Virus record (IMG/VR): IMGVR_UViG_3300032225_001536
Location: 1-61,473 of that record
From: a virus
Taxonomy: Duplodnaviria; Caudoviricetes
DNA: 61,473 bases
Reading direction: 5' to 3' (one strand)
Below the pieces are notes generated by a model. The model was given only the letters and a program-made list of their open reading frames with translations. It did not search any database and was not told the DNA's origin. Positions within the stretch are counted from its first letter, which is position 1. Each line of letters opens with the position of its first letter. Shown piece by piece: positions 1 to 61,473 of this stretch. The position numbers were made by a program, and so were the translations under genes.

Positions 1-37
1 TGCCGTATACTACGATTCGTGGTGGTAAGGAAATAAA

Positions 38-469
38 ATGGCATTAGAGATTCGGCACACATTGTTTGGAGTAGAAATAATAAATCCGGCGCCAGTATGT
101 AGAATGATGGAATGTGGAGAACCAGCAGACAATTCTGGTTATGGACGATATCACAAATATTGTTCCAAACACCATAGAGGAATGTATCAAAACAAAAATG
201 GCGGACAAAAATATAAACAATATAGAAAAGATTATTGTGAAAATATAGATGGTCGATTGGGTTTTGTTTGTACAGCAACCATCATTGATGTGCGTTGGCA
301 ATTGGAAACAGACCACCGTGATGGTGATAAAAGTAATGATGCAGAAGAAAATCTACAAACATTTTGTGCCAATTGTCATAGAATCAAAACTAAAATTAAA
401 AAAGAAAACCTTTCACCAGAAAAACGACCAGATTATTTGTTAAAGGAATTAAATGCTCTCTACAATTGA
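38..469 (+). CDS. HNH endonuclease with N-terminal Cys/His (Zn-binding) motif
   Basis: C-terminal DHRDGDKSNDAEENLQTFCANCH is a typical HNH motif; N-terminal CxxxxC...CxxH; AAGGA RBS; TATACT -10 at 6-11. Confidence 0.8.
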   Translation: MALEIRHTLFGVEIINPAPVCRMMECGEPADNSGYGRYHKYCSKHHRGMYQNKNGGQKYKQYRKDYCENIDGRLGFVCTATIIDVRWQLETDHRDGDKSNDAEENLQTFCANCHRIKTKIKKENLSPEKRPDYLLKELNALYN

Positions 470-647
470 CATTGTATTGGTTGCCGTAATGGCAACCAAA
501 AATCCATTCAATGGTTCATATGAATTATATTATGAACCGTTGGATTATTTCAAATCTATTTCCACTTGTAATATAGAACAATCTAGATTATCAAAAAAAG
601 GGGAAAAAGGTGTTCGTTACATTTGTTTAAATGTTGATAGGAACTAA
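453..647 (+). CDS. hypothetical protein
   Basis: 64-aa ORF with AAGGA RBS overlapping the HNH gene end. Confidence 0.5.
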   Translation: MLSTIDIVLVAVMATKNPFNGSYELYYEPLDYFKSISTCNIEQSRLSKKGEKGVRYICLNVDRN

Positions 648-791
648 TATGAGTTTATGGCGTAAACGACAGAAACCAAAACCTGATCCAAAGGATGAAA
701 AATGAATATTATTGCAATGGTGATTATTTTATCAATTGAATTTTTAGCGAAATAATACTTGACCGGAGAAACTGAGAACTAAAGTATTAGG

Positions 792-819
792 TTGCCATTT
801 GTACCAAAACCTGTATAAT
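792..819 (+). promoter_or_regulatory. sigma70-type early promoter
   Basis: TTGCCA(792-797)-N16-TATAAT(814-819), preceded by ACTAAAGTATTA. Confidence 0.7.
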
Positions 820-847
820 TGTCTTTATTGATTGATTAGGAGTGATT

Positions 848-1726
848 ATGATTGATGTTAAATTTGTGAATGGTAAGTATGTCGCTGTTATCAACGGTAA
901 GACCGTTAAACGCAGTAAAAAAGAGCATATGGACTATGTGATTCGTAAGGCACAGGAGTCTACCTCCGATGCGGTGGCCACACAGGAATCACGCTTCAGT
1001 ATCAACGAACGCTTTGGTTTCGTATCTGATATGGTGACAATGTTGGCAAACGGTGCTCAAGCGTCCGTAGTTGTTACAGGACCTGGCGGTCTTGGTAAAT
1101 CCTTTACAGTTTCACAAACATTAAACGCATGTGGTTTCAAAGATATCTCCACATTAGAAGCGTTAGAAGTTGGTGCTGTTATCAAAACCAATAAATCTTT
1201 CCGTGTCGTTAAAGGTTATTCCACACCAAAAGGTTTGTATCGTTTGTTATATGAAAACAAAGATGGCGTGATTGTGTTTGATGACTGCGATAGCGTACTC
1301 AAAGATCCTGTATCGTTGAACCTACTCAAAGGTGCATTAGATTCGTATTCTAAGCGTATCATTTCATGGAGAGCGGATATCCGTGATGAAGATTTGCCTA
1401 CATCCTTTGAATTCAAAGGTCGTATTGTGTTTATCTCCAATCTGGCATCCACACAAATTGACCAAGCAATTATCACCCGTTCCATGGCGGTTGATTTGTC
1501 TATGACTCGCCAACAAAAGATTGAGCGTATGCGTCACCTTTTGAATTCAGGTGAGTTTATGCCTGAGTTTGACAAAGCAACCAAGACTGATGCTATGTCA
1601 TTGATTGACAAGTTACAAGACAAGGTAAAAGAGTTATCACTCCGTACCTTGATTCAGGTAACTAAAATCCGTAAGAGCGCAGGTAGCAATTGGGCTAATC
1701 TTGCTGAGTACACAATATGTGGTTAA
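848..1726 (+). CDS. P-loop AAA+ ATPase
   Basis: Walker A GPGGLGKS, Walker B VIVFDDCD, FISN sensor-like segment; AGGAG RBS favours ATG 848 over GTG 842. Confidence 0.8.
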   Translation: MIDVKFVNGKYVAVINGKTVKRSKKEHMDYVIRKAQESTSDAVATQESRFSINERFGFVSDMVTMLANGAQASVVVTGPGGLGKSFTVSQTLNACGFKDISTLEALEVGAVIKTNKSFRVVKGYSTPKGLYRLLYENKDGVIVFDDCDSVLKDPVSLNLLKGALDSYSKRIISWRADIRDEDLPTSFEFKGRIVFISNLASTQIDQAIITRSMAVDLSMTRQQKIERMRHLLNSGEFMPEFDKATKTDAMSLIDKLQDKVKELSLRTLIQVTKIRKSAGSNWANLAEYTICG

Positions 1727-1735
1727 TTATAGGAA

Positions 1736-1975
1736 ATGAATATGAGAATGTATGTTGGTTCTTATTGGGTGGACTTTCCAATGTCCGAATATGGTGGAAT
1801 GTGGGCAGTTGTTGCCAAAGATGAGGAACAATTGTTTGATATTCTAAAAGAAACACAATCTGGTTTCTTTGAGGATGAATTGGATGATGATATTCGAAAG
1901 GCAATCAAAGATGCCACATGGTATGAATTGTCTGGTGGTTTTGATGCTCATGTGGTAAAAATGTTTTATACCTAA
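1736..1975 (+). CDS. hypothetical protein
   Basis: 79-aa acidic ORF in the early operon. Confidence 0.6.
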   Translation: MNMRMYVGSYWVDFPMSEYGGMWAVVAKDEEQLFDILKETQSGFFEDELDDDIRKAIKDATWYELSGGFDAHVVKMFYT

Positions 1976-1984
1976 AAATGGGGC

Positions 1985-2013
1985 TTGCCAAGCAATTGGT
2001 ATTCCTTTAAAAT
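1985..2013 (+). promoter_or_regulatory. sigma70-type early promoter
   Basis: TTGCCA-N17-TAAAAT. Confidence 0.6.
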
Positions 2014-2043
2014 TCTCGGTGTAGCCCCAATGATTATATTATT

Positions 2044-2619
2044 ATGTTTATATTTGATGTAGAAACCTTAGGTAAAAGATCCAATTCGGTTATCCTATCC
2101 ATGGCTGCCATTCATTTTGATCCTGATACCAAACCATCACCACAAGAATTGCGTGATGGTGCCTTCTTTGCCAAGTTTAGTGTATCTGAACAGATAAAAC
2201 AATATGGTCGTGAGGCAAACAAACCAACTATGGATTGGTGGAATAAACAATGCCATAATGTCCGAGTTGCATCATTCTTACCAAGTAAGGTAGATTGTTC
2301 CTTTATAGATGGATACGAATCTATGCGTAAATGGGCTGAATCAAAGAATGATACCAAGTGTTGGGTATGGGCTAGAGGTAATCTTGACCAATTGGTAATG
2401 GATGACATTGAAGAACAATTAGAATTGAAACCAATATGGCCATATGCCAGATGGCGTGATGTAAGAACTGCTGTTGATTTTCTATACAATACAACCAATG
2501 GTTATACTGATGTGGATTATCCAGGTTTCAATTCAAAGAATGATATTACTAAACATAATCCAATTGATGATTGTGTATTGGATGCCATGATGATGATGTA
2601 TGGAGTTAGAAATGAATGA
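2044..2619 (+). CDS. dexA: DEDDh 3'-5' exonuclease, T4 DexA-like
   Basis: FIFDVETLG (ExoI), WARGNLD (ExoII), RDVRT, HNPIDDCVLD (ExoIII). Confidence 0.8.
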   Translation: MFIFDVETLGKRSNSVILSMAAIHFDPDTKPSPQELRDGAFFAKFSVSEQIKQYGREANKPTMDWWNKQCHNVRVASFLPSKVDCSFIDGYESMRKWAESKNDTKCWVWARGNLDQLVMDDIEEQLELKPIWPYARWRDVRTAVDFLYNTTNGYTDVDYPGFNSKNDITKHNPIDDCVLDAMMMMYGVRNE

Positions 2620-2848
2620 ACGAATTAAAGAACTTGCTGAACAGGCTGGATACTTACCTGATAATTTTGGTGTTGGACACTGGGATATGCCAGAGTGTAA
2701 AAAGTTCGCCGAGTTGATTGTGAAAGATTTAATTGATATTGTGGAAAATCTATCTCCAGGTTATAAAGATTACCGTGACCAAATCGAGGATGCTTTCCGT
2801 AGGGACGCTGTGTTAGAAATAAAACACCGTTTTGGAATTGAGAACTAA
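2612..2848 (+). CDS. hypothetical phage protein (MNERIKELAEQAG type)
   Basis: Recurrent phage small-protein motif NERIKELAEQAG...KFAELIV; start trimmed to the second ATG. Confidence 0.6.
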   Translation: MNERIKELAEQAGYLPDNFGVGHWDMPECKKFAELIVKDLIDIVENLSPGYKDYRDQIEDAFRRDAVLEIKHRFGIEN

Positions 2849-2856
2849 AGTGTTAC

Positions 2857-2885
2857 TTGCCAACCACTCTCGGTTATGTTATAAT
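2857..2885 (+). promoter_or_regulatory. sigma70-type early promoter
   Basis: TTGCCA-N17-TATAAT with extended TG; upstream ACTAAAGTGTTA. Confidence 0.75.
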
Positions 2886-2912
2886 TACCATACAGATTGA
2901 AAGGATTTTGTT

Positions 2913-3296
2913 ATGATGCCAGCTGGCAAATATTATATCGGTGACTTGTGTTATGTAATGAGCGATGATGAATGGAGTGAAGTGTGTGAGTTACTGTTTG
3001 AAGGCAGAAACGACCACGGTGTTAATCAAGGTGAATTCGTGATGAAAGATGGCCGCCGATTTGCTAGTTATAACACAGCATATGGTGATGGTCGTTATCA
3101 ATCAAATATGAATACAGAACATTGTGTTGATTCTGGTGGTATTGGTTGTATTTTGGTTGATGATATCAAGTATGTTGACAACTATGACCAATTTTTGGAT
3201 ATAGGTGCCATTGTGGAATTTCCAGTTGATTTTGTAACAGATAATGAAGATGGTCAGTTACAGTTTGGTCGTATGTTAATTGAAACAAGTGAATAA
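2913..3296 (+). CDS. conserved hypothetical phage protein
   Basis: PAGKYYIGDLCYV...TAYGDG...VDSGGIG motifs; AAGGA RBS. Confidence 0.7.
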   Translation: MMPAGKYYIGDLCYVMSDDEWSEVCELLFEGRNDHGVNQGEFVMKDGRRFASYNTAYGDGRYQSNMNTEHCVDSGGIGCILVDDIKYVDNYDQFLDIGAIVEFPVDFVTDNEDGQLQFGRMLIETSE

Positions 3297-3305
3297 GGAT
3301 ATAGT

Positions 3306-4460
3306 ATGAGTTTTAATAGGAATCAAATTGCTTTTATTAAAGCAGCAGAGAATTTGTATGGCGTTGGTGCTATATTAAACCGTGATAACATTCAGCATGT
3401 TGCACGTGAAGAAGATATGGCATTCCCATTTTGGTTTGTAACCAAATCTGAATATCGTTCAGGTCGTGGTCAATACCAACTTCCTGATATTGGTACCAAG
3501 CCAGTAGTTAAAGTTAGTATACCCGCAGGTGCTGAACATGAACAATATGATGTTGCACTATCTGCACAAGTGCTGGCATTCAAGCAACCAAAGTTGATTG
3601 ATGATTCAGATGTTTCAATACCTACAAAATATCCTGATTATGTTCCATTTGGATTCTTTAAAGACCTTACTAATATTATCAAGTCTAATCAGTTTTATCC
3701 TGTGTTTATTACTGGTCTTTCTGGAAATGGGAAGACACTTATGGTCGAGCAAGTTTGTGCTACACTTAACCGTGAATGCATTCGTGTTAACATTTCAATT
3801 GAAACTGATGAAAGTGATTTGTTGGGTGGTCCTACTCTTGTCAACGGTAATGTGGTTAATCGTGATGGACCTGTTATTACAGCAATGAAACGTGGTGCCA
3901 TTCTGTTAATTGACGAAGTTGACCGTGGTTCTAATAAATTAATGTGTTTGCAAGGTATCTTAGAGGGCAAACCATATTTCAATAAAAAATCTGGTGAGTT
4001 AGTACAACCAAAGAATGGTTTTAATGTGGTTGCAACTGCAAATACTAAAGGTAAAGGTTCAGAAGAAGGTCGTTATCTATCGCAAATCCTTGATGATGCT
4101 TTCTTAGAACGATTCCCTATCACCGTTGAACAGGAATATCCTGATGCCAAAACAGAGAAAAAGATTCTTACACCATTAATTGATAATCCTGAGTTTGTTG
4201 ATAACCTATGCCAATGGGCTGATGTAGTTCGCAAATCATTTGAACAAGGTGCTATTGATGAGATTATCTCTACACGCCGTCTGGTTCACATTGCACAAGC
4301 ATACAAATTATTTGGTGACAAGATGAAAGCAATTGAGCTTTGTGTCTCTCGTTTTGATTCTGAAACTAAAATGGCATTCTTAGATTTGTATTCCAAAGTG
4401 GATGCAAAAGTGGAAGCACCACAAGTATCTGAATCTTCACCACAAGAAATAGCGTTCTAA
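3306..4460 (+). CDS. MoxR/CbbQ-type AAA+ ATPase (usually annotated CobS-like in T4-like phages)
   Basis: GLSGNGKT Walker A, LLIDEVD Walker B, ATANTKGKG, LDDAFLERF, ISTRRLVHI. Confidence 0.85.
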   Translation: MSFNRNQIAFIKAAENLYGVGAILNRDNIQHVAREEDMAFPFWFVTKSEYRSGRGQYQLPDIGTKPVVKVSIPAGAEHEQYDVALSAQVLAFKQPKLIDDSDVSIPTKYPDYVPFGFFKDLTNIIKSNQFYPVFITGLSGNGKTLMVEQVCATLNRECIRVNISIETDESDLLGGPTLVNGNVVNRDGPVITAMKRGAILLIDEVDRGSNKLMCLQGILEGKPYFNKKSGELVQPKNGFNVVATANTKGKGSEEGRYLSQILDDAFLERFPITVEQEYPDAKTEKKILTPLIDNPEFVDNLCQWADVVRKSFEQGAIDEIISTRRLVHIAQAYKLFGDKMKAIELCVSRFDSETKMAFLDLYSKVDAKVEAPQVSESSPQEIAF

Positions 4461-4478
4461 AATCCTACACAGATATGG

Positions 4479-4507
4479 TTGCCAACATGCCATATTTGTG
4501 TTATAAT
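4479..4507 (+). promoter_or_regulatory. sigma70-type early promoter
   Basis: TTGCCA-N17-TATAAT with extended TG. Confidence 0.75.
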
Positions 4508-4550
4508 TCATATGTTGGTTTTTTATTATTAATTTTTGAAAGGACATTAT

Positions 4551-4877
4551 ATGTCAAACACAGTTCGTAAAGGCAAACCAAATCGCCATGAGAAAATCAC
4601 CGTAACATTGCTATCAGGCAAACCAGTATCTCCTGATGAGATTAAATCGGTGTTTGCTGGTACAGACCAAGAAGCGGTGTTGTATCGACTATCAACAAAC
4701 ATTTACAATATCCGTAAAGACGGTGGTATTGTGAAAGTTATCAAAGAAGGTCGTAAAGTGAAAGCATATCAATTGGTTAATCACACCGAGTTTGATGCTA
4801 ATGGTCGTTATGTTGGTAAAACAACCGTTTCTACAAAAGAAACGACTGTTACTCCTACAGAAACAGTAACGGCCTAA
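4551..4877 (+). CDS. basic hypothetical protein, possibly winged-helix DNA-binding
   Basis: AAGGA RBS before ATG 4551; helix-helix then beta-hairpin pattern (RLSTNIYNIRKDGGIVKVIKEGRKVKAYQL). Confidence 0.55.
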   Translation: MSNTVRKGKPNRHEKITVTLLSGKPVSPDEIKSVFAGTDQEAVLYRLSTNIYNIRKDGGIVKVIKEGRKVKAYQLVNHTEFDANGRYVGKTTVSTKETTVTPTETVTA

Positions 4878-4878
4878 T

Positions 4879-5079
4879 ATGGAAAAGATTATAACAGTTG
4901 TGGGTCTACTCAGCATTATTGTACTATTCAGCTTTTTGCTGAGTTGGCCAGTAATGATTCTTTGGAATAGTTGCCTTGTTGGTGCTATCAATGGAGTTAA
5001 TCAAATTGAATGGATGCAGGCGTGGGGCATTAACCTATTGGCTGGTATAATTTTTAAATCTGGTGTGAGTACTAAATGA
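4879..5079 (+). CDS. small membrane protein
   Basis: Two hydrophobic segments, WMQAWGI motif. Confidence 0.6.
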   Translation: MEKIITVVGLLSIIVLFSFLLSWPVMILWNSCLVGAINGVNQIEWMQAWGINLLAGIIFKSGVSTK

Positions 5080-5303
5080 ATGATTTTGACCGTGACAACC
5101 TTGAATTCTTTCTTCATGGAGACCAAGAAGAATTTGAGGCATGGATGAATGAAGCATCAACGGAAGATTTAGACTATGCACTTAAATTGATTCGAATTGC
5201 AAAATCCGAATTGATTGAACAGGAATATGCATTGTATGATGACATTCCTTTTGTGGATGATGCTAAAACATATTTGAAAAAGTTCACAAAAAGTGAACAC
5301 TAA
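5076..5303 (+). CDS. hypothetical protein
   Basis: ATGA overlap with the upstream ORF; acidic, 75 aa. Confidence 0.6.
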   Translation: MNDFDRDNLEFFLHGDQEEFEAWMNEASTEDLDYALKLIRIAKSELIEQEYALYDDIPFVDDAKTYLKKFTKSEH

Positions 5304-5334
5304 AGTATTATGTTGTATTGTAACGACACAATGG

Positions 5335-5362
5335 TTGCCAAATCGTTTGGTTATGTTATAAT
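5335..5362 (+). promoter_or_regulatory. sigma70-type early promoter
   Basis: TTGCCA-N16-TATAAT; downstream GGTTATGTTATAATTACCA identical to the promoter at 2857. Confidence 0.7.
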
Positions 5363-5391
5363 TACCACATAGTTTGAAAGGAAACTTTGTT

Positions 5392-5655
5392 ATGAAAAAA
5401 CTCTTGATTGTTGTTCCGCTTGTTATTTTGGTTGGTTGTGCTTCTAGTCAACCAGTGCAAACCACCACTAAGGTTGAAATCCCTACGGTGCCAGAATTTG
5501 ATGTACGTATGATGACTCGTTCCGAAGTTGTCTCTGCTGTTTCTGAATGTGAAAATCATGAAATGAAACCATTTGTGGAATATATTTCACAGAAAACGAC
5601 TTATGGTCGTGTAATGGTTCCTGTTAATGTACATTGCAATCCATTGAAGAAATAA
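5392..5655 (+). CDS. putative lipoprotein
   Basis: MKKLLIVVPLVILVG-C signal peptide II with lipobox LVGC; AAGGA RBS. Confidence 0.7.
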   Translation: MKKLLIVVPLVILVGCASSQPVQTTTKVEIPTVPEFDVRMMTRSEVVSAVSECENHEMKPFVEYISQKTTYGRVMVPVNVHCNPLKK

Positions 5656-5656
5656 T

Positions 5657-6358
5657 ATGTCATACGAAGTCATCTTGGACTTTCTTGGCCTATCCCAATT
5701 TCAATTGGAAATGTTACTTGTTGGTGGTGTAATTTTAACCTTAGCTGGGTTTTTAATTGTAGTCTACTGGCACTTTATAGTGGCAGGATTAGTTCTGTTT
5801 AGTGTGTTGTTTGTTTTTCAACATCATACTGTTGCCAAAGTGGAATCACCAGTTGAAGTTGCATCCAAATCGCCGGTTATAGATGAACCTCCATCCAATA
5901 AAGATGAGAGTTTCCAAAAAACATCTATCATCGATCCGATTTGGTTGTTTACTAGTTTGATGAGATTGCGTGAACTCAATCAATTACAACAAGCCACGCA
6001 ATCAGAAAAACCATCTGTTACACCTGTTGTTGAAACAAAACAAATTGTTGAAACTCCTGAAATGCGTGAGTATGTAAAAAATTGTACAGAGCTCACCAAT
6101 GATGCAAAATTGTGTCGTGATAACTGGATTGCCGTAAACGAAGCTGGTGCTGAAATTATTTTAGAACCAGTGGAAAGAAAATCCATAAAACAAGTCAATC
6201 AAACGAAAACCAAGGTGGATAAAAATACAGTGAATAACCCAGTTTTAAAATCACCAGAAATTAAATTGCTTGACGTTGACAACAAGGAATATAAAGAACG
6301 CCGTGCGGCTGCATTGAGTAAACCTGATGCAGTTGTTTTTCAAGAAGTATATCGTTAA
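5657..6358 (+). CDS. membrane-anchored hypothetical protein
   Basis: Two N-terminal transmembrane segments followed by a P/S/E/K-rich soluble region. Confidence 0.65.
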   Translation: MSYEVILDFLGLSQFQLEMLLVGGVILTLAGFLIVVYWHFIVAGLVLFSVLFVFQHHTVAKVESPVEVASKSPVIDEPPSNKDESFQKTSIIDPIWLFTSLMRLRELNQLQQATQSEKPSVTPVVETKQIVETPEMREYVKNCTELTNDAKLCRDNWIAVNEAGAEIILEPVERKSIKQVNQTKTKVDKNTVNNPVLKSPEIKLLDVDNKEYKERRAAALSKPDAVVFQEVYR

Positions 6359-6378
6359 GATAATAAAGGAACATTATA

Positions 6379-6720
6379 ATGTTAAAGTTATATCGTGGAT
6401 TGGTTGATATTTTTATTAAACAATCATTGGTTCAGGAACAAGAATTTGTTAAACATATTCGAAGTGATGTACCTGCTGTTGTTGAAGATTATACAATTGT
6501 TCCAAGAGGTTTTTGGAACTTAATGCTTGAGATTGTATTTGTATTATTTACCAAAACAGTATTTTTAATTGGTCTTGTTATTGTGTGTTTGTTAGCATTG
6601 ATATCATTCCCACTTTATGGTGTATGGCAAGGAATCGTTATAATGTTCAATCATCGTGCAACATTTGAGACTGTGGTTGAAGAACCACCAAAGCAAGAAC
6701 CTAAATTGGAGAAAAAATAA
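6379..6720 (+). CDS. membrane protein
   Basis: Long hydrophobic stretch; AAGGA RBS. Confidence 0.6.
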   Translation: MLKLYRGLVDIFIKQSLVQEQEFVKHIRSDVPAVVEDYTIVPRGFWNLMLEIVFVLFTKTVFLIGLVIVCLLALISFPLYGVWQGIVIMFNHRATFETVVEEPPKQEPKLEKK

Positions 6721-7103
6721 TGGCATTATGGAAACTTGAACCAACATGGAAAAAGTCCATCATTGAAAGAATGTATTATACCAAAGATGGTAACACCGTT
6801 ATGGTTGAAACTGGTTGGCGCTGGGGTGAATTCACGGTAGAAACCGAAGATGACAATGAACCAGTTATTGAAGCAGGCACCAATCTATTTGATTGTGCCT
6901 ACATTGTGGAAATGGTTGAATTGGATGATGGTTGTTGGGAAGACCACGACTATGATGATTGTGATGAAGAATCAACCGAATGGTTGGAAAACTTCTTTGA
7001 AGAAGGCAATTCATATCTTGACCTTGAAGAACATGGATGGGACTTGGTTAGTTCCGAAATGATTCTTGATTGTGACCCTGAGTTTGAAAAACTGGAAGAT
7101 TAA
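6720..7103 (+). CDS. acidic hypothetical protein
   Basis: 127 aa, D/E-rich, ETGWRWG motif, coupled to the upstream stop. Confidence 0.65.
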   Translation: MALWKLEPTWKKSIIERMYYTKDGNTVMVETGWRWGEFTVETEDDNEPVIEAGTNLFDCAYIVEMVELDDGCWEDHDYDDCDEESTEWLENFFEEGNSYLDLEEHGWDLVSSEMILDCDPEFEKLED

Positions 7104-7106
7104 GGC

Positions 7107-7135
7107 TTGCCATATATACTTGTTTTTGATATAAT
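7107..7135 (+). promoter_or_regulatory. sigma70-type early promoter, possibly giving a leaderless mRNA
   Basis: TTGCCA-N17-TATAAT; the ATG at 7142 is only 6 nt after the -10. Confidence 0.7.
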
Positions 7136-7141
7136 ATAAAC

Positions 7142-8071
7142 ATGAAAATCGCTCTCTGCTCTGACCTTCACTTAGAATTTGGCCCCATCTCTCTACAAAA
7201 TACAGAGAATGCCGAAGTATTAATCCTGTCCGGTGATATTCTTGTTGCCAAAGATTTGCGCCAGCGTGATGATTATAGCATCATGGCTAATGGCCGTGAC
7301 AAGTCCGAAATGTATCATACATTTTTCCAAGAATGTTCTGCTCGGTTTCCTGTTGTTATCTACATTATGGGTAACCATGAACATTATCATGGTGACTTTG
7401 CCAAGACACACCAACATCTTATTGACCATCTGAGTTACTTGGATAATGTGTGTGTGATGGAACGCCAAACCATGGTGGTTGAAGATGTTACCTTTATTGC
7501 AGGCACATTGTGGACTGATATGAACAAAGAAGATCCATTGACCTTGCATCACATCAAAGGTTACATGAATGATTATCGTGTTATTGATAACAGTAATCGT
7601 TCTGTGAATTACAAGGTACCAATCTACAAGAAAGATGAGAATGGCCAATACATTACACAGAAAATTGGTGAAATCAATTCATTGATTGAAAATGGTTATG
7701 AATTCAAAACTCGTAAGGCACATTTTTCACCAGAAGATTCTGTTGTTGAACACAAACTGATGTTAGATACAATCAAGGCAACTGTCGAATCTAATCCTAA
7801 AGGTAAGTATGTGGTTATTGGCCATCACGCTCCAAGTAAACTAAGTACTAAACCAAGATATCAAAATGATACTATGGTGAATGGTGCTTATAGTTCCGAT
7901 TTATCGGAGTTTATTTTGGATCATCCAGGTATTAAAGTATGGACACATGGACATACACACGATACATTTGATTATATGATTGGTTCTACTCGTATTCTAT
8001 GTAATCCACGTGGTTATGATGGTTATGAAGATTGTGCGGATCAATTTGAGTTATGTTTTTTTGAAGTTTAA
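7142..8071 (+). CDS. calcineurin-like metallophosphoesterase
   Basis: SDLHLE, LSGDI, MGNHEHY, GHHAP, HGHTH motifs. Confidence 0.9.
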   Translation: MKIALCSDLHLEFGPISLQNTENAEVLILSGDILVAKDLRQRDDYSIMANGRDKSEMYHTFFQECSARFPVVIYIMGNHEHYHGDFAKTHQHLIDHLSYLDNVCVMERQTMVVEDVTFIAGTLWTDMNKEDPLTLHHIKGYMNDYRVIDNSNRSVNYKVPIYKKDENGQYITQKIGEINSLIENGYEFKTRKAHFSPEDSVVEHKLMLDTIKATVESNPKGKYVVIGHHAPSKLSTKPRYQNDTMVNGAYSSDLSEFILDHPGIKVWTHGHTHDTFDYMIGSTRILCNPRGYDGYEDCADQFELCFFEV

Positions 8072-8073
8072 AT

Positions 8074-8208
8074 ATGTCTGATGATTTAAAATGGTTTGCT
8101 GTCCGAGGTCATTGGGTTATCCGTAAGGTGCCTAATACCAAAGACCAATTTTATGTAGCATGTGGATATCCACCTGCAAATGTTTTAAATGTTTATGGAA
8201 TTAAATGA
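8074..8208 (+). CDS. small hypothetical protein (44 aa, not in the ORF track)
   Basis: MSDDLKWFAVRGHWVIRK...YGIK fills the gap exactly between neighbouring genes. Confidence 0.45.
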   Translation: MSDDLKWFAVRGHWVIRKVPNTKDQFYVACGYPPANVLNVYGIK

Positions 8209-8560
8209 TATGGAAAATAATATTATGAAAGGCGCCGAGCAAATGTCCGATAAAGGTTATCAAACTGCACCATTGAAAAAATTGTATGTTGTTGATATTG
8301 TCTCCTCATTTCGTTTGCGTTATGTGGTAGAAGCTAAAGAAGAATCTCATGCATTAGATGAGGTTACTTGCCGTGAACATGAACCAGAGTTCAGTGAGTT
8401 TTCACAAGAACATCTTGGTACACATATTTTTGATTCACGTGAAATTTCACTTGAAGATTATTTGAAGTTGTTCGACAAAGATAATAGTTATTTGACCAAA
8501 TGGGATAATCATCAAAAGTTATCCATAATTAACAAGATTGATTATAAAGAAGGAGAGTAA
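8189..8560 (+). CDS. hypothetical protein
   Basis: 123-aa ORF with FSQEHLG motif; the true start may be downstream. Confidence 0.6.
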   Translation: MFMELNDMENNIMKGAEQMSDKGYQTAPLKKLYVVDIVSSFRLRYVVEAKEESHALDEVTCREHEPEFSEFSQEHLGTHIFDSREISLEDYLKLFDKDNSYLTKWDNHQKLSIINKIDYKEGE

Positions 8561-8562
8561 TC

Positions 8563-9276
8563 ATGCCTAATTGGTGTTCCAATGTTGTAACCATTAATTG
8601 TAATGGTGATGAAGAATTGACCACAAGATTAAAAAGTGCTTTATCTGATGATAGGGAATTATTTAATCAATTTGTTACACGTCCAAAAGAATATGATGAA
8701 GGTGAAAAATGGTACGGTTGGAATATTGATAATTGGGGTACCAAATGGGATGCTAAACCATATAGTATTGAATGGGTTGATGAAGACACCGTAAAATTCA
8801 ATATTGAAACTGCATGGGGTCCTTGTAATACATTTTGGCAGGCTATGGAAGATATAGGTTACTCCGTCACCTCATATTACCTTGAAGAAGGTATGGCTTT
8901 CTGTGGTTGTTTTGAAGATGGTTTTGATGACTATTATGATTATGATGAGATGGATGTACACGATTTGCCTGAATGGGCTGAAGATATTTTTGGTATCATT
9001 TCTCGCCACGATGATGAAGAATCGGAACGATGGGAAGAAGAACAGAAAGAGATTGAAGATTCATGGGAAAGAACTGATTGGTTTCCCAAGAAAATCAAAC
9101 CTGTTCGTATCGGTACATATGAGGTGATGACTAAATCGTGGCCATTTCCACAGAAGTGTGAATGGAGTGGTGAGCAATGGGAACATGCAGGTAATGCCTT
9201 AGTCACACAATGGCGTGGTATTACCGAAGAACAATCTTTGGAAATTCATGATGAAGAAAATTCTAATAACGGGTAG
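8563..9276 (+). CDS. YubB/DUF1281-like ferredoxin-fold protein
   Basis: MPNWCSN start, WYGWNIDNWGTKWD, ETAWGP, YLEEGMAFCG motifs; AGGAG RBS. Confidence 0.75.
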   Translation: MPNWCSNVVTINCNGDEELTTRLKSALSDDRELFNQFVTRPKEYDEGEKWYGWNIDNWGTKWDAKPYSIEWVDEDTVKFNIETAWGPCNTFWQAMEDIGYSVTSYYLEEGMAFCGCFEDGFDDYYDYDEMDVHDLPEWAEDIFGIISRHDDEESERWEEEQKEIEDSWERTDWFPKKIKPVRIGTYEVMTKSWPFPQKCEWSGEQWEHAGNALVTQWRGITEEQSLEIHDEENSNNG

Positions 9277-10093
9277 TTCTGGTTATATTGGTTTACATCT
9301 ATGTAAACTCCTAGGTAATTCCTATCACATAACAGGATTAGACCGTGTATTCAAACCACAATATTCCGATAAATTTATTCAACAGAGTGTTTTGGAAAAT
9401 AAGGACGTTGAAGGTGAATATGACACAGTAATTCACTTGGCTGGTTTAGTACAGGTTGGCGGTAGCTTTCTTGCTCCAATGGATTATTATCGTACCAATA
9501 TTCTTGGCACTTTAAATATGTTGGAACGTGTCAACTATAAGAATTTTATTTTTGCTTCGACCGGTACTGTAATAACACCAACTAATCCATATTCATTGTC
9601 AAAGATGAATGCTGAAACTTTAGTGAAACAGTATTGTGAATTGAATAATAAATGCCATACAATTTTCAGATTCTATAATGTAACTGGTTATGCTGGTTAT
9701 TCTCCAACTAATCCAGATGGATTGTTTTTTAATTTAATGAAAGCAGTCGAAACAGGTGAATTTAATCTCTATGGTAATCAATATGATACACGTGATGGTA
9801 CTGCCATTAGAGATTACATTCATGTATTGGAAATCTGTAATGCAATCAAATTTGCAATCGATAATCCAAGTTGTGTTCCTGGTGCAGAGACACAACCATT
9901 GGTTGAGAATCTAGGTTCAGGTCAAGGATATACCGTAATGGAAATTATTGACGCATTCAAAAGATCCAACTATGTAAATTTTAACGTAAATATTTTGCCT
10001 GCTAGAATTGGTGATGTTGCTGTGAGTAAATTGGAAAATGTTTCACTGTATATGCGTAAGATGTTTACACTTGATGAAATGATGAAAATATGA
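9248..10093 (+). CDS. NAD-dependent epimerase/dehydratase (GalE-like)
   Basis: KILITGSSGYIG Rossmann motif, VIHLAG, YSLSK (YxxxK), RFYNV, DGTAIRDYIHV. Confidence 0.85.
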   Translation: MMKKILITGSSGYIGLHLCKLLGNSYHITGLDRVFKPQYSDKFIQQSVLENKDVEGEYDTVIHLAGLVQVGGSFLAPMDYYRTNILGTLNMLERVNYKNFIFASTGTVITPTNPYSLSKMNAETLVKQYCELNNKCHTIFRFYNVTGYAGYSPTNPDGLFFNLMKAVETGEFNLYGNQYDTRDGTAIRDYIHVLEICNAIKFAIDNPSCVPGAETQPLVENLGSGQGYTVMEIIDAFKRSNYVNFNVNILPARIGDVAVSKLENVSLYMRKMFTLDEMMKI

Positions 10094-10734
10094 AAATCTA
10101 TAAAAGTAAATACCGTAATCATTGGCTTTCTCCATACACAATATTGGAGAAAGTATTCTTTTGGCGTGAGATTGACTATGATGAGCCTATTATTGATAAA
10201 TGGTCTGACCGTTTGAATCCATTTTGTGTTGCGTTGAGAAAGTTTTTAGACTTCATTCATCCTAGAATCAATTATGTAAAGATTGACTATTATGACACAT
10301 GGAACATGGATGGTACATTGGCTGATATTATTCTGCCTATGTTGAAACAACTACAAAAAGATAAGCATGGCGCACCTCATGTTGATGATGAAGATGTACC
10401 AATAGAATTACAATCTTGGACTTCACCAGCTAAAGAAGAATATGATGTTGATGGGCACCACTTTGCTCGTTGGGATTATGTGTTGAATGAAATGATTTTT
10501 GCTTTTGAACATAAAGCCGATGATAATTGGAAAGACGTTTTTTGTTCCGGTGAACATGATTTGAAAAGTGTTCCATGCAACTGGGATGAAAACGGCAAAC
10601 CAACATTGTACACATTTGAACAAGGACCTAACCATACATATAAATGTGATTATGATGGTATAAGAGAAACTCAAAAACGAATCACGAATGGATTCCGTTT
10701 GTTTGGTAAATACTATGAAGGATTGTGGGATTAA
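10090..10734 (+). CDS. conserved hypothetical phage protein
   Basis: DTWNMDGTLADIILPML...RWDYVLNEMIFAFE...GFRLFGKYYEGLWD. Confidence 0.7.
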   Translation: MKIYKSKYRNHWLSPYTILEKVFFWREIDYDEPIIDKWSDRLNPFCVALRKFLDFIHPRINYVKIDYYDTWNMDGTLADIILPMLKQLQKDKHGAPHVDDEDVPIELQSWTSPAKEEYDVDGHHFARWDYVLNEMIFAFEHKADDNWKDVFCSGEHDLKSVPCNWDENGKPTLYTFEQGPNHTYKCDYDGIRETQKRITNGFRLFGKYYEGLWD

Positions 10735-10736
10735 TT

Positions 10737-10952
10737 ATGGAAGACGATACAGTAGAAAAAATAGCCTATCAAGTAGATGATTTCATTTCGTTGATGGTCA
10801 CCACACACAAATTGGATCCACTAACATTAGGTTCAGTTATGATGGCTAGATTGATGTTGGCAAACCAATACTTTGGTTCTGGTGATGAATTTAGGCAGTT
10901 GATGATAAACATACCAGAAGTTAAATCAAGGGTTGTTGAAGCGGTACACTAA
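10737..10952 (+). CDS. hypothetical protein
   Basis: ORF immediately after the upstream stop. Confidence 0.55.
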   Translation: MEDDTVEKIAYQVDDFISLMVTTHKLDPLTLGSVMMARLMLANQYFGSGDEFRQLMINIPEVKSRVVEAVH

Positions 10953-11107
10953 TGTGGAGACTATGGGCTAAGGCCTTAGGTGAGAAGGCAGGATCCACAG
11001 ACCGAGAGGCAAACATTATCGCTTGCCTTAGAACGATAATTGTGTTATCATACATAGTAACAAACTGTTTTATTATTGCGGGGGTCATTAGACATTGGTA
11101 TGATTAG
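10952..11107 (+). CDS. small membrane protein (51 aa, not in the ORF track)
   Basis: MWRLWAKALGEKAGSTDREANIIACLRTIIVLSYIVTNCFIIAGVIRHWYD; TAATG coupling to the upstream gene. Confidence 0.6.
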   Translation: MWRLWAKALGEKAGSTDREANIIACLRTIIVLSYIVTNCFIIAGVIRHWYD

Positions 11108-11339
11108 TATTATACATTACATTTCAGCAAGCAGACGATTAGAAGAATCCAAAAAAACTGTGATGATGCTAGGTGGTGAACGTGAAGCACCAGAAATGGT
11201 GAGAGCTCAGCGTGATATGATTGCACTTGAAAAAAAATACTATGGTGAAAGAGTTACCAATATATTATTCTTTTCTGGTATGGCATCATTCATTGGTTTT
11301 GCAGTTTATATTTTTTATGATGTTTTGACAAGAGGTTAA
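11100..11339 (+). CDS. hypothetical protein with C-terminal TM helix
   Basis: ATG 11100 in frame with the listed ORF; hydrophobic C-terminus. Confidence 0.55.
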   Translation: MISIIHYISASRRLEESKKTVMMLGGEREAPEMVRAQRDMIALEKKYYGERVTNILFFSGMASFIGFAVYIFYDVLTRG

Positions 11340-11341
11340 TT

Positions 11342-11587
11342 ATGTGGAAAGAAATTACTGAATCGTTTGATGGATTTCCTTGGTGGACAATACCTATAAT
11401 AGTAGTGATTGTCGTTGTTGTATTATTCTTTCCAATGCCACCAAAAGTAAATCCGGTACTTAAAGATTATAAAGATGGAATCCAAAATCACCTGACCTGG
11501 TCAATCAAAGGTGAATGTTTTTTTGTTCGACCTAATGATGAGGTAACTGTATATCTTGTACGTGTACCTGATTGTGATAAAAAATAA
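11342..11587 (+). CDS. membrane-anchored hypothetical protein
   Basis: WWTIPIIVVIVVVVLFF transmembrane segment; GAGG RBS. Confidence 0.6.
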   Translation: MWKEITESFDGFPWWTIPIIVVIVVVVLFFPMPPKVNPVLKDYKDGIQNHLTWSIKGECFFVRPNDEVTVYLVRVPDCDKK

Positions 11588-11596
11588 GGAGTTAGT

Positions 11597-11905
11597 ATGA
11601 GTTTGTTTATTGAAGTTAATTCACTTGATAAAGGTTGTCCAGTTATTGTTAATTTGGAATCTGTACTTGAGATTGCACCATTGGCTGCTGGTGGTTGTGC
11701 TTTGTTCTTTCCTGATTCTGCTGCGGTTGGTGGTAAGACTGCAATGAAAGTAACTGATTCATATGAACAGTTTAAACAGTTTGCTGTACAACCAGTAAGT
11801 GCTGCTGATATTGCTGCTAGATTTCCTAAGGCAACATTGCCACCAGAAACACCAGCAAAAGGTAAAAAATTAACAACACCAGAGTTTGATATTCCTAAAC
11901 TATGA
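11597..11905 (+). CDS. hypothetical protein
   Basis: AGGAG RBS; strongly biased codon usage. Confidence 0.65.
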   Translation: MSLFIEVNSLDKGCPVIVNLESVLEIAPLAAGGCALFFPDSAAVGGKTAMKVTDSYEQFKQFAVQPVSAADIAARFPKATLPPETPAKGKKLTTPEFDIPKL

Positions 11906-12087
11906 CAAAATTTGAATTCAAGTGTACACAATCAACTGGTACAACCCGTACTGTAATAGTTGAAACAGATGCACATCATTTACCAGAAGTATTGGAAGAA
12001 TTTCAAACCTTCTTACGTGGTTGTGGTTATTATTTTAATGGTGATTTGGAGTTTGTAGATGATGGAACTTTTCCGACCGACATTTGA
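11902..12087 (+). CDS. hypothetical protein
   Basis: EVLEEFQTFLRGCGY motif common in T4-like small genes; ATGA overlap. Confidence 0.6.
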   Translation: MTKFEFKCTQSTGTTRTVIVETDAHHLPEVLEEFQTFLRGCGYYFNGDLEFVDDGTFPTDI

Positions 12088-12349
12088 GTGGATAAAAGAT
12101 GACTGGCGCTCTAATGCAAATCGCTTTATGGTTGAGTGTCTGGCTTGGGCTATTAGCATTGGCTGTTCTATTACTATGGCTTTTACTGCACCTAATCCCC
12201 CTCTTTTTGTACTTTATCCTATTTGGATTACTGGTTGTGCCTTGTATGCTTGGGCTGCTTATTCTCGTAGGTCTTTTGGTATGTTAGCCAACTATATGTT
12301 GTTAGTTACGATTGATTCTATTGGTTTGATAAGAATGTTGTTGGCATAG
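12059..12349 (+). CDS. small multi-pass membrane protein
   Basis: Three hydrophobic helices. Confidence 0.65.
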   Translation: MMELFRPTFEWIKDDWRSNANRFMVECLAWAISIGCSITMAFTAPNPPLFVLYPIWITGCALYAWAAYSRRSFGMLANYMLLVTIDSIGLIRMLLA

Positions 12350-12378
12350 TTGCCATTGGTTGTTTAATGTGATATAAT
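12350..12378 (+). promoter_or_regulatory. sigma70-type early promoter, possibly giving a leaderless mRNA
   Basis: TTGCCA-N17-TATAAT; ATG 12385 is 6 nt after the -10. Confidence 0.7.
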
Positions 12379-12384
12379 ACAAGT

Positions 12385-12930
12385 ATGAATATCTTCTATC
12401 TACATCCCGAACCTCAAATTTGTGCTGAAATGCACAATAACAAACATTGCGTAAAGATGATTCTTGAATATGCACAATTACTCTCAACTGCTCATCGTGT
12501 TCTTGACGGGACTCTTATCGACCGCCTCAGTCCTTCTGGTCGTAAACAAAAAGCATATGTACTTGCCGATAACCGTGAGTCCGCTCTTTACTCTGCTACT
12601 CATATCAATCACCCTTCAGCCATTTGGGTAAGAAAGACACATCAAAACTATATGTGGCTTGCTGAATTGCTTGAAGAACTGTGTATGGAATATACACATC
12701 GTTACGAAAAAATCCACAAAGTAGAACGTGATGGCCTCATGCAATTACTAAAGAATGAATTTCCTAGAAATATACCAATAGGTCCATTTACAGGTCCAAC
12801 ACCTGCAATGCCTGATGATGTAAAAGTTCCAGGTGATTCGTTGGCTTCCTATCGTAACTATTACAACAAAAACAAAACACATTTAGCAGACTGGAAGAAT
12901 CGGCCAGTTCCACAATGGTTTCAAGGATAA
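12385..12930 (+). CDS. pyrimidine-dimer DNA glycosylase / endonuclease V-like protein
   Basis: MNIFYL...KHCVKMILEYAQLLSTAHR...THINHPSAIW...YRNYY family signature. Confidence 0.75.
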   Translation: MNIFYLHPEPQICAEMHNNKHCVKMILEYAQLLSTAHRVLDGTLIDRLSPSGRKQKAYVLADNRESALYSATHINHPSAIWVRKTHQNYMWLAELLEELCMEYTHRYEKIHKVERDGLMQLLKNEFPRNIPIGPFTGPTPAMPDDVKVPGDSLASYRNYYNKNKTHLADWKNRPVPQWFQG

Positions 12931-12938
12931 ATATTGAT

Positions 12939-13214
12939 ATGATATATCCATTTTTTAATAAAAATACAGGTCAAATCGAAGAACACACCATGCGTCTATC
13001 TGAGTATGACGATTTCAAGACCAACAATCTCCACTTAGAACGTTATTTTGGACCAGGTAGTGTTCCAGGTCTAGGTGATGGTATGCGCATGGACACACCA
13101 GGAGTTGGTAAGGCAGACTCCACATTCGAAAAGTATGTCATACAAAGAATGAAAGATACCATTCCGGGAAACACTATGGGTGGTCATAAAACCAAAATGC
13201 CAAGAGAATGGTAA
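12939..13214 (+). CDS. conserved hypothetical protein upstream of phoH
   Basis: YPFFNKNTGQIEE..M...EYDDF pattern and position typical of T4-like phages. Confidence 0.6.
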   Translation: MIYPFFNKNTGQIEEHTMRLSEYDDFKTNNLHLERYFGPGSVPGLGDGMRMDTPGVGKADSTFEKYVIQRMKDTIPGNTMGGHKTKMPREW

Positions 13215-13352
13215 TGGCACAAGTACCAGCCTTATTTCTACCAAAGAAAAAAACTGAGGATAAGCCTCAAGTAAAGAATTCAAGTAAGAATCGAAAGAAA
13301 AAGAAATCCGATTCTAACATAAAAGTTTCAGTATTATTTCAAAGGGGAATTG

Positions 13353-14117
13353 ATGGTTACAAAAAAAACAACAGCCAGATACGCAGCGGAACAATTGCAG
13401 GATGATGAGAATAAAACAAGGCATCAACCAGCAGTAAGTAATTCATTAAAGATTAAACCTGACCATCTAAAAACATTTGAACCATTAACAGAAAATCAAA
13501 GATTATTCTTTGAAATGTACAAAGGCGGTGCCTACTTCATGGGACTATTTGGTAGTCCTGGGGTAGGCAAAACTTTTTTGGCACTTTATAAATCATTAGA
13601 AGAAGTTTTGGATAAATCCAATTCTTTTAAACAAGTGGTAATTGTTCGTTCATTGGTACAATTACGTGATGTTGGTTATCTTCCTGGAAATCTTGATGAA
13701 AAACAGGAAATATATGAGTTGCCTTACAAAGAGATTTGTAGTACACTCTTTGGAAGACCAGATGCATGGGACCGATTAAAGGAACAAGGACATTGCAGGT
13801 TCATTTCAACTACAGCAATTCGTGGTATCTCTATTGATGATGCTATTATTATTGTAGATGAAAACCAAAACTTAAACTGGTCAGAAGTGAATACAATTAT
13901 TACCCGTGTTGGACACAGGTCTAAAATTATATTCTCAGGTGATTTTAAACAAACAGATTTAATTAAGAGTAACAAAGACCAGACAGCATTCCATAGTTTC
14001 TTGGAAGTGGCGAGAAAAATGCCATCATTTCAGGAGATTTACTTTACACCAGACGATATCGTTCGTTCTAGTCTAGTTAAACAATGGATCGTGGCCTGTG
14101 AAGACTTAGGTTACTAG
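13353..14117 (+). CDS. phoH: PhoH-like ATPase
   Basis: GSPGVGKT, VGYLPG, IRGISIDD, IIVDENQN, TRVG, SGDFKQTD, DIVRS. Confidence 0.92.
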   Translation: MVTKKTTARYAAEQLQDDENKTRHQPAVSNSLKIKPDHLKTFEPLTENQRLFFEMYKGGAYFMGLFGSPGVGKTFLALYKSLEEVLDKSNSFKQVVIVRSLVQLRDVGYLPGNLDEKQEIYELPYKEICSTLFGRPDAWDRLKEQGHCRFISTTAIRGISIDDAIIIVDENQNLNWSEVNTIITRVGHRSKIIFSGDFKQTDLIKSNKDQTAFHSFLEVARKMPSFQEIYFTPDDIVRSSLVKQWIVACEDLGY

Positions 14118-14118
14118 G

Positions 14119-14125
14119 ATAAATA
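14119..14125 (+). promoter_or_regulatory. T4-type late promoter-like motif
   Basis: ATAAATA in the intergenic gap before the radical SAM gene. Confidence 0.45.
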
Positions 14126-14152
14126 CTTACTCAATATTTAAGAGGAATTGAA

Positions 14153-15607
14153 ATGATTTTTGAAATTAAGGCCACTCGATTTGAGGATGGTGATACAAAG
14201 ACTTTCCATTATGACAACATGAATAATGTGTTGACTGATGCTGATGGTAATGTTTTTGAATATCCAGAGGACCAAAGGCAACAAAACTTTAATAAACCCT
14301 ACAAGTCTTTTGATAAGAATCACCCTCTGAAAAAGGCCAAATTGATTAGTACATTAAAAATCCAAATGGGTTTAAGTTGTAATTATTCTTGTGATTATTG
14401 TTCACAGAAGTTTGTGGAACGTCAAGTGGAAACATCCAAGAAGGATATCGATGACTTCATGGAAAAAATAAAAGCACTACACTTTGATGAAGATGTTGGA
14501 CTGAAGGTTGAGTTTTGGGGTGGTGAACCATTGGTTTATTGGAAAACACTAAAACCATTGGCGGAAGCTATTGCTGAAAAATTTGAATCATGGAAAAGAA
14601 AACCACAGTTTGGTATCATCACCAACGGCTCAATTTTAACTGATGAGATTATCGATTGGTTAATGATGATGGACTTTTCTGTGGCAATCTCACATGATGG
14701 ACCAGGCCAACACGTCCGTGGTCCTGATCCGTTTGATGATCCTGAGAAAAAAGAAACAATTCTTGGTTTCCGTAGAATGATGATTAGACTAGGTAAGCAT
14801 TTCAGTTTCAATTCAATGTTGAATTCTAAAAACCAAAGTAGAAAAGAAATCTATGATTGGTTTGTAAACCTGACTGGTGACGAAGATGTTATTCTTGGTG
14901 AAGGTTCTCTGGTTGATGCTTATGATGAAGAAGGTATTTCCAACTCATTGATAACAAAACAAGAACACTTTCAATTTAGGCAGAAAGCTTTTGGTGAATT
15001 GTATGGAACCCAAGGCAAGATAGGTTTCAGAGGTCAACTAGGTAAGATTGATGATTTTATTACTGGTGTATTAAGTCACAGACAATCCAAATTCGTTGGA
15101 CAGAAATGTGGTATGGACGATGAACATACGATTGCAGTTGACTTACGTGGTAACGTAATGACTTGCCAGAACGTTAGTTCATTGGAAATCTCTAAGAACG
15201 GAGAATCACATCATGGTGGAACTTTGGATGACTATTCAAATGTACAATTAAAATCTGTTACACATTGGTCAAATCGTAAAGAATGTCCAGAATGTCCAGT
15301 ACTACACCTATGTAAAGGTGCTTGTATGTTCTTGGATGAGAAATTCTGGGATATTTCTTGTTCTAATGCCTATTCAGATAATGTGGCTCTATTTGCCGCT
15401 GGTTTTACATTAATGACAAACGGTTATATTCCAACTCTGATTAAGAGTGATACATTACCATTAGACAGACAAGACATTTTTGGTACTATTTTTGACCACG
15501 GAATCGATGAAGGTCGTAAAAAAATCATACCAATCAAGGTGGTTAAAGAGATTGTTGGTGAAGTAGACGATGTTCCTGTTTACGGCAAATCTAGGTTGGA
15601 AACATAA
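14153..15607 (+). CDS. radical SAM enzyme with SPASM domain (peptide/protein maturase family)
   Basis: CNYSCDYC cluster motif, FWGGEPL, ITNGS, AISHDG; SPASM cysteines CGMDD...VDLRGNVMTC...CPECPVLHLCKGAC...C; GAGGA RBS. Confidence 0.92.
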   Translation: MIFEIKATRFEDGDTKTFHYDNMNNVLTDADGNVFEYPEDQRQQNFNKPYKSFDKNHPLKKAKLISTLKIQMGLSCNYSCDYCSQKFVERQVETSKKDIDDFMEKIKALHFDEDVGLKVEFWGGEPLVYWKTLKPLAEAIAEKFESWKRKPQFGIITNGSILTDEIIDWLMMMDFSVAISHDGPGQHVRGPDPFDDPEKKETILGFRRMMIRLGKHFSFNSMLNSKNQSRKEIYDWFVNLTGDEDVILGEGSLVDAYDEEGISNSLITKQEHFQFRQKAFGELYGTQGKIGFRGQLGKIDDFITGVLSHRQSKFVGQKCGMDDEHTIAVDLRGNVMTCQNVSSLEISKNGESHHGGTLDDYSNVQLKSVTHWSNRKECPECPVLHLCKGACMFLDEKFWDISCSNAYSDNVALFAAGFTLMTNGYIPTLIKSDTLPLDRQDIFGTIFDHGIDEGRKKIIPIKVVKEIVGEVDDVPVYGKSRLET

Positions 15608-15610
15608 ATA
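15604..15610 (+). promoter_or_regulatory. T4-type late promoter-like motif
   Basis: ATAAATA about 30 nt upstream of the Cys-rich gene. Confidence 0.45.
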
Positions 15611-15640
15611 GTAGAATAATAATCTAAAGAGTACACTAAC

Positions 15641-16546
15641 ATGACACTACCTTTATCTGCAAATACAATTTCCGTAGCCCAAATTGAAACCGAACTTACA
15701 ATTAATGTTGGAACACAAAAAGATTTGAATTTTTTAAATGGTTATATAAAATCTGGTTTAAGGCCGGCATCACCAAATATGGCCGCTTTTTTTGGTTTGA
15801 AGTATTATTTACAGAATTCTGCTGGTAACTGTAATAATGCTAATATATCAAATTGTAACTGTGATAACTGTAGTAGTCCCGCAAGTAATTGCAGCGCAAC
15901 AAATAACTGTAGTAATGTAAATTGTGCAAACTGTGACGCACAAGCATGGTTGCAACTTGGTGATTGTTTTAATGATCCAGCACCCGTTTATAATTGTACT
16001 AGTGACCAAAATTGTTTCTTGGTTGATTGTAATTGTTCAAAGATTATTTGCACCAAATTATTTGACTTAGGCCTAATGAAGAAGAATATCTTTGAAGCTG
16101 ACCAAGCATTTGGTGAACAATTAATCAAAACTCATCCAGACATTTACAATGGTTATCGTGCATGGGCTGAGATTGTTGTTGATTGGATGGACGGCAAAGG
16201 ACCGAAGATGATGCCTTGGATGTCTGATGAAGATTTTAGTATAGCTGCCAAAAAATGGTCTATCACATGGGCTCACGATATTGCAACACCTTGGGCTGAA
16301 GAAATGGCCTATTTGATGGGTGAAAAAGAAACTGGTAGTCTTACTGGTAAAATGATGTTTGCATTTGGTACACCAATCTGTAAAGTTATTGGTGTATGGC
16401 AACGTTGGTTTGGTCCAAGTAAGAAAGAACCTGGTTTCTTAAAAGGTGCAGGTCTTGTTATTATTTTTGTCATGTTCAAATTGGTTGCAGAACTTGGTAG
16501 ATTGATTGAAAGGTTCATTCCTAAAAAGGAGTTGTCTAATGGATGA
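15641..16546 (+). CDS. Asn/Asp-Cys repeat protein, putative radical SAM substrate, with virion-protein-like N-terminus and a C-terminal KIICT domain
   Basis: Residues 63-132 carry 13 Cys, 11 as NC and 2 as DC; N-terminus MTLPLSANTISVAQIETE resembles 22682 MTLPTSGNPIKLSDIQTE; hydrophobic C-terminal helix. Confidence 0.7.
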   Translation: MTLPLSANTISVAQIETELTINVGTQKDLNFLNGYIKSGLRPASPNMAAFFGLKYYLQNSAGNCNNANISNCNCDNCSSPASNCSATNNCSNVNCANCDAQAWLQLGDCFNDPAPVYNCTSDQNCFLVDCNCSKIICTKLFDLGLMKKNIFEADQAFGEQLIKTHPDIYNGYRAWAEIVVDWMDGKGPKMMPWMSDEDFSIAAKKWSITWAHDIATPWAEEMAYLMGEKETGSLTGKMMFAFGTPICKVIGVWQRWFGPSKKEPGFLKGAGLVIIFVMFKLVAELGRLIERFIPKKELSNG

Positions 16547-16841
16547 AGAAGTTACAGAGATAAAACAACCTGTTTTAATAACCACAGATGACGATGGTGA
16601 ATCTTTTATACATGACCATCTAACACATTTCTTTAATACACAAAGTTATAATATTATCAATTCGTTTTCTCAAACAGACAAAGAACGTTATTTCAAATTG
16701 GTAACTGAACATGAATCTTTGATAACAAAGCTTTATGGAGATGCTGTATTGAATGCTCAAGGATTTGTTCCAGTGGCTTTGAGAAATGGTGTTGATAATG
16801 AATTGGTTCAACAATATAAAATATGGTTGGAGACAAGATGA
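16539..16841 (+). CDS. hypothetical protein (paralogue of the next gene)
   Basis: AAGGAG RBS before ATG 16539; FIHDHLTHFF...FSQTDKERYF aligns with the next ORF. Confidence 0.65.
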   Translation: MDEEVTEIKQPVLITTDDDGESFIHDHLTHFFNTQSYNIINSFSQTDKERYFKLVTEHESLITKLYGDAVLNAQGFVPVALRNGVDNELVQQYKIWLETR

Positions 16842-17218
16842 AAGATACCTACACCTCAATGGAAACCGTAACAACCTGTTGTGGTAATACGGTTATTTTC
16901 GTTCATAGTCAGGTAATGAAATTCTTCAAAGAAACATTTGAAAAAAATTATTCAAATTTCACAACTGAAGAAAAAGAAGAATTCTTTCACATTGATAATG
17001 AATATGGAGATTTGTTGGCCAAGATTTGGAAAGAACCACTGCAAGATATGTTGAAAACTTCATATGGTGCTGATTGGGCGTTGCCACATGAAGAAAGAAA
17101 TCCAACACAAGAGTATGAATATGTTTTGGCAAACAGAGACAATGATTTAACTGATGAACAATACAATCTAAAATTAGAAAGATTGAGACAACACAAAGAA
17201 TGGTTTGAAAGTCAGTAA
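16838..17218 (+). CDS. hypothetical protein (paralogue of the previous gene)
   Basis: ATGA overlap, GGAG RBS; FVHSQVMKFF...FTTEEKEEFF. Confidence 0.65.
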   Translation: MKDTYTSMETVTTCCGNTVIFVHSQVMKFFKETFEKNYSNFTTEEKEEFFHIDNEYGDLLAKIWKEPLQDMLKTSYGADWALPHEERNPTQEYEYVLANRDNDLTDEQYNLKLERLRQHKEWFESQ

Positions 17219-17232
17219 GAATACTTTTTATT

Positions 17233-17946
17233 ATGAAACAAAATATTATGACAAAAGCGGAAAGAGACCGCTATCACTGGTATCAAAATGCACAAAATAT
17301 GTTTTGGCAAAGTCCAATCTGGGAAGTTCAAACCAGATTTGATGAGCAATTTAATCAAACCTTATTAGATGAAATTTACGGTATCGGAAAAGATATCGTA
17401 TTGGGTAAAGATAAAGACCCAAAAAATAGTATATGGGACTACAGCAGACCCAATTTAGATATACTAAAACAAGAAATTATAGATATTGTAACCAAAAAAA
17501 TTGTACAGAATATTCCACAACTTAGGATGTTAAACATTCGTGGTTGTGAACATTTTATGGGTTGGATTAATGTCCGAGAGCCAGGTGAACAATTAGAAGT
17601 ACATGGACATACCGAATCAGCAATCGCTGCAACATATTATATTAAAGCAAAAGAAGGTTGTGGTGATTTAGTTGCCTTTGATTCATCAAATGCAATTGAT
17701 TGGTTAAACAACCGTCTGAGTGCAAATCCATCTTTACGTGAACGTAGATTTAAACCAGTAGAAGGTAGATTAATTTTCTTTCCATCATATGTATTACATG
17801 GTGTGGATGAGAATAAATCAAATGACCTGCGTATTTCTTTATCAACTGACCTCAGAAAAGTAGTAGAGAAAAATGCTGCTAATACTGTTATCTTAAAATC
17901 TTGGGCTAACAGAATGGCAAAAATTAAAGAATGGAAACCTGATTGA
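17233..17946 (+). CDS. 2OG-Fe(II) oxygenase (TIGR02466-like)
   Basis: WINV..PG....VHGH...ATYY...GDL...GRLIFFPSYVLHGV...RISLS. Confidence 0.85.
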   Translation: MKQNIMTKAERDRYHWYQNAQNMFWQSPIWEVQTRFDEQFNQTLLDEIYGIGKDIVLGKDKDPKNSIWDYSRPNLDILKQEIIDIVTKKIVQNIPQLRMLNIRGCEHFMGWINVREPGEQLEVHGHTESAIAATYYIKAKEGCGDLVAFDSSNAIDWLNNRLSANPSLRERRFKPVEGRLIFFPSYVLHGVDENKSNDLRISLSTDLRKVVEKNAANTVILKSWANRMAKIKEWKPD

Positions 17947-18479
17947 TGTTTACCAAATTGGCAAAGCCATTTGAAAGACCACTTTATGCAATCACCGATC
18001 CACTAAAGACATTTAAAGGTGATGATGGTAGAGGCATAGATTACAAAAAAGTTTGGACACCAGAAGTAGAAAAAGTTTATGGTGTGTTACCAAAAAAATA
18101 CTGGCAAGATTTTCACTTGACAGTTATGACAATTGATTGTATAATACCACCACATACGGATACAGAAATTATTACCTCAATTAATTTCTATCTACAAACA
18201 GAAGGATGTAGAACTACATTTTTTAAACCAAAGGTGAATAATCCAAGAACAGTACAGATTAAGAATCAAACTAATGGATGTATTTACTACGAAGAAGATT
18301 TGGTTGAGGTAGATAGTTTTGTTGCAGAAGATTATGATGTATGGTTGCTTGATGTAAGTCAAATACACAGCGTAAAAGGAGACTTTAAACTTAGAAAAGC
18401 CCTTACGTTAGGTACTTTCGTACATAAGTATGAGGAGGTACTTGAAATGTTAAAGGAAACAGGCAATGTCGTTCGTTAA
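17946..18479 (+). CDS. cupin / 2OG-Fe(II) oxygenase-like protein
   Basis: IPPHTD (HxD), INFY, LLDVSQIHSV (distal His), RKALT (Arg); TGATG coupling. Confidence 0.7.
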   Translation: MFTKLAKPFERPLYAITDPLKTFKGDDGRGIDYKKVWTPEVEKVYGVLPKKYWQDFHLTVMTIDCIIPPHTDTEIITSINFYLQTEGCRTTFFKPKVNNPRTVQIKNQTNGCIYYEEDLVEVDSFVAEDYDVWLLDVSQIHSVKGDFKLRKALTLGTFVHKYEEVLEMLKETGNVVR

Positions 18480-19134
18480 ATTAAAACATCTATATGAATA
18501 TATGCCACATACAATTATACCAAAAGGTCAAGCAGATTCATTTGCCGGTAAATTTGGTTTAGGAGTTAGACACAATACAATTTGGACACCTGAACCAGAA
18601 AAAATGGTGTTATATAAAGTTATTCCTGAAAGATACTGGAAAGATTTTCAAGTAACTCGTATGTCAATTAATAGTTTGTTATTACCTCATGTTGATAATG
18701 ATTTTATAACTACTATTAATTTTTATTATGAACCAGGAGATTACAGAACAATTTTCTTCAAAGCGAAAGACGGTGCTAATGCTTGGAAAACAGAAGAAGA
18801 TAGGCATACGGATGTTGATATTGGCAACATGGAAGCAACAGATATTAATGTGGATGATTTGAAAAGTCGTGTTAAAGAATTTGTAGCGGAGAAACAAAAT
18901 ATGCCGACATGTGAAGAAATCACATATGTTGATGCAGTATACTCTTTTGATGATGTATATGAAATTGGTTCTTTTGTGGCACAACGAAATGAAGCATATA
19001 TGTTAGATGTTAGAGTACCACACAATGTTGAACCTTTGGATGGCACCAAACTCAGGAAAGCGTTTGCCTTGAGAACTAGATACTATGATTATGGTCAAGT
19101 TTATGATATGTTAAAAGAAACTGGAAATTTATAA
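18466..19134 (+). CDS. cupin / 2OG-Fe(II) oxygenase-like protein, paralogue of 17946
   Basis: LLPHVD, INFY, MLDVRVPHNV, RKAFA; shares WTPE.EK, YW.DF and MLKETGN with the upstream gene. Confidence 0.7.
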   Translation: MSFVKLKHLYEYMPHTIIPKGQADSFAGKFGLGVRHNTIWTPEPEKMVLYKVIPERYWKDFQVTRMSINSLLLPHVDNDFITTINFYYEPGDYRTIFFKAKDGANAWKTEEDRHTDVDIGNMEATDINVDDLKSRVKEFVAEKQNMPTCEEITYVDAVYSFDDVYEIGSFVAQRNEAYMLDVRVPHNVEPLDGTKLRKAFALRTRYYDYGQVYDMLKETGNL

Positions 19135-19144
19135 AGGAAATAAG

Positions 19145-19918
19145 ATGTTTTTTGAGAAATTGGATTACACAGTTGATATTGAAAAATTAAAAAAAGAAGT
19201 ACGAGAAAGTGTATTCACATTAGGTGACCAAGTTGTTCAAGGCGAAGAATATGAAACACCACAATATCATGGTTTTGGTGGTTGGAGTTTGCTAAGTAGA
19301 AACGCCACATGGACTGATGGTTGGGAAGCCGTTCAGTTAGAATCTGGCCAAACACTAGAATCTTTTTTACCAACACAAGAATTAGTAAACAAAGCATATA
19401 AACATTTTGGTATATATCATGGGTTAGAACACGATAAACCAACGGAAGCTTATGTTGGTGAAATTAAAAAAGTATTAGATGATTTACGTGAACTTGGTTT
19501 TCATCCTTGTAGAGCAAGAGTCACTTGTTTGAAAGCACATTCAAAGAGTTTGGTTCACAAAGATTCAAATGAATCGGAATATATGGCTCGTATTCATATA
19601 CCATTATGGACAAATAAAAAGTCGATTCATATCTGTCGTGGCATGAATTTGCATATGCCTGCTGATGGTAGTGTTTATATTCTTTGGACAAATACTTGGC
19701 ATCAAATTAGAAATGATTCTGATGAAGACCGTTATCATATTATTATGGATGCATATGATACAAAGAAAATTACAAAGAGATTTAAATATGAAGGTGATTT
19801 TGAAATGTACCAAAATTGGGTACGTGGCCAGATGCAAAAAATTCATGATGTTGAATTAACTGAAGAAGATATTGATTTCTTTGAAGCAATTAAAGATAAG
19901 TACCTGAGTAAAAAATAA
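19145..19918 (+). CDS. Asp/Asn beta-hydroxylase-like 2OG-Fe(II) oxygenase
   Basis: RARVTCL..HSKSLVHKD, RIHIPLWTN, WHQIRN...RYHII. Confidence 0.75.
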   Translation: MFFEKLDYTVDIEKLKKEVRESVFTLGDQVVQGEEYETPQYHGFGGWSLLSRNATWTDGWEAVQLESGQTLESFLPTQELVNKAYKHFGIYHGLEHDKPTEAYVGEIKKVLDDLRELGFHPCRARVTCLKAHSKSLVHKDSNESEYMARIHIPLWTNKKSIHICRGMNLHMPADGSVYILWTNTWHQIRNDSDEDRYHIIMDAYDTKKITKRFKYEGDFEMYQNWVRGQMQKIHDVELTEEDIDFFEAIKDKYLSKK

Positions 19919-19921
19919 ATT

Positions 19922-21442
19922 ATGGATGACAGACATGGTATTATATTCACCGGTATGGAACGAACTAGAACAATTAGTCGTCCTGCCGGCGCTGCACGTT
20001 TGCGAACGTTTTTAGAAAAACATAATTATAATATCGAAGTTATAGATTATTTTGGTAATTTTACTGAAAAAGAATTGGAAAAACTTTGTGAAAGATACAT
20101 TGGTCCAAAAACTTTATTTGTTGGTATAAGTATCACATTCATCTATGCCTTTGATAAAATTAATTATCTATTTAAACATATTAAAGAAAAGTATCCTCAT
20201 GTAAAAACTTTGATTGGTGGTAATGAAACACCAATCGAAGGTGTCGATTTATCTATGGTAGATAAAATCTTTTGGGGTTATGCCGAAGAAGCAGTATTAC
20301 ATTATCTTAAATTTTTAACCAGAAAACTATTGAATGATTTACCTTGGGTGCCTTATAGAGGAACAAAATCTGTCAATGCGGAGATGTTATACAAAAATGA
20401 CACCGAAGATTTATCAATCAAATGGTTGGAAAGTGATTTGATTAAAAACAATTTTCTACCAATTGAAATTAGTAGGGGTTGTATCTTTAGATGTAGGTTC
20501 TGTGCATTCCCTTTGTTGGGTAAGAAGAAGAATGATTACATTCGTCACGTAGATAATCTATCCGATGAACTAAGAAGAAACTATGAAATGTTTGGTGTCA
20601 CCAACTATTGGTTCAATGATGATACATTTAATGATAATGTGGTAAAATTGGAGTATGTTGCCGAAGCCATTGCAAAAAGTGGTGTTAAGATAACATATAC
20701 AGCATTTCTTAGAGCAGATTTGATTGAACGTTTTCCTGAAACTATTCCGATGCTAGGTGACACAGGCTTGGTAGCGGCCACATTTGGCTTAGAAACATTA
20801 CATCCAGAAGCAAAAAAAGCTATTGGTAAAGGATTAGATAATGAAAGACAATTTGAGGCTATTCGTCAGTTAAAGAAATACAAACCAACATACACATATA
20901 CAGGCATGATTTGTGGTTTACCTGGAGAACCAATTTCTAGTGTATTGAAAAGTCAACAGTTGTTACTTGACCAAAATTTTGAAGTATTTGATAATTGGGA
21001 TTGGTGGCCACTATTGATTAGAAAAGGTTCTATCAGTCGTTTGAGTGAATTTGAACGTGAGTATGAAAAGTGGGGTTATTCCGAAATGTTACCTGGAGAA
21101 TATACAGTTCCTTCAGGTGACAATGATTTAAAATACGCTACCGATAATGACGGCGTTATGATATGGAAAAATAAGTATACAAATTGGTACACTTGTAGAG
21201 GAATTACCAGCCAATTAAATATTGAAACCGAAAAACACAGAATTAAAGCCGGCAAATCAATTTATGGCAATGCAGATAAAGGTGTAAGTATTAACCATGA
21301 TGTATACGAATTAGTTGGACTAGGTGTTGATATTAAGGACATTATCAACGGTACTTTTGATAAAGCTCTTTTGAATAAAAAAATACGTGAGGCTGATGAA
21401 ACAATTTTGGAATACAAAAAATTGAAGTTGGGTTTATTATGA
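19922..21442 (+). CDS. cobalamin-binding radical SAM enzyme (class B methyltransferase-like)
   Basis: N-terminal B12-binding-like region (GAARLRTFL...VGISITF...TLIGG...GYAE), EISRGCIFRCRFC, FNDDTF, FGLET, ICGLPGE. Confidence 0.88.
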   Translation: MDDRHGIIFTGMERTRTISRPAGAARLRTFLEKHNYNIEVIDYFGNFTEKELEKLCERYIGPKTLFVGISITFIYAFDKINYLFKHIKEKYPHVKTLIGGNETPIEGVDLSMVDKIFWGYAEEAVLHYLKFLTRKLLNDLPWVPYRGTKSVNAEMLYKNDTEDLSIKWLESDLIKNNFLPIEISRGCIFRCRFCAFPLLGKKKNDYIRHVDNLSDELRRNYEMFGVTNYWFNDDTFNDNVVKLEYVAEAIAKSGVKITYTAFLRADLIERFPETIPMLGDTGLVAATFGLETLHPEAKKAIGKGLDNERQFEAIRQLKKYKPTYTYTGMICGLPGEPISSVLKSQQLLLDQNFEVFDNWDWWPLLIRKGSISRLSEFEREYEKWGYSEMLPGEYTVPSGDNDLKYATDNDGVMIWKNKYTNWYTCRGITSQLNIETEKHRIKAGKSIYGNADKGVSINHDVYELVGLGVDIKDIINGTFDKALLNKKIREADETILEYKKLKLGLL

Positions 21443-22038
21443 AATGTTTCTGGACAAGAGAAGAAATATCTATTGCAGATGAATTGATGGAATTAGCACC
21501 ACAATTACGTGATGAATTTTTAGAATATCATAAAGATTTTGACACAACATTTAAAGGTGGTACACCATACTCTGCAGTTAACTCTCAGGCAATTTTAGAT
21601 GATGTTCCAGGAAAAATTGATTGGAAAGTTGAAGGTCTACGTTATGCTTTACCAGAAAGAAAAATAGAACAGAATCTTTTTTTGGAATCAAGAATCGCTA
21701 CTATTTTTCCAACAGCAACAAAGTTAACTAAGAAATATTTCAAGTGTGTTGGTTGTAGTGGTTACAGCAGTTTAGAACCTTATGGTATAATCAAAAAACA
21801 CGTTGATGTTGAAAACAGGCGGCATAAATTTGTTAGAATACATATACCACTAATCATACCAGAAGGTGATGTTGGCCTTGAGGTTAATGGTCAAAAATTA
21901 TATTGGTCAGATTTGTTTGCATTTGATAATGGAGAAAAACATAGTGCATACAACAGAACCAAAAAACGAAGATTAATTTATATTATAGATATAACTAGAG
22001 ATTTCTTATCAATTCCTGAATACAAAAATAATGTTTAA
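21439..22038 (+). CDS. aspartyl/asparaginyl beta-hydroxylase family protein
   Basis: YSSLEPYGIIKKHVD, RIHIPLIIPEG, FAFDNGEKHSAYN...RLIYIID. Confidence 0.82.
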   Translation: MKCFWTREEISIADELMELAPQLRDEFLEYHKDFDTTFKGGTPYSAVNSQAILDDVPGKIDWKVEGLRYALPERKIEQNLFLESRIATIFPTATKLTKKYFKCVGCSGYSSLEPYGIIKKHVDVENRRHKFVRIHIPLIIPEGDVGLEVNGQKLYWSDLFAFDNGEKHSAYNRTKKRRLIYIIDITRDFLSIPEYKNNV

Positions 22039-22681
22039 CTATTGTCCACCTAAAGATTTAGAAGATTTAAAATCAACCACATTCCCTGATGGTAAGAGGT
22101 ATTATACCACACCAGATGGTGTGAAACTACCATCGGTCACCACAGTAATTGGTGCAAAAGGTAAACAGGCCATCATGGAATGGCGTAAGAGAGTTGGTGA
22201 AGAAGAAGCCAATAAGATATCACGCAAGGCTTCATCACGTGGTACAAATGTTCATACACTATGTGAACGTTACTTAAACAATGAACCACTTGGTGATATT
22301 ATGCCTGATGCAAAGGCAATGTTCCTACCACTTAAACCTCTATTAAACAGAATCAACAATATTCATTACCAAGAATGTGCGTTGTGGTCAGTTAAACTCG
22401 GAATGGCTGGTCGTGTTGATTGTATTGGTGAATTTGATGGTGTTCTGTCGGTGATTGACTTTAAAACATCCAAACGAATTAAGAAAAAAGAAGATATTGA
22501 TAATTATTTCGCACAATGCGTTGCATATGCTTGTATGTATGAGGAATTGATTGGAACCGGCATCGACCAAATTGTTATTATTATGGCTGTGGATAATGAG
22601 GATCCATTGGTTTTTATAGAGAAAACGTCAGACCATCTAAATACTCTAATGGAATATATAAAATTTTATAGGGAAAATTAA
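22031..22681 (+). CDS. PD-(D/E)XK exonuclease (T4-like phage exonuclease)
   Basis: LPSVTTV, WRKRVGEEEAN, RGTNVH, AGRVDCI, IDFKTS, YFAQCVAYA. Confidence 0.85.
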   Translation: MFNYCPPKDLEDLKSTTFPDGKRYYTTPDGVKLPSVTTVIGAKGKQAIMEWRKRVGEEEANKISRKASSRGTNVHTLCERYLNNEPLGDIMPDAKAMFLPLKPLLNRINNIHYQECALWSVKLGMAGRVDCIGEFDGVLSVIDFKTSKRIKKKEDIDNYFAQCVAYACMYEELIGTGIDQIVIIMAVDNEDPLVFIEKTSDHLNTLMEYIKFYREN

Positions 22682-23878
22682 ATGACACTACCAACATCAG
22701 GTAATCCAATCAAATTATCCGACATTCAAACAGAATATGGTGGTTCGAATCCAATCAGTATAAGTGAATATAGGAGTGGTGCTGGTTATGTTAGTTATAC
22801 TGAAAGTGGTGTCGGTACTTCGCAAGTGAACATTGGAAGCTTAAGGGGTTTAAGTTCATTAACCACCAATCCACGAGCCAACAATATCTCATCTCTTTCT
22901 TCATTTTTCAATACAAGTACATACAGGATGAATGGTATAAGGATGGACAGTATTGATGGAAAAAATGTTGTTGCAACTGCAGAAGTTTTTGATACCACGG
23001 GTTTTACTATTGCTATTGCATCTTTTTATTCAAACAATTCCGGCAATACCTGGACACAAGGCAATTCAATTTCAATATTTCGTCCAGTACTTTCAGACAT
23101 GAGATATGTTCCTTGGGCTGAACTATATGTGATGTGTGCAAACTCAAACAACCAAAGATCCGTAATTTACACTTCACCGGATGGTGTAACATGGACAGCA
23201 AAAACAAATTATCCTGTTTGGTATCTTGGTACACCTGGTGGTTCATCTGATGCACGCTTTTATGTCACCAGCAATGGTTTGTATGCATACACATATGGAG
23301 GTGAAGTAAGTTACACGACTTCTTATAGTGGAGGAGATTTCACTTGGACAACACCAGTTAAAATTATTCCATTAGATGGTACCAATAGAAGACCTGTTAA
23401 CCAATTGATATTTGATGGTACATATTGGTATGCTGGATCATATAAAGGATTGTTTAGGAATACAAGTTTAAGTACACCAGATTGGACACCATTAACATTT
23501 GGTAATGGTCAAACATGTTATGGAATAACTTATAATTCATCAACATATGAATATTTGTGTCAAATTGGTTCATATTATTATAAATCTACAGACGGATTTA
23601 CATCATCTTCATACACTGCCGTAAATGGGGGGTATAGCACTGGTGGTCCTATTGTGTGGGATCCAGTAACAAAGATATATGCTCAACGAACTAATAGCTA
23701 TTCAGTATTATCTGTAAGTACTGATGGTGTTTATTGGGTAAATGCAAGTTCAAATTATAGCATGTATTTTTATAGTAATCCAGTTTTTAAAAATGGTACA
23801 TTATTTGCGGCTGGATCAGATGCTGCTGCTTACGGCTCAGGCACATGGCATTGGTATTTTTTGAGAGGACCAAATTAA
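22682..23878 (+). CDS. putative tail-tip adhesin / receptor-binding protein with Asp-box (BNR) beta-propeller
   Basis: N-terminal LPTSG.PI.LSDIQTEYGGSNPISISEY motif of phage fibre-associated proteins; Asp-box-like repeats YSNNSGNTW, YTSPDGVTW, YKSTDGFT, VSTDGVYW. Confidence 0.65.
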   Translation: MTLPTSGNPIKLSDIQTEYGGSNPISISEYRSGAGYVSYTESGVGTSQVNIGSLRGLSSLTTNPRANNISSLSSFFNTSTYRMNGIRMDSIDGKNVVATAEVFDTTGFTIAIASFYSNNSGNTWTQGNSISIFRPVLSDMRYVPWAELYVMCANSNNQRSVIYTSPDGVTWTAKTNYPVWYLGTPGGSSDARFYVTSNGLYAYTYGGEVSYTTSYSGGDFTWTTPVKIIPLDGTNRRPVNQLIFDGTYWYAGSYKGLFRNTSLSTPDWTPLTFGNGQTCYGITYNSSTYEYLCQIGSYYYKSTDGFTSSSYTAVNGGYSTGGPIVWDPVTKIYAQRTNSYSVLSVSTDGVYWVNASSNYSMYFYSNPVFKNGTLFAAGSDAAAYGSGTWHWYFLRGPN

Positions 23879-23882
23879 TCCA

Positions 23883-23911
23883 TTGCCAAAGAATTCGGAG
23901 TATGTTATACT
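23883..23911 (+). promoter_or_regulatory. sigma70-type promoter of the tmRNA gene
   Basis: TTGCCA(23883-88)-N17-TATACT(23906-11), extended TG. Confidence 0.75.
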
Positions 23912-23917
23912 TCGATG

Positions 23918-24250
23918 ATAATGATAGTAAACTTGATATAAGAAAAGTATTCTGGACGGGGGTGCAAATCCCCCCAGCTCCACCAGAAGCATACTTAAAT
24001 CTCTACAAAACCGAAAGGTTGGGATCAGGATTGGTAAGCCGTGACCTCTACGATGTAAGTCAATTTCACCATAGTATGTTTCTGATGGGGCTGCATAGTT
24101 TCGACAGGGTAACAAGTACGATATTCGGCTATCCGTCAGAGTTGACGTAAAAACTAAAACAAAGTAACCGCAAACGACTCACGTTTCGCATTGGCTGCCT
24201 AAACGCAGACTAGGGTTTCGGTTGGTTTCCTCGTAACAGAATAACCAACC
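23918..24250 (+). ncRNA. ssrA: circularly permuted (two-piece) tmRNA
   Basis: Acceptor piece first: T-arm GGGGG-TGCAAAT-CCCCC and CAGCTCC-A-CCA ending at 23985. Then an intervening segment, then the coding piece starting GGGGCTG at 24087 (pairs with CAGCTCC, G3.U70), D-loop TTTCGAC, and tag ORF 24170-24202 ANDSRFALAA*. Outer ends are approximate. Confidence 0.93.
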
Positions 24251-24256
24251 ATTTTT
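24220..24256 (+). terminator. hairpin plus T-tract at the tmRNA 3' end
   Basis: GGTTGGTT...AACCAACC followed by ATTTTT. Confidence 0.55.
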
Positions 24257-24276
24257 AAATTTAAAAAGGAGTTTTT

Positions 24277-24726
24277 ATGAAGAAGTTAGTATTATCTGCG
24301 TTAGCAGTAGTATCGTTAGCTGCAAGCGCAGTTGAAGTTGGTGTGACAGCAGTTGACCAATCATCACTAAGTCCAAAACGTTATGGTTATGGTGTTACAG
24401 TTGGTGAAACATTTGCTGGTGTTAATGTAACTGCTGGTGCTTCACGTTTTTCACGTGAAGATAATGACCAAAATCGTTATACTTTAGTTGCTAGCAAAGA
24501 TGTTGTTTCTTTAGGTCCAGTTGGTTTCAATGGTCGTCTAGGTACAGCTTACTTGTCTAATAACACAGGCGCAAATGGTTTTGCATTAACTGCTGGTGTT
24601 GGTGCAACTGTTCCGGTTATGAAAAATGTAACTGCTGGATTGTCGTTTGACCGCCAGTTCGGCCAAAGCCGTGTTAGTTCTTTTGACGGTAATATTATTA
24701 CTGCTGGAATTAAAGTAGGATTCTAA
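24277..24726 (+). CDS. small outer-membrane beta-barrel protein (Ail/Lom/OmpX-like)
   Basis: Sec signal MKKLVLSALAVVSLAASA; alternating hydrophobic beta-strands; C-terminal AGIKVGF BAM signal; AGGAG RBS. Confidence 0.78.
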   Translation: MKKLVLSALAVVSLAASAVEVGVTAVDQSSLSPKRYGYGVTVGETFAGVNVTAGASRFSREDNDQNRYTLVASKDVVSLGPVGFNGRLGTAYLSNNTGANGFALTAGVGATVPVMKNVTAGLSFDRQFGQSRVSSFDGNIITAGIKVGF

Positions 24727-24814
24727 TAACCTAAATAAATCATCCATTACTGGATTGTGGTTGAGGCAACCACATTAAAAACCTCAACACACTTACACAA
24801 CACAGGAGAAAACT

Positions 24815-25096
24815 ATGTCAAACATGACACCATTTGAAATCCGTCTCGAACTATTAAAAATGTCCAGAGATATGTTATATGATGACTATCACGCACAAAG
24901 CCAACGACTACAATCAGAATGGCACATAATGTGTGAAACAGCAAGACAGAAAGGTGAAACACCACCTTCTCATCCTGTTTTGCCAGCAATTCCCTCAGAA
25001 GAAGATATCATTAAGAAAGCCCAAACTTTAAACGGATTTGTTTCTAATATCGTAACAGAGCCATCTACGGCCAAAGTCCTTAAAAACAGGACATGA
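24815..25096 (+). CDS. conserved hypothetical T4-like phage protein
   Basis: TPFEIRLELLKM...P..EDIIKKA..LNGFVS; AGGAG RBS. Confidence 0.7.
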   Translation: MSNMTPFEIRLELLKMSRDMLYDDYHAQSQRLQSEWHIMCETARQKGETPPSHPVLPAIPSEEDIIKKAQTLNGFVSNIVTEPSTAKVLKNRT

Positions 25097-25137
25097 GGGT
25101 TAGAGGTTAAACCTCTTAATACACACAAGGAGAATTA

Positions 25138-25617
25138 ATGAAGAAATTCATTCTAATTACATTATTTGCTTTATTGCCGGTTGTTTCACATCAACAACCT
25201 GTGACAGAGGTACAAGAAGTATCGGGTGAACTAGCTCAACAAATTCTATGTATGGCGAAAAATCTATACTACGAAGCAGCCAAAGAATCTTTTGAAGGTA
25301 AACTGGCAGTAGCACAAGTAACAATGAACCGTGCCAACTCGGTACAATTTCCAAAAACAGTTTGTGAGGTTGTATATCAGAAAATAAATCGTACATACCA
25401 ATTTAGTTGGGTCGGCGAAAAAGTTGGTCCTGTTACCAACAAATACGCATGGGAAGAATGTATGATTGTTGCCAAAAAAGCCTTGACAGAAGGCAGGTTA
25501 CATGATACAATATACAAAACAAACTCAATGTACTATCATAACACATCGGTAAATCCGGCATGGAAATTAAAGTACGTTGTTAAAATTGGAAACCATCTAT
25601 TCTATACAAGAAGTTAA
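25138..25617 (+). CDS. cell wall hydrolase, SleB/Hydrolase_2 family
   Basis: Signal peptide; CMAKNLYYEA..E...GKLAVAQVTMNR, FPKTVCEVVYQ, QFSW, IGNHLFY. Confidence 0.88.
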   Translation: MKKFILITLFALLPVVSHQQPVTEVQEVSGELAQQILCMAKNLYYEAAKESFEGKLAVAQVTMNRANSVQFPKTVCEVVYQKINRTYQFSWVGEKVGPVTNKYAWEECMIVAKKALTEGRLHDTIYKTNSMYYHNTSVNPAWKLKYVVKIGNHLFYTRS

Positions 25618-25618
25618 A

Positions 25619-25840
25619 ATGCCAACAAAAAATGAAATAAGTGAATTTAGTACCAAGATAGCAGAAATGGCCGAAGAATCAAATCTTTCAATCATGGATG
25701 CTATTGTTGGTTACTGTGAACAGACAGGTATGGAGATTGATGTGGCATCCACATTAATATCATCCGCATTAAAATCGAAAATAAGAGAAGAAGCACAGGA
25801 ACTCAATCTATTGAAGAAAAGTTCCAGACTACCTATATGA
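25619..25840 (+). CDS. 33: late promoter transcription co-activator gp33
   Basis: MDAIVGYCE...LISSALKSKIREEAQELNLLK..SRLPI; position before gp59. Confidence 0.85.
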   Translation: MPTKNEISEFSTKIAEMAEESNLSIMDAIVGYCEQTGMEIDVASTLISSALKSKIREEAQELNLLKKSSRLPI

Positions 25841-26457
25841 TTTTCAACTTTGAAGAAGGTTCGGGTTTCTCGGCCTTTGCCATGTTCAATGCCCTTAAAC
25901 TTCATTTTACTACTGATTCTTACGATTATATTCGTTATCACGGAAAGTCCAATGTTACCACAGATAACTTTTCCACAAGAAAGGACAAATATTCTTTCTA
26001 TAAGTTATCACGTAAATACCGATTGGAAGACTTGAAAAACTTCTATGTGGCAAACCTACTAGAAAAGGATGTCAACTGGATTGGTGATATTAATAATCTG
26101 GAAGGCGAAGAAACATATAAAAAGTGGCAAAAAAGAAACCAGAGCTTGACATATCGTTTTGAACAAGATATAATAAGCCTACTTAATGATACACAATCAC
26201 CAAATGAAATGTTGATGGTTGAAGATGGACAATATCCAATCTTGTTGAAAGAAGTAATGCATAGTACTATTGCGGTAGAAACTTTGGTTATATTGAATGA
26301 CATTATGAATTTCTTTCCTATGTGGGACAAAAAGATTGCTGACACAATCGTATGGCCTTCTATGAGATTGAAATTTATAAAGTACACACCATTTATTGAT
26401 TATGATAAATCAAAATTTATTGCAATATTGAAGGCGTCTTTGAAAGAAATCGCCTAA
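25837..26457 (+). CDS. 59: helicase loader gp59
   Basis: ALKLHFTTDSYDY..YHGK, RKDKYSFYKLSRKY, ETLVIL, KYTPF. Confidence 0.88.
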   Translation: MIFNFEEGSGFSAFAMFNALKLHFTTDSYDYIRYHGKSNVTTDNFSTRKDKYSFYKLSRKYRLEDLKNFYVANLLEKDVNWIGDINNLEGEETYKKWQKRNQSLTYRFEQDIISLLNDTQSPNEMLMVEDGQYPILLKEVMHSTIAVETLVILNDIMNFFPMWDKKIADTIVWPSMRLKFIKYTPFIDYDKSKFIAILKASLKEIA

Positions 26458-26533
26458 ATAAACCATATTATGAATAATGTGGACAATCCGTTAATACTCC
26501 GTTATATTCCGTTTATACTAGAAAGGTAAAATT

Positions 26534-27406
26534 ATGACAGATTTTTCTAAATTGAAAAAGAGTTCAGGCAACTTAGACAAGTTGACGAAAGCCATCGAGC
26601 AACTCTCAAGCTCATCAGAAGGTGGTAAATCCGACAAAGACAATTATTGGAAACCAGAAGTAGACAAAGCAGGTAATGGCCTTGCCGTTATTCGTTTTCT
26701 GCCTGCTGCTGCAGTTGATGGTGATGATGGTCTTCCTTGGGCTAAAATCTTTGGTCATGGATTTCAAGGTCCAGGTGGTTGGTTAATCGATAATTGTTTG
26801 ACTACTAAAGGTCAACAATGTCCAGTATGTGAACACAACAACAAATTGTGGAACTCTGGTATCGAAGCCAACAAAGAGATTGTACGTAAACAAAAACGTA
26901 AACTATCTTACATTGCAAACGTGTATATCGTAAGTGATCCTAAGCATCCAGAAAACGAAGGACAAGTTAAATTGTTCAAGTTTGGTGCCAAGATTTTTGA
27001 GAAGATTACAGAAGCAATGAATCCACAATTTGAAGATGAGACACCAATCAATCCATTTGATTTGTGGAAAGGTGCTAACTTCAAGTTGAAGATTACCAAA
27101 GTTGCTGGTTATCAAAACTATGATAAATCTGAATTCATGTCCTCTACTCCATTGTTGGAAGACGATGAGGAATTGGAGAAAATCTGGAAGTCTGAGCATT
27201 CACTTGCTGCATTAACTTCCGATAAAGAATTCAAATCATATGATGACTTGAAGGCACGTTTGGACAAAGTATTGGGTGCTACCGATGTACCTAAGACTAC
27301 TGTGGAAACTCTGAAGGCTGCACCTAAGAAAGCACCTGTTGAAGTTGATATCTCAGCAGATGAAGATGAAGATTTTGCTTACTTCTCAAAGTTAGCTGAA
27401 GATTAA
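26534..27406 (+). CDS. 32: single-stranded DNA-binding protein gp32
   Basis: WKPEVDKAGNG.AVIRFLP, HGFQGPGGW..NCLTT...CPVCE, GANFKLKI, NYDKSEF, acidic tail. Confidence 0.95.
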   Translation: MTDFSKLKKSSGNLDKLTKAIEQLSSSSEGGKSDKDNYWKPEVDKAGNGLAVIRFLPAAAVDGDDGLPWAKIFGHGFQGPGGWLIDNCLTTKGQQCPVCEHNNKLWNSGIEANKEIVRKQKRKLSYIANVYIVSDPKHPENEGQVKLFKFGAKIFEKITEAMNPQFEDETPINPFDLWKGANFKLKITKVAGYQNYDKSEFMSSTPLLEDDEELEKIWKSEHSLAALTSDKEFKSYDDLKARLDKVLGATDVPKTTVETLKAAPKKAPVEVDISADEDEDFAYFSKLAED

Positions 27407-27437
27407 ACTAAAGCTCCTTTCTCAGAACTTAGTTTAG

Positions 27438-27460
27438 ACCCCGCTTCGGCGGGGTTTTTT
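27438..27460 (+). terminator. rho-independent terminator with cUUCGg tetraloop
   Basis: ACCCCGC-TTCG-GCGGGGT followed by a T-tract, between convergent genes. Confidence 0.9.
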
Positions 27461-27465
27461 ATTGG

Positions 27466-28872
27466 TTAAACAATTCTGGTTGAATTGAAAATCATTCGTT
27501 GGAAAGTTGGTTCCATATTACGAACTGTAGGTATGCCGTCTTTTTCCTGTCTCTTTTTTGTTTGAGTATTTGATTGTACATTATTAACTGTTTTTTCAGT
27601 AGGATTTGCCACAGATTCTATCTTTGCGTTTCTATTTTCAGATGTAACTTGATTTAGTTGTTGACTTGCAGGCGGCGTTGCTACTGGTGCAGGAGTTGGA
27701 TTGGTTGTTGGCGCTGGTGTCGTTGTTTCTGTTTTAGTTTCTGGTGTAGCAGTCGGTTTTGGTTCGACCTTTTTACTCAAATCTTTAGGTGTACCATCGG
27801 GATTATGAGTTTGGCCATATTTTGAATCCCAAGATAGTACCTGTAAATCATTTTTCCCGTTAGGTATAGGTCTTGGTTTAACACTCAAATCAGGTTTTAA
27901 AGTTGTTGGATTTTTTGCATTTTCAACTTGTTGTTTAAGTTTTTCTTCACCGCCTGCGGCTTCGATATCAGCTTTATTACCCGACTTAAGAGTTTCTGCA
28001 GATTTTTCTCCACCTTCCTTAACAATTTTTTCCAATTCCTCACGGCGTTCTTTAGACATTGCTTGTGGAGGTGTTGTTCTTAACATCTCAGCAGCTTGTT
28101 CAGCTGTTGGTCCCGCTTGAACGGCTTGATAACCTTTAAATAAAAGATATCCTAATGCTGCTATTGAGGCTACACCGACCAATGCGCCACCAACTGGACC
28201 TATTAAAAATGCTCCAATCCTCAAAAGGCTTTTAAGTCCGCCGAAAGCCGCAAGCATAGATTCTATTGTACTCATTATATCCAAACCACTAGAACTAGAT
28301 ACTTTTCCAGCTGTTGGTGTTGATTCTCCTGGTTTAAAACCTCTAATAGCTTTTAATAGTTCATTATGTCTTTTTTGTGATTCGATATCACGTTCTTCTT
28401 GGAAATTATTTTTTGTTTCTCTTTGTTCTTTTAAATTATCAAAACTTCTTTTTTGTAATTCTAGTATTTTTTCTAATATATCGGACATACCGGTCATATC
28501 ACCACCAGCACTAGGGTCTTTACCAATCTTAGTGGCAGTAGGAGTACTATAATCATCATAACTTTGACGTCCACCAGTGAAATTACGAATATCGGCCTTA
28601 GAGCGACCCGTCATTTTACCTAATAATGCTGGTGCTACATTAGATCCAAAAGTTAAAAACTTAGCAATATTAAGTGGATCAAATTTTTCTTTGATACCAG
28701 TTACTTTTGCTTTCAATCGTGTTTTAACATCAAACTTTTCTTTAAAGGCTTCTTTGACAGATTGAAATGCACCCATGTCTTTGGTTCTGATATTTCTTGT
28801 TATCAGATTAGACAGAGAATAATCCTTATTACGGATTCTTCTCGCTTGTTGATATGTCATTTTGTCTGCCAT
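27466..28872 (-). CDS. tape-measure / baseplate-hub-like virion protein
   Basis: Helical region with a central hydrophobic G/A-rich segment and P/T-rich linker; lies downstream of gp26-gp51 in the tail block. Confidence 0.5.
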   Translation of the reverse strand: MADKMTYQQARRIRNKDYSLSNLITRNIRTKDMGAFQSVKEAFKEKFDVKTRLKAKVTGIKEKFDPLNIAKFLTFGSNVAPALLGKMTGRSKADIRNFTGGRQSYDDYSTPTATKIGKDPSAGGDMTGMSDILEKILELQKRSFDNLKEQRETKNNFQEERDIESQKRHNELLKAIRGFKPGESTPTAGKVSSSSGLDIMSTIESMLAAFGGLKSLLRIGAFLIGPVGGALVGVASIAALGYLLFKGYQAVQAGPTAEQAAEMLRTTPPQAMSKERREELEKIVKEGGEKSAETLKSGNKADIEAAGGEEKLKQQVENAKNPTTLKPDLSVKPRPIPNGKNDLQVLSWDSKYGQTHNPDGTPKDLSKKVEPKPTATPETKTETTTPAPTTNPTPAPVATPPASQQLNQVTSENRNAKIESVANPTEKTVNNVQSNTQTKKRQEKDGIPTVRNMEPTFQRMIFNSTRIV

Positions 28873-30522
28873 TTATCTTCCTCGAATTTTTCTGTGCATT
28901 GGTGAACTGTCATCTACTTTTGGTTGCTCTTGTGTGGGTGCACTCGATTGTGTACTTGAAGTATTAATATTATTTACAGTTGTTGATTGTTGTTTTGTTA
29001 AATTAGCATTCAAATCGGCATTTTCTTTGGATGATTGGTCAATTCTTGGACCAGTATTTGCTGGAGGTGTCACATTTGATGTATTTTGTTTTAATTTTGC
29101 TGCTCTGTCTGCATCTAGTGCTTCACCCACAGCTTCTGGTGGATTGTGTGCTTTGTTACCACCAACACCAGAATAATAAGATTGTCCTTTAGCAATAGGA
29201 ATTTTCTTCTCTGGTATAATTTTTCCAGTCTTTTTATCTTTATGTTCAGGTTCTATTCTTTCGGTGTCATAGGGAACACCAACAGAAGCAAATTCTTTGG
29301 CCAATGCCATGATAGCCGCATCTCTAGTTGCTCCTTTTTTTCCATTAATATAATCCTCAACTGCGCCACGGCCTTGAACAGATGTTGTTAGACCTTTTGA
29401 AAACAATAAATCTTGTGTTGCTGCATCCAAATATGTTGTTTTTGGATCAAGTTTTAAATTCTTAACAAGACCTTTCATCGTTTTTGGAATAATTTGATAA
29501 CGACCAACAGCAAATAATCTATTAGGATCACCTTGTGGTAATTCACCTCTCCTTAGATATTCAGCAATAGACATTTTACTGAAATCGATGGGTTTATCTG
29601 CTGCTACTATTTTGTTACCATCTGTGCCTTTGTTATAGGCATTATATTCATTTCCACCAAAAGATTTACCCGATGAACTTTTACTTTCATATTTTGCTAT
29701 ATTTGTGGCTAAAGCTTCCCTACCAAACAATGCAGCAGTTGTGGCCATAGCGGCACCAACTCCTATTTTTCCAGCTTTTTCAGCAGAAGGTGGCGGTTTT
29801 ATTTCTGCTTTTTTTGGTACAGGTTCTGTTTTAGGTTCAGGTTCTTTCTTTTTTACCTGTTCAACTTTCTTTTCTTCTTTCTTTTGTTCCTGTTTTCTTT
29901 GTTCTTTTTGAGCAGTATCTTTCTTTTCTTGTTTTTGTTCAGTCTTTTTTTCTTCTTTTTTAACTTCTTCTTTCTTCTGCTCTTGTTTTTTTTCTTCTTT
30001 TTTAACTTCTTCTTTCTTCTGCTCTTGTTTTTTTTCTTGCTTTTCTTGCTTCTTCTGTTCTTGTTTCTGCTCAGGCTTTTTCTCAGCTGGTTTCTGCTCA
30101 GCTGGTTTTTGTTCAGTCTTTTTTTCAGCTGGTTTTTGTTCAGTCTTTTTTTCAGCTGGCTTTTGTTCAGTCTTTTTCTCGGTTGGTTTCTGCTCAGCTG
30201 GTTTTTCTTTCTTAACCTCTTCTTCTTTTTTCTTTGGTGGTTTTTTGGCTCTAGGTTTCTTACGAACAGTCAAAGCTTTAATGAGAGCTGCATTTCTTTC
30301 TGCTTCATTCTTTTCTTTTTTCTTTTCATCACGCATGGCCAATTCATGGTCAATATCTTGCTCTTCTTGTACCTTGAGCATTGTCTTATAGATTTGTCCA
30401 AGAAGTTTATCAGGTGAACGCTTATCACCACCTAAATTATAGTTCCAAGCAATACCACGGCCAATAGCACCACCGAGTGATTTTGCCATATTTAATGATT
30501 TTTTGCCTAATTCTAGTGCCAT
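28873..30522 (-). CDS. virion protein with K/E/Q-rich repeats and a lysozyme-like (muramidase) domain; tape-measure-associated
   Basis: IAKYES...YNAYN...AVGRYQIIPKTM...QDLL...LAKEFASV lysozyme-like motifs. Confidence 0.7.
   Translation of the reverse strand: MALELGKKSLNMAKSLGGAIGRGIAWNYNLGGDKRSPDKLLGQIYKTMLKVQEEQDIDHELAMRDEKKKEKNEAERNAALIKALTVRKKPRAKKPPKKKEEEVKKEKPAEQKPTEKKTEQKPAEKKTEQKPAEKKTEQKPAEQKPAEKKPEQKQEQKKQEKQEKKQEQKKEEVKKEEKKQEQKKEEVKKEEKKTEQKQEKKDTAQKEQRKQEQKKEEKKVEQVKKKEPEPKTEPVPKKAEIKPPPSAEKAGKIGVGAAMATTAALFGREALATNIAKYESKSSSGKSFGGNEYNAYNKGTDGNKIVAADKPIDFSKMSIAEYLRRGELPQGDPNRLFAVGRYQIIPKTMKGLVKNLKLDPKTTYLDAATQDLLFSKGLTTSVQGRGAVEDYINGKKGATRDAAIMALAKEFASVGVPYDTERIEPEHKDKKTGKIIPEKKIPIAKGQSYYSGVGGNKAHNPPEAVGEALDADRAAKLKQNTSNVTPPANTGPRIDQSSKENADLNANLTKQQSTTVNNINTSSTQSSAPTQEQPKVDDSSPMHRKIRGR
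29945..30210 (-). repeat. coding tandem repeats (42-bp KKQEQKKEEVKKEE x2; 15/30-bp KPAEQ/KKTEQ units)
   Basis: Direct DNA repeats such as TTTTTTCAGCTGGTTTTTGTTCAGTC. Confidence 0.8.
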
Positions 30523-30711
30523 TTATCTTCTTTGACGTTCTTTTAGTTTTTGATTTTCTTCCTCAATATATTGTATCAACATGGCAACGTAGATATCTCG
30601 TTCCCATGGCATCATATTTTCAAGTTCAGTTAAACTATACTTATGGTGTTGTATTAATGAAAAATTAGTTGTATAATAGTTTTTCAAATTATCATGACGA
30701 AATATTAACCG
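30523..30711 (-). CDS. 51: gp51-like baseplate hub assembly protein, probably reached by a -1 frameshift from gp26
   Basis: Frame reads RLIFRHDNLKNYYTTNFSLIQHHKYSLTELENMMPWERDIYVAMLIQYIEEENQKLKERQRR*. No ATG precedes the conserved part; the first possible start is TTG at 30687. Confidence 0.8.
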   Translation of the reverse strand, partial: RLIFRHDNLKNYYTTNFSLIQHHKYSLTELENMMPWERDIYVAMLIQYIEEENQKLKERQRR

Positions 30712-31430
30712 AAAAAATTCTCTAACCCTTCCACCTCAATCGTATGGTCAAAACCACACTTACCACATTTCATTTGCACATTTTTAGTCATTCTTGGTAA
30801 ATTATTGAAAAAGTTTTCTACTTTATCAAACTGTTCTTGGTTTAATTGTTCGATGAATTCTAACATTTCACCAGGTTCTGCTTCGCTTGCATAATAGAAT
30901 TGGTCACCATCATAGATGTATTCAACAGAGTTTGCAATCATATTGAAAGTTATGTCGGTAATATTGTCCATGTCTAAAGATTGTTTAACATTACCAAACT
31001 CTGGATATTTCATTTTAATAACAAGTTGTGGTGTTAATTGAATTTCTGGATTAACAAGATTCGATACATCTGGTCTAATTTCAAGTAAATTAATATCAGT
31101 TTTCATTATGTTACCACAAGTTGTACCCTCAACCTCATTGTTACAACGATAGTTTGATTCAACAACTTCACCAACTGATTTAGCTCTTAGATTGATAAAG
31201 TAATATTCAATATCAAGTATTGGCAATTTTTCAATATCAATACCTTCAGTCAAAGTACAGTTATAAAGAATATCTTTAATATTCTGTTGTATTGTTGTTG
31301 TTTCATTTGATTCAACCGCCATCAACAAATTTCTTTGTTCTTTCACAAGGAAAGGACGATATTTAATCTTTTTCTTTGAAATAGGTAATTCAATTTCGTA
31401 TGTTGGTATATCAATTTTTGGCAAAGCCAT
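30705..31430 (-). CDS. 26: baseplate hub assembly chaperone gp26
   Basis: MALPKI..PTYE..LP...IKYRPFLVKE, LRAKSVGE, MKYP, CGKCG, EGLENFF end. Confidence 0.88.
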   Translation of the reverse strand: MALPKIDIPTYEIELPISKKKIKYRPFLVKEQRNLLMAVESNETTTIQQNIKDILYNCTLTEGIDIEKLPILDIEYYFINLRAKSVGEVVESNYRCNNEVEGTTCGNIMKTDINLLEIRPDVSNLVNPEIQLTPQLVIKMKYPEFGNVKQSLDMDNITDITFNMIANSVEYIYDGDQFYYASEAEPGEMLEFIEQLNQEQFDKVENFFNNLPRMTKNVQMKCGKCGFDHTIEVEGLENFFG

Positions 31431-31441
31431 ATTATCACTCC

Positions 31442-32131
31442 TTAATAATCGTAAATTTCAGTTTGTCCATCTGGATTAATTGCATTAATGCTTGTGCTCT
31501 TCGCACCGTCTGCACTACCTGCAGAACTGAATGGATTTGTAAATCCACTCGAAATTTTTTCTATACCATATTCTAAACCAGCCTCCAAAATTTCCATACC
31601 AAGAGATTGTAGAGAATTGTTTTTCCAATATGTATAAGCAAATGTAACAGACAATTTGTGGTAACCATCATCATTCCAATTTAAATCTAATTGGTTCATA
31701 GAAATTGGATATGCACCATATAAACTTACAGAATATGTCAATTCATTCGACACATCATATTGGTTAATATTAATTGCTGTTGAATAATCATTTTTATATT
31801 TAAAATCGTTTGTGTATGTTGGATTAATATAGTTCATCCAAGCATCAAAAAATATTTTCTGATTCATATCACCATCAACAATAAATGTTAAATCCAAATC
31901 ATTGTATGTTGATAGATACGGATGTTTTTCAATTGGACCATATGTCTTTTGGTCAGCAGTAGCGAACGTTCTACCTGGTAACTGTGCTGTTTCACAACGA
32001 TATCTTAAATTTCTGGAGGTCGATATGTATGGAATCAATATAAGTGGAATAGGAATATCCACATCAAACCGTTGTGGTCTTGCTAATTCGGTATTGAATG
32101 ATGACTTGAAATCGTTAATTGATCCGGCCAT
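31442..32131 (-). CDS. tail tube initiator gp54 / gp19-fold protein
   Basis: LARPQRFDV, RCETAQLPGR, FDAWMN, AYPISM...L.W, VTFAY..W; start MAGSIND overlaps the gp2 stop (TAATG). Confidence 0.75.
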   Translation of the reverse strand: MAGSINDFKSSFNTELARPQRFDVDIPIPLILIPYISTSRNLRYRCETAQLPGRTFATADQKTYGPIEKHPYLSTYNDLDLTFIVDGDMNQKIFFDAWMNYINPTYTNDFKYKNDYSTAININQYDVSNELTYSVSLYGAYPISMNQLDLNWNDDGYHKLSVTFAYTYWKNNSLQSLGMEILEAGLEYGIEKISSGFTNPFSSAGSADGAKSTSINAINPDGQTEIYDY

Positions 32132-32751
32132 TATGAGTTCCTTATTTCTTGTATAGATTCCTGCCAAACTTCTTGTGGTTTAGCTTTCTTAAATTGTTGT
32201 ATTGGTAAATATACCGCTATGTCCCATTCATTATGTTCTACCGAAAGAATCCTAGACTTCACATGACTATAAAGATACTGTTTGATACAAGGTCTAAATT
32301 CTTTTAGTTTGGATGACGCATCCAACATCGGATACGTCACTCGGAGTCTCTTAATCTCATCTTCATCATTGTAGATAGCATATGGTAACAATTTTTTAAG
32401 AAAATTGATACGATATCTAAGTGGCAAGTAATGTAAGTTAAGACCTATAAAACCATCTGAGGTTCTTTTAAGTGGTATAACCAGAGGAAATCTATCATAA
32501 TATGGCAATTCTGCCTTTCCTTTGGGGTCATACACAAAAAAGTATAAACCACCCATTAAAAACTTTTGTCGGTCAGTTGGTCTTACATAACGGTGTCTTT
32601 CTTTGGTCATTGGAACAGACATTGCTGTTGGATTTCTCAAAGAAGCAATCTTTTGCATAAGCCATTTGTAAGATTCTCGGCTATTCGTTTGATAAGCGAG
32701 TGAGGCTTTTTCCTCAGATAGTGTAGTGAGTATTGATGGTTTTTTATTCAT
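32131..32751 (-). CDS. 2: DNA end protector gp2
   Basis: YDPKGKAELPYYDRFPLV, GLNLHYLP, PCIKQYL..HV. Confidence 0.9.
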   Translation of the reverse strand: MNKKPSILTTLSEEKASLAYQTNSRESYKWLMQKIASLRNPTAMSVPMTKERHRYVRPTDRQKFLMGGLYFFVYDPKGKAELPYYDRFPLVIPLKRTSDGFIGLNLHYLPLRYRINFLKKLLPYAIYNDEDEIKRLRVTYPMLDASSKLKEFRPCIKQYLYSHVKSRILSVEHNEWDIAVYLPIQQFKKAKPQEVWQESIQEIRNS

Positions 32752-32762
32752 GGACTATTTAG

Positions 32763-33197
32763 TTAGAGACCCAAATGGTCTTCTGTCATCAACATAAACT
32801 GCCAGCCACGGTCTAGACAGTATTCTGTAGCGGCCTTCCATTTTGCTTGATTAACGCCCCAAGTTGTAACTTCGGTGATGTATTGTTTGGTGACCCTACG
32901 TTGAACTTTTGGTTCTATTGTTTGTTTTTTTGGTTTCACTTCAATCATCATGGTTTTAGTCGAACCATCTTTTCCACGTGACTTAACAACAAAATCCGGG
33001 AAATATCTATGCATTTTACCATCTACTGGAGATTTGTAAGGAATGACAACTTCTTCTGAAGCCCATGATATGATGTTTGGATTTTTGTCGAGCCAATTCA
33101 TCACTCTACATTCCCATGAAGAGCGATATATGATATTTGTATGGTCCCCAACATATTTTTGAGGATTTGACGGTCTAAATATTCCTGAATATGCCAT
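32763..33197 (-). CDS. 4: head completion nuclease gp4
   Basis: MAYSG.F.P.NP.KY.GD..NIIYRSSWE, WASEE, HRYFPDF, IEVKP, NQAKWKAA. Confidence 0.9.
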   Translation of the reverse strand: MAYSGIFRPSNPQKYVGDHTNIIYRSSWECRVMNWLDKNPNIISWASEEVVIPYKSPVDGKMHRYFPDFVVKSRGKDGSTKTMMIEVKPKKQTIEPKVQRRVTKQYITEVTTWGVNQAKWKAATEYCLDRGWQFMLMTEDHLGL

Positions 33198-33222
33198 AAA
33201 TACTATGTATAACAATTATTTA
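33196..33222. promoter_or_regulatory. overlapping divergent late-promoter-like motifs
   Basis: ATAAATA on + (33196-33202) towards gp48; TAAATA on - (33217-33222) towards gp4. Confidence 0.5.
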
Positions 33223-33230
33223 AGAGAAAC

Positions 33231-34172
33231 ATGGCAATAATTTCAATTCCAACATCTATTGGTGGTGTAACGATACCTGGACTGAATAAGGGTCCATTAA
33301 GGTCGTTATTTGGTAATCCTTTTTCAACGTCTTCATTACAATATCCAAGTGATTTGACTGCCGCAAACAAAAATCACTTCGTAAGATTTGATATTAGAGA
33401 AATAGAATCGGCCGATTTTTCAAAAGATATAACTGGAGGAAAAGGTATATTTACCACAGAAGGTGCAAAAAATGCTCTTGATGTTGGTGTCACAAAAATA
33501 ACTGAATTCACCAATTCTGTAACAGATACAAAAACAACATTTTCACAAAACTTGGAACCAGGCGTTAAACAAACTCCCGTTGCAACGATCCAGTTATATA
33601 TGCCAGATTCAATGGAATTTCAATCTGGTATTAATTATGGTGAGGAAGATTTATTATCTGCCACACAAGATGTTCTTTCTACTCTTGGAGGAAAAGTTGG
33701 TGCAGCGATTGCCTCAGTAGGTAGTGCAATGAAAAGTTCGGCAGCACAGATAGCACTAAAGAAATTTGGTTATGCTTTAAACCCACAGGTACAAATATTA
33801 TTTCAAAATATTAATTTTAGAGATTATACAATGTCTTTTGTTTTTTCACCAAATTCTAAAGAAGAAGCACAAAACATACAAAAAATTATTAAAACATTTA
33901 GAGGATGGGCAGCACCACAAATTGTTGCCGACACTAAAGGTATGTTTTACAAACCACCTGCGGTATTTGATGTGTCTTTTTGGTCAAATGGTAGCCAAAA
34001 TACAAAAATAAATAGAATACAAAGAAGTGTTGTCACAAGTGTTGATGTTAATTATGCACCGAACGGTTGGGCTGCACATTCCGATGGATCTCCTGTTCAA
34101 ACAACGATGACTATACAATTAAAAGAAACTGTATTGAACGACAGAGACCAAATTTTATCTGGTGGATACTAA
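33231..34172 (+). CDS. 48: baseplate tail tube cap gp48
   Basis: LQYPSD, IQLYMP, LNPQVQILF...FR..F.F.P.S..EA, V.VNYAPNG, P..T.MT..LKE. Confidence 0.85.
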   Translation: MAIISIPTSIGGVTIPGLNKGPLRSLFGNPFSTSSLQYPSDLTAANKNHFVRFDIREIESADFSKDITGGKGIFTTEGAKNALDVGVTKITEFTNSVTDTKTTFSQNLEPGVKQTPVATIQLYMPDSMEFQSGINYGEEDLLSATQDVLSTLGGKVGAAIASVGSAMKSSAAQIALKKFGYALNPQVQILFQNINFRDYTMSFVFSPNSKEEAQNIQKIIKTFRGWAAPQIVADTKGMFYKPPAVFDVSFWSNGSQNTKINRIQRSVVTSVDVNYAPNGWAAHSDGSPVQTTMTIQLKETVLNDRDQILSGGY

Positions 34173-34173
34173 A

Positions 34174-34779
34174 ATGAAATATTTCGAAACTTTACCAAAA
34201 GTTGTCTATACAGACCAAAAGAAAAATTCTAAAGTTTATACAAATCTTCTGGCTAGAGTTAGTGTTAAACCAACTCTATTGGACAATTCTGTCATCTATT
34301 ACAAATATGACATACAAGATGGCGACACACCAGAAATCATTGCACACAAATACTATGGAGATGTATATCGTTATTGGATTGTATTATATGTGAATCAAAT
34401 ATTGGATCCGCAATGGGGTTGGCCAGTCACATCCAATGCGTTTGAGGATTATGTGCGTAATAAGTATCCAAATATGAGTTATTATGTTATACCACACCAT
34501 TTTGAAAAAATTATAACTCAAGTTGATAGTAAAACAAATATTACAACCACAAATATATTGATTGTTGATGAATTTACTTATGATAATTTACCACCAGAAC
34601 CTATCACAAAAAGTTTCTCTTTTGCATCAGGAACAACAACTGTCACTACATCCAGAAGAGTGGTATCTTTATATGATTATGAGATGGATTTAAATGAATC
34701 GAAAAGAAATATTAAAATATTAAATTCGGCATATGTAAATCAATTTGAAACTGAATTTTCTGATTTGATGGCTGCTTAA
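34174..34779 (+). CDS. 53: baseplate wedge subunit gp53
   Basis: YF..LP, YDIQDGDTPEIIAHKYYGD...WIVL..N...P..GWP, YE..LNESKRNIKIL. Confidence 0.88.
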   Translation: MKYFETLPKVVYTDQKKNSKVYTNLLARVSVKPTLLDNSVIYYKYDIQDGDTPEIIAHKYYGDVYRYWIVLYVNQILDPQWGWPVTSNAFEDYVRNKYPNMSYYVIPHHFEKIITQVDSKTNITTTNILIVDEFTYDNLPPEPITKSFSFASGTTTVTTSRRVVSLYDYEMDLNESKRNIKILNSAYVNQFETEFSDLMAA

Positions 34780-34781
34780 AA

Positions 34782-36131
34782 ATGAGTTCGACTCCAAATA
34801 ATGCTGAAAATAGTGGAGTTTCATATCCACAAGATTTTTATATAAAAAAATTAAATTTTATAACTACTGCTGGATCTATAGAATTTAAAAAATTGTTGGT
34901 TGAATTTTCTTATTTTGAAGATTTATTTTCTTTTGTAACATCAGGACATTTAACAGTAATCGATGGTCAAGGTTTTATTGAAGCACTACAACTTGATGGT
35001 AATGAATTTTTAGAATTTGAATACAGCAAATCTAAAAATGGACCTTCTACTTCTGGTTATTTTAGAGTTTATAAAATTGGAAATAGAGTTCCTTTAAATA
35101 ATCAAAATTCAAATATTTACACATTACATTTTTGTTCGGAAGAATTGTTTCTGTCGGAACAGAACAAAATTACAAAAACATATCCCGGAACTAAGATATC
35201 TGATATTATAACAGATATATTGAAAAATACATTAAAGATTCCGTCAAATAAAATCTATAAAATTGAAGAAACTACAGGTATATACGATTTTTCTATACCA
35301 AGATTGAAGCCACTTGAAACCATTTCTTGGTTATCAATATACGCAAGACCGAAAACAAGTGGCACAATTGGTGCTGATATGTTATTTTTTGAAAACAAAA
35401 ATGGTTATAATTTCAGGTCCGTCAAATCGATGTTAGCTGAAGAATCAATAGCAACTTACAAGTATCAATTAAAGAATACTGCATACGAAGATGTTACAGA
35501 AAAAATATTTACCGTTCTTGAATATGAATTCGTTAAAACACAAGATATGTTAGATAATATAAGTTCAGGTATGTTATCAAATAAACTCATATCAATAGAT
35601 CCATTAAAAAGGTCTTATAAAGTTACAAATTTTAATGTTAATGATGCAGAATCAGATAACAATATGGGTTCTTTAAAAAATAGATTGGGTAAAACACAAA
35701 CCGAGTCGTATGATTCTGTTATTAAAGTTGCAACAAGTAATTCTAATCAAAAAAATGTTCCTTACATTAAAGAAAGAGAAGGTAGTGTAGCACAAGATAT
35801 CTTCATTGAAAATTATGTTCCTAGTCGTACATCACAAATTAATTTAACTAATTACATTACAGTAAAAATAATAGTGCCTGGAAATCCAAATTTAACCGTA
35901 GGCAAATCTATAAACTTCAACTTATTATCACAAAAAAATTCAAAAGATAATAATCAAAAAGATTTAGATACTTTTTATTCAGGTAAATACATGATATCGG
36001 CGGTTCGACATTCAATTAGAGCTGAAGGAAAATATCAAACGACATTGGAAATTGTGAAAGAGAAAACACAAAATAAATATGCAAGTCCTGACAGTAATAG
36101 TCCTATATGGAAATCGGCGGTTAATGAATGA
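34782..36131 (+). CDS. baseplate hub protein (gp27-like)
   Basis: Between gp53 and gp5; FFEN..GYNF, VPGNPNLTVG, YSGKYMISAVRH. Confidence 0.7.
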   Translation: MSSTPNNAENSGVSYPQDFYIKKLNFITTAGSIEFKKLLVEFSYFEDLFSFVTSGHLTVIDGQGFIEALQLDGNEFLEFEYSKSKNGPSTSGYFRVYKIGNRVPLNNQNSNIYTLHFCSEELFLSEQNKITKTYPGTKISDIITDILKNTLKIPSNKIYKIEETTGIYDFSIPRLKPLETISWLSIYARPKTSGTIGADMLFFENKNGYNFRSVKSMLAEESIATYKYQLKNTAYEDVTEKIFTVLEYEFVKTQDMLDNISSGMLSNKLISIDPLKRSYKVTNFNVNDAESDNNMGSLKNRLGKTQTESYDSVIKVATSNSNQKNVPYIKEREGSVAQDIFIENYVPSRTSQINLTNYITVKIIVPGNPNLTVGKSINFNLLSQKNSKDNNQKDLDTFYSGKYMISAVRHSIRAEGKYQTTLEIVKEKTQNKYASPDSNSPIWKSAVNE

Positions 36132-36973
36132 TGCAAAGTTTTATAGGTAAAGATGGTTTTGTTTGGTGGATGGGTGTCGTTGAAGACAGAGAAGATCCAT
36201 TAAATTTAGGTCGTTGTAAAGTTCGTATTTTTGGTTGGCATTCAGAAAATTTAAATGAAATGCCAACTGATGAATTGCCTTGGGCAGCACCATGTGTTTC
36301 ACCCAATTCTGTTATGACTGATTCTTCACCATTAATTGGTGATTATGTTTTTGGTTTTTTCACTGATGGCATGTCAGCTCAAGCACCAATAATTTTAGGT
36401 ATGTTTCCTGGAATAGTAACAACAAATCCAGAAACAGATAAAGGATTTTCAGCAGGTACTGATTATCCCGTTGGTGAACCAACGACAAGTCGTTTATACA
36501 GAAATGAAAAAATAGACCAAACACCTATTGGTTATCACAATAATAACTTAGATACTGGTGTTCCTACTGCATCTGGTGGTTCTTGGAGTGAACCAAAATC
36601 ACCATACAATACGAAACCACCTTACAATAATGTGACCGAGACTATTTCAGGTCACGTTTTTGAGTTGGATGATACCCCTGGTTCCGAAAGAATACATTTA
36701 GCACACAAGGCTAACACTTTCTTTGAAATTGCACCGGATGGTTCTAAGGTTACCAAGGTAGTTGGTAAAAATTATGAAGTTTATCTTTCCGATAACAATA
36801 TCCATATAAAAGGTACTTGTAATATTACAATAGATGGAAACACCAATCTGTATGTAAAAGGTAATGTTGTTGAAAAAGTTGATGGTAATGTAAATAAAAC
36901 AGTAAGTGGAAATTATACCCTTAATGTTGGTGGTGATGTTGTTGTTACTGGTAGAACAATCAATCTAAACTAA
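36128..36973 (+). CDS. 5: baseplate central spike gp5 (OB-fold plus beta-helix, no lysozyme domain)
   Basis: WWMGVVEDREDPLNLGRCKVRIFGWH, LPWA, SGHVFELDDTPGSERI, VxGN beta-helix repeats. Confidence 0.9.
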   Translation: MMQSFIGKDGFVWWMGVVEDREDPLNLGRCKVRIFGWHSENLNEMPTDELPWAAPCVSPNSVMTDSSPLIGDYVFGFFTDGMSAQAPIILGMFPGIVTTNPETDKGFSAGTDYPVGEPTTSRLYRNEKIDQTPIGYHNNNLDTGVPTASGGSWSEPKSPYNTKPPYNNVTETISGHVFELDDTPGSERIHLAHKANTFFEIAPDGSKVTKVVGKNYEVYLSDNNIHIKGTCNITIDGNTNLYVKGNVVEKVDGNVNKTVSGNYTLNVGGDVVVTGRTINLN

Positions 36974-36981
36974 AGAATAAA

Positions 36982-37287
36982 ATGCCAGCAGTAGCAAGAG
37001 ATGGAGACCCAACAACAACAGGCCACGGTTGTGACGCCATATCAACTGTGACAGGTCCAACTGGTTCACCTGCACACGTATATGCAAATGGAATTCCAGT
37101 TGAATGTCGAGGAAATCCAGTCGCACCACATACGATACCAGCAGGACCCGCCTGTGTTCCTCATTCTGCGGTAATTAATGTTGGTTCATCTACTGTTTTT
37201 GTTGGTGGTATACCTTTGGCCAGAGTTGGTGACTCAACGGATGCCGGCGCAATCATATCCGGAAGCCCAAATGTATTTGCCGGTTAA
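36982..37287 (+). CDS. 5.4: PAAR spike tip protein gp5.4
   Basis: MPAVARDGD..TGHGC, GSSTVFVGGIPLARVGD, GSPNVFAG. Confidence 0.9.
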   Translation: MPAVARDGDPTTTGHGCDAISTVTGPTGSPAHVYANGIPVECRGNPVAPHTIPAGPACVPHSAVINVGSSTVFVGGIPLARVGDSTDAGAIISGSPNVFAG

Positions 37288-37309
37288 AATTTTGAATTCC
37301 ATATTAGCG

Positions 37310-37317
37310 TATAAATA
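37310..37317 (+). promoter_or_regulatory. T4 late promoter
   Basis: Exact TATAAATA before gp25. Confidence 0.65.
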
Positions 37318-37321
37318 AAAG

Positions 37322-37714
37322 ATGGCATACTTACAAAAGATATATTCAGATATAGATTTCACCTTCATCAAGAAACCGGTGACGGCTGATGTGGCCTTGA
37401 GTTATGATGCACAAGCGGTCATTCGTTCAATTCGTAATTTACTTTCCACAAAACATTATGAAAGACCGTTTAATCCAAACATAGGTTCAAATATGGACGC
37501 TATGTTATTTGAAAATATGTCTGCAACAACATCAATTTCAATAAAAAATGAAATTGAAACGATTATTAAAAATTATGAACCAAGAGCACTATTAAAAGAT
37601 GTTACAGTATCACCACAGATTGATAAAAATGCATATAATGTAACTTTAACATTTTATATAGAAAATGCAACACTTCCAACAACAATAACACTCCTTTTAG
37701 AGAGAAATAGATAA
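37322..37714 (+). CDS. 25: baseplate wedge subunit gp25
   Basis: YSDIDFTF, AVIRSIRNLL.T...ERPF.P.IGS, NYEPRA. Confidence 0.9.
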   Translation: MAYLQKIYSDIDFTFIKKPVTADVALSYDAQAVIRSIRNLLSTKHYERPFNPNIGSNMDAMLFENMSATTSISIKNEIETIIKNYEPRALLKDVTVSPQIDKNAYNVTLTFYIENATLPTTITLLLERNR

Positions 37715-37715
37715 G

Positions 37716-39797
37716 ATGGCAGGCGCAAATTCAAATTTCCAAATGACAGACTTGGATTTTAATAATATTAAAACAAGTTTGAAAACGTATCTTCAGTCAC
37801 AGGATACTCTAAAAGACTATAATTATGAAGGTTCTGCTCTTTCTACTCTTTTGGATATTTTAGCTTATAATACACAATACAACGCATATTATTTGAATAT
37901 GGTTGCCAATGAAATGTTCATGGATACCGCTTTACAACGTGATTCTGTGGTATCTCAAGCTAAATTATTGAATTATACACCAAAATCTGCTATTGCTCCT
38001 TCTGCTGTCATCAATCTTAGAGTCAATCAAGTGGCAGATGCTTCACTGACATTACCAAAGTTTACCACATTTATTTCTGAAGCTATTGATGGTGTAAACT
38101 ATAACTTTGTCACATCAGATTCAATGACCGTTAATGTTACATCAAATACCGCAACATTCAATCATGTAACATTAAAACAAGGTCTTCCTGGTTCAATTTC
38201 ATATACAGTTGATGGTAATGATAATCCAAAATATGTTTTCAAAATACCAGATATTGGTGTAGATACAACAACATTGGTGGTTTCTGTACAAAAATCTCTA
38301 TATGATGATTACACAGAAGTGTACGATGAATCATCAAATTATTTAACATTGAATGGTCAGTCTCTTGTTTATTTCTTACAAGAAGGTATTGGCGGCCTAT
38401 ATGAAATTTATTTTGGTGATAACATATTAGGTAAAAAATTAGATGATGGTAATGTCGTAAAATTATCTTATGTTGTTACGAATGGTACGGCAGGTGCAGG
38501 TTCCAATAACTTTGTATTAATGGAATCAATAAATGGTTATTCAAACACAACTATATTTTCTGTCTCGGCCGCAACGACCGGCCAATCAAAAGAATCTATT
38601 GATTCCATCAAGTTTCAGGCACCAAAATCATATTCATCACAGAAACGTGCTGTTACTAAAGAAGATTATATTACAGTTGTACAACAAAATAAATTGGGTT
38701 ATGCTTTTGATGCAGTTAATGTCTGGGGTGGCCAAGAAAATCCTACACCAGTATATGGACAGGTGTTCATTTCAATTAAACCAGCTGGAGCATATACATT
38801 AACAGCTACACAGAAACAAAGATTGATTCAAGATGTTATTAAACCGGTTTCGGTAATGACTGTCGAACCAACAATTATTGATCCGGATTATACTTATATA
38901 CAAATAACAGCAAATGTTTTGTTTGATCCTAAGAAAACTAATTTGTCATCATCACAAATACAAGATGCTGTAAAAACGGCAATTAGTAATTTTGGAATTA
39001 CAAATTTAAATACATTCAATTCAACATTTTCAGCAACAGATTTTTCTCAAGTTATTTCTAATGTATCGCCATCAATTATCACTAATGAAATTTCAATAAA
39101 ATTACAGAAAAAGATATTTCCAAATTTAACAACACCTTCTACTTATAATTTATTCTATGGCACAACATTAAATCGTGGAATGTTTCAGAGTGGAGTAACT
39201 AGTTCTCCTTCCGTAAAATTTAGAAACCCATTAAATTTAGAAAATATTATTGATGGTATGTACATCGAAGAAGTTCCCACTTCTACAGGTGGTTTAGAAT
39301 CTGTGGCAGTTATTAATCCAGGTTTTGGATATCAGTATACGCCAATAGTAACAATACTTGGAGATGGTACAGGCGCAACAGCTGAAGCAGAAATTACGGG
39401 TTCAGGTTCAATACGTGCAATTAATGTGTTAACTGCTGGTACAGGATATACAAGTGCAATTGTTCAAATCACACCTGCACCAGGGGATACTACAGGTGCT
39501 TTAGGTGCAGCAACAGCAACACTAACGGGTCGTTATGGTACACTCAGATTATATTACAACGATTCACAAAATATCAAAACAGTATTCAATAATAATATTG
39601 GTTCGATTGATTATGTTGAAGGTATCGTCAAATTAAATTCTTTTGGTCCAATTCAAGTCAACAACGATTTGGGACAATTAACAATGACAGTTAATCCATC
39701 CACAACAATAATTTCATCATCATATAATAGAATCATTACAATTGATGAATATGATCCAAACTCAATTGTTGTTAATGTTACAACTAAAACAACATGA
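37716..39797 (+). CDS. 6: baseplate wedge subunit gp6
   Basis: LDFNNIK.SL..YL, DYNYEGS, LAYNTQYNAYY.NM..NE.F.DTA, RAVTKEDY, YGQVFISIKP. Confidence 0.92.
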   Translation: MAGANSNFQMTDLDFNNIKTSLKTYLQSQDTLKDYNYEGSALSTLLDILAYNTQYNAYYLNMVANEMFMDTALQRDSVVSQAKLLNYTPKSAIAPSAVINLRVNQVADASLTLPKFTTFISEAIDGVNYNFVTSDSMTVNVTSNTATFNHVTLKQGLPGSISYTVDGNDNPKYVFKIPDIGVDTTTLVVSVQKSLYDDYTEVYDESSNYLTLNGQSLVYFLQEGIGGLYEIYFGDNILGKKLDDGNVVKLSYVVTNGTAGAGSNNFVLMESINGYSNTTIFSVSAATTGQSKESIDSIKFQAPKSYSSQKRAVTKEDYITVVQQNKLGYAFDAVNVWGGQENPTPVYGQVFISIKPAGAYTLTATQKQRLIQDVIKPVSVMTVEPTIIDPDYTYIQITANVLFDPKKTNLSSSQIQDAVKTAISNFGITNLNTFNSTFSATDFSQVISNVSPSIITNEISIKLQKKIFPNLTTPSTYNLFYGTTLNRGMFQSGVTSSPSVKFRNPLNLENIIDGMYIEEVPTSTGGLESVAVINPGFGYQYTPIVTILGDGTGATAEAEITGSGSIRAINVLTAGTGYTSAIVQITPAPGDTTGALGAATATLTGRYGTLRLYYNDSQNIKTVFNNNIGSIDYVEGIVKLNSFGPIQVNNDLGQLTMTVNPSTTIISSSYNRIITIDEYDPNSIVVNVTTKTT

Positions 39798-42583
39798 TAG
39801 TAAACGGACAAAAAACATCATTACTAATTGGTTCACAGTTACCTGAATTTATCAGGGATAATCCTGACTATGCCAATTTTAATTTATTCCTAAACGCTTA
39901 TTATGAGTGGATGGAACAAAATGGTAAAGTAACGGATAGATCCAAAAATCTACTAAGTTACAAAGATGTTGACCAAACAACTGATGAATTTTTGGATTAT
40001 TTTACAAATGACTTTTTGCCATATTTTCCAAAAGATATTTTGGTCGATAAACAAAGAGCAGTTAAATTTGCCAAAGAACTGTACCAAACTAAAGGTATAC
40101 CAGCATCATATGAATTCCTGTTTAGAGTAATTTATAATTCTGATTTTGATATTTTTTACACAAAAGATGCTGTTCTTAAAGCATCAGCCGGTACTTGGTA
40201 TGTCGCCAAATCTCTGAAATTAGCATCGACCGATTTAAATTTTTTAAATATTAATAATTATAGATTGTTTGGTGAAACAACAAAATCTATTGCAACAGTA
40301 GAAAATTCTGTTGTTGCAGGTAAAAAAATAGAAGTATTCATTTCAAACATTGAACGACTATTTCAATCTGGTGAATTCGTTCGTGTTGTTGATAATAAGA
40401 ACCAAGATGTTTTATTTGATGGTCAACCACTTAGAGCAAAAATTGTAGGTCAAATTAGTAAGCTCTCGATTGATCCAAAAAACAGAGGTCTTTTTTATAA
40501 AGTTGGTGACCCCGTTGTTCTTTATAATGGTTTAAATTCTGAAACGGGTATTGGTGCTACTGCTGAAGTTGGTGAAACAACCAAAGGTTCTATCAAAAGT
40601 ATTAGTGTAGTTAATGGTGGATATGGTTATTCATTTTTACCAAATACACAAATTACTATCACACCATCATATGGAGCCAACGCAACAATTGGTTCTTTGG
40701 ATCCAAATTATAAGAAAAGAGCGAATGTATCTTTAATACCTATTGATACCATAGCAACAAAGAAAGATGTTTTACTATCGGACAGCAATTATCTTTTTGC
40801 AAATGCTTTTATATCCGATATTAATACAACACTAGGGGAAGCTTTAACTTTCGCATCATTCTCTACATATCCAATATCATCGGTAATTGTAAATAACGGC
40901 GGTGGTGGTATTACAGTTCCACCAGAAATTTTTGCTGATTCACAATATTTAACGGATATTCAAACCTATACATCATTACGTTCGATGGGTATTTTAGCAC
41001 CTATACAAATTATAAATGGTGGAAATGGTTATCGAGCTAATGATAAAATTGTATTCACCGGCGGCACAGGTATAGGTGCCTATGCTAATGTGATAACTGT
41101 TTCTAGTAATGGTGCAATCACCAATGTTGCATATGTTACTGGTTCATCGAATTATCCTGTTGGTGGTATAGGATATTCTGCCGATTATTTACCAAGTGTT
41201 ACAGTAAATTCAGCAAACACTCAAGCGGCAAATGCGGTATTAACTGTACCAGGAATTTTAGGTGATGGTGCTACATTCTCTGTACTTACTGACCGTGCAG
41301 GATCAATCACAACAATTAATATTATTGATGGTGGTGAAGATTATATTTCAACACCAAATGTATCGATAAAGATACAAGATATTGTTGTATCCAATGTTTC
41401 AATCATCAATTTACCTTCCAAAGGTGATAAGATATATCAAGGTGCAAATATAAATGTATCAACATATCAAGCAACTGTTGACTCAACTCAATTATTGAAC
41501 GTTGATGCCGATCCAACAAAATCGTTATTCCGTTTAAGAGTTTTTAACTATAATTCAAATCCAAATCCAGAAAAAACTTTAAATATTAATAAAAATATAC
41601 ATTTAATAATGTATAATGAACAATATGATTCTACATATAATAAGTATGGATATAAAAATTATGGTGACGGTACAGCCAAAGCTGCAGCATCATTCTTAAA
41701 TGGATTAGTAATTAGCCAAGGACAATATGTAACGTCACAAGGACAACCAAGTTCGTTTGACGTTTTACAAAGTACTATCTATAATAATTTCACATACGAA
41801 ATTACAGTAGAAAAAGAAATAGAAAAATACAGAAATATTTTATTGGAGTTATTACATCCAACAGGTATGAATGTGATTGGTCGTTATGCACTGAAATCAA
41901 ATGCACAGTTTAATTTAATTGGTGCTGAAGCTTTAAATCAAGGTCGCACACTAGATTATTATACCGGTTATTCAGGATCAGGTGCAATTATCAATTCAGA
42001 TTTCACAAATAAAAGTAACAATATTGTCTCATTGACAAATCTTGCTGGTTCAAATATTGCAAATTATATCTCAACAAATAATTCAATTACAATTAAACCA
42101 ACAAACGGACCTACTATTCAAGGTGAAGTTGTTTCTGTAAATTTTTCATCAAATACAATTACATTATCGAGCAATGTTTGGTTGACATTTGCAAATGTTG
42201 CAACAATTACAGGAAACAACGGTTCTAATGTCATAAATATTAAGACCTTAACTGGTGCATATGATATTGTAAATAATAGAAATTATAGTAATACATCATA
42301 TCCTCTGAAAGATATTGTGTATGCTGGAGATAAAATTTTAGTTGCTAATAATACTAGTAAGACAGTATCATCAGTAGATTATAGTAATGGTAAAATTTAT
42401 TTGACTACCAATTTGACAGCAAACGCAAATTCATATATGGCAGTCAACCGAACATTCTCAACTTCTTTAGCTAATAATATTACAATTTATGGACCAATTG
42501 GTTTACAATATATTCCAGAATTAACAACAGAAAATGGTAGAACAATAACAACAGAAGATGGTAGAATACTACTTTTAGGATAA
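39794..42583 (+). CDS. 7: baseplate wedge initiator gp7-like
   Basis: SQLPEFIR...F..AYYEWME, KELYQTKG...SY.FLFR, LLHPTGM; follows gp6. Confidence 0.75.
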   Translation: MIVNGQKTSLLIGSQLPEFIRDNPDYANFNLFLNAYYEWMEQNGKVTDRSKNLLSYKDVDQTTDEFLDYFTNDFLPYFPKDILVDKQRAVKFAKELYQTKGIPASYEFLFRVIYNSDFDIFYTKDAVLKASAGTWYVAKSLKLASTDLNFLNINNYRLFGETTKSIATVENSVVAGKKIEVFISNIERLFQSGEFVRVVDNKNQDVLFDGQPLRAKIVGQISKLSIDPKNRGLFYKVGDPVVLYNGLNSETGIGATAEVGETTKGSIKSISVVNGGYGYSFLPNTQITITPSYGANATIGSLDPNYKKRANVSLIPIDTIATKKDVLLSDSNYLFANAFISDINTTLGEALTFASFSTYPISSVIVNNGGGGITVPPEIFADSQYLTDIQTYTSLRSMGILAPIQIINGGNGYRANDKIVFTGGTGIGAYANVITVSSNGAITNVAYVTGSSNYPVGGIGYSADYLPSVTVNSANTQAANAVLTVPGILGDGATFSVLTDRAGSITTINIIDGGEDYISTPNVSIKIQDIVVSNVSIINLPSKGDKIYQGANINVSTYQATVDSTQLLNVDADPTKSLFRLRVFNYNSNPNPEKTLNINKNIHLIMYNEQYDSTYNKYGYKNYGDGTAKAAASFLNGLVISQGQYVTSQGQPSSFDVLQSTIYNNFTYEITVEKEIEKYRNILLELLHPTGMNVIGRYALKSNAQFNLIGAEALNQGRTLDYYTGYSGSGAIINSDFTNKSNNIVSLTNLAGSNIANYISTNNSITIKPTNGPTIQGEVVSVNFSSNTITLSSNVWLTFANVATITGNNGSNVINIKTLTGAYDIVNNRNYSNTSYPLKDIVYAGDKILVANNTSKTVSSVDYSNGKIYLTTNLTANANSYMAVNRTFSTSLANNITIYGPIGLQYIPELTTENGRTITTEDGRILLLG

Positions 42584-42587
42584 AACA

Positions 42588-44516
42588 ATGTCATCAGTAA
42601 AAATTTCAGAATTAACAGCAATTACAACAATTAATGCCAACACATCAAATACTCTATTGATGGGTGTAGACATTCCTTCAGGTGTAACCGGTAAATTCAC
42701 AGCTCATACACTGGCACAAGGACTTTATTCAAATGAAGTATTAAATGTTGGTGGTAATCCTGTTAATTTACCGAATACTATTGCTCAGTTTTCTTTGGGT
42801 GGACAATCATACATACAGACCAACCTAGTTAACACAAATGATGGTGGTTCTGCTGACATAGTTGTTACTGCCAATACCGGTACAGATTCTTCATATTTTA
42901 TTGATGTGGGTTATGCTAATAAAGATTATCAACCTGGTTCTGAATTTAATAATATTGGAACTGCTATAAACCGTTTAGATGGTTACATTTATGCACAAGG
43001 TAGTACAGGTAATACGTGGGGTGGCAATTTAATTGTTGGTACTACCACAACAGATAAAGAAGTTCGTTTTATAGCAGGCGGCGGCACAGTCGATAGTGTT
43101 ATTGCCAAAATGAACGCATCGTCAATTATATTAAATAGAGCTTTGGTGTTCGCTGATGGTTCAACACAAAATACAGCTTTGGGTTCAGTAGGAACATATG
43201 CCAATGCAGCATTTATAAAGGCAAATACACCAAGTTATACTGCCAATTCAGCATCTCTATATGCTAACGGTGCTTTTATCCAAGCAAATGCGTCCTTTAG
43301 TAAAGCAAACTCAGCAGTTCAGAATACTGCCGTAATTCAATTACAATCATTGACATTGACTGGTAACTTGATTGCTAACTCAACAGGTCAGGGTATCTTT
43401 GTTGATTCATTTACATCAAATAATGCAGTCTTTAGTAAGAATGTAACTGTTCTTAACAATCTTACCGCCAATACACTGTTAGGAAATATCTTCTTCTCTA
43501 ATGTAGTTACAACAACCACTCAATCCAATTCGATTCTTTGGTTTCCACAATCAACTGCTCCAACACAACAAGTTGCACAGTTGTGGTACTATTCTAATAC
43601 ACAATCATTAATATTAGATACGGATATTCCTGGTGATAGACTTTCTATCTCTAAGGTTCTTTTCTTCCGTGCATTTAACAGTACCGGCGTAACAATACCA
43701 GCAAATTCTTTTGTTCGTTTGACTCCAGGTGTTACTGCAAATCAAATTCCATATATTGCTTTGGCTGATGCAACATCAGCAGCTAATGCTACAGTTGCTG
43801 GATTTGTTAAGAATGGAATTTCAAACGGTGCATATGGTTTTGCATACTCACAAGGTGTTGTTGAAGAATTAAATTCAACTGGTCTTGGTTCAACTGGTGA
43901 TATTCTTTTCTTGTCAACAACACCAGGTCGTTCATCTAATGTGGCTCCTACTGATGGTGCAAATACAGTAGTTCAGTTAGGTAGAATTGTTAATTCTGAT
44001 GCAACTCAAGGTAAGTTATTTGTCCAGAACCAGTTACGCCAAGCATATGGTAGACCAAATGGTTCTGTATTGTATGCATATGCAAATAACATCACTGCAA
44101 GTAATACAATAAGTATCAATGATGGAACTGGTACTGTAAACGCCAATACTATTATTGCTAATACGTTTGTATATGGTTCTGCTACTGCCAATGCAATGGT
44201 TACTCAACTGACCAGTAAATCTACATCTGTTACTGCAAATGGTATGTCTGGTCAAATTACAATGAACAACGCTTCGTTAGCTGGTCAAGCATATGTCACA
44301 TTCACAGTCAATAACAGTTATGTTCAACATGTTAACGATATACCTTTTGTATCTATACAAAATTCAGTAACAACACCAAATCCATATATTGTTACTGTTG
44401 GTAAAGTTGCTGTTGGTAGTTTCAATATTACAGTATATAATGCTGATTCAGGCGGCGGTTCAGCACACGCAGACGCAATTGTATTAAATTGGGGATTAAT
44501 GAGAGTTGGAAACTAA
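42588..44516 (+). CDS. virion structural / short fibre protein
   Basis: VKISEL N-terminus; YAN.AF..AN heptads shared with the other fibres; G/S/T/N-rich. Confidence 0.65.
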   Translation: MSSVKISELTAITTINANTSNTLLMGVDIPSGVTGKFTAHTLAQGLYSNEVLNVGGNPVNLPNTIAQFSLGGQSYIQTNLVNTNDGGSADIVVTANTGTDSSYFIDVGYANKDYQPGSEFNNIGTAINRLDGYIYAQGSTGNTWGGNLIVGTTTTDKEVRFIAGGGTVDSVIAKMNASSIILNRALVFADGSTQNTALGSVGTYANAAFIKANTPSYTANSASLYANGAFIQANASFSKANSAVQNTAVIQLQSLTLTGNLIANSTGQGIFVDSFTSNNAVFSKNVTVLNNLTANTLLGNIFFSNVVTTTTQSNSILWFPQSTAPTQQVAQLWYYSNTQSLILDTDIPGDRLSISKVLFFRAFNSTGVTIPANSFVRLTPGVTANQIPYIALADATSAANATVAGFVKNGISNGAYGFAYSQGVVEELNSTGLGSTGDILFLSTTPGRSSNVAPTDGANTVVQLGRIVNSDATQGKLFVQNQLRQAYGRPNGSVLYAYANNITASNTISINDGTGTVNANTIIANTFVYGSATANAMVTQLTSKSTSVTANGMSGQITMNNASLAGQAYVTFTVNNSYVQHVNDIPFVSIQNSVTTPNPYIVTVGKVAVGSFNITVYNADSGGGSAHADAIVLNWGLMRVGN

Positions 44517-44530
44517 CGAATAAATAAAAC

Positions 44531-45931
44531 ATGGCAAATAAAAATATCATCACAACAGGCGCTAAGGTATCAGCAGTCGAATTAAACTATGTAGCACCAA
44601 ACTCCGTTGCCGCACCGTATTATAGTGTGCCTATAGCAACAACATATTGTTTTCTTTCTAAGCCTTTACCTTGGGACGATGACACAAATCCACCAATACC
44701 TCAAGCTAGTGTTAAATATACTAAACAAGTTCAAAAGAACATGTTTGTAGCAAAATTTATTAGCATCAATGATATTTCTCCAGTTATTCGAAGAATTGAT
44801 TGGGTATCAGGTACTGTATATGAACATTATCAAGATGATATTGATATGATTGAGTTAGACACTAATGGTAATTTGGTTCATATATTTTATGTCAAAAATA
44901 AATATGACCAAATATTCAAATGTTTGTGGAACAACAACGACCAACCATCAACAATAGAACCATATTTTGAACCAGGAACTTACAATACGAATAATGTTTT
45001 CAAAGGTACTGATGGTTATAAATGGAAATATATTTACACTATTGACACCGGCCTGAAACTTAAATTTATGGATAAAACATGGATTCCCGTACCAGTTGGT
45101 GCCAATACACCAAATCCATTAATAACTAGTGCTGGTTCAGGCTCAATTGATGCAATTAATGTCACAAATGGTGGTTCTGGTTACGATCCAGCAAATTCTG
45201 CAATAACAATTACAATTGTGGGTGATGGAACTGGAGCTGTTGCTTCAGCCAATGTGTCTTCTGGTATAATTAATGATATTATTGTTACTAGTCCAGGTTC
45301 AAACTACACTTACGCAAACGTTATAATCACTTCATCTACAGGTTCAGGTGCAACAGCTGAAGCACCAACGTCACCTATAGGTGGCCACGGGTTCGATCCT
45401 ATTTCTGAACTAGGTTGTTCTCACATTATGTTCACCGCCGAGTTCAATGGATCGGAAGGCGGATTAATACCAACAGATATTGATTTCCATCAATTGGGGT
45501 TAGTTATTAATCCAACATCTCTTGCGTCACAGACTTCTGCTATAGCATTAGGATTAACTTCAACTTTACCCGCTAATGGTGCAATATATAGTACAACGAC
45601 AGATTTAGTCGTAGCTCCAGGTTTTGGAACATATACACAAGATGAATTTATTTTCCAAGGACCAAATGATAATGTTGAAAATGCTACATTTACAGCAACG
45701 GCATTGAGTTTTAATACATCAACCAATGTACTAAGGCTAATAAATACAACAGGAACACTAACAACGAATGCGCCTGTGAGAAACATACCAAAAACAAATA
45801 GAACTCTACTATCTTTTACGACACCAGATTTTGCTACATTATCAGGTTATGTTAGTTACATTGAAAATAGAAGTAGTGTACAAAGAAGTTATGATGGTAT
45901 AGAACAAGTAAGAATAGTATTAGGTTACTAA
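44531..45931 (+). CDS. 8: baseplate wedge subunit gp8
   Basis: RRIDWVSGTVY..Y, YQIFKCLWN, DGYKWKYIY, GGHGFDPISELG, YIENR. Confidence 0.85.
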   Translation: MANKNIITTGAKVSAVELNYVAPNSVAAPYYSVPIATTYCFLSKPLPWDDDTNPPIPQASVKYTKQVQKNMFVAKFISINDISPVIRRIDWVSGTVYEHYQDDIDMIELDTNGNLVHIFYVKNKYDQIFKCLWNNNDQPSTIEPYFEPGTYNTNNVFKGTDGYKWKYIYTIDTGLKLKFMDKTWIPVPVGANTPNPLITSAGSGSIDAINVTNGGSGYDPANSAITITIVGDGTGAVASANVSSGIINDIIVTSPGSNYTYANVIITSSTGSGATAEAPTSPIGGHGFDPISELGCSHIMFTAEFNGSEGGLIPTDIDFHQLGLVINPTSLASQTSAIALGLTSTLPANGAIYSTTTDLVVAPGFGTYTQDEFIFQGPNDNVENATFTATALSFNTSTNVLRLINTTGTLTTNAPVRNIPKTNRTLLSFTTPDFATLSGYVSYIENRSSVQRSYDGIEQVRIVLGY

Positions 45932-45941
45932 AAGGAAAAAA

Positions 45942-48900
45942 ATGTCTCTGAATTTTAACGTTGATCCATATTACGATGATTTTGAACAAACAAAAAACTT
46001 TCATCGTATTTTGTTTAAACCTGGTCGTGCCGTTCAGGCCAGAGAATTAACTCAAGCACAAACAATATTACAGGATCAAATTACAAAGTTTGCTGATAAT
46101 ATCTTCAAACAAAATTCACCAGTGACTGGTGGACAAGTAACAACGAACTTCAACTGTTATTACATTAAATTACAAGCAACATATAATAATACCGCTATTG
46201 ATATAACTCAATTTGATGGTCTGTTGATTAAAAATGCCACAGGTAGTGTCATTGCTCGTGTTATTTCTTATGCTGCTGCTACTGGTACAGATCCAGCAAC
46301 ATTAATTCTTTCGTATAAATCCGGTCAGCAATTTAATGATGGTGATATTATCTATGATACAGCATCAAATTTGGCTGCGCAGGCAGTTGTAACCGCAGCA
46401 ACAGGACTTTCCTCTGTAGCTTCAATTGCTCAAGGTGTATTTTACATTTTAGGTAACTTTGTACAGATTTCTCCATCAACTACAATTTTAGAAAAATATA
46501 GTAATGTTCCAACAAAGCGTATTGGTCTAACAATCACAGAAACGGTTTACGACTATATCAACGATTCTTCTTTATTGGATCCTGCAGTTGGTGCTTCAAA
46601 TTATCAAGCTCCAGGTGCTGACCGTTATGTGATTGGATTGACACTAGATACTCGTCCTGTTACTTTAGGAGATGACCAAAATTTCGTTGAACTAGTTCGT
46701 GTTGAAAATGGTTCAATTTCAAATCTTGTTGAAGGTTCTGTATATAATGTAATTGACGATTACTTTGCTAAACGTGATTATGAAACAAACGGTGATTATG
46801 TTGTCGAAGATTATAAATTAACACCAAGAACAAATGACAATTCATCCAAGTACACTTTAACTCTTGGTAAAGGTTTGGCATATGTCCACGGTTATAGAAT
46901 CCAAAATGCCACTAACGTAGATTTAGTATCCAACCGTGCAAGAACCACAGCTTCACAGAATAACACACCAGTGTTCATTGATTATGGTTCATATTTCTAT
47001 GTAGATACAGTGCGTGGTGGTGCTGCAGGTACTGCTGGTGGCACAGATGGTGCATTTTTTGATATAACAACTGCACAACCAATCGATTTACATTGTGTCA
47101 CAACATCAAACATCAATTCGGCAAGTGCTTGTACATATAACTCAACTGTTGTTGCAACCGGTTATATTCGTAATTTTGTTTATGACCACAACACAAGTGA
47201 TGCCGATTCAAATACTTATGTTTTTAAAACATTTGTAAACGATATACAAACTGTTGTTGCATCAGCTAATGCTATTAGTGCTACATCAAATACAATCACA
47301 TTACCTACTTGGTATTCACAATCCAACACTTCTTATATTGGTATAAACATTTATATTTCAAAAGGTAAAAGTGCTGGTGACTTCAGAACAGTTACTGCAT
47401 ATGATGGAACATCAAGAAAAGCAACCGTTAATCAAAATTGGACAGTTACACCAGATACAACATCTGTATTTCAATTAAATTTTGATATTAAAGATATCGA
47501 TACAATAGTAGTAGCAAACTCAACTTATTCAATTCTCTCATCTGCAAATATTAATATAAGTAGTCGGGTTGGTGGTCTTTCTACTGGTGCAACTATTTTG
47601 CAAAATCCAATTGCTCCAGAATTAATCTATAATATTGGTACGCCATATGTTGCATCTCTGAAGAACGCTTCTTATAGCACACAACAATTAAACCGTAACG
47701 TAGCATTTACTGTTACGGGTGGTTCAGCGGTTGCAACCATTTCATATAGTGGTGATTACAACAATGTTATTAAACACCTAGGTACTCCTGGTACATCATT
47801 GTCATCTGATGTAATTAAACAAAATTGGATGATTATTGTTACTAATAAAGGTTCTTCATCATTGAATGTTGGTGAAATTGTACCTTGGACAACCAAAAGT
47901 GGTACAATTGCAATAACAGATGCCACAACAGCTACATTGAGTATTCCACTTTCAGTTGTTACTTCAGGTTTTACTGCTACTGTAATAGAAAAAGTATATG
48001 CAAGTAACGCAGACAATACAAGTCACCTTTTAAAGTATAAAAACTTAATTACTGCTAATACACAACAAGTTAAAACAACTGGTACACAAGTTAATACATA
48101 TACTTTTGTTGATGATGCATCGTTAACATCTACGGGTCAAGTTTATATTCAAAATGCCGGATTGGTTACTCCAGGTTCAAAACAAAGTTTATATCTTTCT
48201 GATGTAAAATCGATTGTCAAGATTGTTGACACAGGATCCTCAGGTACTGTTCCAACATATTTAAATTTGTCTAGTTATACAGATATAACAAATAATTATA
48301 TATTTGATAATGGTCAAAAAGATAACTATTATGACCATGCATCAATTACACTAAGACCAGGTGCACCACAACCAAAAGGTAATATACTTGTATTCCTTAA
48401 TTATTATCAACATTCTGGTGGTGATGGTTATTTTGCATTAACTTCTTATCTAAATTCTTCTAAGCCTGAATTATATCAAAATATTCCAAGTTATGTTAGT
48501 AAAGGTGGTACAACATATCCTTTACGTGATTCTGTTGATTTTAGGCCTGCTCGGATAAATGCTTCAACTTCATTTACATTTAAGTATAACACCGCTGGTG
48601 ATAATAGACAAGGTGTGTTTATACCTGTTGATTTATCAACATTTACGACAGATTACACATATTATCTTGGTCGTAAAGATAAATTGATTTTGACTAAGGA
48701 TAGAAGTTTTCAGATAATTGAAGGTGCACCAGCTGTTGATCCATTGATACCTACCGAACCGGATGGTGCATTGGTAATTGCCAACCTAACACATAGACCA
48801 TATACAGGTTATATTCCAACAGAAGCACCAGCAGGAACAATTTCTGACCTGTCAATCGAAAAAGTTAAACACAAACGTTATACGATGCAAGATATTGCTA

Positions 48901-51900
48901 ATTTGGAAAATAGAATTAACAATATCCAATATTATACATCTTTGAATTTATTAGAACAAAAAACAAATGCTTTACAAATATCTGATGCTTATGGTTTAAA
49001 TAGATTCAAAAATGGTATTTTAGTTGATGATTTCTCTAGTTTTGCAACAGCAGACACTTACAATTCCGATTATTATGCAACTATTAATCGCCGTGAAAGA
49101 ATTATGACTGCTGCTCAAGAAGTAAAAAACTTCCCATTGAAATCTTTGTTTACTGTTTATAACATGAATAATTTGGATCCTATCATTGGTGGTAATCCTG
49201 GTTATAAAATTAATAAAGATGGTGATGTAAACTATTATACATTGGCGTATACAACAGGAATTGTATTTTCACAAAAATTTGCATCTCGAACAGTTAATAT
49301 TAATCCATTTTCTGTAACATTAACCGATGGTGTAGTTTCATTATCACCGAATGTTGATAATTGGGTTGATACAAAATATGCACCTTCTTTGTTGATTATT
49401 GATCCAAATTTACAAATATTTCAAGGTAGTTCAAATACAACTATTATGCAAACAGGAGATTATAAAACAATTCCTGGTACAACATTTTCAAGTACAACCA
49501 CTACTATTTCTGAAAATCGTATAGACTATACAACATATACTCGTACTGATTTAACACAAACAAATATTCTCGGATCATATGATAGAATAGGGAATACGTA
49601 TTCATTAAACAATGGATATATTCAAGATATTTCAATTCTTCCATACATTCGTCCACAACAAATAGTTATACGTGCGCATAACTTGTTATTTAATACGTCA
49701 GTTAAAAATTATTTTGATGGTACAGACATTACAAATTATGTTAGAAAAGGTAATGTTATTGAATTGACTAATGTAACAGGAACATTTACAGAAGGTGATG
49801 TTATTGGTTATTATTCTAGTGGTATATTTACACCAACAGCACGTATTGTAGGTGTTTACGTTAAATCTTCTGGTGTAAGATTATATGTAGCTGGAGATCC
49901 ATATTCAACAACATATACAACTAACGGAACAATTCAAAACGCTTTCTTCAATGCTGCTGGTACATATTCATCATTAACAGCATCCGGTACATTGTCTAGT
50001 ACTTCACATTTTGGTGGAAGAGTTACTAACGCCAATAGTTCAACATCAATTACAATAAGTTCTTTGGCTTCTTCTGCAAATGGTTATTACACCGGTAATA
50101 CTTTACATATTTGCGCTGGTGTGGGTGCAGGCCAATCAGCAACAATCTCTGGATATAATGGTGTAACAAAAACTATTCAACTTTCAACCGGAATTACTGT
50201 TTCTACAGGTGACATTTATTCTATAGGTGATTTTTCAACAGATGAATCAGGTTCACTGTATGGAGTATTTAATTTACCAGAAAATACCTTCCACAATGGA
50301 CAAAGAACTCTACGAATCGACAACAGAATTAATGGAAATATAGGCACTGAAACAACTTATGCTGAAGGTACATTTTATTCAGAAGGACTACAAGCTAAAG
50401 CACAACAAATTGATTTTGGTGCCTCACCTTCAGGTGCCAAAAACACATTTACCCAAGTTAATAATAAAACAGTAACTACAACTAAAACGGTTGTAACTTA
50501 TATACCACCACCAAATTATGATCCGGTCGCACAAACATTCATTGTCGATAAGACGAATTGGCCAAATGGTATGTTCTTAAATTCTGTTACACTTTTCTTT
50601 GCATCAAAACCAACGGCCGACAATTCACCAATTACATTATCAATTATTGGTACACAGAACGGTTACCCAGATGGTAATACATTAGACCATTCTATTGTTA
50701 CTTTAACACCAGATAAAGTTGTTACATCACAATCACCACAATATTTGGATTCGACTACTGCAACTAAATTTACATTTTCAGCACCAGTTTATATTCAACC
50801 TGGTGTGTTATATGCTTTCTTATTGAGAAGTAGTTCAAGCCAATATACATTGTGGACAGCATCAAATGGTGATACCGCTCTTTCATCTTCCGTGAAAAAT
50901 TTACCAACGGATCCATTACCATCTACAATTACTAAAATAGGTTCTGCTCCATATGTTGGTGGTTTGTTTATTTCACAAAATTCACAAACATGGAACGCTG
51001 ACCAAAATCAAAGTTTAATGATGGTTGCTGAGCGTTGTATTTTTGAAAAATCCAGACAAGTATCAATTCAATATGTGGTACCAAATAAATTACCACAAAG
51101 AACATTGATAGATGAGAGTATTAATTATTATATGAATGCCAATAATGTTTCGAGAGTTACGGATTCTGTTACATATTCCGATTATCTTGTAGATGCATTC
51201 AATATTACAACAACAGATTTTATACCGACAGCAACATCAATTGATTATTCATATAGCGCAACATTAGTCGGTGGTACTTCCGCTGGTACGGTTAATATTA
51301 ATCCAGGCAAATATGGTACACCAACAAGTGATGACATATATTTGTCTGATGGTAAAGGTGAACGTATTTTACAAGCAAATTCAAATACATCTTTTTCATT
51401 ATATGCTAATTTATATACAAGTGATGATTCTGTAAGTCCAGTTATTTCTAATGCTGGACTTTCTGTGTATGGTATACAATGGAATATTAATAATGCTGGT
51501 TTGTCAAATTCTGTTATCACTTTAACTTCTAGTGGTACTGGATACAATGCACAAACAACAAGTGTTACTGTTTCATCACCTACATCACCTAGTGGTACGC
51601 AGGCATATGCCGCAGCAAATATTGTTGGTGGTGTTATTCAGTCTGTATACTTAACAAGTAATGGTTCTGGTTACATTACCACACCAACAATCACAATTGC
51701 AGATTCCAACACAACTCCAGGAACTGGTGCAACAGCAGTAATTACAGGAGAAACATCTAAAAAAGGTGGTAATGTTACTGCCAAATATGTAACCAAAAAG
51801 GTAGTATTGGATCCATCATTTGATTCTGGTGATTTAAATGTTTATTTGACAGCATATCGACCAATAAATACAGACATACATGTGTATTATAAGGTATTAA

Positions 51901-52199
51901 ATAGAAACGACACACAAAAATTTGATGACGGTTCTTGGCAATTAATGACAAAGATTAATAATACCAGTTCTTTATATTCACAAAAAAGATCCGATACATA
52001 CGAATTTGTATTTGCACCAGGAACTTCTGGATTAGACCAAGGTTACATAACTTACACAAGTACGACCGGACAAACATATACATCATTTAATCAATTTGCT
52101 ATTAAAGTTGTAATGACAAGTTCGGATCATACATATGTGCCTTTTATTACAGATTTACGTACAATTGCTCTTCCACCCAACGTTAACACTACATTCTAA
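45942..52199 (+). CDS. large virion structural protein (DUF4815/VrlC-like)
   Basis: NVDPYYDDF...FHRILFKPGRAVQARELTQ.Q, APGADR, RYTMQDI..LE.RI..YYTSL, RFKNGILVDDF, DPVAQTF. Confidence 0.85.
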   Translation: MSLNFNVDPYYDDFEQTKNFHRILFKPGRAVQARELTQAQTILQDQITKFADNIFKQNSPVTGGQVTTNFNCYYIKLQATYNNTAIDITQFDGLLIKNATGSVIARVISYAAATGTDPATLILSYKSGQQFNDGDIIYDTASNLAAQAVVTAATGLSSVASIAQGVFYILGNFVQISPSTTILEKYSNVPTKRIGLTITETVYDYINDSSLLDPAVGASNYQAPGADRYVIGLTLDTRPVTLGDDQNFVELVRVENGSISNLVEGSVYNVIDDYFAKRDYETNGDYVVEDYKLTPRTNDNSSKYTLTLGKGLAYVHGYRIQNATNVDLVSNRARTTASQNNTPVFIDYGSYFYVDTVRGGAAGTAGGTDGAFFDITTAQPIDLHCVTTSNINSASACTYNSTVVATGYIRNFVYDHNTSDADSNTYVFKTFVNDIQTVVASANAISATSNTITLPTWYSQSNTSYIGINIYISKGKSAGDFRTVTAYDGTSRKATVNQNWTVTPDTTSVFQLNFDIKDIDTIVVANSTYSILSSANINISSRVGGLSTGATILQNPIAPELIYNIGTPYVASLKNASYSTQQLNRNVAFTVTGGSAVATISYSGDYNNVIKHLGTPGTSLSSDVIKQNWMIIVTNKGSSSLNVGEIVPWTTKSGTIAITDATTATLSIPLSVVTSGFTATVIEKVYASNADNTSHLLKYKNLITANTQQVKTTGTQVNTYTFVDDASLTSTGQVYIQNAGLVTPGSKQSLYLSDVKSIVKIVDTGSSGTVPTYLNLSSYTDITNNYIFDNGQKDNYYDHASITLRPGAPQPKGNILVFLNYYQHSGGDGYFALTSYLNSSKPELYQNIPSYVSKGGTTYPLRDSVDFRPARINASTSFTFKYNTAGDNRQGVFIPVDLSTFTTDYTYYLGRKDKLILTKDRSFQIIEGAPAVDPLIPTEPDGALVIANLTHRPYTGYIPTEAPAGTISDLSIEKVKHKRYTMQDIANLENRINNIQYYTSLNLLEQKTNALQISDAYGLNRFKNGILVDDFSSFATADTYNSDYYATINRRERIMTAAQEVKNFPLKSLFTVYNMNNLDPIIGGNPGYKINKDGDVNYYTLAYTTGIVFSQKFASRTVNINPFSVTLTDGVVSLSPNVDNWVDTKYAPSLLIIDPNLQIFQGSSNTTIMQTGDYKTIPGTTFSSTTTTISENRIDYTTYTRTDLTQTNILGSYDRIGNTYSLNNGYIQDISILPYIRPQQIVIRAHNLLFNTSVKNYFDGTDITNYVRKGNVIELTNVTGTFTEGDVIGYYSSGIFTPTARIVGVYVKSSGVRLYVAGDPYSTTYTTNGTIQNAFFNAAGTYSSLTASGTLSSTSHFGGRVTNANSSTSITISSLASSANGYYTGNTLHICAGVGAGQSATISGYNGVTKTIQLSTGITVSTGDIYSIGDFSTDESGSLYGVFNLPENTFHNGQRTLRIDNRINGNIGTETTYAEGTFYSEGLQAKAQQIDFGASPSGAKNTFTQVNNKTVTTTKTVVTYIPPPNYDPVAQTFIVDKTNWPNGMFLNSVTLFFASKPTADNSPITLSIIGTQNGYPDGNTLDHSIVTLTPDKVVTSQSPQYLDSTTATKFTFSAPVYIQPGVLYAFLLRSSSSQYTLWTASNGDTALSSSVKNLPTDPLPSTITKIGSAPYVGGLFISQNSQTWNADQNQSLMMVAERCIFEKSRQVSIQYVVPNKLPQRTLIDESINYYMNANNVSRVTDSVTYSDYLVDAFNITTTDFIPTATSIDYSYSATLVGGTSAGTVNINPGKYGTPTSDDIYLSDGKGERILQANSNTSFSLYANLYTSDDSVSPVISNAGLSVYGIQWNINNAGLSNSVITLTSSGTGYNAQTTSVTVSSPTSPSGTQAYAAANIVGGVIQSVYLTSNGSGYITTPTITIADSNTTPGTGATAVITGETSKKGGNVTAKYVTKKVVLDPSFDSGDLNVYLTAYRPINTDIHVYYKVLNRNDTQKFDDGSWQLMTKINNTSSLYSQKRSDTYEFVFAPGTSGLDQGYITYTSTTGQTYTSFNQFAIKVVMTSSDHTYVPFITDLRTIALPPNVNTTF

Positions 52200-52201
52200 T
52201 T

Positions 52202-52423
52202 ATGTCTCTAATACCAATCAACGGAACAAAACTGTATCGTGATACAGAAACTATGGCCTTGATTAACAAGGATGTTTCTGGTTTGGAAGAATACAAAACG
52301 AAAAGAAAATATGCCGAAGTCCAAAGAGAACAAATAAATAATGTAAAAATGGAAATGGATAGCATTAAAAACGAAATATCAGATATTAAAAAACTGATGG
52401 TAAAACTATTAGAAAAAGGTTAA
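52202..52423 (+). CDS. small coiled-coil protein
   Basis: LYRD..T.ALIN plus C-terminal heptads; typical neighbour of the DUF4815 gene. Confidence 0.7.
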   Translation: MSLIPINGTKLYRDTETMALINKDVSGLEEYKTKRKYAEVQREQINNVKMEMDSIKNEISDIKKLMVKLLEKG

Positions 52424-52424
52424 A

Positions 52425-55136
52425 ATGGCAAATACAGTATCAACTATAAGTTATGCCAATACATTTGGTCAATGGATGGTTGCAACAGATGCTCTTATTG
52501 GTGAAAACAATACGTTAGCAACAGGCGACTATAACAAAACATCAGGTACCTTATATCTGAATGAGACAACTAAAAACTCATTACAGGCTAATGGTAATAT
52601 TGTTGTACAAAAACAATTGCTCGTTCAAGGTGTTGCTTCAGCGGCTTCAATTGACAATAACTTGACTGTTGCTGGTCAAATTTATTTTTCAAATTCAATA
52701 TTAGGTCTAACAAACTCCGGACAAGCAAACATCAATGGACTTTTACTTGCACAGGGTTCTGGTATTGGTCTGTCTGTTACAAATAATGCATATGTTGGTG
52801 GTAACACGACTGTACAACTTAATACAATAACAAATAATTTACAAGCTAATTCCACAGTAAATACTGGAAATGCTTCAATAACAAATACAGTATACACAAA
52901 TAATTTGACGGCAAATGCCAGAATTCAAGGTGCTGTATCAAGTTTTACTGGATTCTCTTATTCAAACATTTTACAAGCCAACTCAGCAATAGTAACTGCA
53001 GCATTACAAGCCAATAATACAGTTAATACAGCTATAGCTTCAGTATCTAATATAACATATACTGATAGATTACAAGCCAATACATCTACAAATACTGCCA
53101 CAGCTTCTATAACTGGCAAAACACTTACTGATACATTACAAGCCAATACATCTATATTGACCGGTTCAATTACGGCTAATACTAGTGGATCAATACCAAC
53201 ACTTACAGTTGCGACAAAACTTGATGGAAATACTGCTGCTGGTTTCCTTAATAGTTTACAAGTACAAGGTGGTGGACTAACTGTCAATGGTAACTTCATA
53301 CTTACTGGTACAACAGTTTATGCTTCAAACACTTTTCAATTAAGCACTGGTGTATCAACTGGTATTTCAAGTTATTTACAAGCTGCTCGTGGTTCTTCTG
53401 GTGTAAATGCAGCAATTCGTTGGAGTGAACCTTCTTTATATTGGGAAACACTAGATGTAACAGGTAATATCTATTCTCGTATTATTACTGAAGCTTATTT
53501 GGCTAATCAGTCTGGACTATATGCCAATTCAGCTTTCTTGAAAGCCAATTCAGCATATGCAAGCCAAAACGTTTCTGGTACATATGCTAACACAGCATAT
53601 TATACAGCAAATTCAGCACAAACTTACGCAAATGGTGCGTTTGTACAAGCAAACTCCGCTTATGATTCACAAAATACAACTGGTTTGTATGCTAACTCCG
53701 CTGCGTTGTATGCTAATGGTTCATTTGTACAAGCAAATGCTTCATATGGACAAGCAAACTCAGCAGGTTCTTATGCTAATTCTGCATTTTCAAAAGCTAA
53801 TAATGCTTATGCTGCAGCCAATAATGCTGTAACGACATATATTGGAACGTCAGGAACAATTTCAACAAATACTGTCTCGTTCTCAAGTAATAATGGTTTA
53901 ATTTTCGTTGCAACAAGTGCGAATAATTTTGCAGTTAGTACGTCACAAGATTTAAGAACAACTGCAACACCAACTTTTGCTTCATTAGTATTAACTGCGC
54001 CGCTACCATTAGCACAAGGTGGTACAGGTTCAACATCAGCTTCTTCTGCTCTAACTGCTTTATTACCAACAGGTACAACAGCAGGATATGTGCTTACAAC
54101 TGGTGGTCCAGGCAATTTCTATTGGAGTGCAAGTAGTGGTGGCGGCACTGGTGCAACACCAGGAACATCAATCAACTCAACTCGTTTGTCATATACAGCA
54201 AACGGTGCTTCTGGTTATACAGGTAATTCATTCGTTGTACCAACAGCAACATCAAGTACACAAGTTCGTGCATATATTAATGGTGTTCGTCAATTTGAAT
54301 CGGAATATACTTTAAATTTGAGTGCAAACACGATTGCATTTACTACAACACCACTTAATGGTGATGCAGTTTTAATTGAAGTGGATGGATATTATGTAAA
54401 TCCATATTATGCAAACAATATTGCTTTTACAGTCAACTCAAATATCTCATCAACAGCAAATACAATTCAACTTGCTATTGATGGTTTGACGACTAAAGTC
54501 GTAACATATTATGCCAATATTGCTGGTGGTTCTACATTTACTGGTGATGTTAGAGGTGTTACGATGCCCACTAATACAAGTAACACATCATTTGCTACGA
54601 CAGCATATGTTCAATATCTAGCAAACAACTCTACATACGGTGTATACACAAACGGTGAATATTCAAATCCTTCTTGGATTACATCATTAGCTGCTTCAAA
54701 AATTAGTGGCATGTATTACGTGAATCAAGGTACTGGAACTGCAAACAACGTACAACATGCATCATTAGGTGTTGGTACAGGAGCATCTGGTACATCTGGT
54801 GAGATTCGTGCCACAAACAACATCACTGCTTATTACTCTGATGATAGATTGAAAACTAGACTTGGTACGATTGATAATGCTTTAGATAAATTATGTTCAT
54901 TGACTGGTTTCTACTACCAAGCAAATGAAACAGCACAAGCATTAGGATATGGTGTACGTAGAGAAGTTGGTGTATCTGCTCAAGATGTACAAAAAGTTCT
55001 TCCAGAGATTGTTACTGCAGCGCCGATTGATGATAAGTATTTGACAATCTATTATGATAAATTAATACCATTGGTTATTGAAGCCATTAAAGAATTAAAA
55101 TCAGAAATTGATGTATTAAAAGGACAAATTAAATGA
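52425..55136 (+). CDS. tail fibre protein with C-terminal peptidase S74 intramolecular chaperone
   Basis: NTFGQW N-terminus; LQAN repeats; YAN/QAN heptads; GEIRATNNITAYY|SDDRLK, GVSAQDVQKVLPE, LIPLVIEAIKEL. Confidence 0.85.
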   Translation: MANTVSTISYANTFGQWMVATDALIGENNTLATGDYNKTSGTLYLNETTKNSLQANGNIVVQKQLLVQGVASAASIDNNLTVAGQIYFSNSILGLTNSGQANINGLLLAQGSGIGLSVTNNAYVGGNTTVQLNTITNNLQANSTVNTGNASITNTVYTNNLTANARIQGAVSSFTGFSYSNILQANSAIVTAALQANNTVNTAIASVSNITYTDRLQANTSTNTATASITGKTLTDTLQANTSILTGSITANTSGSIPTLTVATKLDGNTAAGFLNSLQVQGGGLTVNGNFILTGTTVYASNTFQLSTGVSTGISSYLQAARGSSGVNAAIRWSEPSLYWETLDVTGNIYSRIITEAYLANQSGLYANSAFLKANSAYASQNVSGTYANTAYYTANSAQTYANGAFVQANSAYDSQNTTGLYANSAALYANGSFVQANASYGQANSAGSYANSAFSKANNAYAAANNAVTTYIGTSGTISTNTVSFSSNNGLIFVATSANNFAVSTSQDLRTTATPTFASLVLTAPLPLAQGGTGSTSASSALTALLPTGTTAGYVLTTGGPGNFYWSASSGGGTGATPGTSINSTRLSYTANGASGYTGNSFVVPTATSSTQVRAYINGVRQFESEYTLNLSANTIAFTTTPLNGDAVLIEVDGYYVNPYYANNIAFTVNSNISSTANTIQLAIDGLTTKVVTYYANIAGGSTFTGDVRGVTMPTNTSNTSFATTAYVQYLANNSTYGVYTNGEYSNPSWITSLAASKISGMYYVNQGTGTANNVQHASLGVGTGASGTSGEIRATNNITAYYSDDRLKTRLGTIDNALDKLCSLTGFYYQANETAQALGYGVRREVGVSAQDVQKVLPEIVTAAPIDDKYLTIYYDKLIPLVIEAIKELKSEIDVLKGQIK

Positions 55137-55417
55137 CTACAAGAGTAAGTTCATCAACACTTGCCAATACGGCAGTTACAGCCGGCACATATGGAGGTTC
55201 AACACAGATACCTGTGGTGACAGTTGACCAACAAGGTAGAATAACATCGGCCGCCAACACAGTAATATCAGCAAACAGTTTATCTTCTGGTAGTTGGGAA
55301 ATTAAACAAGATGGTACTAAATTGAAATTTATTTATGGTGGTACATTGGTATGTTCGATTGACTCAACCGGCAACGTTATCGCCAAGGCGGATGTAACAG
55401 GATTTGGTACTCCTTAA
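55133..55417 (+). CDS. small fibre-associated structural protein
   Basis: VTAGTYG....PVVTVDQQGRITSA module also seen twice in the giant fibre ORF. Confidence 0.65.
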   Translation: MTTRVSSSTLANTAVTAGTYGGSTQIPVVTVDQQGRITSAANTVISANSLSSGSWEIKQDGTKLKFIYGGTLVCSIDSTGNVIAKADVTGFGTP

Positions 55418-55527
55418 AATTTCGAAATTTTGCGTTCCGGCCCAAGAATTTTCTCCGACAGCTTCGGGATTCCAAAAAGTCAATCCACTCCTCGACTAAA
55501 TATTAAAATAACTATAAGATAAAGACC

Positions 55528-55869
55528 ATGTCAGCTGGATACCAAGAATTATTTTTAGAAAAAGGCACAGACTTTACCACTTCCATCACTTTAGATGATG
55601 TAAACGGCAATGCCTATAATTTGACTGGTTTTACTGCTAAAAGTCAAGTCAGAAAATCTTATTATTCTTCTTCTACTACAGCAGAATTCGTAATTACGAT
55701 TAATGCACCAACAACAGGTGTAATTAATATGTCACTCAATTCGGCGAACACATCCAATATTGCACCAGGTCGTTATGTATATGATGTTGTCATTAAAGAT
55801 TCTGCCAATACAGTAACAAGGGTCTTAGAAGGAATTGTGAACGTAACACCACAAGTAACCGTATTCTAA
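55528..55869 (+). CDS. virion structural protein (BppU N-terminal-like Ig fold)
   Basis: L..EKGTDF, YNLTG.TAKSQVRKSY.S, GRYVYDVVI...RVLEGIV.V.P.VT. Confidence 0.75.
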   Translation: MSAGYQELFLEKGTDFTTSITLDDVNGNAYNLTGFTAKSQVRKSYYSSSTTAEFVITINAPTTGVINMSLNSANTSNIAPGRYVYDVVIKDSANTVTRVLEGIVNVTPQVTVF

Positions 55870-55878
55870 AGGGTACTA

Positions 55879-58800
55879 ATGCCTAATGTAACAGTTAATA
55901 CCCCAGGAGCTATAAAGGTACAAATAGGTTCTCAGTCTGGTGGTTCCGTACAACAAGTAAATTTTGCAGCCACTACAATTAAAGCTGCTACTGATGTAGT
56001 TTTAGGTACACCAAATACAGGTGATGCGTTAATTTATAATTCATCAAATGGTAATTTTATTGTTGCTAAAGCACCTGCAATTGATGATATAGCTAGAACC
56101 ACATCGACATATGCTTACAATCAAGCCAACTCAGCATCTCTCTATGCAAATGGTGCTTTCACATTAGCAAATGCGTCATATCTTCAGGCTAACTCAGCAT
56201 ATGTTTCGGCAATAAATTTTGGTGCTCAAATACCATTTGTTTTTAATCAAGCAAATGCATCATTTCTTCAAGCCAACTCAGCAAATAGTTTAGCACAAGC
56301 AGCCTATAATCAAGCCAATGCGGCAGGTTCATCTGCAAATACGATTGGTGCTTTTACACAAGCCAATTCATCATATAACCAAGCAAATTCTGCTGCACTA
56401 TATGCGAATTCGGCTTTAATTTTGGCGAATGCTTCATTTGCTGCAGCCAATAATGTATTTCCACAAATTCAACCAGCATATAATACTGCTAATGCGGCTT
56501 TCATCAAAGCAAATTCAGCATATGCGCAGGCAAACTTAGATTTTACAAATATTTCCGCAACTGCTGGAATATATGGTTCAAACTCTCTTGTTCCTGTTGT
56601 TACTTTAGCTGCAAATGGCCGTGTTTCTAACATTAGCACAATTGCAGTTACAACTGGCGGTGGTTCTGGAACAGCTTTAACTTATATCACATTAAACAAA
56701 CAGTCATATACTGCTTCTGAAGCACAAACAGTTTTTGCAATTGACTACACATCAAATGTGATGGTATTCTTAAATGGTAGTGAATTGGATCCTTCCGAAT
56801 ACATAGGAACAGGTTCTTCAATTACATTAACAAATGCTGCATCAGCTGGTGATATTATTGATTTGTATGGTTACAAATATAATACATCGTCAAACTATCA
56901 GTTGAATATTGCCAATACTACGGCATCAACATCAAATACAACTGGTGCCTTGACTGTCAGCGGCGGCGTTGGTATTACGGGTAATCTTTATGCTGGTAAT
57001 ATCGTTCTTGGTGGTGCCAATTCAATAACGTTTGGTGATGGTACAGTACAAACTACGGCAGGTGGTGGTTCTGCAGCAGCTGCAGGTTCTTATGCCAATT
57101 CAGCGTATGGTGTTGCTAATTCAACATCAACATATGCTAACGGTGCATTTATACAAGCCAATAACGAACCTAAGGCAGTAACTGCCGGTACATATTCCAA
57201 TTCTGCTTATACTCAGGCGAACACAGCAACAACTAATGCAGCAACAGCTGACACAAAAGCAGTAACTTCTGGTTTATATGCCAACTCTGCGTATACGCAA
57301 GCAAATACAGCAACTACAAACGCTGCTACAGCAGATTCTAAGGCAGTTACGGCAGGTACATATGCTAATGCTTCTTATACTCAAGCAAATACGGCAACTA
57401 CCAATGCAGCCACGGCAGATTCTAAAGCAGTTACAGCAGGTACGTATGCCAATTCATCATTTGGCGTGGCCAATTCGGCATCAACATATGCAAACGGTGC
57501 ATTTACACAAGCCAATAACGAACCAAAAGCAGTTACATCAGGTACGTATGCCAACGCTGCGTATACTCAAGCAAATACAGCAACAACTAATGCAGCAACA
57601 GCAGATTCCAAAGCGGTAACTGCTGGAACTTATGCCAATTCAGCATATGCTCAAGCAAATGGTGCTTCCGTTTATGCTAACGGAGCTTTTGTACAGGCCA
57701 ATGCATCATATAACAGTCAAAATACAACCGGTGTTTATGCAAATGCTGCATTCACCAAAGCAAACAATGCTTTACCTTCGACTGGTGGTACAATTACTGG
57801 TTCAATTACCATTACTCAGGATACTACAGTTCAAGGTAACTTGTATATTTTAGGTAATACAACATCAATCAATACAAGTTCTTTTACCGTAAATGATACT
57901 TTATTGATACTTGGTCTTGGTAACTATACGACTGATGTATTAGATATTGGTTTTGCTTCACATTATAATGCTGGTGTAAATGCACACACAGGTTTGATTA
58001 GAGATTCGGACACTAAAGAATGGATATTCTTTGATGGTTATACGCCCGAAGTAACACCAAATAACAATATTATTATTACCGACCCATCTTTTAGATATGC
58101 CAATGTAACAGCAAATACATTTAAAGGTAATCTAATTGCAAACAACGTAGTTATAAATGGATACAATGTATTTACATATATAACTAGCGCATACACACAA
58201 GCAAATTCTGCTTATGGTTCACAAAATACTTCTGGCATATATGCCAATTCAGCATATGCTCAAGCAAATGGTGCTTCCGTTTATGCTAACGGTGCTTTTG
58301 TTCAAGCAAATGCTGCGTATGCAGCAGCCAATGCTTCAGGTTCTTCTGCAAATATTATTTCAGCGGCAACGTATGCTAATGGTGCATTCATTCAGGCAAA
58401 CACAGCGACTACAAATGCAACGGCTGCTGGAACTTATGCTAACGCTTCTTATACACAAGCGAACACAGCAACAACCAATGCAGCAACGGCCGATTCTAAA
58501 ACAGTCACGGCAGGTACGTATGCTAATAGTTCATATACACAAGCCAATACAGCGACTACAAATGCAACGGCTGCTGGAACTTATGCCAATTCAGCATATA
58601 CCCAAGCAAATACTGCCACTACAAATGCAGCAACAGCTGACTCCAAGGCAGTCACGGCAGGTACGTATGCTAATGCCTCTTACACACAGGCAAATACTGC
58701 TACAACCAATGCTGCGACTGCCGATTCTAAAGCGGTAACTTCTGGTACATATGCCAATTCAGCATATACACAGGCAAATACAGCAATTAACAATGCTTCT

Positions 58801-61473
58801 GGTGCTTCATTATATGCGAATAGTGCATTTACACAAGCAAATGCTGGATATACTCAAGCCAACACAGCAACAACCAATGCAGCAACTGCTGATTTTAAGG
58901 CAGTTACAGCAGGTACCTACGCTAACTCATCATATACCCAAGCAAATACTGCCACTACAAACGCTGCGACAGCAGATTCTAAGGCAGTAAGTGCTGGTAC
59001 ATATGCCAATTCAGCATACACTCAGGCCAACACGGCAACTAATAATGCTTCTGGTGCTTCATTGTATGCTAATGGTGCTTTCATTCAGGCCAACAGTTCA
59101 TTTGGTATATCAAATTCATCATCAATATACGCCAATGGTGCTTTCGTACAAGCAAATGCAGCTTTTACCAAAGCAAATACAGGAAGTACTCCTTCTGGAT
59201 TCTTAGGTAACTCTGTAATATTTGCAAATACCACTGGTTACCTGTCGAACACAAGTACTTTACAATTCTATGGTTCAAATAATAATCTTTCTATTAGTGG
59301 AAACTTAATAGTAAATTATACTGGTGGTGCAGGCAATCAAAATACAGTAGCCTTATTATCAGGTGCCAACACTAAAGGTGGTACAGGTTATTCCGACTTT
59401 ATACAAGCAACTAATTTATCTGGTGGTGTAACTTATCCAAACAAGTATTTCCGTTTAGATTCAAACGGTCAATTACAGATTATTAATTCTGGTTATACAT
59501 CAAGCATTTTTAACTTAAATGATACTGGTGTATTAACTGTACCATACTTCTCTGGTATATCTTTAACACCAAGTGGTGGTGGTGTTATTACTTTTGCTGA
59601 TGGCACTACACAATCTACAGCGGCTAGTGGTGCTGCTACTGATGCAACAGCAAGAACTACAGCTAACGGTGCTTTTGTCCAAGCAAACTCGGCATATAGT
59701 TCACAAAATACTTCTGGCATATACGCAAACTCTGCATATACACAAGCTAATGCTGCCACAACATCGGCAGCTTCTTCTTTTGCTGTGGCCAGTTCAGCAG
59801 CCATCTATGCTAATGGTGCTTTTGTACAGGCTAATTCATCATATAGTTCTCAGAACACCTCAGGTACATATGCCAATTCAGCATATGCTCAAGCAAATGG
59901 TGCCTCATTATATGCTAACGGTGCTTTCGTACAGGCTAATAGTTCTTTTGGTGTTTCAAATTCAGCATCAACTTACGCCAACGGTGCTTTCCTACAAGCA
60001 AACACAGCAACCAACAATGCTTCTGGTGCCTCATTATATGCGAATGGTGCATTTACACAAGCAAACAGTTCATTTGGTGTTGCTAACTCTGCGGCAACTT
60101 ATGCTAATGCAGCCTTTACTCAGGCAAACAACGAACCAAAAGCAGTAACATCAGGCACATATGCCAATAGTTCTTTTGGCCAAGCAAACTCGGCAGCATT
60201 ATATGCTAACGGTTCATTCACACAGGCAAACGCAGCATATACAAGAGCAAATAACTCAATCAATGCAAATACTGGTGGTACAATCACAGGTGATTTGACT
60301 GTTACAGGTAATTTGTTTATTAATGGTACAACAACTTCAGTTAATACTACAACAGTTATAACAACAGATTCATTAATCAAACTTGCAAACAACAATATTG
60401 TAAGTGATTCTCTTGATATTGGTTTTTATGGTGTATCAAACACCGCAGGTTCTTCAGCACCAACTTATCATGGATTAGTAAGACAAGCAGGTTCAAATAA
60501 CTTCTTATTGTTCAAAGGTCTAACACAAGACCCATCAAGCAATGTATTATCATCAGGTTCAGCTACAGCTGCTAACGTTGGTACTTTGATTGCAAACATC
60601 AATGGTTATTTAATTACAAGTAACGGTGTTGATTTATTTGGATTTGCTAATAGTGCTTACAACCAAGCAAATAGTGAACCAAAAGGAACTTCTGCTGGTA
60701 CATATGCTAATGCGGCCTTCTTACAGGCCAATACACCAACTTATGTTGCCAATTCTGCCTCTTTGTATGCTAACGGTTCATTCACACAGGCAAATGCTTC
60801 ATACGGCCAAGCAAACTCAGCAGCACTATATGCTAACGGTGCTTTTGTCCAAGCAAACAGTTCATTTGGTGTTGCTAATTCATCTGCCATTTATGCTAAC
60901 GGAGCTTTTGTACAGGCCAATGCCGCATTTTCACAAGCAAATACAGATGTAACTTCTGTAAGTGTAACAGCAGGTACTTATGGTTCTTCTACAACTGTTC
61001 CAATAATTACATTAGCATCTAATGGTCGTATTTCTGCAATAAGTACAGCTGCAGTTTCTGGTGGAGGTGGAGGCGGTTCAAGTTATGTGACTATCAACAC
61101 AGACAATTTTTCTGCAACAGGTTCTTCAGCAGTATTTACACTGTCAGCTACGCCACCATCAAGTAATAATATTATTGTTAATGTAAATGGTGTACCTCAA
61201 TTAAAATCTTCTTATACTATTAGTGGAACAACTTTAACATTATCAGAAACACCTGTAGTTGGAACCTCAATTGATGTAATAATTTTCTTAAATGGTTCAA
61301 ATGAATCAAATGTTGCAACAGTTGGTACGTATGCTAATAGTGCTTTCACTCAAGCAAATGCAGCATACATACAAGCTAATACACCAACAGCAATTGCTAA
61401 TTCGGCGGCAGTTTATGCTAATGGAGCTTTTATACAAGCAAATGCAGCATACATACAAGCTAATACACCAACA
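55879..61473 (+). CDS. giant tail fibre protein, partial (>1865 aa, runs off the window)
   Basis: ATG 55879 (MPNVTVNTPG...) and in-frame reading at every point checked to the window end; absent from the ORF track because no stop is reached; YAN.AY.QAN heptad blocks alternate with beta modules. Confidence 0.85.
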   Translation, partial: MPNVTVNTPGAIKVQIGSQSGGSVQQVNFAATTIKAATDVVLGTPNTGDALIYNSSNGNFIVAKAPAIDDIARTTSTYAYNQANSASLYANGAFTLANASYLQANSAYVSAINFGAQIPFVFNQANASFLQANSANSLAQAAYNQANAAGSSANTIGAFTQANSSYNQANSAALYANSALILANASFAAANNVFPQIQPAYNTANAAFIKANSAYAQANLDFTNISATAGIYGSNSLVPVVTLAANGRVSNISTIAVTTGGGSGTALTYITLNKQSYTASEAQTVFAIDYTSNVMVFLNGSELDPSEYIGTGSSITLTNAASAGDIIDLYGYKYNTSSNYQLNIANTTASTSNTTGALTVSGGVGITGNLYAGNIVLGGANSITFGDGTVQTTAGGGSAAAAGSYANSAYGVANSTSTYANGAFIQANNEPKAVTAGTYSNSAYTQANTATTNAATADTKAVTSGLYANSAYTQANTATTNAATADSKAVTAGTYANASYTQANTATTNAATADSKAVTAGTYANSSFGVANSASTYANGAFTQANNEPKAVTSGTYANAAYTQANTATTNAATADSKAVTAGTYANSAYAQANGASVYANGAFVQANASYNSQNTTGVYANAAFTKANNALPSTGGTITGSITITQDTTVQGNLYILGNTTSINTSSFTVNDTLLILGLGNYTTDVLDIGFASHYNAGVNAHTGLIRDSDTKEWIFFDGYTPEVTPNNNIIITDPSFRYANVTANTFKGNLIANNVVINGYNVFTYITSAYTQANSAYGSQNTSGIYANSAYAQANGASVYANGAFVQANAAYAAANASGSSANIISAATYANGAFIQANTATTNATAAGTYANASYTQANTATTNAATADSKTVTAGTYANSSYTQANTATTNATAAGTYANSAYTQANTATTNAATADSKAVTAGTYANASYTQANTATTNAATADSKAVTSGTYANSAYTQANTAINNASGASLYANSAFTQANAGYTQANTATTNAATADFKAVTAGTYANSSYTQANTATTNAATADSKAVSAGTYANSAYTQANTATNNASGASLYANGAFIQANSSFGISNSSSIYANGAFVQANAAFTKANTGSTPSGFLGNSVIFANTTGYLSNTSTLQFYGSNNNLSISGNLIVNYTGGAGNQNTVALLSGANTKGGTGYSDFIQATNLSGGVTYPNKYFRLDSNGQLQIINSGYTSSIFNLNDTGVLTVPYFSGISLTPSGGGVITFADGTTQSTAASGAATDATARTTANGAFVQANSAYSSQNTSGIYANSAYTQANAATTSAASSFAVASSAAIYANGAFVQANSSYSSQNTSGTYANSAYAQANGASLYANGAFVQANSSFGVSNSASTYANGAFLQANTATNNASGASLYANGAFTQANSSFGVANSAATYANAAFTQANNEPKAVTSGTYANSSFGQANSAALYANGSFTQANAAYTRANNSINANTGGTITGDLTVTGNLFINGTTTSVNTTTVITTDSLIKLANNNIVSDSLDIGFYGVSNTAGSSAPTYHGLVRQAGSNNFLLFKGLTQDPSSNVLSSGSATAANVGTLIANINGYLITSNGVDLFGFANSAYNQANSEPKGTSAGTYANAAFLQANTPTYVANSASLYANGSFTQANASYGQANSAALYANGAFVQANSSFGVANSSAIYANGAFVQANAAFSQANTDVTSVSVTAGTYGSSTTVPIITLASNGRISAISTAAVSGGGGGGSSYVTINTDNFSATGSSAVFTLSATPPSSNNIIVNVNGVPQLKSSYTISGTTLTLSETPVVGTSIDVIIFLNGSNESNVATVGTYANSAFTQANAAYIQANTPTAIANSAAVYANGAFIQANAAYIQANTPT
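57090..60950 (+). repeat. degenerate coding repeats: 21-bp heptads and 84-bp units (TAGTYANSAYTQANTATTNAATADSKAV)
   Basis: Blocks at about 57090-57780, 58180-59180, 59650-60260 and 60650-60950; variation mostly at third codon positions. Confidence 0.85.

Follow-up and report, generated by a model that had tools for sequence, protein, structure and literature searches.

A cluster of putative tailoring enzymes in a T4-like viral contig (~36% complete) raises the question of what these enzymes modify, and whether they do so together. The window, meaning the whole 61,473-nucleotide stretch that was analyzed, carries ten co-oriented genes, g1 to g10, on the + strand at positions 14153-22038 (Table 1). 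An earlier note on this DNA had placed the cluster between phoH and a PD-(D/E)XK exonuclease gene, and its genes, strand, and coordinates are correct, except that it counted nine genes rather than ten. Both flanking genes are as it described (phrog_170, 1.1e-67, and phrog_298, 2.6e-75, respectively). Spacing between neighbors ranges from -41 to +33 nt, and terminator-like sites in the cluster (7 versus 5.3 expected) show no excess over chance. Profile searches matched no transporter or protease family in g1-g10, in agreement with the same note. The module is surrounded by genes of early or auxiliary type and lies outside the tail block. The small proteins g3 and g4 have weak pairwise similarity (E 3e-5), and iterative searches started from either one end in one shared family of 97 ORFs.

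Table 1. Genes of the cluster and two further genes of the window
Feature	Coordinates	Strand	Description
g1	14153..15607	+	484 aa; radical SAM, full SPASM Cys signature; core enzyme of module
g2	15641..16546	+	301 aa; proposed substrate, Asn/Asp-Cys-rich
g3	16506/16539..16841	+	small protein, paralogue of g4; ATG at 16539 is the probable start
g4	16823/16838..17218	+	small protein, paralogue of g3
g5	17233..17946	+	PF13759 2OG-Fe(II) oxygenase
g6	17943..18479	+	double-stranded beta-helix (cupin/2OG-oxygenase fold), HxD...H
g7	18466..19134	+	paralogue of g6 with ~45-aa insertion; presence variable
g8	19145..19918	+	PF05118 Asp/Asn beta-hydroxylase-family oxygenase
g9	19922..21442	+	radical SAM with N-terminal B12-binding-like domain; accessory
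g10	21439..22038	+	second PF05118 oxygenase; accessory, position differs among relatives
398-aa protein	22682..23878	+	N-terminal motif in common with g2
903-aa tail-fiber protein	52425..55136	+	gp37-like distal C-terminal domain; tail-fiber and distal-subunit PHROGs

A radical SAM enzyme paired with Asn/Asp-Cys repeats

The g1 protein matches the radical SAM family PF04055 (40.9 bits; cut-off 29.5) and phrog_1802 (1.6e-60). The Pfam SPASM model is not among its family matches; the SPASM cysteine pattern is invariant in two alignments (A2 and A4), and the cysteines are C76/C80/C83, C319-x13-G-x4-C338, C378-x2-C381-x5-C387-x3-C391, and C403. At E<=1e-30, g1 is matched by 404 representative clusters. 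Several of its best NCBIfam matches (PapB, QhpD, CcpM, and SCIFF) carry the names of maturases that form thioethers or target Cys in peptides or proteins, and its closest solved structures are 8VPO and CteB. All of these NCBIfam matches score far under their cut-offs, and g1 falls below the curated cut-off of every characterized maturase family among the NCBIfam profiles. Thus, its reaction cannot be read from orthology.

Directly downstream, g2 is the most Cys-rich window ORF of at least 150 aa (4.98% Cys versus a median of 1.0%) and, among 190 window ORFs of at least 50 aa, the sole one in which [ND]C dipeptides occur two or more times in a row. Thirteen of its 15 cysteines come right after Asn (11) or Asp (2). 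Residues 1-45 of the protein form an N-terminal motif, residues ~57-137 a core rich in Asn/Asp-Cys, and residues ~134-298 a helical domain at the C terminus that also occurs on larger phage proteins and whose C-terminal helix is hydrophobic. Four Asn-Cys dipeptides (N63-C64, N97-C98, N118-C119, and N131-C132) are retained across 51 sequences. In the AF2 model, the core stays below pLDDT 50 and the C-terminal helices score 81-90. Pfam/PHROG-type profile searches found neither a fiber domain nor any family match.

The earlier note had coupled the SPASM gene to an Asx-Cys-rich neighbor. A check for homologous SPASM genes that lack such a neighbor bears this coupling out. In 77 of 78 T4-like viral loci (g1 identity 59-87%), there is exactly one + strand ORF with at least eight [ND]C dipeptides; ORFs of this kind make up 77 of 1843 on the + strand and none of 1174 on the - strand. 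Seventy of them lie within 100 nt downstream of g1, four lie downstream behind an insert, and three lie directly upstream. Only a degenerate 170-aa form of the Cys-rich protein is found in locus L074.

A more distant set, 80 prophage-like loci from bacterial genomes with g1 identities of 36-70%, gives a similar picture. One same-strand ORF with at least three consecutive [ND]C dipeptides is present in 58 of these loci (58/2114 ORFs on the + strand, 0/2121 on the - strand). The repeat ends 0-11 residues from the C terminus in most of the 58; the exceptions are five loci at 18-31 residues and two Hint-extended proteins. Where at least 3.5 kb of upstream sequence is available, 51 of 57 loci pass the strict pattern, and five of the six misses have NC-rich tails, so that 56 of 57 are paired overall. 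One locus (L093) has the radical SAM gene and no NC tail.

The reverse search, in which viral contigs were scanned for DNA encoding NCNCNC[ND]C, returned at least 120 loci, of which 80 were listed. Among the matches listed, the motif is in frame in 55 of 80, and a g1 homologue (26-77% identity) is present at 44 of these 55. For ten of the other 11 listed in-frame loci, the contig ends within 2.5 kb on the expected side. A locus from a giant-virus bin (L197) has the repeat and no radical SAM gene. The SPASM clade of g1 is large and almost always paired with an (Asn/Asp-Cys)n-repeat protein, and it is likely that g1 acts on the NC-rich element.

Tail fibers as carriers of the repeat

The proteins that carry the repeat in other lineages indicate where it might function. 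The repeat forms the extreme C-terminal tail of a fiber, or lies directly before a self-cleaving Hint domain, in prophages as well as in Ralstonia phage RSP15 and Achromobacter phage JWF. Tail-fiber PHROGs are matched by 15 of 18 sampled NC-tailed proteins, two of which have collagen repeats. An annotated side tail fiber of RSP15 has an NC-containing C-terminal tail and is encoded three genes upstream of the radical SAM gene, and in JWF gp028 the NC repeat leads straight into Cys1 of the Hint domain. The claim that the target is a virion protein rather than an exported peptide is thus very probably right.

Fiber genes are also adjacent to the pair in some T4-like loci. In L075 and L085, a short Cys-rich protein (131-136 aa) overlaps the stop of a gp37-like distal fiber gene (phrog_11011, 8e-31 and 3e-36), and a gene of this kind ends 5-11 nt before the radical SAM gene in L053 and L055. 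The window carries the same gp37-like domain at 54714-55130, and the last 139 aa of its 903-aa fiber protein are 56% identical to the product of the L085 gene immediately before that of the short Cys-rich protein. The 903-aa protein is therefore a candidate docking partner of g2, although g2 is encoded 36 kb from the fiber genes of the window. Moreover, a profile HMM built from residues 1-36 of the g2 family matches the 398-aa protein of the window (E 2e-4) and a 362-aa counterpart in L072 (2e-7). The 398-aa protein is not Cys-rich and matches no Pfam or PHROG family; judged by this motif, it possibly docks at the same virion site as g2. On balance, the NC-rich element is probably part of the virion, with lower odds for g2 itself than for the prophage fibers.

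Two other roles for the Cys-rich proteins were weighed. One is that g2 and its short relatives are RiPP-like products of the infected cell rather than virion parts, matured by g1 and the oxygenases, and that they might, for example, poison competitors, exclude superinfecting phages, or inhibit a host protein. The short forms do resemble large precursor peptides, g2 has no fiber domain and ends in a hydrophobic helix, and the window module sits beside phoH and the exonuclease gene, away from the tail block. However, the same repeat terminates bona fide tail fibers in distant lineages, the short forms come after a distal fiber gene, and the cluster lacks a protease or exporter. An N-terminal motif held in common with the 398-aa protein is also ill suited to a maturase-specific leader peptide. 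We consider this role unlikely.

The other, which we rate slightly lower still, is that the Asx-Cys tail binds metal and staples the fiber through a thiolate cluster on its three-fold axis, comparable to the His-x-His iron sites in the T4 gp37 needle. The radical SAM enzyme would then have some other role, such as modifying another residue or a substrate that is not a protein. Where trimeric, collagen-containing fibers end in alternating C-x-C tails, all cysteines would fall on one strand face, and the motifs resemble those of metallothioneins, which are CxC-rich and bind metals. The failure of AF2, run without ligands, to fold the g2 core fits such a site as well. Yet a metal site needs no dedicated enzyme, whereas a radical SAM gene accompanies the repeat in all three sets of loci (for the repeat scan, among the matches listed), and what is conserved is Asn-Cys as a dipeptide rather than Cys by itself. 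A virion element modified by g1 is the reading that we carry forward.

Oxygenases and the extent of the pathway

Profile searches place g5 in PF13759 (62.1 bits; cut-off 27), with conserved H124 and H189. The description of g5 as TIGR02466-like holds at the level of this Pfam family and not for TIGR02466 itself (54.2; cut-off 62.5). A PF13759 match was also found for the ORF adjoining the radical SAM gene in five of five prophage-module candidates tested, and this oxygenase and g5 retrieve each other by iterative search. Members of the g5 family are found in 65 of 78 T4-like loci, 64 of 80 bacterial loci, and 32 of the 80 repeat-scan matches listed; iterative searches recovered none in the other 13, 16, and 48 loci, many of which are incomplete. 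Among the enzymes other than g1, the g5 family alone is found with the radical SAM/NC-repeat pair in every lineage. The suggestion that the cluster might explain orphan 2OG oxygenases of phages gains some substance from this association, for this one family.

The remaining enzymes have narrower distributions. No family was matched by g6 or g7 in profile searches, and their recognition as HxD..H cupin paralogues is confirmed by 33% identity (E 3e-33) and invariant H71, D73, H142, and R151. The g6 model is a double-stranded beta-helix (pLDDT 93.3) with YcfD, NO66, and MINA53 as best fold matches (E ~1e-4). Both g8 (30.4 bits; conserved H138, D140, and H186) and g10 (49.1 bits; conserved H121, D123, and H168) pass the PF05118 cut-off of 22.6, as had been anticipated, whereas the B12-binding family PF02310 proposed for g9 scores 28.2, below its cut-off of 32.1. 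The radical SAM match of g9 is stronger (PF04055, 67.7 bits), and its best NCBIfam match is the PhpK family (95.7 bits versus a cut-off of 600).

These distributions do not support the proposal that all of the genes form one full pathway. Only T4-like loci contain members of the g6 and g8 families, which are absent from the prophage loci and from the repeat-scan matches listed. Where g1 is at least 77% identical, g9 is present in 19 of 22 loci and g10 in 17 of 22, and both are absent from all 29 more distant loci; g7 is likewise limited to the closest relatives. A reading opposed to the single pathway, and compatible with the explanation that we favor for the core, is that only g1, g2, and g5 belong together, and that g6, g7, g8, g9, and g10 are independent auxiliary genes at a hot spot, with host lipid A or ornithine lipids, ribosomal proteins, or nucleic acids as targets. 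We rate this reading as a serious possibility, with somewhat less than even odds. In addition to the distributions above, g7 is a separate gene in only 25 of 58 T4-like loci with enough flank, g10 sits past the exonuclease gene in several relatives, and unrelated genes occupy the same site elsewhere (desaturase-like ORFs in L028-L031, a Trp halogenase in L072). Ribosomal-protein hydroxylases are the best fold matches of g6, and the sole NCBIfam matches of g10 are the lipid hydroxylases LpxO and OlsC, although these are far under cut-off (25.8 versus 500). Against independence, 57 of the 58 T4-like loci with enough flank contain g6 as well as g1 and g2, and the same count applies to g8, even where g1 identity falls to 59-65%. 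In addition, action of PF05118 enzymes on Asp/Asn of Cys-rich EGF domains would fit the composition of g2. However, phoH and the exonuclease gene are also retained across T4-like loci, and because gene order is conserved generally in this lineage, synteny within it is weak evidence for g6 and g8.

A proposed maturation module for the fiber tip

It is reasonably probable, in our view, that the core genes of the cluster act as a module that matures the tail-fiber tip. In this mechanism, g1 would act on the (Asn/Asp-Cys)n-rich core of g2. Its likeliest products, by analogy with the nearest characterized maturases, would be thioethers joining the sulfur of Cys to a carbon atom in neighboring Asn or Asp residues, although we give a thioether slightly less than an even chance. 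The Fe/2OG oxygenase g5 would introduce a second modification, most likely hydroxylation, and the fiber would then carry a compact knot, closed by covalent staples, at its distal end. In most phages, the repeat that would form the knot makes up the last 8-20 residues of the fiber protein itself, and in some it is exposed by the self-cleaving Hint domain. In the T4-like lineage, it is found on a separate small protein, g2, which would be docked on the virion through its N-terminal motif, probably at the tip of the gp37-like fiber in the manner of a gp38-type adhesin. As lineage-specific additions, g6, g7, g8, g9, and g10 may, judging from gene order, put further hydroxyl or methyl groups on the same substrate. 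The gene families, the repeat, and its pairing with the radical SAM gene across lineages are observed, and from these we infer that g2 is the substrate, that it belongs to the virion, and each chemical step, including the crosslinking, hydroxylation, and C-methylation that the earlier note envisaged for g2. Its interpretation is partly supported, and the supported part extends further than it proposed.

Several known systems have parallels to this module. SPASM maturases of the PapB, CteB, and NxxcB type act with Cys-rich precursors, and in these ranthipeptide and sactipeptide systems, which supply the best HMM matches of g1, the enzyme likewise adjoins a Cys- and Asx-rich substrate. The substrate here is a 131-616 aa protein, usually a tail fiber, rather than a short leader-core peptide; it has a strict (N/D-C)n run at its C terminus, no protease or exporter accompanies it, and g1 reaches only 82 bits against PapB (cut-off 340). 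QhpD makes Cys-Asp/Glu thioethers in the QhpC subunit of quinohemoprotein amine dehydrogenase, a structural subunit that similarly remains in a larger assembly. Its model, TIGR03906, is the third-best match of g1. The score of 67 versus a cut-off of 453 means that g1 is not a member, and the partner here is a phage fiber with no dehydrogenase context.

Anaerobic sulfatase-maturating enzymes (anSME) are also SPASM radical SAM proteins that modify Cys in a full-size protein, at the motif C-x-P/A-x-R. The JWF homologue of g1 was once annotated as such an enzyme, and TIGR03942 aligns over g1 residues 72-392. The score, however, is 47.6 bits (cut-off 349), no sulfatase is present, and the partners lack the motif.

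The oxygenases g8 and g10 adjoin a small, disulfide-type Cys- and Asx-rich domain, as in AspH, a PF05118 enzyme that hydroxylates Asp/Asn in Cys-rich EGF domains. They differ in being restricted to the T4-like lineage and in lacking an EGF consensus in their neighbor, and the universal oxygenase partner is PF13759. The window resembles polytheonamide-type tailoring in combining a radical SAM enzyme, a B12 radical SAM enzyme, and Fe/2OG oxygenases. However, relatives do not maintain this combination (the B12 enzyme occurs in 21 of 58 T4-like loci, closest relatives only), and no epimerase-type or N-methyltransferase genes were found.

T-even phages have tip devices of their own, namely the gp38 adhesin of T2-type phages and the needle of T4 gp37 with its His-x-His iron sites. 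Like gp38, the short Cys-rich proteins of L075 and L085 are encoded directly after the distal fiber gene; PF05268 gave no match in this comparison, and an Atlas match to GP38 was set aside (TM 0.25, not meaningful). Like the needle, the NC repeat is a short run of metal- or bond-forming residues at the very tip of a fiber. We know of no dedicated redox enzymes described for T-even fiber tips, and literature searches found no description of a radical SAM/NC-repeat fiber system. That an enzyme set built around a radical SAM enzyme and an oxygenase recurs beside NC-repeat tail fibers in many unrelated phages suggests that the host-contacting part of the virus is chemically finished in a way not described before.

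A SPASM radical SAM gene cluster in a T4-like phage

The window, 61,473 bases long, is a linear record of a T4-like myovirus (completeness estimate, ~36%), and PHROGs for the baseplate wedge, tail, and tail fibers are found in its 34-61 kb part. Ten co-oriented, tightly packed ORFs, termed g1 to g10, are called between phoH and an exonuclease gene, one more than the nine genes counted in the earlier note. A near-identity DNA search with this cluster found no match in phage records, and promoter and terminator scans gave counts not above chance. Pfam, PHROGs, and NCBIfam contain no match for g2, g3, g6, or g7, and only a sub-threshold Pfam row for g4. Pairwise comparison and iterative searches place g3 and g4 in one small-protein family.

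Positions of features in the window and in compared loci (L-numbers)
Feature	Sequence	Position	Strand	Match or context
phoH	window	13350-14117		phrog_170, 1.1e-67
g1, radical SAM gene	window	14153-15607	+	
g2, Cys-rich proposed substrate, 301 aa	window	15641-16546	+	
g5, oxygenase gene	window	17233-17946	+	
PD-(D/E)XK-type exonuclease	window	22031-22681		phrog_298, 2.6e-75
398-aa protein	window	22682-23878	+	
Permuted (two-piece) tmRNA, betaproteobacterial type	window	23869-24263	+	RF01850, 110 bits (gathering score 84); RF04321, 130 bits
149-aa ORF	window	24277-24726	+	directly 3' of tmRNA
Fiber-assembly gene	window	55528-55869		downstream of 903-aa fiber gene; PHROGs
gp028 of Achromobacter phage JWF	L002	7811-9262		repeat leads to Hint Cys1
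Fiber protein	L108	3742-5271		repeat leads to Hint Cys1
Fiber protein	L092	3217-4347		repeat leads to Hint Cys1
Fiber protein	L238	291-1286		repeat leads to Hint Cys1
616-aa protein, Synechococcus phage SynMITS9220M01	L081	7669-9519		adjoins 'fiber protein' of this myovirus
Tryptophan halogenase	L072	3702-5240		PF04820, 3.8e-99; two genes after radical SAM gene
Larger cluster headed by 79-aa ORF	L176	3051-11662	-	79-aa ORF has terminal NC repeat

The phage-borne tmRNA of the window has the tag peptide ANDSRFALAA, as predicted by ARAGORN. Its betaproteobacterial type and the many Burkholderiales loci that carry the module together point to a betaproteobacterial host. The ORF that follows this RNA has no PHROG match; the N-terminus of its product resembles a signal peptide, and the sequence shows alternating hydrophobicity.

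The product of g1 belongs to the radical SAM superfamily, with a CX3CX2C motif and a PF04055 match of 40.9 bits (gathering score, 29.5). Its cluster cysteines C76, C80, and C83 are invariant in two alignments. SPASM enzymes carry a C-terminal seven-Cys signature, CX9-15GX4C ... CX2CX5CX3C ... C, that serves two auxiliary 4Fe-4S clusters. The complete signature is present in the C-terminal half of g1 (C319-x13-G333-x4-C338, C378-x2-C381-x5-C387-x3-C391, and C403) and is invariant in alignments of 8 and 39 sequences. Because no Pfam SPASM model is listed for g1 at E≤0.1, the SPASM assignment made in the earlier note is based here on the motif and on full-length alignments to the CcpM, DynA, and anSME models.

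None of the curated NCBIfam cut-offs is reached by g1. The best match, to PapB (NF047865), aligns with residues 65-185 of the radical SAM core only; its score of 82 bits is under the curated cut-off of 340, and membership among the PapB or ranthipeptide maturases was therefore rejected. Assignment as QhpD (TIGR03906) was rejected likewise, with 67 bits against 453 and no dehydrogenase genes nearby. The clade to which g1 belongs is large: a search of 1.84 billion proteins with a profile of 39 g1 sequences recovers 404 representative clusters (E≤1e-30). The closest named relatives are from Ralstonia phage RSP15 (46% identity) and Achromobacter phages JWF and 2-1 (~42%). RSP15 and JWF are cultured phages that carry the module.

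Pairing of the radical SAM gene with Asn/Asp-Cys repeats

A scan of viral contigs produced 78 distinct T4-like loci, in which g1 identity is 59-87%. In 77 of the 78, a single ORF on the g1 strand has 8 or more [ND]C dipeptides; such ORFs make up 77 of 1843 on the g1 strand versus 0 of 1174 on the other strand. Seventy of these Cys-rich ORFs lie within 100 nt downstream of g1, four are downstream behind inserts of 0.7-1.5 kb, and three are directly upstream. L074 is the sole miss; its 170-aa ORF shares the N-terminus but has just 8 Cys.

Bacterial loci were drawn from one genome per prokaryotic species, which gave 174 confirmed g1 relatives. Freshwater Burkholderiales, Limnohabitans and Polynucleobacter among them, account for most of the best 80 of these (36-70% identity). 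Among these best 80 of 174, 58 loci contain a single ORF on the g1 strand in which three or more [ND]C dipeptides are consecutive (58 of 2114 ORFs on the g1 strand versus 0 of 2121 on the other). Where at least 3.5 kb of upstream sequence is available, the repeat ORF is found in 51 of 57 loci; among the six misses, five have NC-rich tails excluded only by the strictness of the pattern, and L093 is the one true exception. In most of the 58 proteins, just 0-11 residues follow the repeat; in five, 18-31 residues follow it, and two run on into a Hint domain.

The pairing is also recovered in reverse. A search of viral contigs for DNA able to encode NCNCNC[ND]C yielded at least 120 stretches, and the matches listed comprise 80 loci. 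Among these, 55 have the motif in frame, of which 44 hold a g1 homolog, with identities as low as 26-31% in some. Of the 11 others, ten are truncated within 2.5 kb on the side expected to carry the enzyme. L197, from a giant-virus bin and among the same listed matches, has the repeat and 8.7 kb of flank but no enzyme. One locus, L176, has a more extensive cluster, in which the NC-repeat ORF is accompanied by a g1-like radical SAM gene, a second radical SAM gene of another kind, and several genes of unknown function; this cluster may represent an elaborated form of the module.

Thus, the association between the SPASM gene and Asn/Asp-Cys-rich ORFs that the earlier note had proposed is borne out in 77 of 78 T4-like loci and in 51 of 57 bacterial loci, plus five with non-strict tails (best 80 of 174 relatives). 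SPASM homologs lacking such a neighbor are represented by L093 among the 57 bacterial loci and by the degenerate case of L074. These counts are based on our ORF calls and on simple patterns, and they do not represent independent events because many loci share ancestry. Mere inheritance is nevertheless argued against by the persistence of the pairing across an ackermannvirus (RSP15), JWF (called a siphovirus in a passage of PMC9959647), the T4-like lineage, and prophage-like bacterial loci, by fiber architectures that range from 131-aa tip proteins to 616-aa collagen fibers, and by enzyme identities down to 26%. The pairing is both real and old.

A second enzyme is shared by all of these lineages. 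The g5 protein matches PF13759 (2OG-FeII_Oxy_5) with 62.1 bits against a gathering score of 27, scores 54.2 against the TIGR02466 cut-off of 62.5, and has H124 and H189 conserved in 34 sequences that include prophage members. Iterative searches over all ORFs in all loci showed that the g5 family and the oxygenase adjoining the radical SAM gene in prophages are the same, since each finds the other; all five prophage candidates examined match PF13759, four of them under its cut-off. The family occurs in 65 of 78 T4-like loci, in 64 of 80 bacterial loci (best 80 of 174), and in 32 of 80 pattern-derived loci (among the matches listed).

The other enzymes of the cluster are more restricted. The g8 and g10 proteins match the PF05118 Asp/Arg hydroxylase family with 30.4 and 49.1 bits (gathering score, 22.6) and retain the triads H138/D140/H186 and H121/D123/H168, respectively; direct comparison spoke against their being close paralogs. 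Genes g6 and g7 are paralogs, with H71, D73, H142, and R151 as invariant positions. A double-stranded beta-helix is modeled with confidence for g6 (pLDDT 93.3) and has 28 Foldseek matches in the PDB at E≤1e-3, led by the protein hydroxylases YcfD, NO66, and MINA53 (E ~1e-4, TM ~0.4-0.45). This fold and the HxD/E...H motif place both proteins with the 2OG/cupin oxygenases. The g9 protein matches PF04055 with 67.7 bits, and its best NCBIfam matches are B12 radical SAM families, all far under cut-off. The PF13759 and PF05118 assignments anticipated in the earlier note therefore hold above gathering scores, whereas the B12-binding-like N-terminus of g9, with 28.2 bits against PF02310, falls just under the cut-off of 32.1.

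The g6 and g8 families are confined to T4-like loci and are present in 57 of the 58 with at least 6.5 kb of downstream sequence; g7 is a separate gene in 25 of 58. Genes g9 and g10 occur in 19 and 17, respectively, of the 22 loci in which g1 is at least 77% identical, and in none of 29 more distant loci. A B12 radical SAM homolog in L182 was rejected as a second co-occurrence, as it is separated by ~4 kb, is encoded on the opposite strand, and has unrelated genes around it. For a family of ~275-aa proteins, iterative searches gave members in RSP15 and in prophage-type loci but none in T4-like loci. ORF046 of RSP15 appears, by our own reading, to have an HxD...H motif; it was rejected as a g8 relative (BLAST not significant) and as a g5-family member (not reached by iterative searches from g5).

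Because the g5 family is found in all lineages and the other genes are more narrowly distributed, the universal core consists of the NC repeat, the SPASM radical SAM enzyme, and the PF13759 oxygenase. A rival explanation for the cluster is a mosaic, in which unrelated auxiliary genes are arranged around this three-gene core. The site between g1 and g2 does collect unrelated genes, as seen in L028-L031, where one or two ORFs of ~240 aa with hydrophobic N-termini and a histidine-box-like motif (in our reading, possibly fatty-acid-desaturase-like) are inserted there. All five oxygenase-like genes of the window retain a metal triad or His pair.

Partner proteins and their fiber context

The g2 protein has three parts: an N-terminal motif of ~45 residues, a Cys-rich core, and a helical C-terminal domain. 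The core comprises 81 residues, including 18 Asn and 14 Cys, has a pLDDT below 50 and is thus not modeled by AF2, and contains the conserved dipeptides N63-C64, N97-C98, N118-C119, and N131-C132. A conserved Cys in an 'IIC' motif opens the helical domain (residues 134-298), which is confident in the AF2 model. Foldseek comparison of this model with the PDB gave nothing at E≤1e-3. In a VIA-align search, the best rows for the domain are helical catalytic domains of bacterial E3-ligase proteins (Z 6.2-6.4), under the level that is meaningful for helical bundles.

Upstream forms of g2 in L072, L073, and L075 (131-136 aa) share the N-terminal motif and end inside the Cys-rich run without a helical domain; this domain is therefore an add-on. 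It recurs at the C-termini of larger phage proteins. In the 616-aa protein of the Synechococcus phage, glycine-rich repeats are followed by a stretch with 33 prolines and 8 arginines and then by a g2-type helical domain (36.9% identity, E 7e-16), with no Cys-rich core. The N-terminal motif is also common to g2, the 398-aa protein of the window, and the L072 counterpart of the latter, and so fits a docking element better than a maturase-specific leader. The 398-aa protein, for which no match was found in Pfam, PHROGs, or phage records, is rich in Ser, Thr, Gly, and Tyr and has several S-x-D-G-x-T-W-like stretches that, in our reading, look like the Asp-box repeats of a beta-propeller.

The partner proteins that carry NC repeats range from 131 to 616 aa and are mostly tail fibers. 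A sample of 18 NC-tailed proteins was taken from the bacterial and pattern-derived loci; tail-fiber PHROGs are matched by 15 (8 of 10 in one set and 7 of 8 in another), and two contain collagen triple-helix repeats. The usual order in prophages is the NC-tailed fiber, a ~275-aa protein with weak Ig-like matches, an oxygenase of 185-210 aa, the radical SAM enzyme, and lysis genes. In RSP15, the radical SAM gene is in the tail module, three genes downstream of an annotated side tail fiber of 290 aa that ends in an NC-containing Cys tail. In JWF, it is two genes after gp028, a fiber-type protein in which the N/D-C run is immediately followed by Cys1 of a Hint domain, matched by Pfam from residue 308. 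Hint domains are intein-like, and self-cleavage would expose the repeat as the mature C-terminus; the 'IIC' Cys of g2 is comparably placed at the opening of its helical domain. Three further fiber proteins with this arrangement are listed in the table.

In the T4-like lineage, the link between the module and fibers is positional. In both L075 and L085, the short Cys-rich gene starts before the end of a gp37-like gene, overlapping its stop codon; the last 120-140 residues encoded by this gp37-like gene align with the end of 'long tail fiber distal subunit' profiles (8e-31 and 3e-36). T-even phages encode gp38 in the same place, directly after the distal fiber gene. The likeness to gp38 lies in this gene position in L075 and L085: PF05268 has no match in g2, and a protein Atlas search returned only viral clusters without names and one GP38 row at a TM of 0.25, too low to be meaningful. 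In L053 and L055, a distal-fiber-type gene ends 5-11 nt before the radical SAM gene. The window's own 903-aa fiber protein ends with the same distal-fiber domain (56% identity over 139 residues), in agreement with PHROGs.

A possible enzyme-built fiber tip

Given the gene families, repeat, pairing, and fiber context observed here, the radical SAM enzyme would take the NC repeat as its substrate and join Cys sulfur to a carbon of Asn or Asp. A thioether is suggested by the nearest characterized families, PapB, QhpD, CcpM, SCIFF maturase, and CteB, all of which form Cys thioethers. The oxygenases would presumably hydroxylate the same segment; PF05118 enzymes hydroxylate Asp and Asn in Cys-rich EGF domains. 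The Cys tail of the short Cys-rich protein in L072 has Trp residues both internally and at its end, and the tryptophan halogenase of that locus may likewise tailor this substrate.

The repeat is, in every lineage, at the mature fiber C-terminus or on a small protein in the fiber-tip position, and the product is therefore read as a crosslinked tip knot. Candidate roles for such a knot are stability, trimer stapling, metal binding, and receptor contact. A purely metal-binding tail is a less probable alternative.

Another less probable alternative is that the module makes a RiPP-like product separate from the virion. The kind of enzyme-substrate pair is indeed known from RiPPs. However, ranthipeptide and sactipeptide clusters are recognized by a short precursor, a removed leader, and a protease and/or exporter in the cluster, and their products by thioethers that link Cys to an acceptor residue. 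In contrast, the partners here are proteins of 131-616 aa, mostly tail fibers, and, as the earlier note had observed, Pfam, PHROGs, and NCBIfam reveal no protease or transporter family among g1-g10. Partner size and these missing functions speak against a RiPP biosynthetic cluster.

The substrate class and the biological setting appear to be new. Searches of the main text of freely accessible papers yielded no account of phage fibers as targets of a radical SAM enzyme, of Asn-Cys repeat tails, of a PF13759 substrate, or of covalent modification of phage virion proteins by radical chemistry. A passage in PMC12801897 calls a cyanophage radical SAM gene an antibiotic-synthesis gene, the part of PMC9959647 that discusses JWF relatives does not mention the radical SAM gene, and the SPASM systems in a section of PMC7159879 are unrelated to the module.

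We tentatively propose, at slightly less than even confidence, that in phages of several unrelated tail types the fiber end that contacts the receptor bears a covalent (Asn/Asp-Cys)n knot of non-proteinogenic structure, made by a dedicated radical SAM enzyme together with a 2OG oxygenase. If this is true, RiPP-type enzymology reaches large structural proteins, and a post-translational modification installed by enzymes is a step in virion assembly. It would be a new kind of assembly step, and one that acts on the part of the particle that decides host range. The orphan radical SAM clade and a widespread orphan oxygenase family would gain a testable substrate, which for the PF13759 oxygenases, common in aquatic phages, would be the first substrate class. 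In effect, a structural protein would carry a grafted natural product as its fiber tip, and both host recognition and the stability of the particle would be affected.

Follow-up and report, generated by a model that had tools for sequence, protein, structure and literature searches.

On the plus strand of the window (the whole stretch of 61,473 nucleotides from a Caudoviricetes virus, IMG/VR record IMGVR_UViG_3300032225_001536), the gene of a radical SAM/SPASM enzyme, P0122, ends 33 bases upstream of the gene of a modular protein, P0001, and a run of further genes follows. Related loci were collected from the P0001 side: 61 match its N-terminal or Asn-Cys part, and 19 controls have its C-terminal module only. 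The features are as follows.

14153 to 15607, plus strand: radical SAM/SPASM enzyme P0122, 484 amino acids, the proposed modifier (Pfam Radical_SAM, 3.2e-10; phrog_1802, 1.6e-60).
15641 to 16546, plus strand: P0001, a modular protein of 301 amino acids, whole ORF with the stop codon (translation; 434 homologues at E ≤ 1e-3).
15641 to 15823, plus strand: N-terminal module of P0001, residues 1 to 61 (motif MTLPxSGxIxxSxIxTE, conserved in the homologue alignment).
15824 to 16039, plus strand: Asn-Cys-rich domain of P0001, residues 62 to 133 (13 Cys after Asn or Asp; encloses 15827 to 16036).
16040 to 16543, plus strand: C-terminal module of P0001, residues 134 to 301, starting with KIICTKL (717 representative clusters at E ≤ 1e-3).
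16506 to 16841, plus strand: ORF of 111 amino acids, a conserved neighbour (tblastn match at 32/61 loci; no family matched).
16823 to 17218, plus strand: ORF of 131 amino acids, a conserved neighbour (tblastn match at 23/61 loci; no family matched).
17233 to 17946, plus strand: 2OG-Fe(II) oxygenase, 237 amino acids (PF13759, 6.9e-17; phrog_81, 9e-27; 57/61 loci, 0/19 controls).
17943 to 18479, plus strand: protein of 178 amino acids, a probable 2OG/Fe(II)-type oxygenase (no Pfam match; 57/61 loci).
18466 to 19134, plus strand: paralogue of the 178-residue protein, 222 amino acids (mutual matches, same invariant columns; 57/61 loci).
19145 to 19918, plus strand: Asp/Asn beta-hydroxylase-like protein, 257 amino acids (PF05118, 4.2e-7; 58/61 loci).
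19922 to 21442, plus strand: B12-binding radical SAM protein, 506 amino acids, a variable member (Radical_SAM, 1.8e-18; B12-binding, 1.9e-6; 23/61 loci).
21439 to 22038, plus strand: second Asp/Asn beta-hydroxylase-like protein, 199 amino acids, a variable member (PF05118, 7.5e-13; 13/61 loci).

P0001 comes from a T4-like aquatic myophage and is built of modules. Neither the protein nor its parts matched any Pfam, PHROG or NCBIfam family (Pfam down to E ≤ 5), and a PDB profile search returned spurious cytochrome and antibody rows only. The public Atlas model of P0001 is of poor quality (pLDDT 0.59), and nothing but unnamed viral clusters appeared among the neighbours of this model. In a preliminary description, positions 15827 to 16036 had been called a putative core peptide. 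This was a misnomer; the stretch is an internal domain of a 301-residue ORF, not the core of a short precursor. The N-terminal module is retained in prophage relatives and weakly resembles the N-terminus of the ORF at 22682 to 23878 (BLASTP, 5e-4). As a separate observation, its MTLPxSGxIxxSxIxTE motif was recognised by eye in Gly-rich proteins bearing the C-terminal module. Matches to the C-terminal module mostly end a few residues from the C-terminus of proteins of 103 to 1859 amino acids (150 matches listed of 717), and poly-Gly precedes the module at 50 of 96 junctions. The module, which has a hydrophobic segment (residues 271 to 289, Kyte-Doolittle mean 1.99), is fused elsewhere to Gly_rich_2 or tail-type proteins; in Synechococcus phage SynMITS9220M01, it belongs to a protein encoded beside fibre genes. 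Other phages and prophages have the Asn-Cys domain in proteins of 131 to 176 amino acids that lack the C-terminal module; in the majority of relatives, the Asn-Cys motif sits at the very C-terminus of a tail-fibre-type protein.

Residues 63 to 132 of P0001 (15827 to 16036) hold 13 Cys in 70 amino acids, 11 of them after Asn and two after Asp (D108-C109 and D129-C130), and the arrangements NCNC, NVNC and DCNC are all found in the translation, exactly as first described. The Cys residues outside the domain, C137 and C247, are each preceded by Ile and both lie in the C-terminal module. When the 70-residue stretch was shuffled 200,000 times, neither 13 Asx-Cys pairs (shuffle maximum, 11) nor 11 or more Asn-Cys pairs were obtained, and 200,000 shuffles of the whole P0001 never gave 13 or more Asx-Cys pairs. 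Asn precedes just 5 of 147 Cys residues (3.4%) in the other plus-strand ORFs of at least 90 amino acids in the window. A tandem-repeat artefact at the DNA level was ruled out as the source of the stretch, since the tandem-repeat search gave no rows.

Is the Asn-Cys pairing conserved? I aligned 89 near-full-length homologues of P0001, drawn from the 120 matches listed. The domain has 13 conserved Cys columns, and the residue before its 1,173 Cys is Asn in 84%, Asp in 5%, Gln in 5% and Ala in 4%. Asn is the commonest preceding residue at 12 of the 13 columns and occupies the position in all 89 sequences at two of them; the exception is the column of C84 (Gln in 47, Asn in 34, Glu in 4, Asp in 3). 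At the four variable Cys columns, Asn is likewise absent in 56 of the 76 cells without Cys. The conservation of Asn-Cys expected in the preliminary description is thus borne out, and Asn-Cys acts as a conserved unit. On the other hand, the NxxC and DxxC spacings pointed out there are not what is conserved: Asn makes up 32% at position -3 (and 32% at +1) against 84% at -1, and NxxC was rejected as the key spacing. Nor does the domain have a CX3D-type spacing, since Asp is among the ten commonest residues only at +4 (9%) and is absent from those at +3. The fixed donor-acceptor spacing of ranthipeptides, NxxC or CX3D, is therefore not a property of the domain.

The commonest Cys-Cys spacing is 2 (262 of 1,084 intervals), and CxC and CxCxC dominate, as in metal-binding proteins. 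The domain might thus be an unmodified ladder of metal-binding or disulfide-bonded Cys, for example with metals along the axis of a fibre-tip trimer, while the enzyme and the oxygenases act elsewhere. With Asn and Cys in alternation along a beta-strand, every Cys would point to the same side, and some tail fibres do bind metal ions along their axis. A metal site has no need for the strict Asn at -1, however, and no metal-binding family was matched in Pfam even at E ≤ 5. The genomic evidence given below also bears on this ladder.

The gene beside the Asn-Cys ORF truly encodes a radical SAM/SPASM enzyme, as had been described from the letters; besides the Pfam match, both Cys motifs are complete. 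The CX3CX2C motif is CNYSCDYC at residues 76 to 83, and its three Cys are present in 141 of 141 relatives. The seven-Cys SPASM motif reads C319...G-x4-C338 (C-x18-C), C378-x2-C381-x5-C387-x3-C391 and C403, and these Cys are kept in 140 to 141 of the 141 relatives. Exactly 10 Cys columns are conserved among the relatives, three for radical SAM and seven auxiliary. At E ≤ 0.01, P0122 was not matched by the Pfam SPASM model. Residues 1 to 65 are conserved, with F3, Y20, D21, L27 and G32 invariant, and no RRE or PqqD-type leader-binding domain was found among the Pfam or NCBIfam matches. Judged by its family scores, P0122 belongs to an unnamed subfamily and to no named maturase family, because every named-family score is far below the curated cut-off: 82 against 340 bits for PapB, 79.9 against 400 for the geopeptide family, 67 against 453 for QhpD, 67.1 against 500 for CcpM and 47.6 against 349 for the anaerobic sulfatase maturase. 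Most of the NCBIfam maturase matches span the radical SAM core only. Database names of the family are "uncharacterized protein" or none. It comprises 3,050 clusters (90% identity) at E ≤ 1e-10 in public data, with relatives on at least 556 viral stretches and on 209 stretches of bacterial genomes, and ranges over T4-like aquatic myophages, Achromobacter siphoviruses and prophages of freshwater Burkholderiales.

The linkage of the enzyme to the Asn-Cys sequence was assessed from both sides. The enzyme gene is present at 60 of the 61 loci with the Asn-Cys part (median gap, 38 bases), and the single enzyme-less locus has no upstream DNA. It is absent from 18 of the 19 loci with the C-terminal module only; the one positive locus, L054, also encodes two proteins of 98 to 101 amino acids ending in NCYNCNCNCNCNC. 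An enzyme orthologue is also missing from a complete 337-kb phage whose Gly-rich protein carries the C-terminal module. The C-terminal module is independent of the enzyme, and the idea that it is part of the enzyme's target was rejected, because nearly all module-only loci, as well as the 337-kb phage, lack the enzyme. Starting from the enzyme, NC-rich ORFs were found in 76 of the best 80 viral loci (62 to 87% identity to P0122) and in 52 of 80 bacterial (prophage) loci, the latter figure rising to 61 of 80 under a looser NC rule, while no other X-Cys dipeptide exceeded 11 of 80. At the bacterial loci, these ORFs are mostly tail-fibre proteins ending in ...NCNCNC, and 45 of 59 distinct NC tails at enzyme loci terminate exactly in Cys. 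In the cultured Achromobacter phage JWF, gp028 is the fibre, with a Hint domain behind its NC run, and gp030 is the enzyme. A blind (NC)4 DNA scan for NCNCNCNC gave the enzyme in 30 of 40 loci where a long ORF ends in the run and in 3 of 40 others; 5 of the 10 NC-tailed loci whose DNA lacks the enzyme are 5.5 kb or shorter. The enzyme and the Asn-Cys sequence are linked both ways across divergent phages and prophages, with counts and Fisher p values that overstate independence because these loci are themselves related. When the type of substrate was mapped on the enzyme tree, there were 19 label changes against a shuffled mean of 63.5, which fits shared descent equally with co-adaptation and is compatible with co-inheritance.

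The Asn-Cys proteins were clustered by single linkage after removal of the Cys part. Groups of 75 and 67 proteins were obtained, plus six groups of one or two, and the two large groups are unrelated beyond the Cys part. The notion of many unrelated fibre families was dropped, since just two large groups appeared. An unmodified Cys ladder would leave unexplained the near-obligate two-way linkage to one SPASM family across two substrate groups in phages and prophages, as well as the absence of the enzyme where poly-Gly replaces NC before the same C-terminal module; I regard it as rather improbable.

Most Asn-Cys proteins are of tail-fibre type and 200 to 600 amino acids in length, with genes among tail and lysis genes, and three of four fibre-type NC-tailed proteins tested matched tail-fibre PHROGs. 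This speaks against a classical RiPP, in which the Asn-Cys stretch would be excised to yield a small bioactive peptide, the flanks serving as leader and follower. Some relatives of 98 to 151 amino acids, in which an N-terminal part is followed by an NC run at the C-terminus, do resemble long-leader precursors, and the nearest named families of the enzyme are RiPP maturases. The 301-residue P0001, with its internal domain, is no short precursor, however; known RiPP precursors are unlike it. Moreover, the modules of P0001 are shared with virion-type proteins, its 13 Cys columns and a CD-Q-WLQ block form a conserved pattern like that of a folded domain, and no peptidase or exporter was recognised among the cluster genes scanned. 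Excision of a peptide is thus very unlikely. The pair of P0122 and P0001 belongs to a large unnamed phage/prophage system. In this system, tail-fibre-type or P0001-type proteins bear Asn-Cys runs, most often at their very end, and their genes lie beside a P0122 orthologue and at least one 2OG/Fe(II) oxygenase gene.

The hydroxylase-like enzymes nearby had also been pointed out in the preliminary description, and they are indeed part of the conserved cluster: the core 2OG and AspH-like oxygenases recur at 57 to 58 of the 61 loci, and 2OG-type oxygenases accompany the enzyme in 70 of 80 viral and 61 of 80 bacterial loci. The 178-residue protein shares an invariant H71-x-D73...H142...R151 with each of 78 relatives. 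The best NCBIfam match of the 506-residue B12-binding protein is a PhpK-family P-methyltransferase (2e-27, below the cut-off). Tandem arrays of 2OG dioxygenases with unknown target were noted in cyanophages by Iyer et al. 2010 (PMC2938197), while Zaragoza-Solas et al. 2020 (PMC7029224) reported that the host-recognition cluster of pelagimyophages contains cassettes of radical SAM genes and that AspH is among the core genes of these phages. The passages of the two papers on these genes name no substrate, Asn-Cys motif or enzyme-substrate pairing.

Conserved Asn-Cys stretches almost always adjoin one radical SAM family and therefore point to an undescribed chemical modification. The reading that I favour, with confidence a little above even, is that the Asn-Cys domain is the substrate of P0122 and would probably receive Cys-to-Asn thioether cross-links, as part of a fibre-tip system of phages and prophages. 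The motif, its conservation, the Cys motifs of the enzyme and the gene linkage are observed; from sequence, I infer the action of the enzyme on the domain, the bond that it would make and the structural role. As the preliminary description put it, the enzyme could link Cys to Asx carbons and the hydroxylases could target the same residues. Each Cys thiolate would bind an auxiliary [4Fe-4S] cluster at its open iron site, the 5′-deoxyadenosyl radical would take a hydrogen from the alpha or beta carbon of the neighbouring Asn, and formation of the C-S thioether would follow. The open iron site is an argument from the CteB and anSME structures. Many small rings or inter-chain staples would result in a rigid domain or fibre tip, and the oxygenases may hydroxylate Asn/Asp or other residues on the same substrate. 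I know of no precedent for thioethers between adjacent Asn and Cys residues.

Which known systems does this resemble? Maturases of the PapB/freyrasin type make multiple Cys-to-Asx thioethers in one substrate, with a CX3D motif and a short precursor whose leader is bound by an RRE. In NCBIfam, PapB ranks first for all 10 aligned members of the P0122 family, and the three best families, PapB, geopeptide and QhpD, all consist of thioether-forming maturases. P0122 differs from PapB in its score far below the cut-off, in that no RRE was detected and in that its substrate would be a protein. QhpD, third-best for all 10 members, cross-links Cys to Asp/Glu within a protein subunit, QhpC, before an oxygenase step. 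QhpC has three links and is a periplasmic enzyme subunit, whereas a phage structural-type protein, adjacent Asn-Cys and 2OG oxygenases are involved here. In the streptococcal radical SAM RiPP system of NxxcB, a SPASM-type enzyme joins the Cys sulfur to the Asn beta-carbon, and the acceptor position accepts Ala, Gln and Asp (PMC9389541); the same three residues also replace Asn before Cys in the homologues of P0001. NxxcA, however, is a short peptide under quorum regulation that carries a single link to an Asn three positions before the Cys (NxxC), in contrast to phage proteins of 100 to 600 amino acids with 11 to 17 Cys each and a conserved adjacent Asn; unlike NxxcB, P0122 is no scored member of any named family.

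The enzyme may instead act on the domain with another product (formylglycine from oxidation of Cys, the reaction of anaerobic sulfatase maturases, sactionine links to other residues, carbon-carbon links or epimerisation), and the Asn would then be a recognition or conformational element only. The gene linkage is silent on the type of bond, and the full-length alignments of P0122 to anSME (residues 72 to 392, 1.2e-12), CcpM and DynA are about as weak as the PapB match. An enzyme of the family, JWF gp030, is annotated as an anaerobic sulfatase-maturing enzyme in one record. These enzymes are the founding SPASM group and act on whole proteins at Cys, with eight auxiliary Cys and fully ligated clusters. 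The P0122 family conserves seven auxiliary Cys, in contrast, and its match to them is weak. A (C/S)-x-P-x-R sulfatase motif is absent from P0001, the nearest sequence being C-S-S-P-A. SPASM enzymes catalyse many reactions (PMC9389541), whereas the residues tolerated at -1 (Asp, Gln and Ala) match the acceptor tolerance of NxxcB (PMC9389541), and thioether formers are the best family matches of all 10 members. Overall, a product other than Cys-Asn thioethers seems unlikely, with perhaps a minor share of the probability.

Going beyond the favoured reading, it is tentatively proposed that many phages and prophages staple their host-recognition proteins in this way. At each Asn-Cys, the SPASM enzyme would join the Cys sulfur to the Asn before it, at the alpha or beta carbon, and close a six- or seven-membered thioether ring, or it would make inter-chain staples, and the 2OG oxygenases would hydroxylate. 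Short secreted peptides and a few enzyme subunits are the targets for which radical SAM/SPASM enzymes are known; here, the type is linked to Asn-Cys, a motif of just two residues, in phage proteins, mostly of the tail fibre. To my knowledge, virion proteins would thereby gain their first radical SAM post-translational modification, with a new cross-link topology. A literature search of titles and the beginnings of abstracts of openly accessible papers gave neither Asn-Cys repeats nor a phage fibre protein acted on by a radical SAM enzyme. Genome mining centred on peptides would miss the Asn-Cys system; one such pipeline, as described in its report, dropped predicted precursor genes longer than 600 bp (PMC10288494). 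If the modification is true, the radical SAM/dioxygenase cassettes that marine and freshwater phages carry in their host-recognition regions would gain a substrate and a purpose, and the compact NCNCNC, with an enzyme of its own, would be a genetically encodable stapling tag. Covalent cross-linking would then join the ways by which fibre tips are stabilised or tuned.

The Asn-Cys stretch at 15827-16036 comprises the codons for residues 63-132 of P0001, and the ORF and its three parts are as follows:

15641-16546, + strand: P0001 ORF, 301 aa, containing the whole Asn-Cys stretch
Residues 1-61 of P0001: N-terminal module
Residues 62-133 of P0001: Asn-Cys (NC) domain
Residues 134-301 of P0001 (16040-16543): C-terminal module (C-module), starting with KIICTKL

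The translation is identical to the string in the preliminary description, whose count of 13 Cys, of which 11 come after Asn and 2 after Asp, was reproduced. Thirteen Asx-Cys pairs were attained in 0/200,000 shuffles of the 70-residue stretch (maximum 11) and in 0/200,000 shuffles of the whole protein. Asn precedes just 5/147 Cys in the other long + strand ORFs of the window, and Ile precedes both Cys of the C-module. A DNA tandem repeat was rejected as the origin of the stretch, the DNA being not tandem-repetitive. Since the NC domain sits within a three-part 301-aa protein, "core peptide", as the stretch had been called, is the wrong frame for this gene; a released RiPP is a rival explanation of the NC stretch. 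The window comes from a T4-like myophage and encodes gp59, gp32, and PhoH, with matches to baseplate and tail-fibre PHROGs downstream.

Is the Asn-Cys pair conserved? A protein search gave 742 candidates, 434 of which are P0001 homologues at E<=1e-3, and their residue-before-Cys listing has Asn ahead of nearly all domain Cys. From the 120 homologues listed, 89 were selected as near full length and aligned, while fragments, C-module-only forms, near-duplicates, and one homologue with an aberrant Cys-rich C-terminus (P0015) were left out. The preliminary description had proposed such an alignment as a check, and Asn before Cys proved to be conserved: position -1 of the 1,173 domain Cys is Asn in 84%, Asp in 5%, Gln in 5%, and Ala in 4%. 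The Asn frequency is 32% both at -3 and at +1, so that the adjacent Asn is the conserved feature instead of the NxxC spacing noted earlier. Asn is the commonest residue at -1 in 12 of the 13 conserved Cys columns, two of which have it in 89/89 sequences; the thirteenth has Q47/N34/E4/D3. In the four variable Cys columns, Asn is also missing in 56/76 Cys-less cells. Thus, together with the 84% at -1, Asn and Cys behave as one conserved unit in the NC domain.

Directly upstream of P0001 lies the gene of a radical SAM/SPASM enzyme:

14153-15607: P0122, matching Radical_SAM, with CNYSCDYC and a complete SPASM pattern

The linkage of the two was assessed in three ways. Starting from the protein, 80 IMG/VR loci were collected, 61 with a match into the N-terminal/NC part and 19 matching the C-module only. 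The enzyme is upstream in 60/61 of the former (median gap 38 bases), the sole exception being a locus without upstream DNA, and it is present in 1/19 of the latter. This one locus (L054) encodes a 263-aa protein with NCYNCNCNCNC ahead of the C-module and two paralogues (101 aa and 98 aa) terminating in NCYNCNCNCNCNC; near them are a 44%-identical enzyme and then a 2OG-type gene. Starting from the enzyme alignment, at least 556 viral and 209 bacterial-genome stretches were found to encode relatives, and the 80 best of each kind were analyzed. An NC-rich ORF (4 or more NC, accounting for half or more of the ORF's Cys) is present in 76/80 viral and 52/80 bacterial loci; applied to every other residue preceding Cys, the rule selects no more than 1/80 and 11/80 loci, respectively. 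A looser NC rule gives 61/80 bacterial loci, including a few false rows (e.g., L302_11903 and L348_2598), and many of its misses are short contigs or proteins with an end such as ...NCNCNCDCCC. Cys is the exact last residue of 45/59 distinct NC tails. Finally, in a blind DNA scan, a pattern for NCNCNCNC matched over 120 viral stretches, and 80 of them were analyzed. The enzyme is present in 30/40 loci where an ORF of 90 aa or longer has the run within 40 residues of its end, and in 3/40 of the remainder (2/33 with short ORFs and 1/7 with long ORFs whose run lies elsewhere). Of the ten enzyme-less NC-tailed loci, five are 5.5 kb or shorter. The counts come from best-80 subsets of larger match lists and from mutually related loci, which are therefore not independent trials. 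A rival explanation, which does not account for this linkage, takes the NC domain as an unmodified metal or disulfide ladder.

The putative substrate proteins cluster into 75 P0001-type and 67 fibre-type proteins, plus six clusters of 1-2, and the two main groups are unrelated outside the Cys part. Proteins of 131-176 aa have the P0001-type NC domain but no C-module; among them are prophage copies from Polynucleobacter and Paraburkholderia, which share the Cys columns and a CD-x-Q/R-x-WLQ block. The fibre-type proteins bear collagen-like and fibre repeats, 3/4 of those tested matched tail-fibre PHROGs, and tail and lysis genes surround the fibre-type genes in prophages of Limnohabitans, Polynucleobacter, Comamonadaceae, and others. 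Cultured carriers are Achromobacter phages JWF and 2-1 and Ralstonia phage RSP15; the side tail fibre of RSP15 terminates with NTNCQCGN. In three fibre proteins, JWF gp028 and two from prophages, a Hint (intein-like) domain whose first residue is Cys directly follows the NC run:

L361 3811-5262: Achromobacter phage JWF gp028, Hom_end_hint 3e-12
L291 5217-6347: fibre protein with NC run and Hint, Hom_end_hint 1.4e-4
L307 5742-7271: fibre protein with NC run and Hint, Hom_end_hint 9.5e-7

This arrangement suggests that self-cleavage by Hint would expose the NC run, with which the mature protein would then end.

What might the enzyme do? Exactly ten Cys columns, three plus seven, are conserved among 141 P0122 relatives. 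For 10/10 aligned enzymes, the top family models are the PapB, geopeptide, and QhpD maturases, all far under the curated cut-offs (P0122 scores 82 bits with PapB, whose cut-off is 340). The closest solved chains are 8vpo_A (9e-12) and 5wgg_A (1e-9), the latter being CteB. The family has 3,050 clusters at E<=1e-10, and the source names among the matches listed are "uncharacterized protein" or none. P0122 belongs to a SPASM subfamily without a name. The NC domain would be its substrate, and a thioether joining the Cys sulfur to a carbon of the Asn next to it would fit the data best. Three points favor the thioether over a rival explanation in which the enzyme acts on the NC substrate with other chemistry. 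Thioethers between Cys and Asx/Glx are what the nearest named families make. In CteB-type enzymes an open iron site takes the substrate thiolate, and the conservation of seven, not eight, auxiliary Cys would leave such a site. NxxcB, which forms a Cys-to-Asn beta-thioether, accepts A, Q, and D at the acceptor (PMC9389541), and these are the substitutions found at -1 here. TqqB makes ether rings between adjacent residues (PMC9389541), so that small backbone rings have precedent; no adjacent-residue ring of Asn-Cys is known.

The genes that follow the enzyme and P0001 in the window's lineage were counted in the 61 loci with an N-terminal/NC match versus the 19 control loci:

2OG-FeII_Oxy_5 protein: 57/61 loci
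17943-18479: 178-aa ORF, paralogue of the 222-aa ORF, 57/61 loci
18466-19134: 222-aa ORF, paralogue of the 178-aa ORF, 57/61 loci
AspH-like protein: 58/61 loci
Second AspH-like protein: 13/61 loci
19922-21442: B12-binding radical SAM protein, 23/61 loci

None of the 2OG, 178/222-aa, AspH-like, and B12 radical SAM genes was found in the 19 control loci. The 178-aa and 222-aa ORFs have no Pfam match, HxD...H...R is invariant in 78/78 of their relatives, and they look like candidate undetected 2OG/Fe(II) oxygenases; there would then be five oxygenase-like and two radical SAM genes inside 8 kb. The oxygenases may hydroxylate the same NC substrate. The B12-binding protein (top match PhpK-family P-methyltransferases, 2e-27, under the cut-off) is a predicted extra tailoring step, optional since it occurs in only 23/61 loci. 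Among the best 80 enzyme-first loci each, an oxygenase-like ORF is present in 70/80 viral and 61/80 bacterial ones, and an accessory protein of about 250-285 aa ending in ...GFKY(F/W)... in 4/80 and 50/80, respectively. The accessory gene has the gene of the NC-tailed fibre on one side and that of the radical SAM enzyme on the other, as in these examples:

L290 6483-7340: accessory protein
L305 5128-5955: the same
L054 9843-10676: the same
L143 9307-10062: the same
L362 4314-5129: the same

It matched no Pfam family and may be an additional component of this system. Separately, a 343-aa ORF at L054 8815-9846, with no Pfam match, has by eye an SGGxDS-like stretch recalling PP-loop ATPases.

The C-module (16040-16543) is sharply bounded and was assigned to no family; at E<=1e-3 it has matches in 717 representative clusters. 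Among the 150 matches listed, it mostly ends no more than a few residues from the C-terminus of proteins of 103-1859 aa, and a poly-Gly run precedes it at 50/96 junctions. It was found also without the radical SAM enzyme; no enzyme orthologue was found in a complete 337-kb phage bearing a Gly-rich protein with the C-module. It occurs in L034, L038, L061, L063, L067, and L069 as well. A hydrophobic segment lies near its end (Kyte-Doolittle mean 1.99), and the module might anchor the protein in a membrane or undergo processing. Elsewhere in the window, a 398-aa ORF of no family (22682-23878) starts with MTLPxSGxIxLSDIQTE like P0001 (BLASTP 5e-4) and partly matches N-terminal portions of Gly-rich C-module proteins (L038, L052, L053, and L056). 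A 149-aa ORF (24277-24726) with a signal-peptide-like start, a C-terminal ...GIKVGF, and no Pfam match looks by eye like a small phage-encoded outer-membrane beta-barrel protein.

A literature search at the level of titles and abstract starts found no paper describing the Asn-Cys motif or its pairing with the enzyme. Dioxygenase arrays in cyanophages and radical SAM cassettes in pelagimyophage host-recognition regions go unexplained in the portions of PMC2938197 and PMC7029224 describing them. The proposed NC cross-linking would work like that of ranthipeptides and QhpC; however, scores here fell under the family cut-offs, and neither a short leader-core precursor nor a fixed spacing was found.
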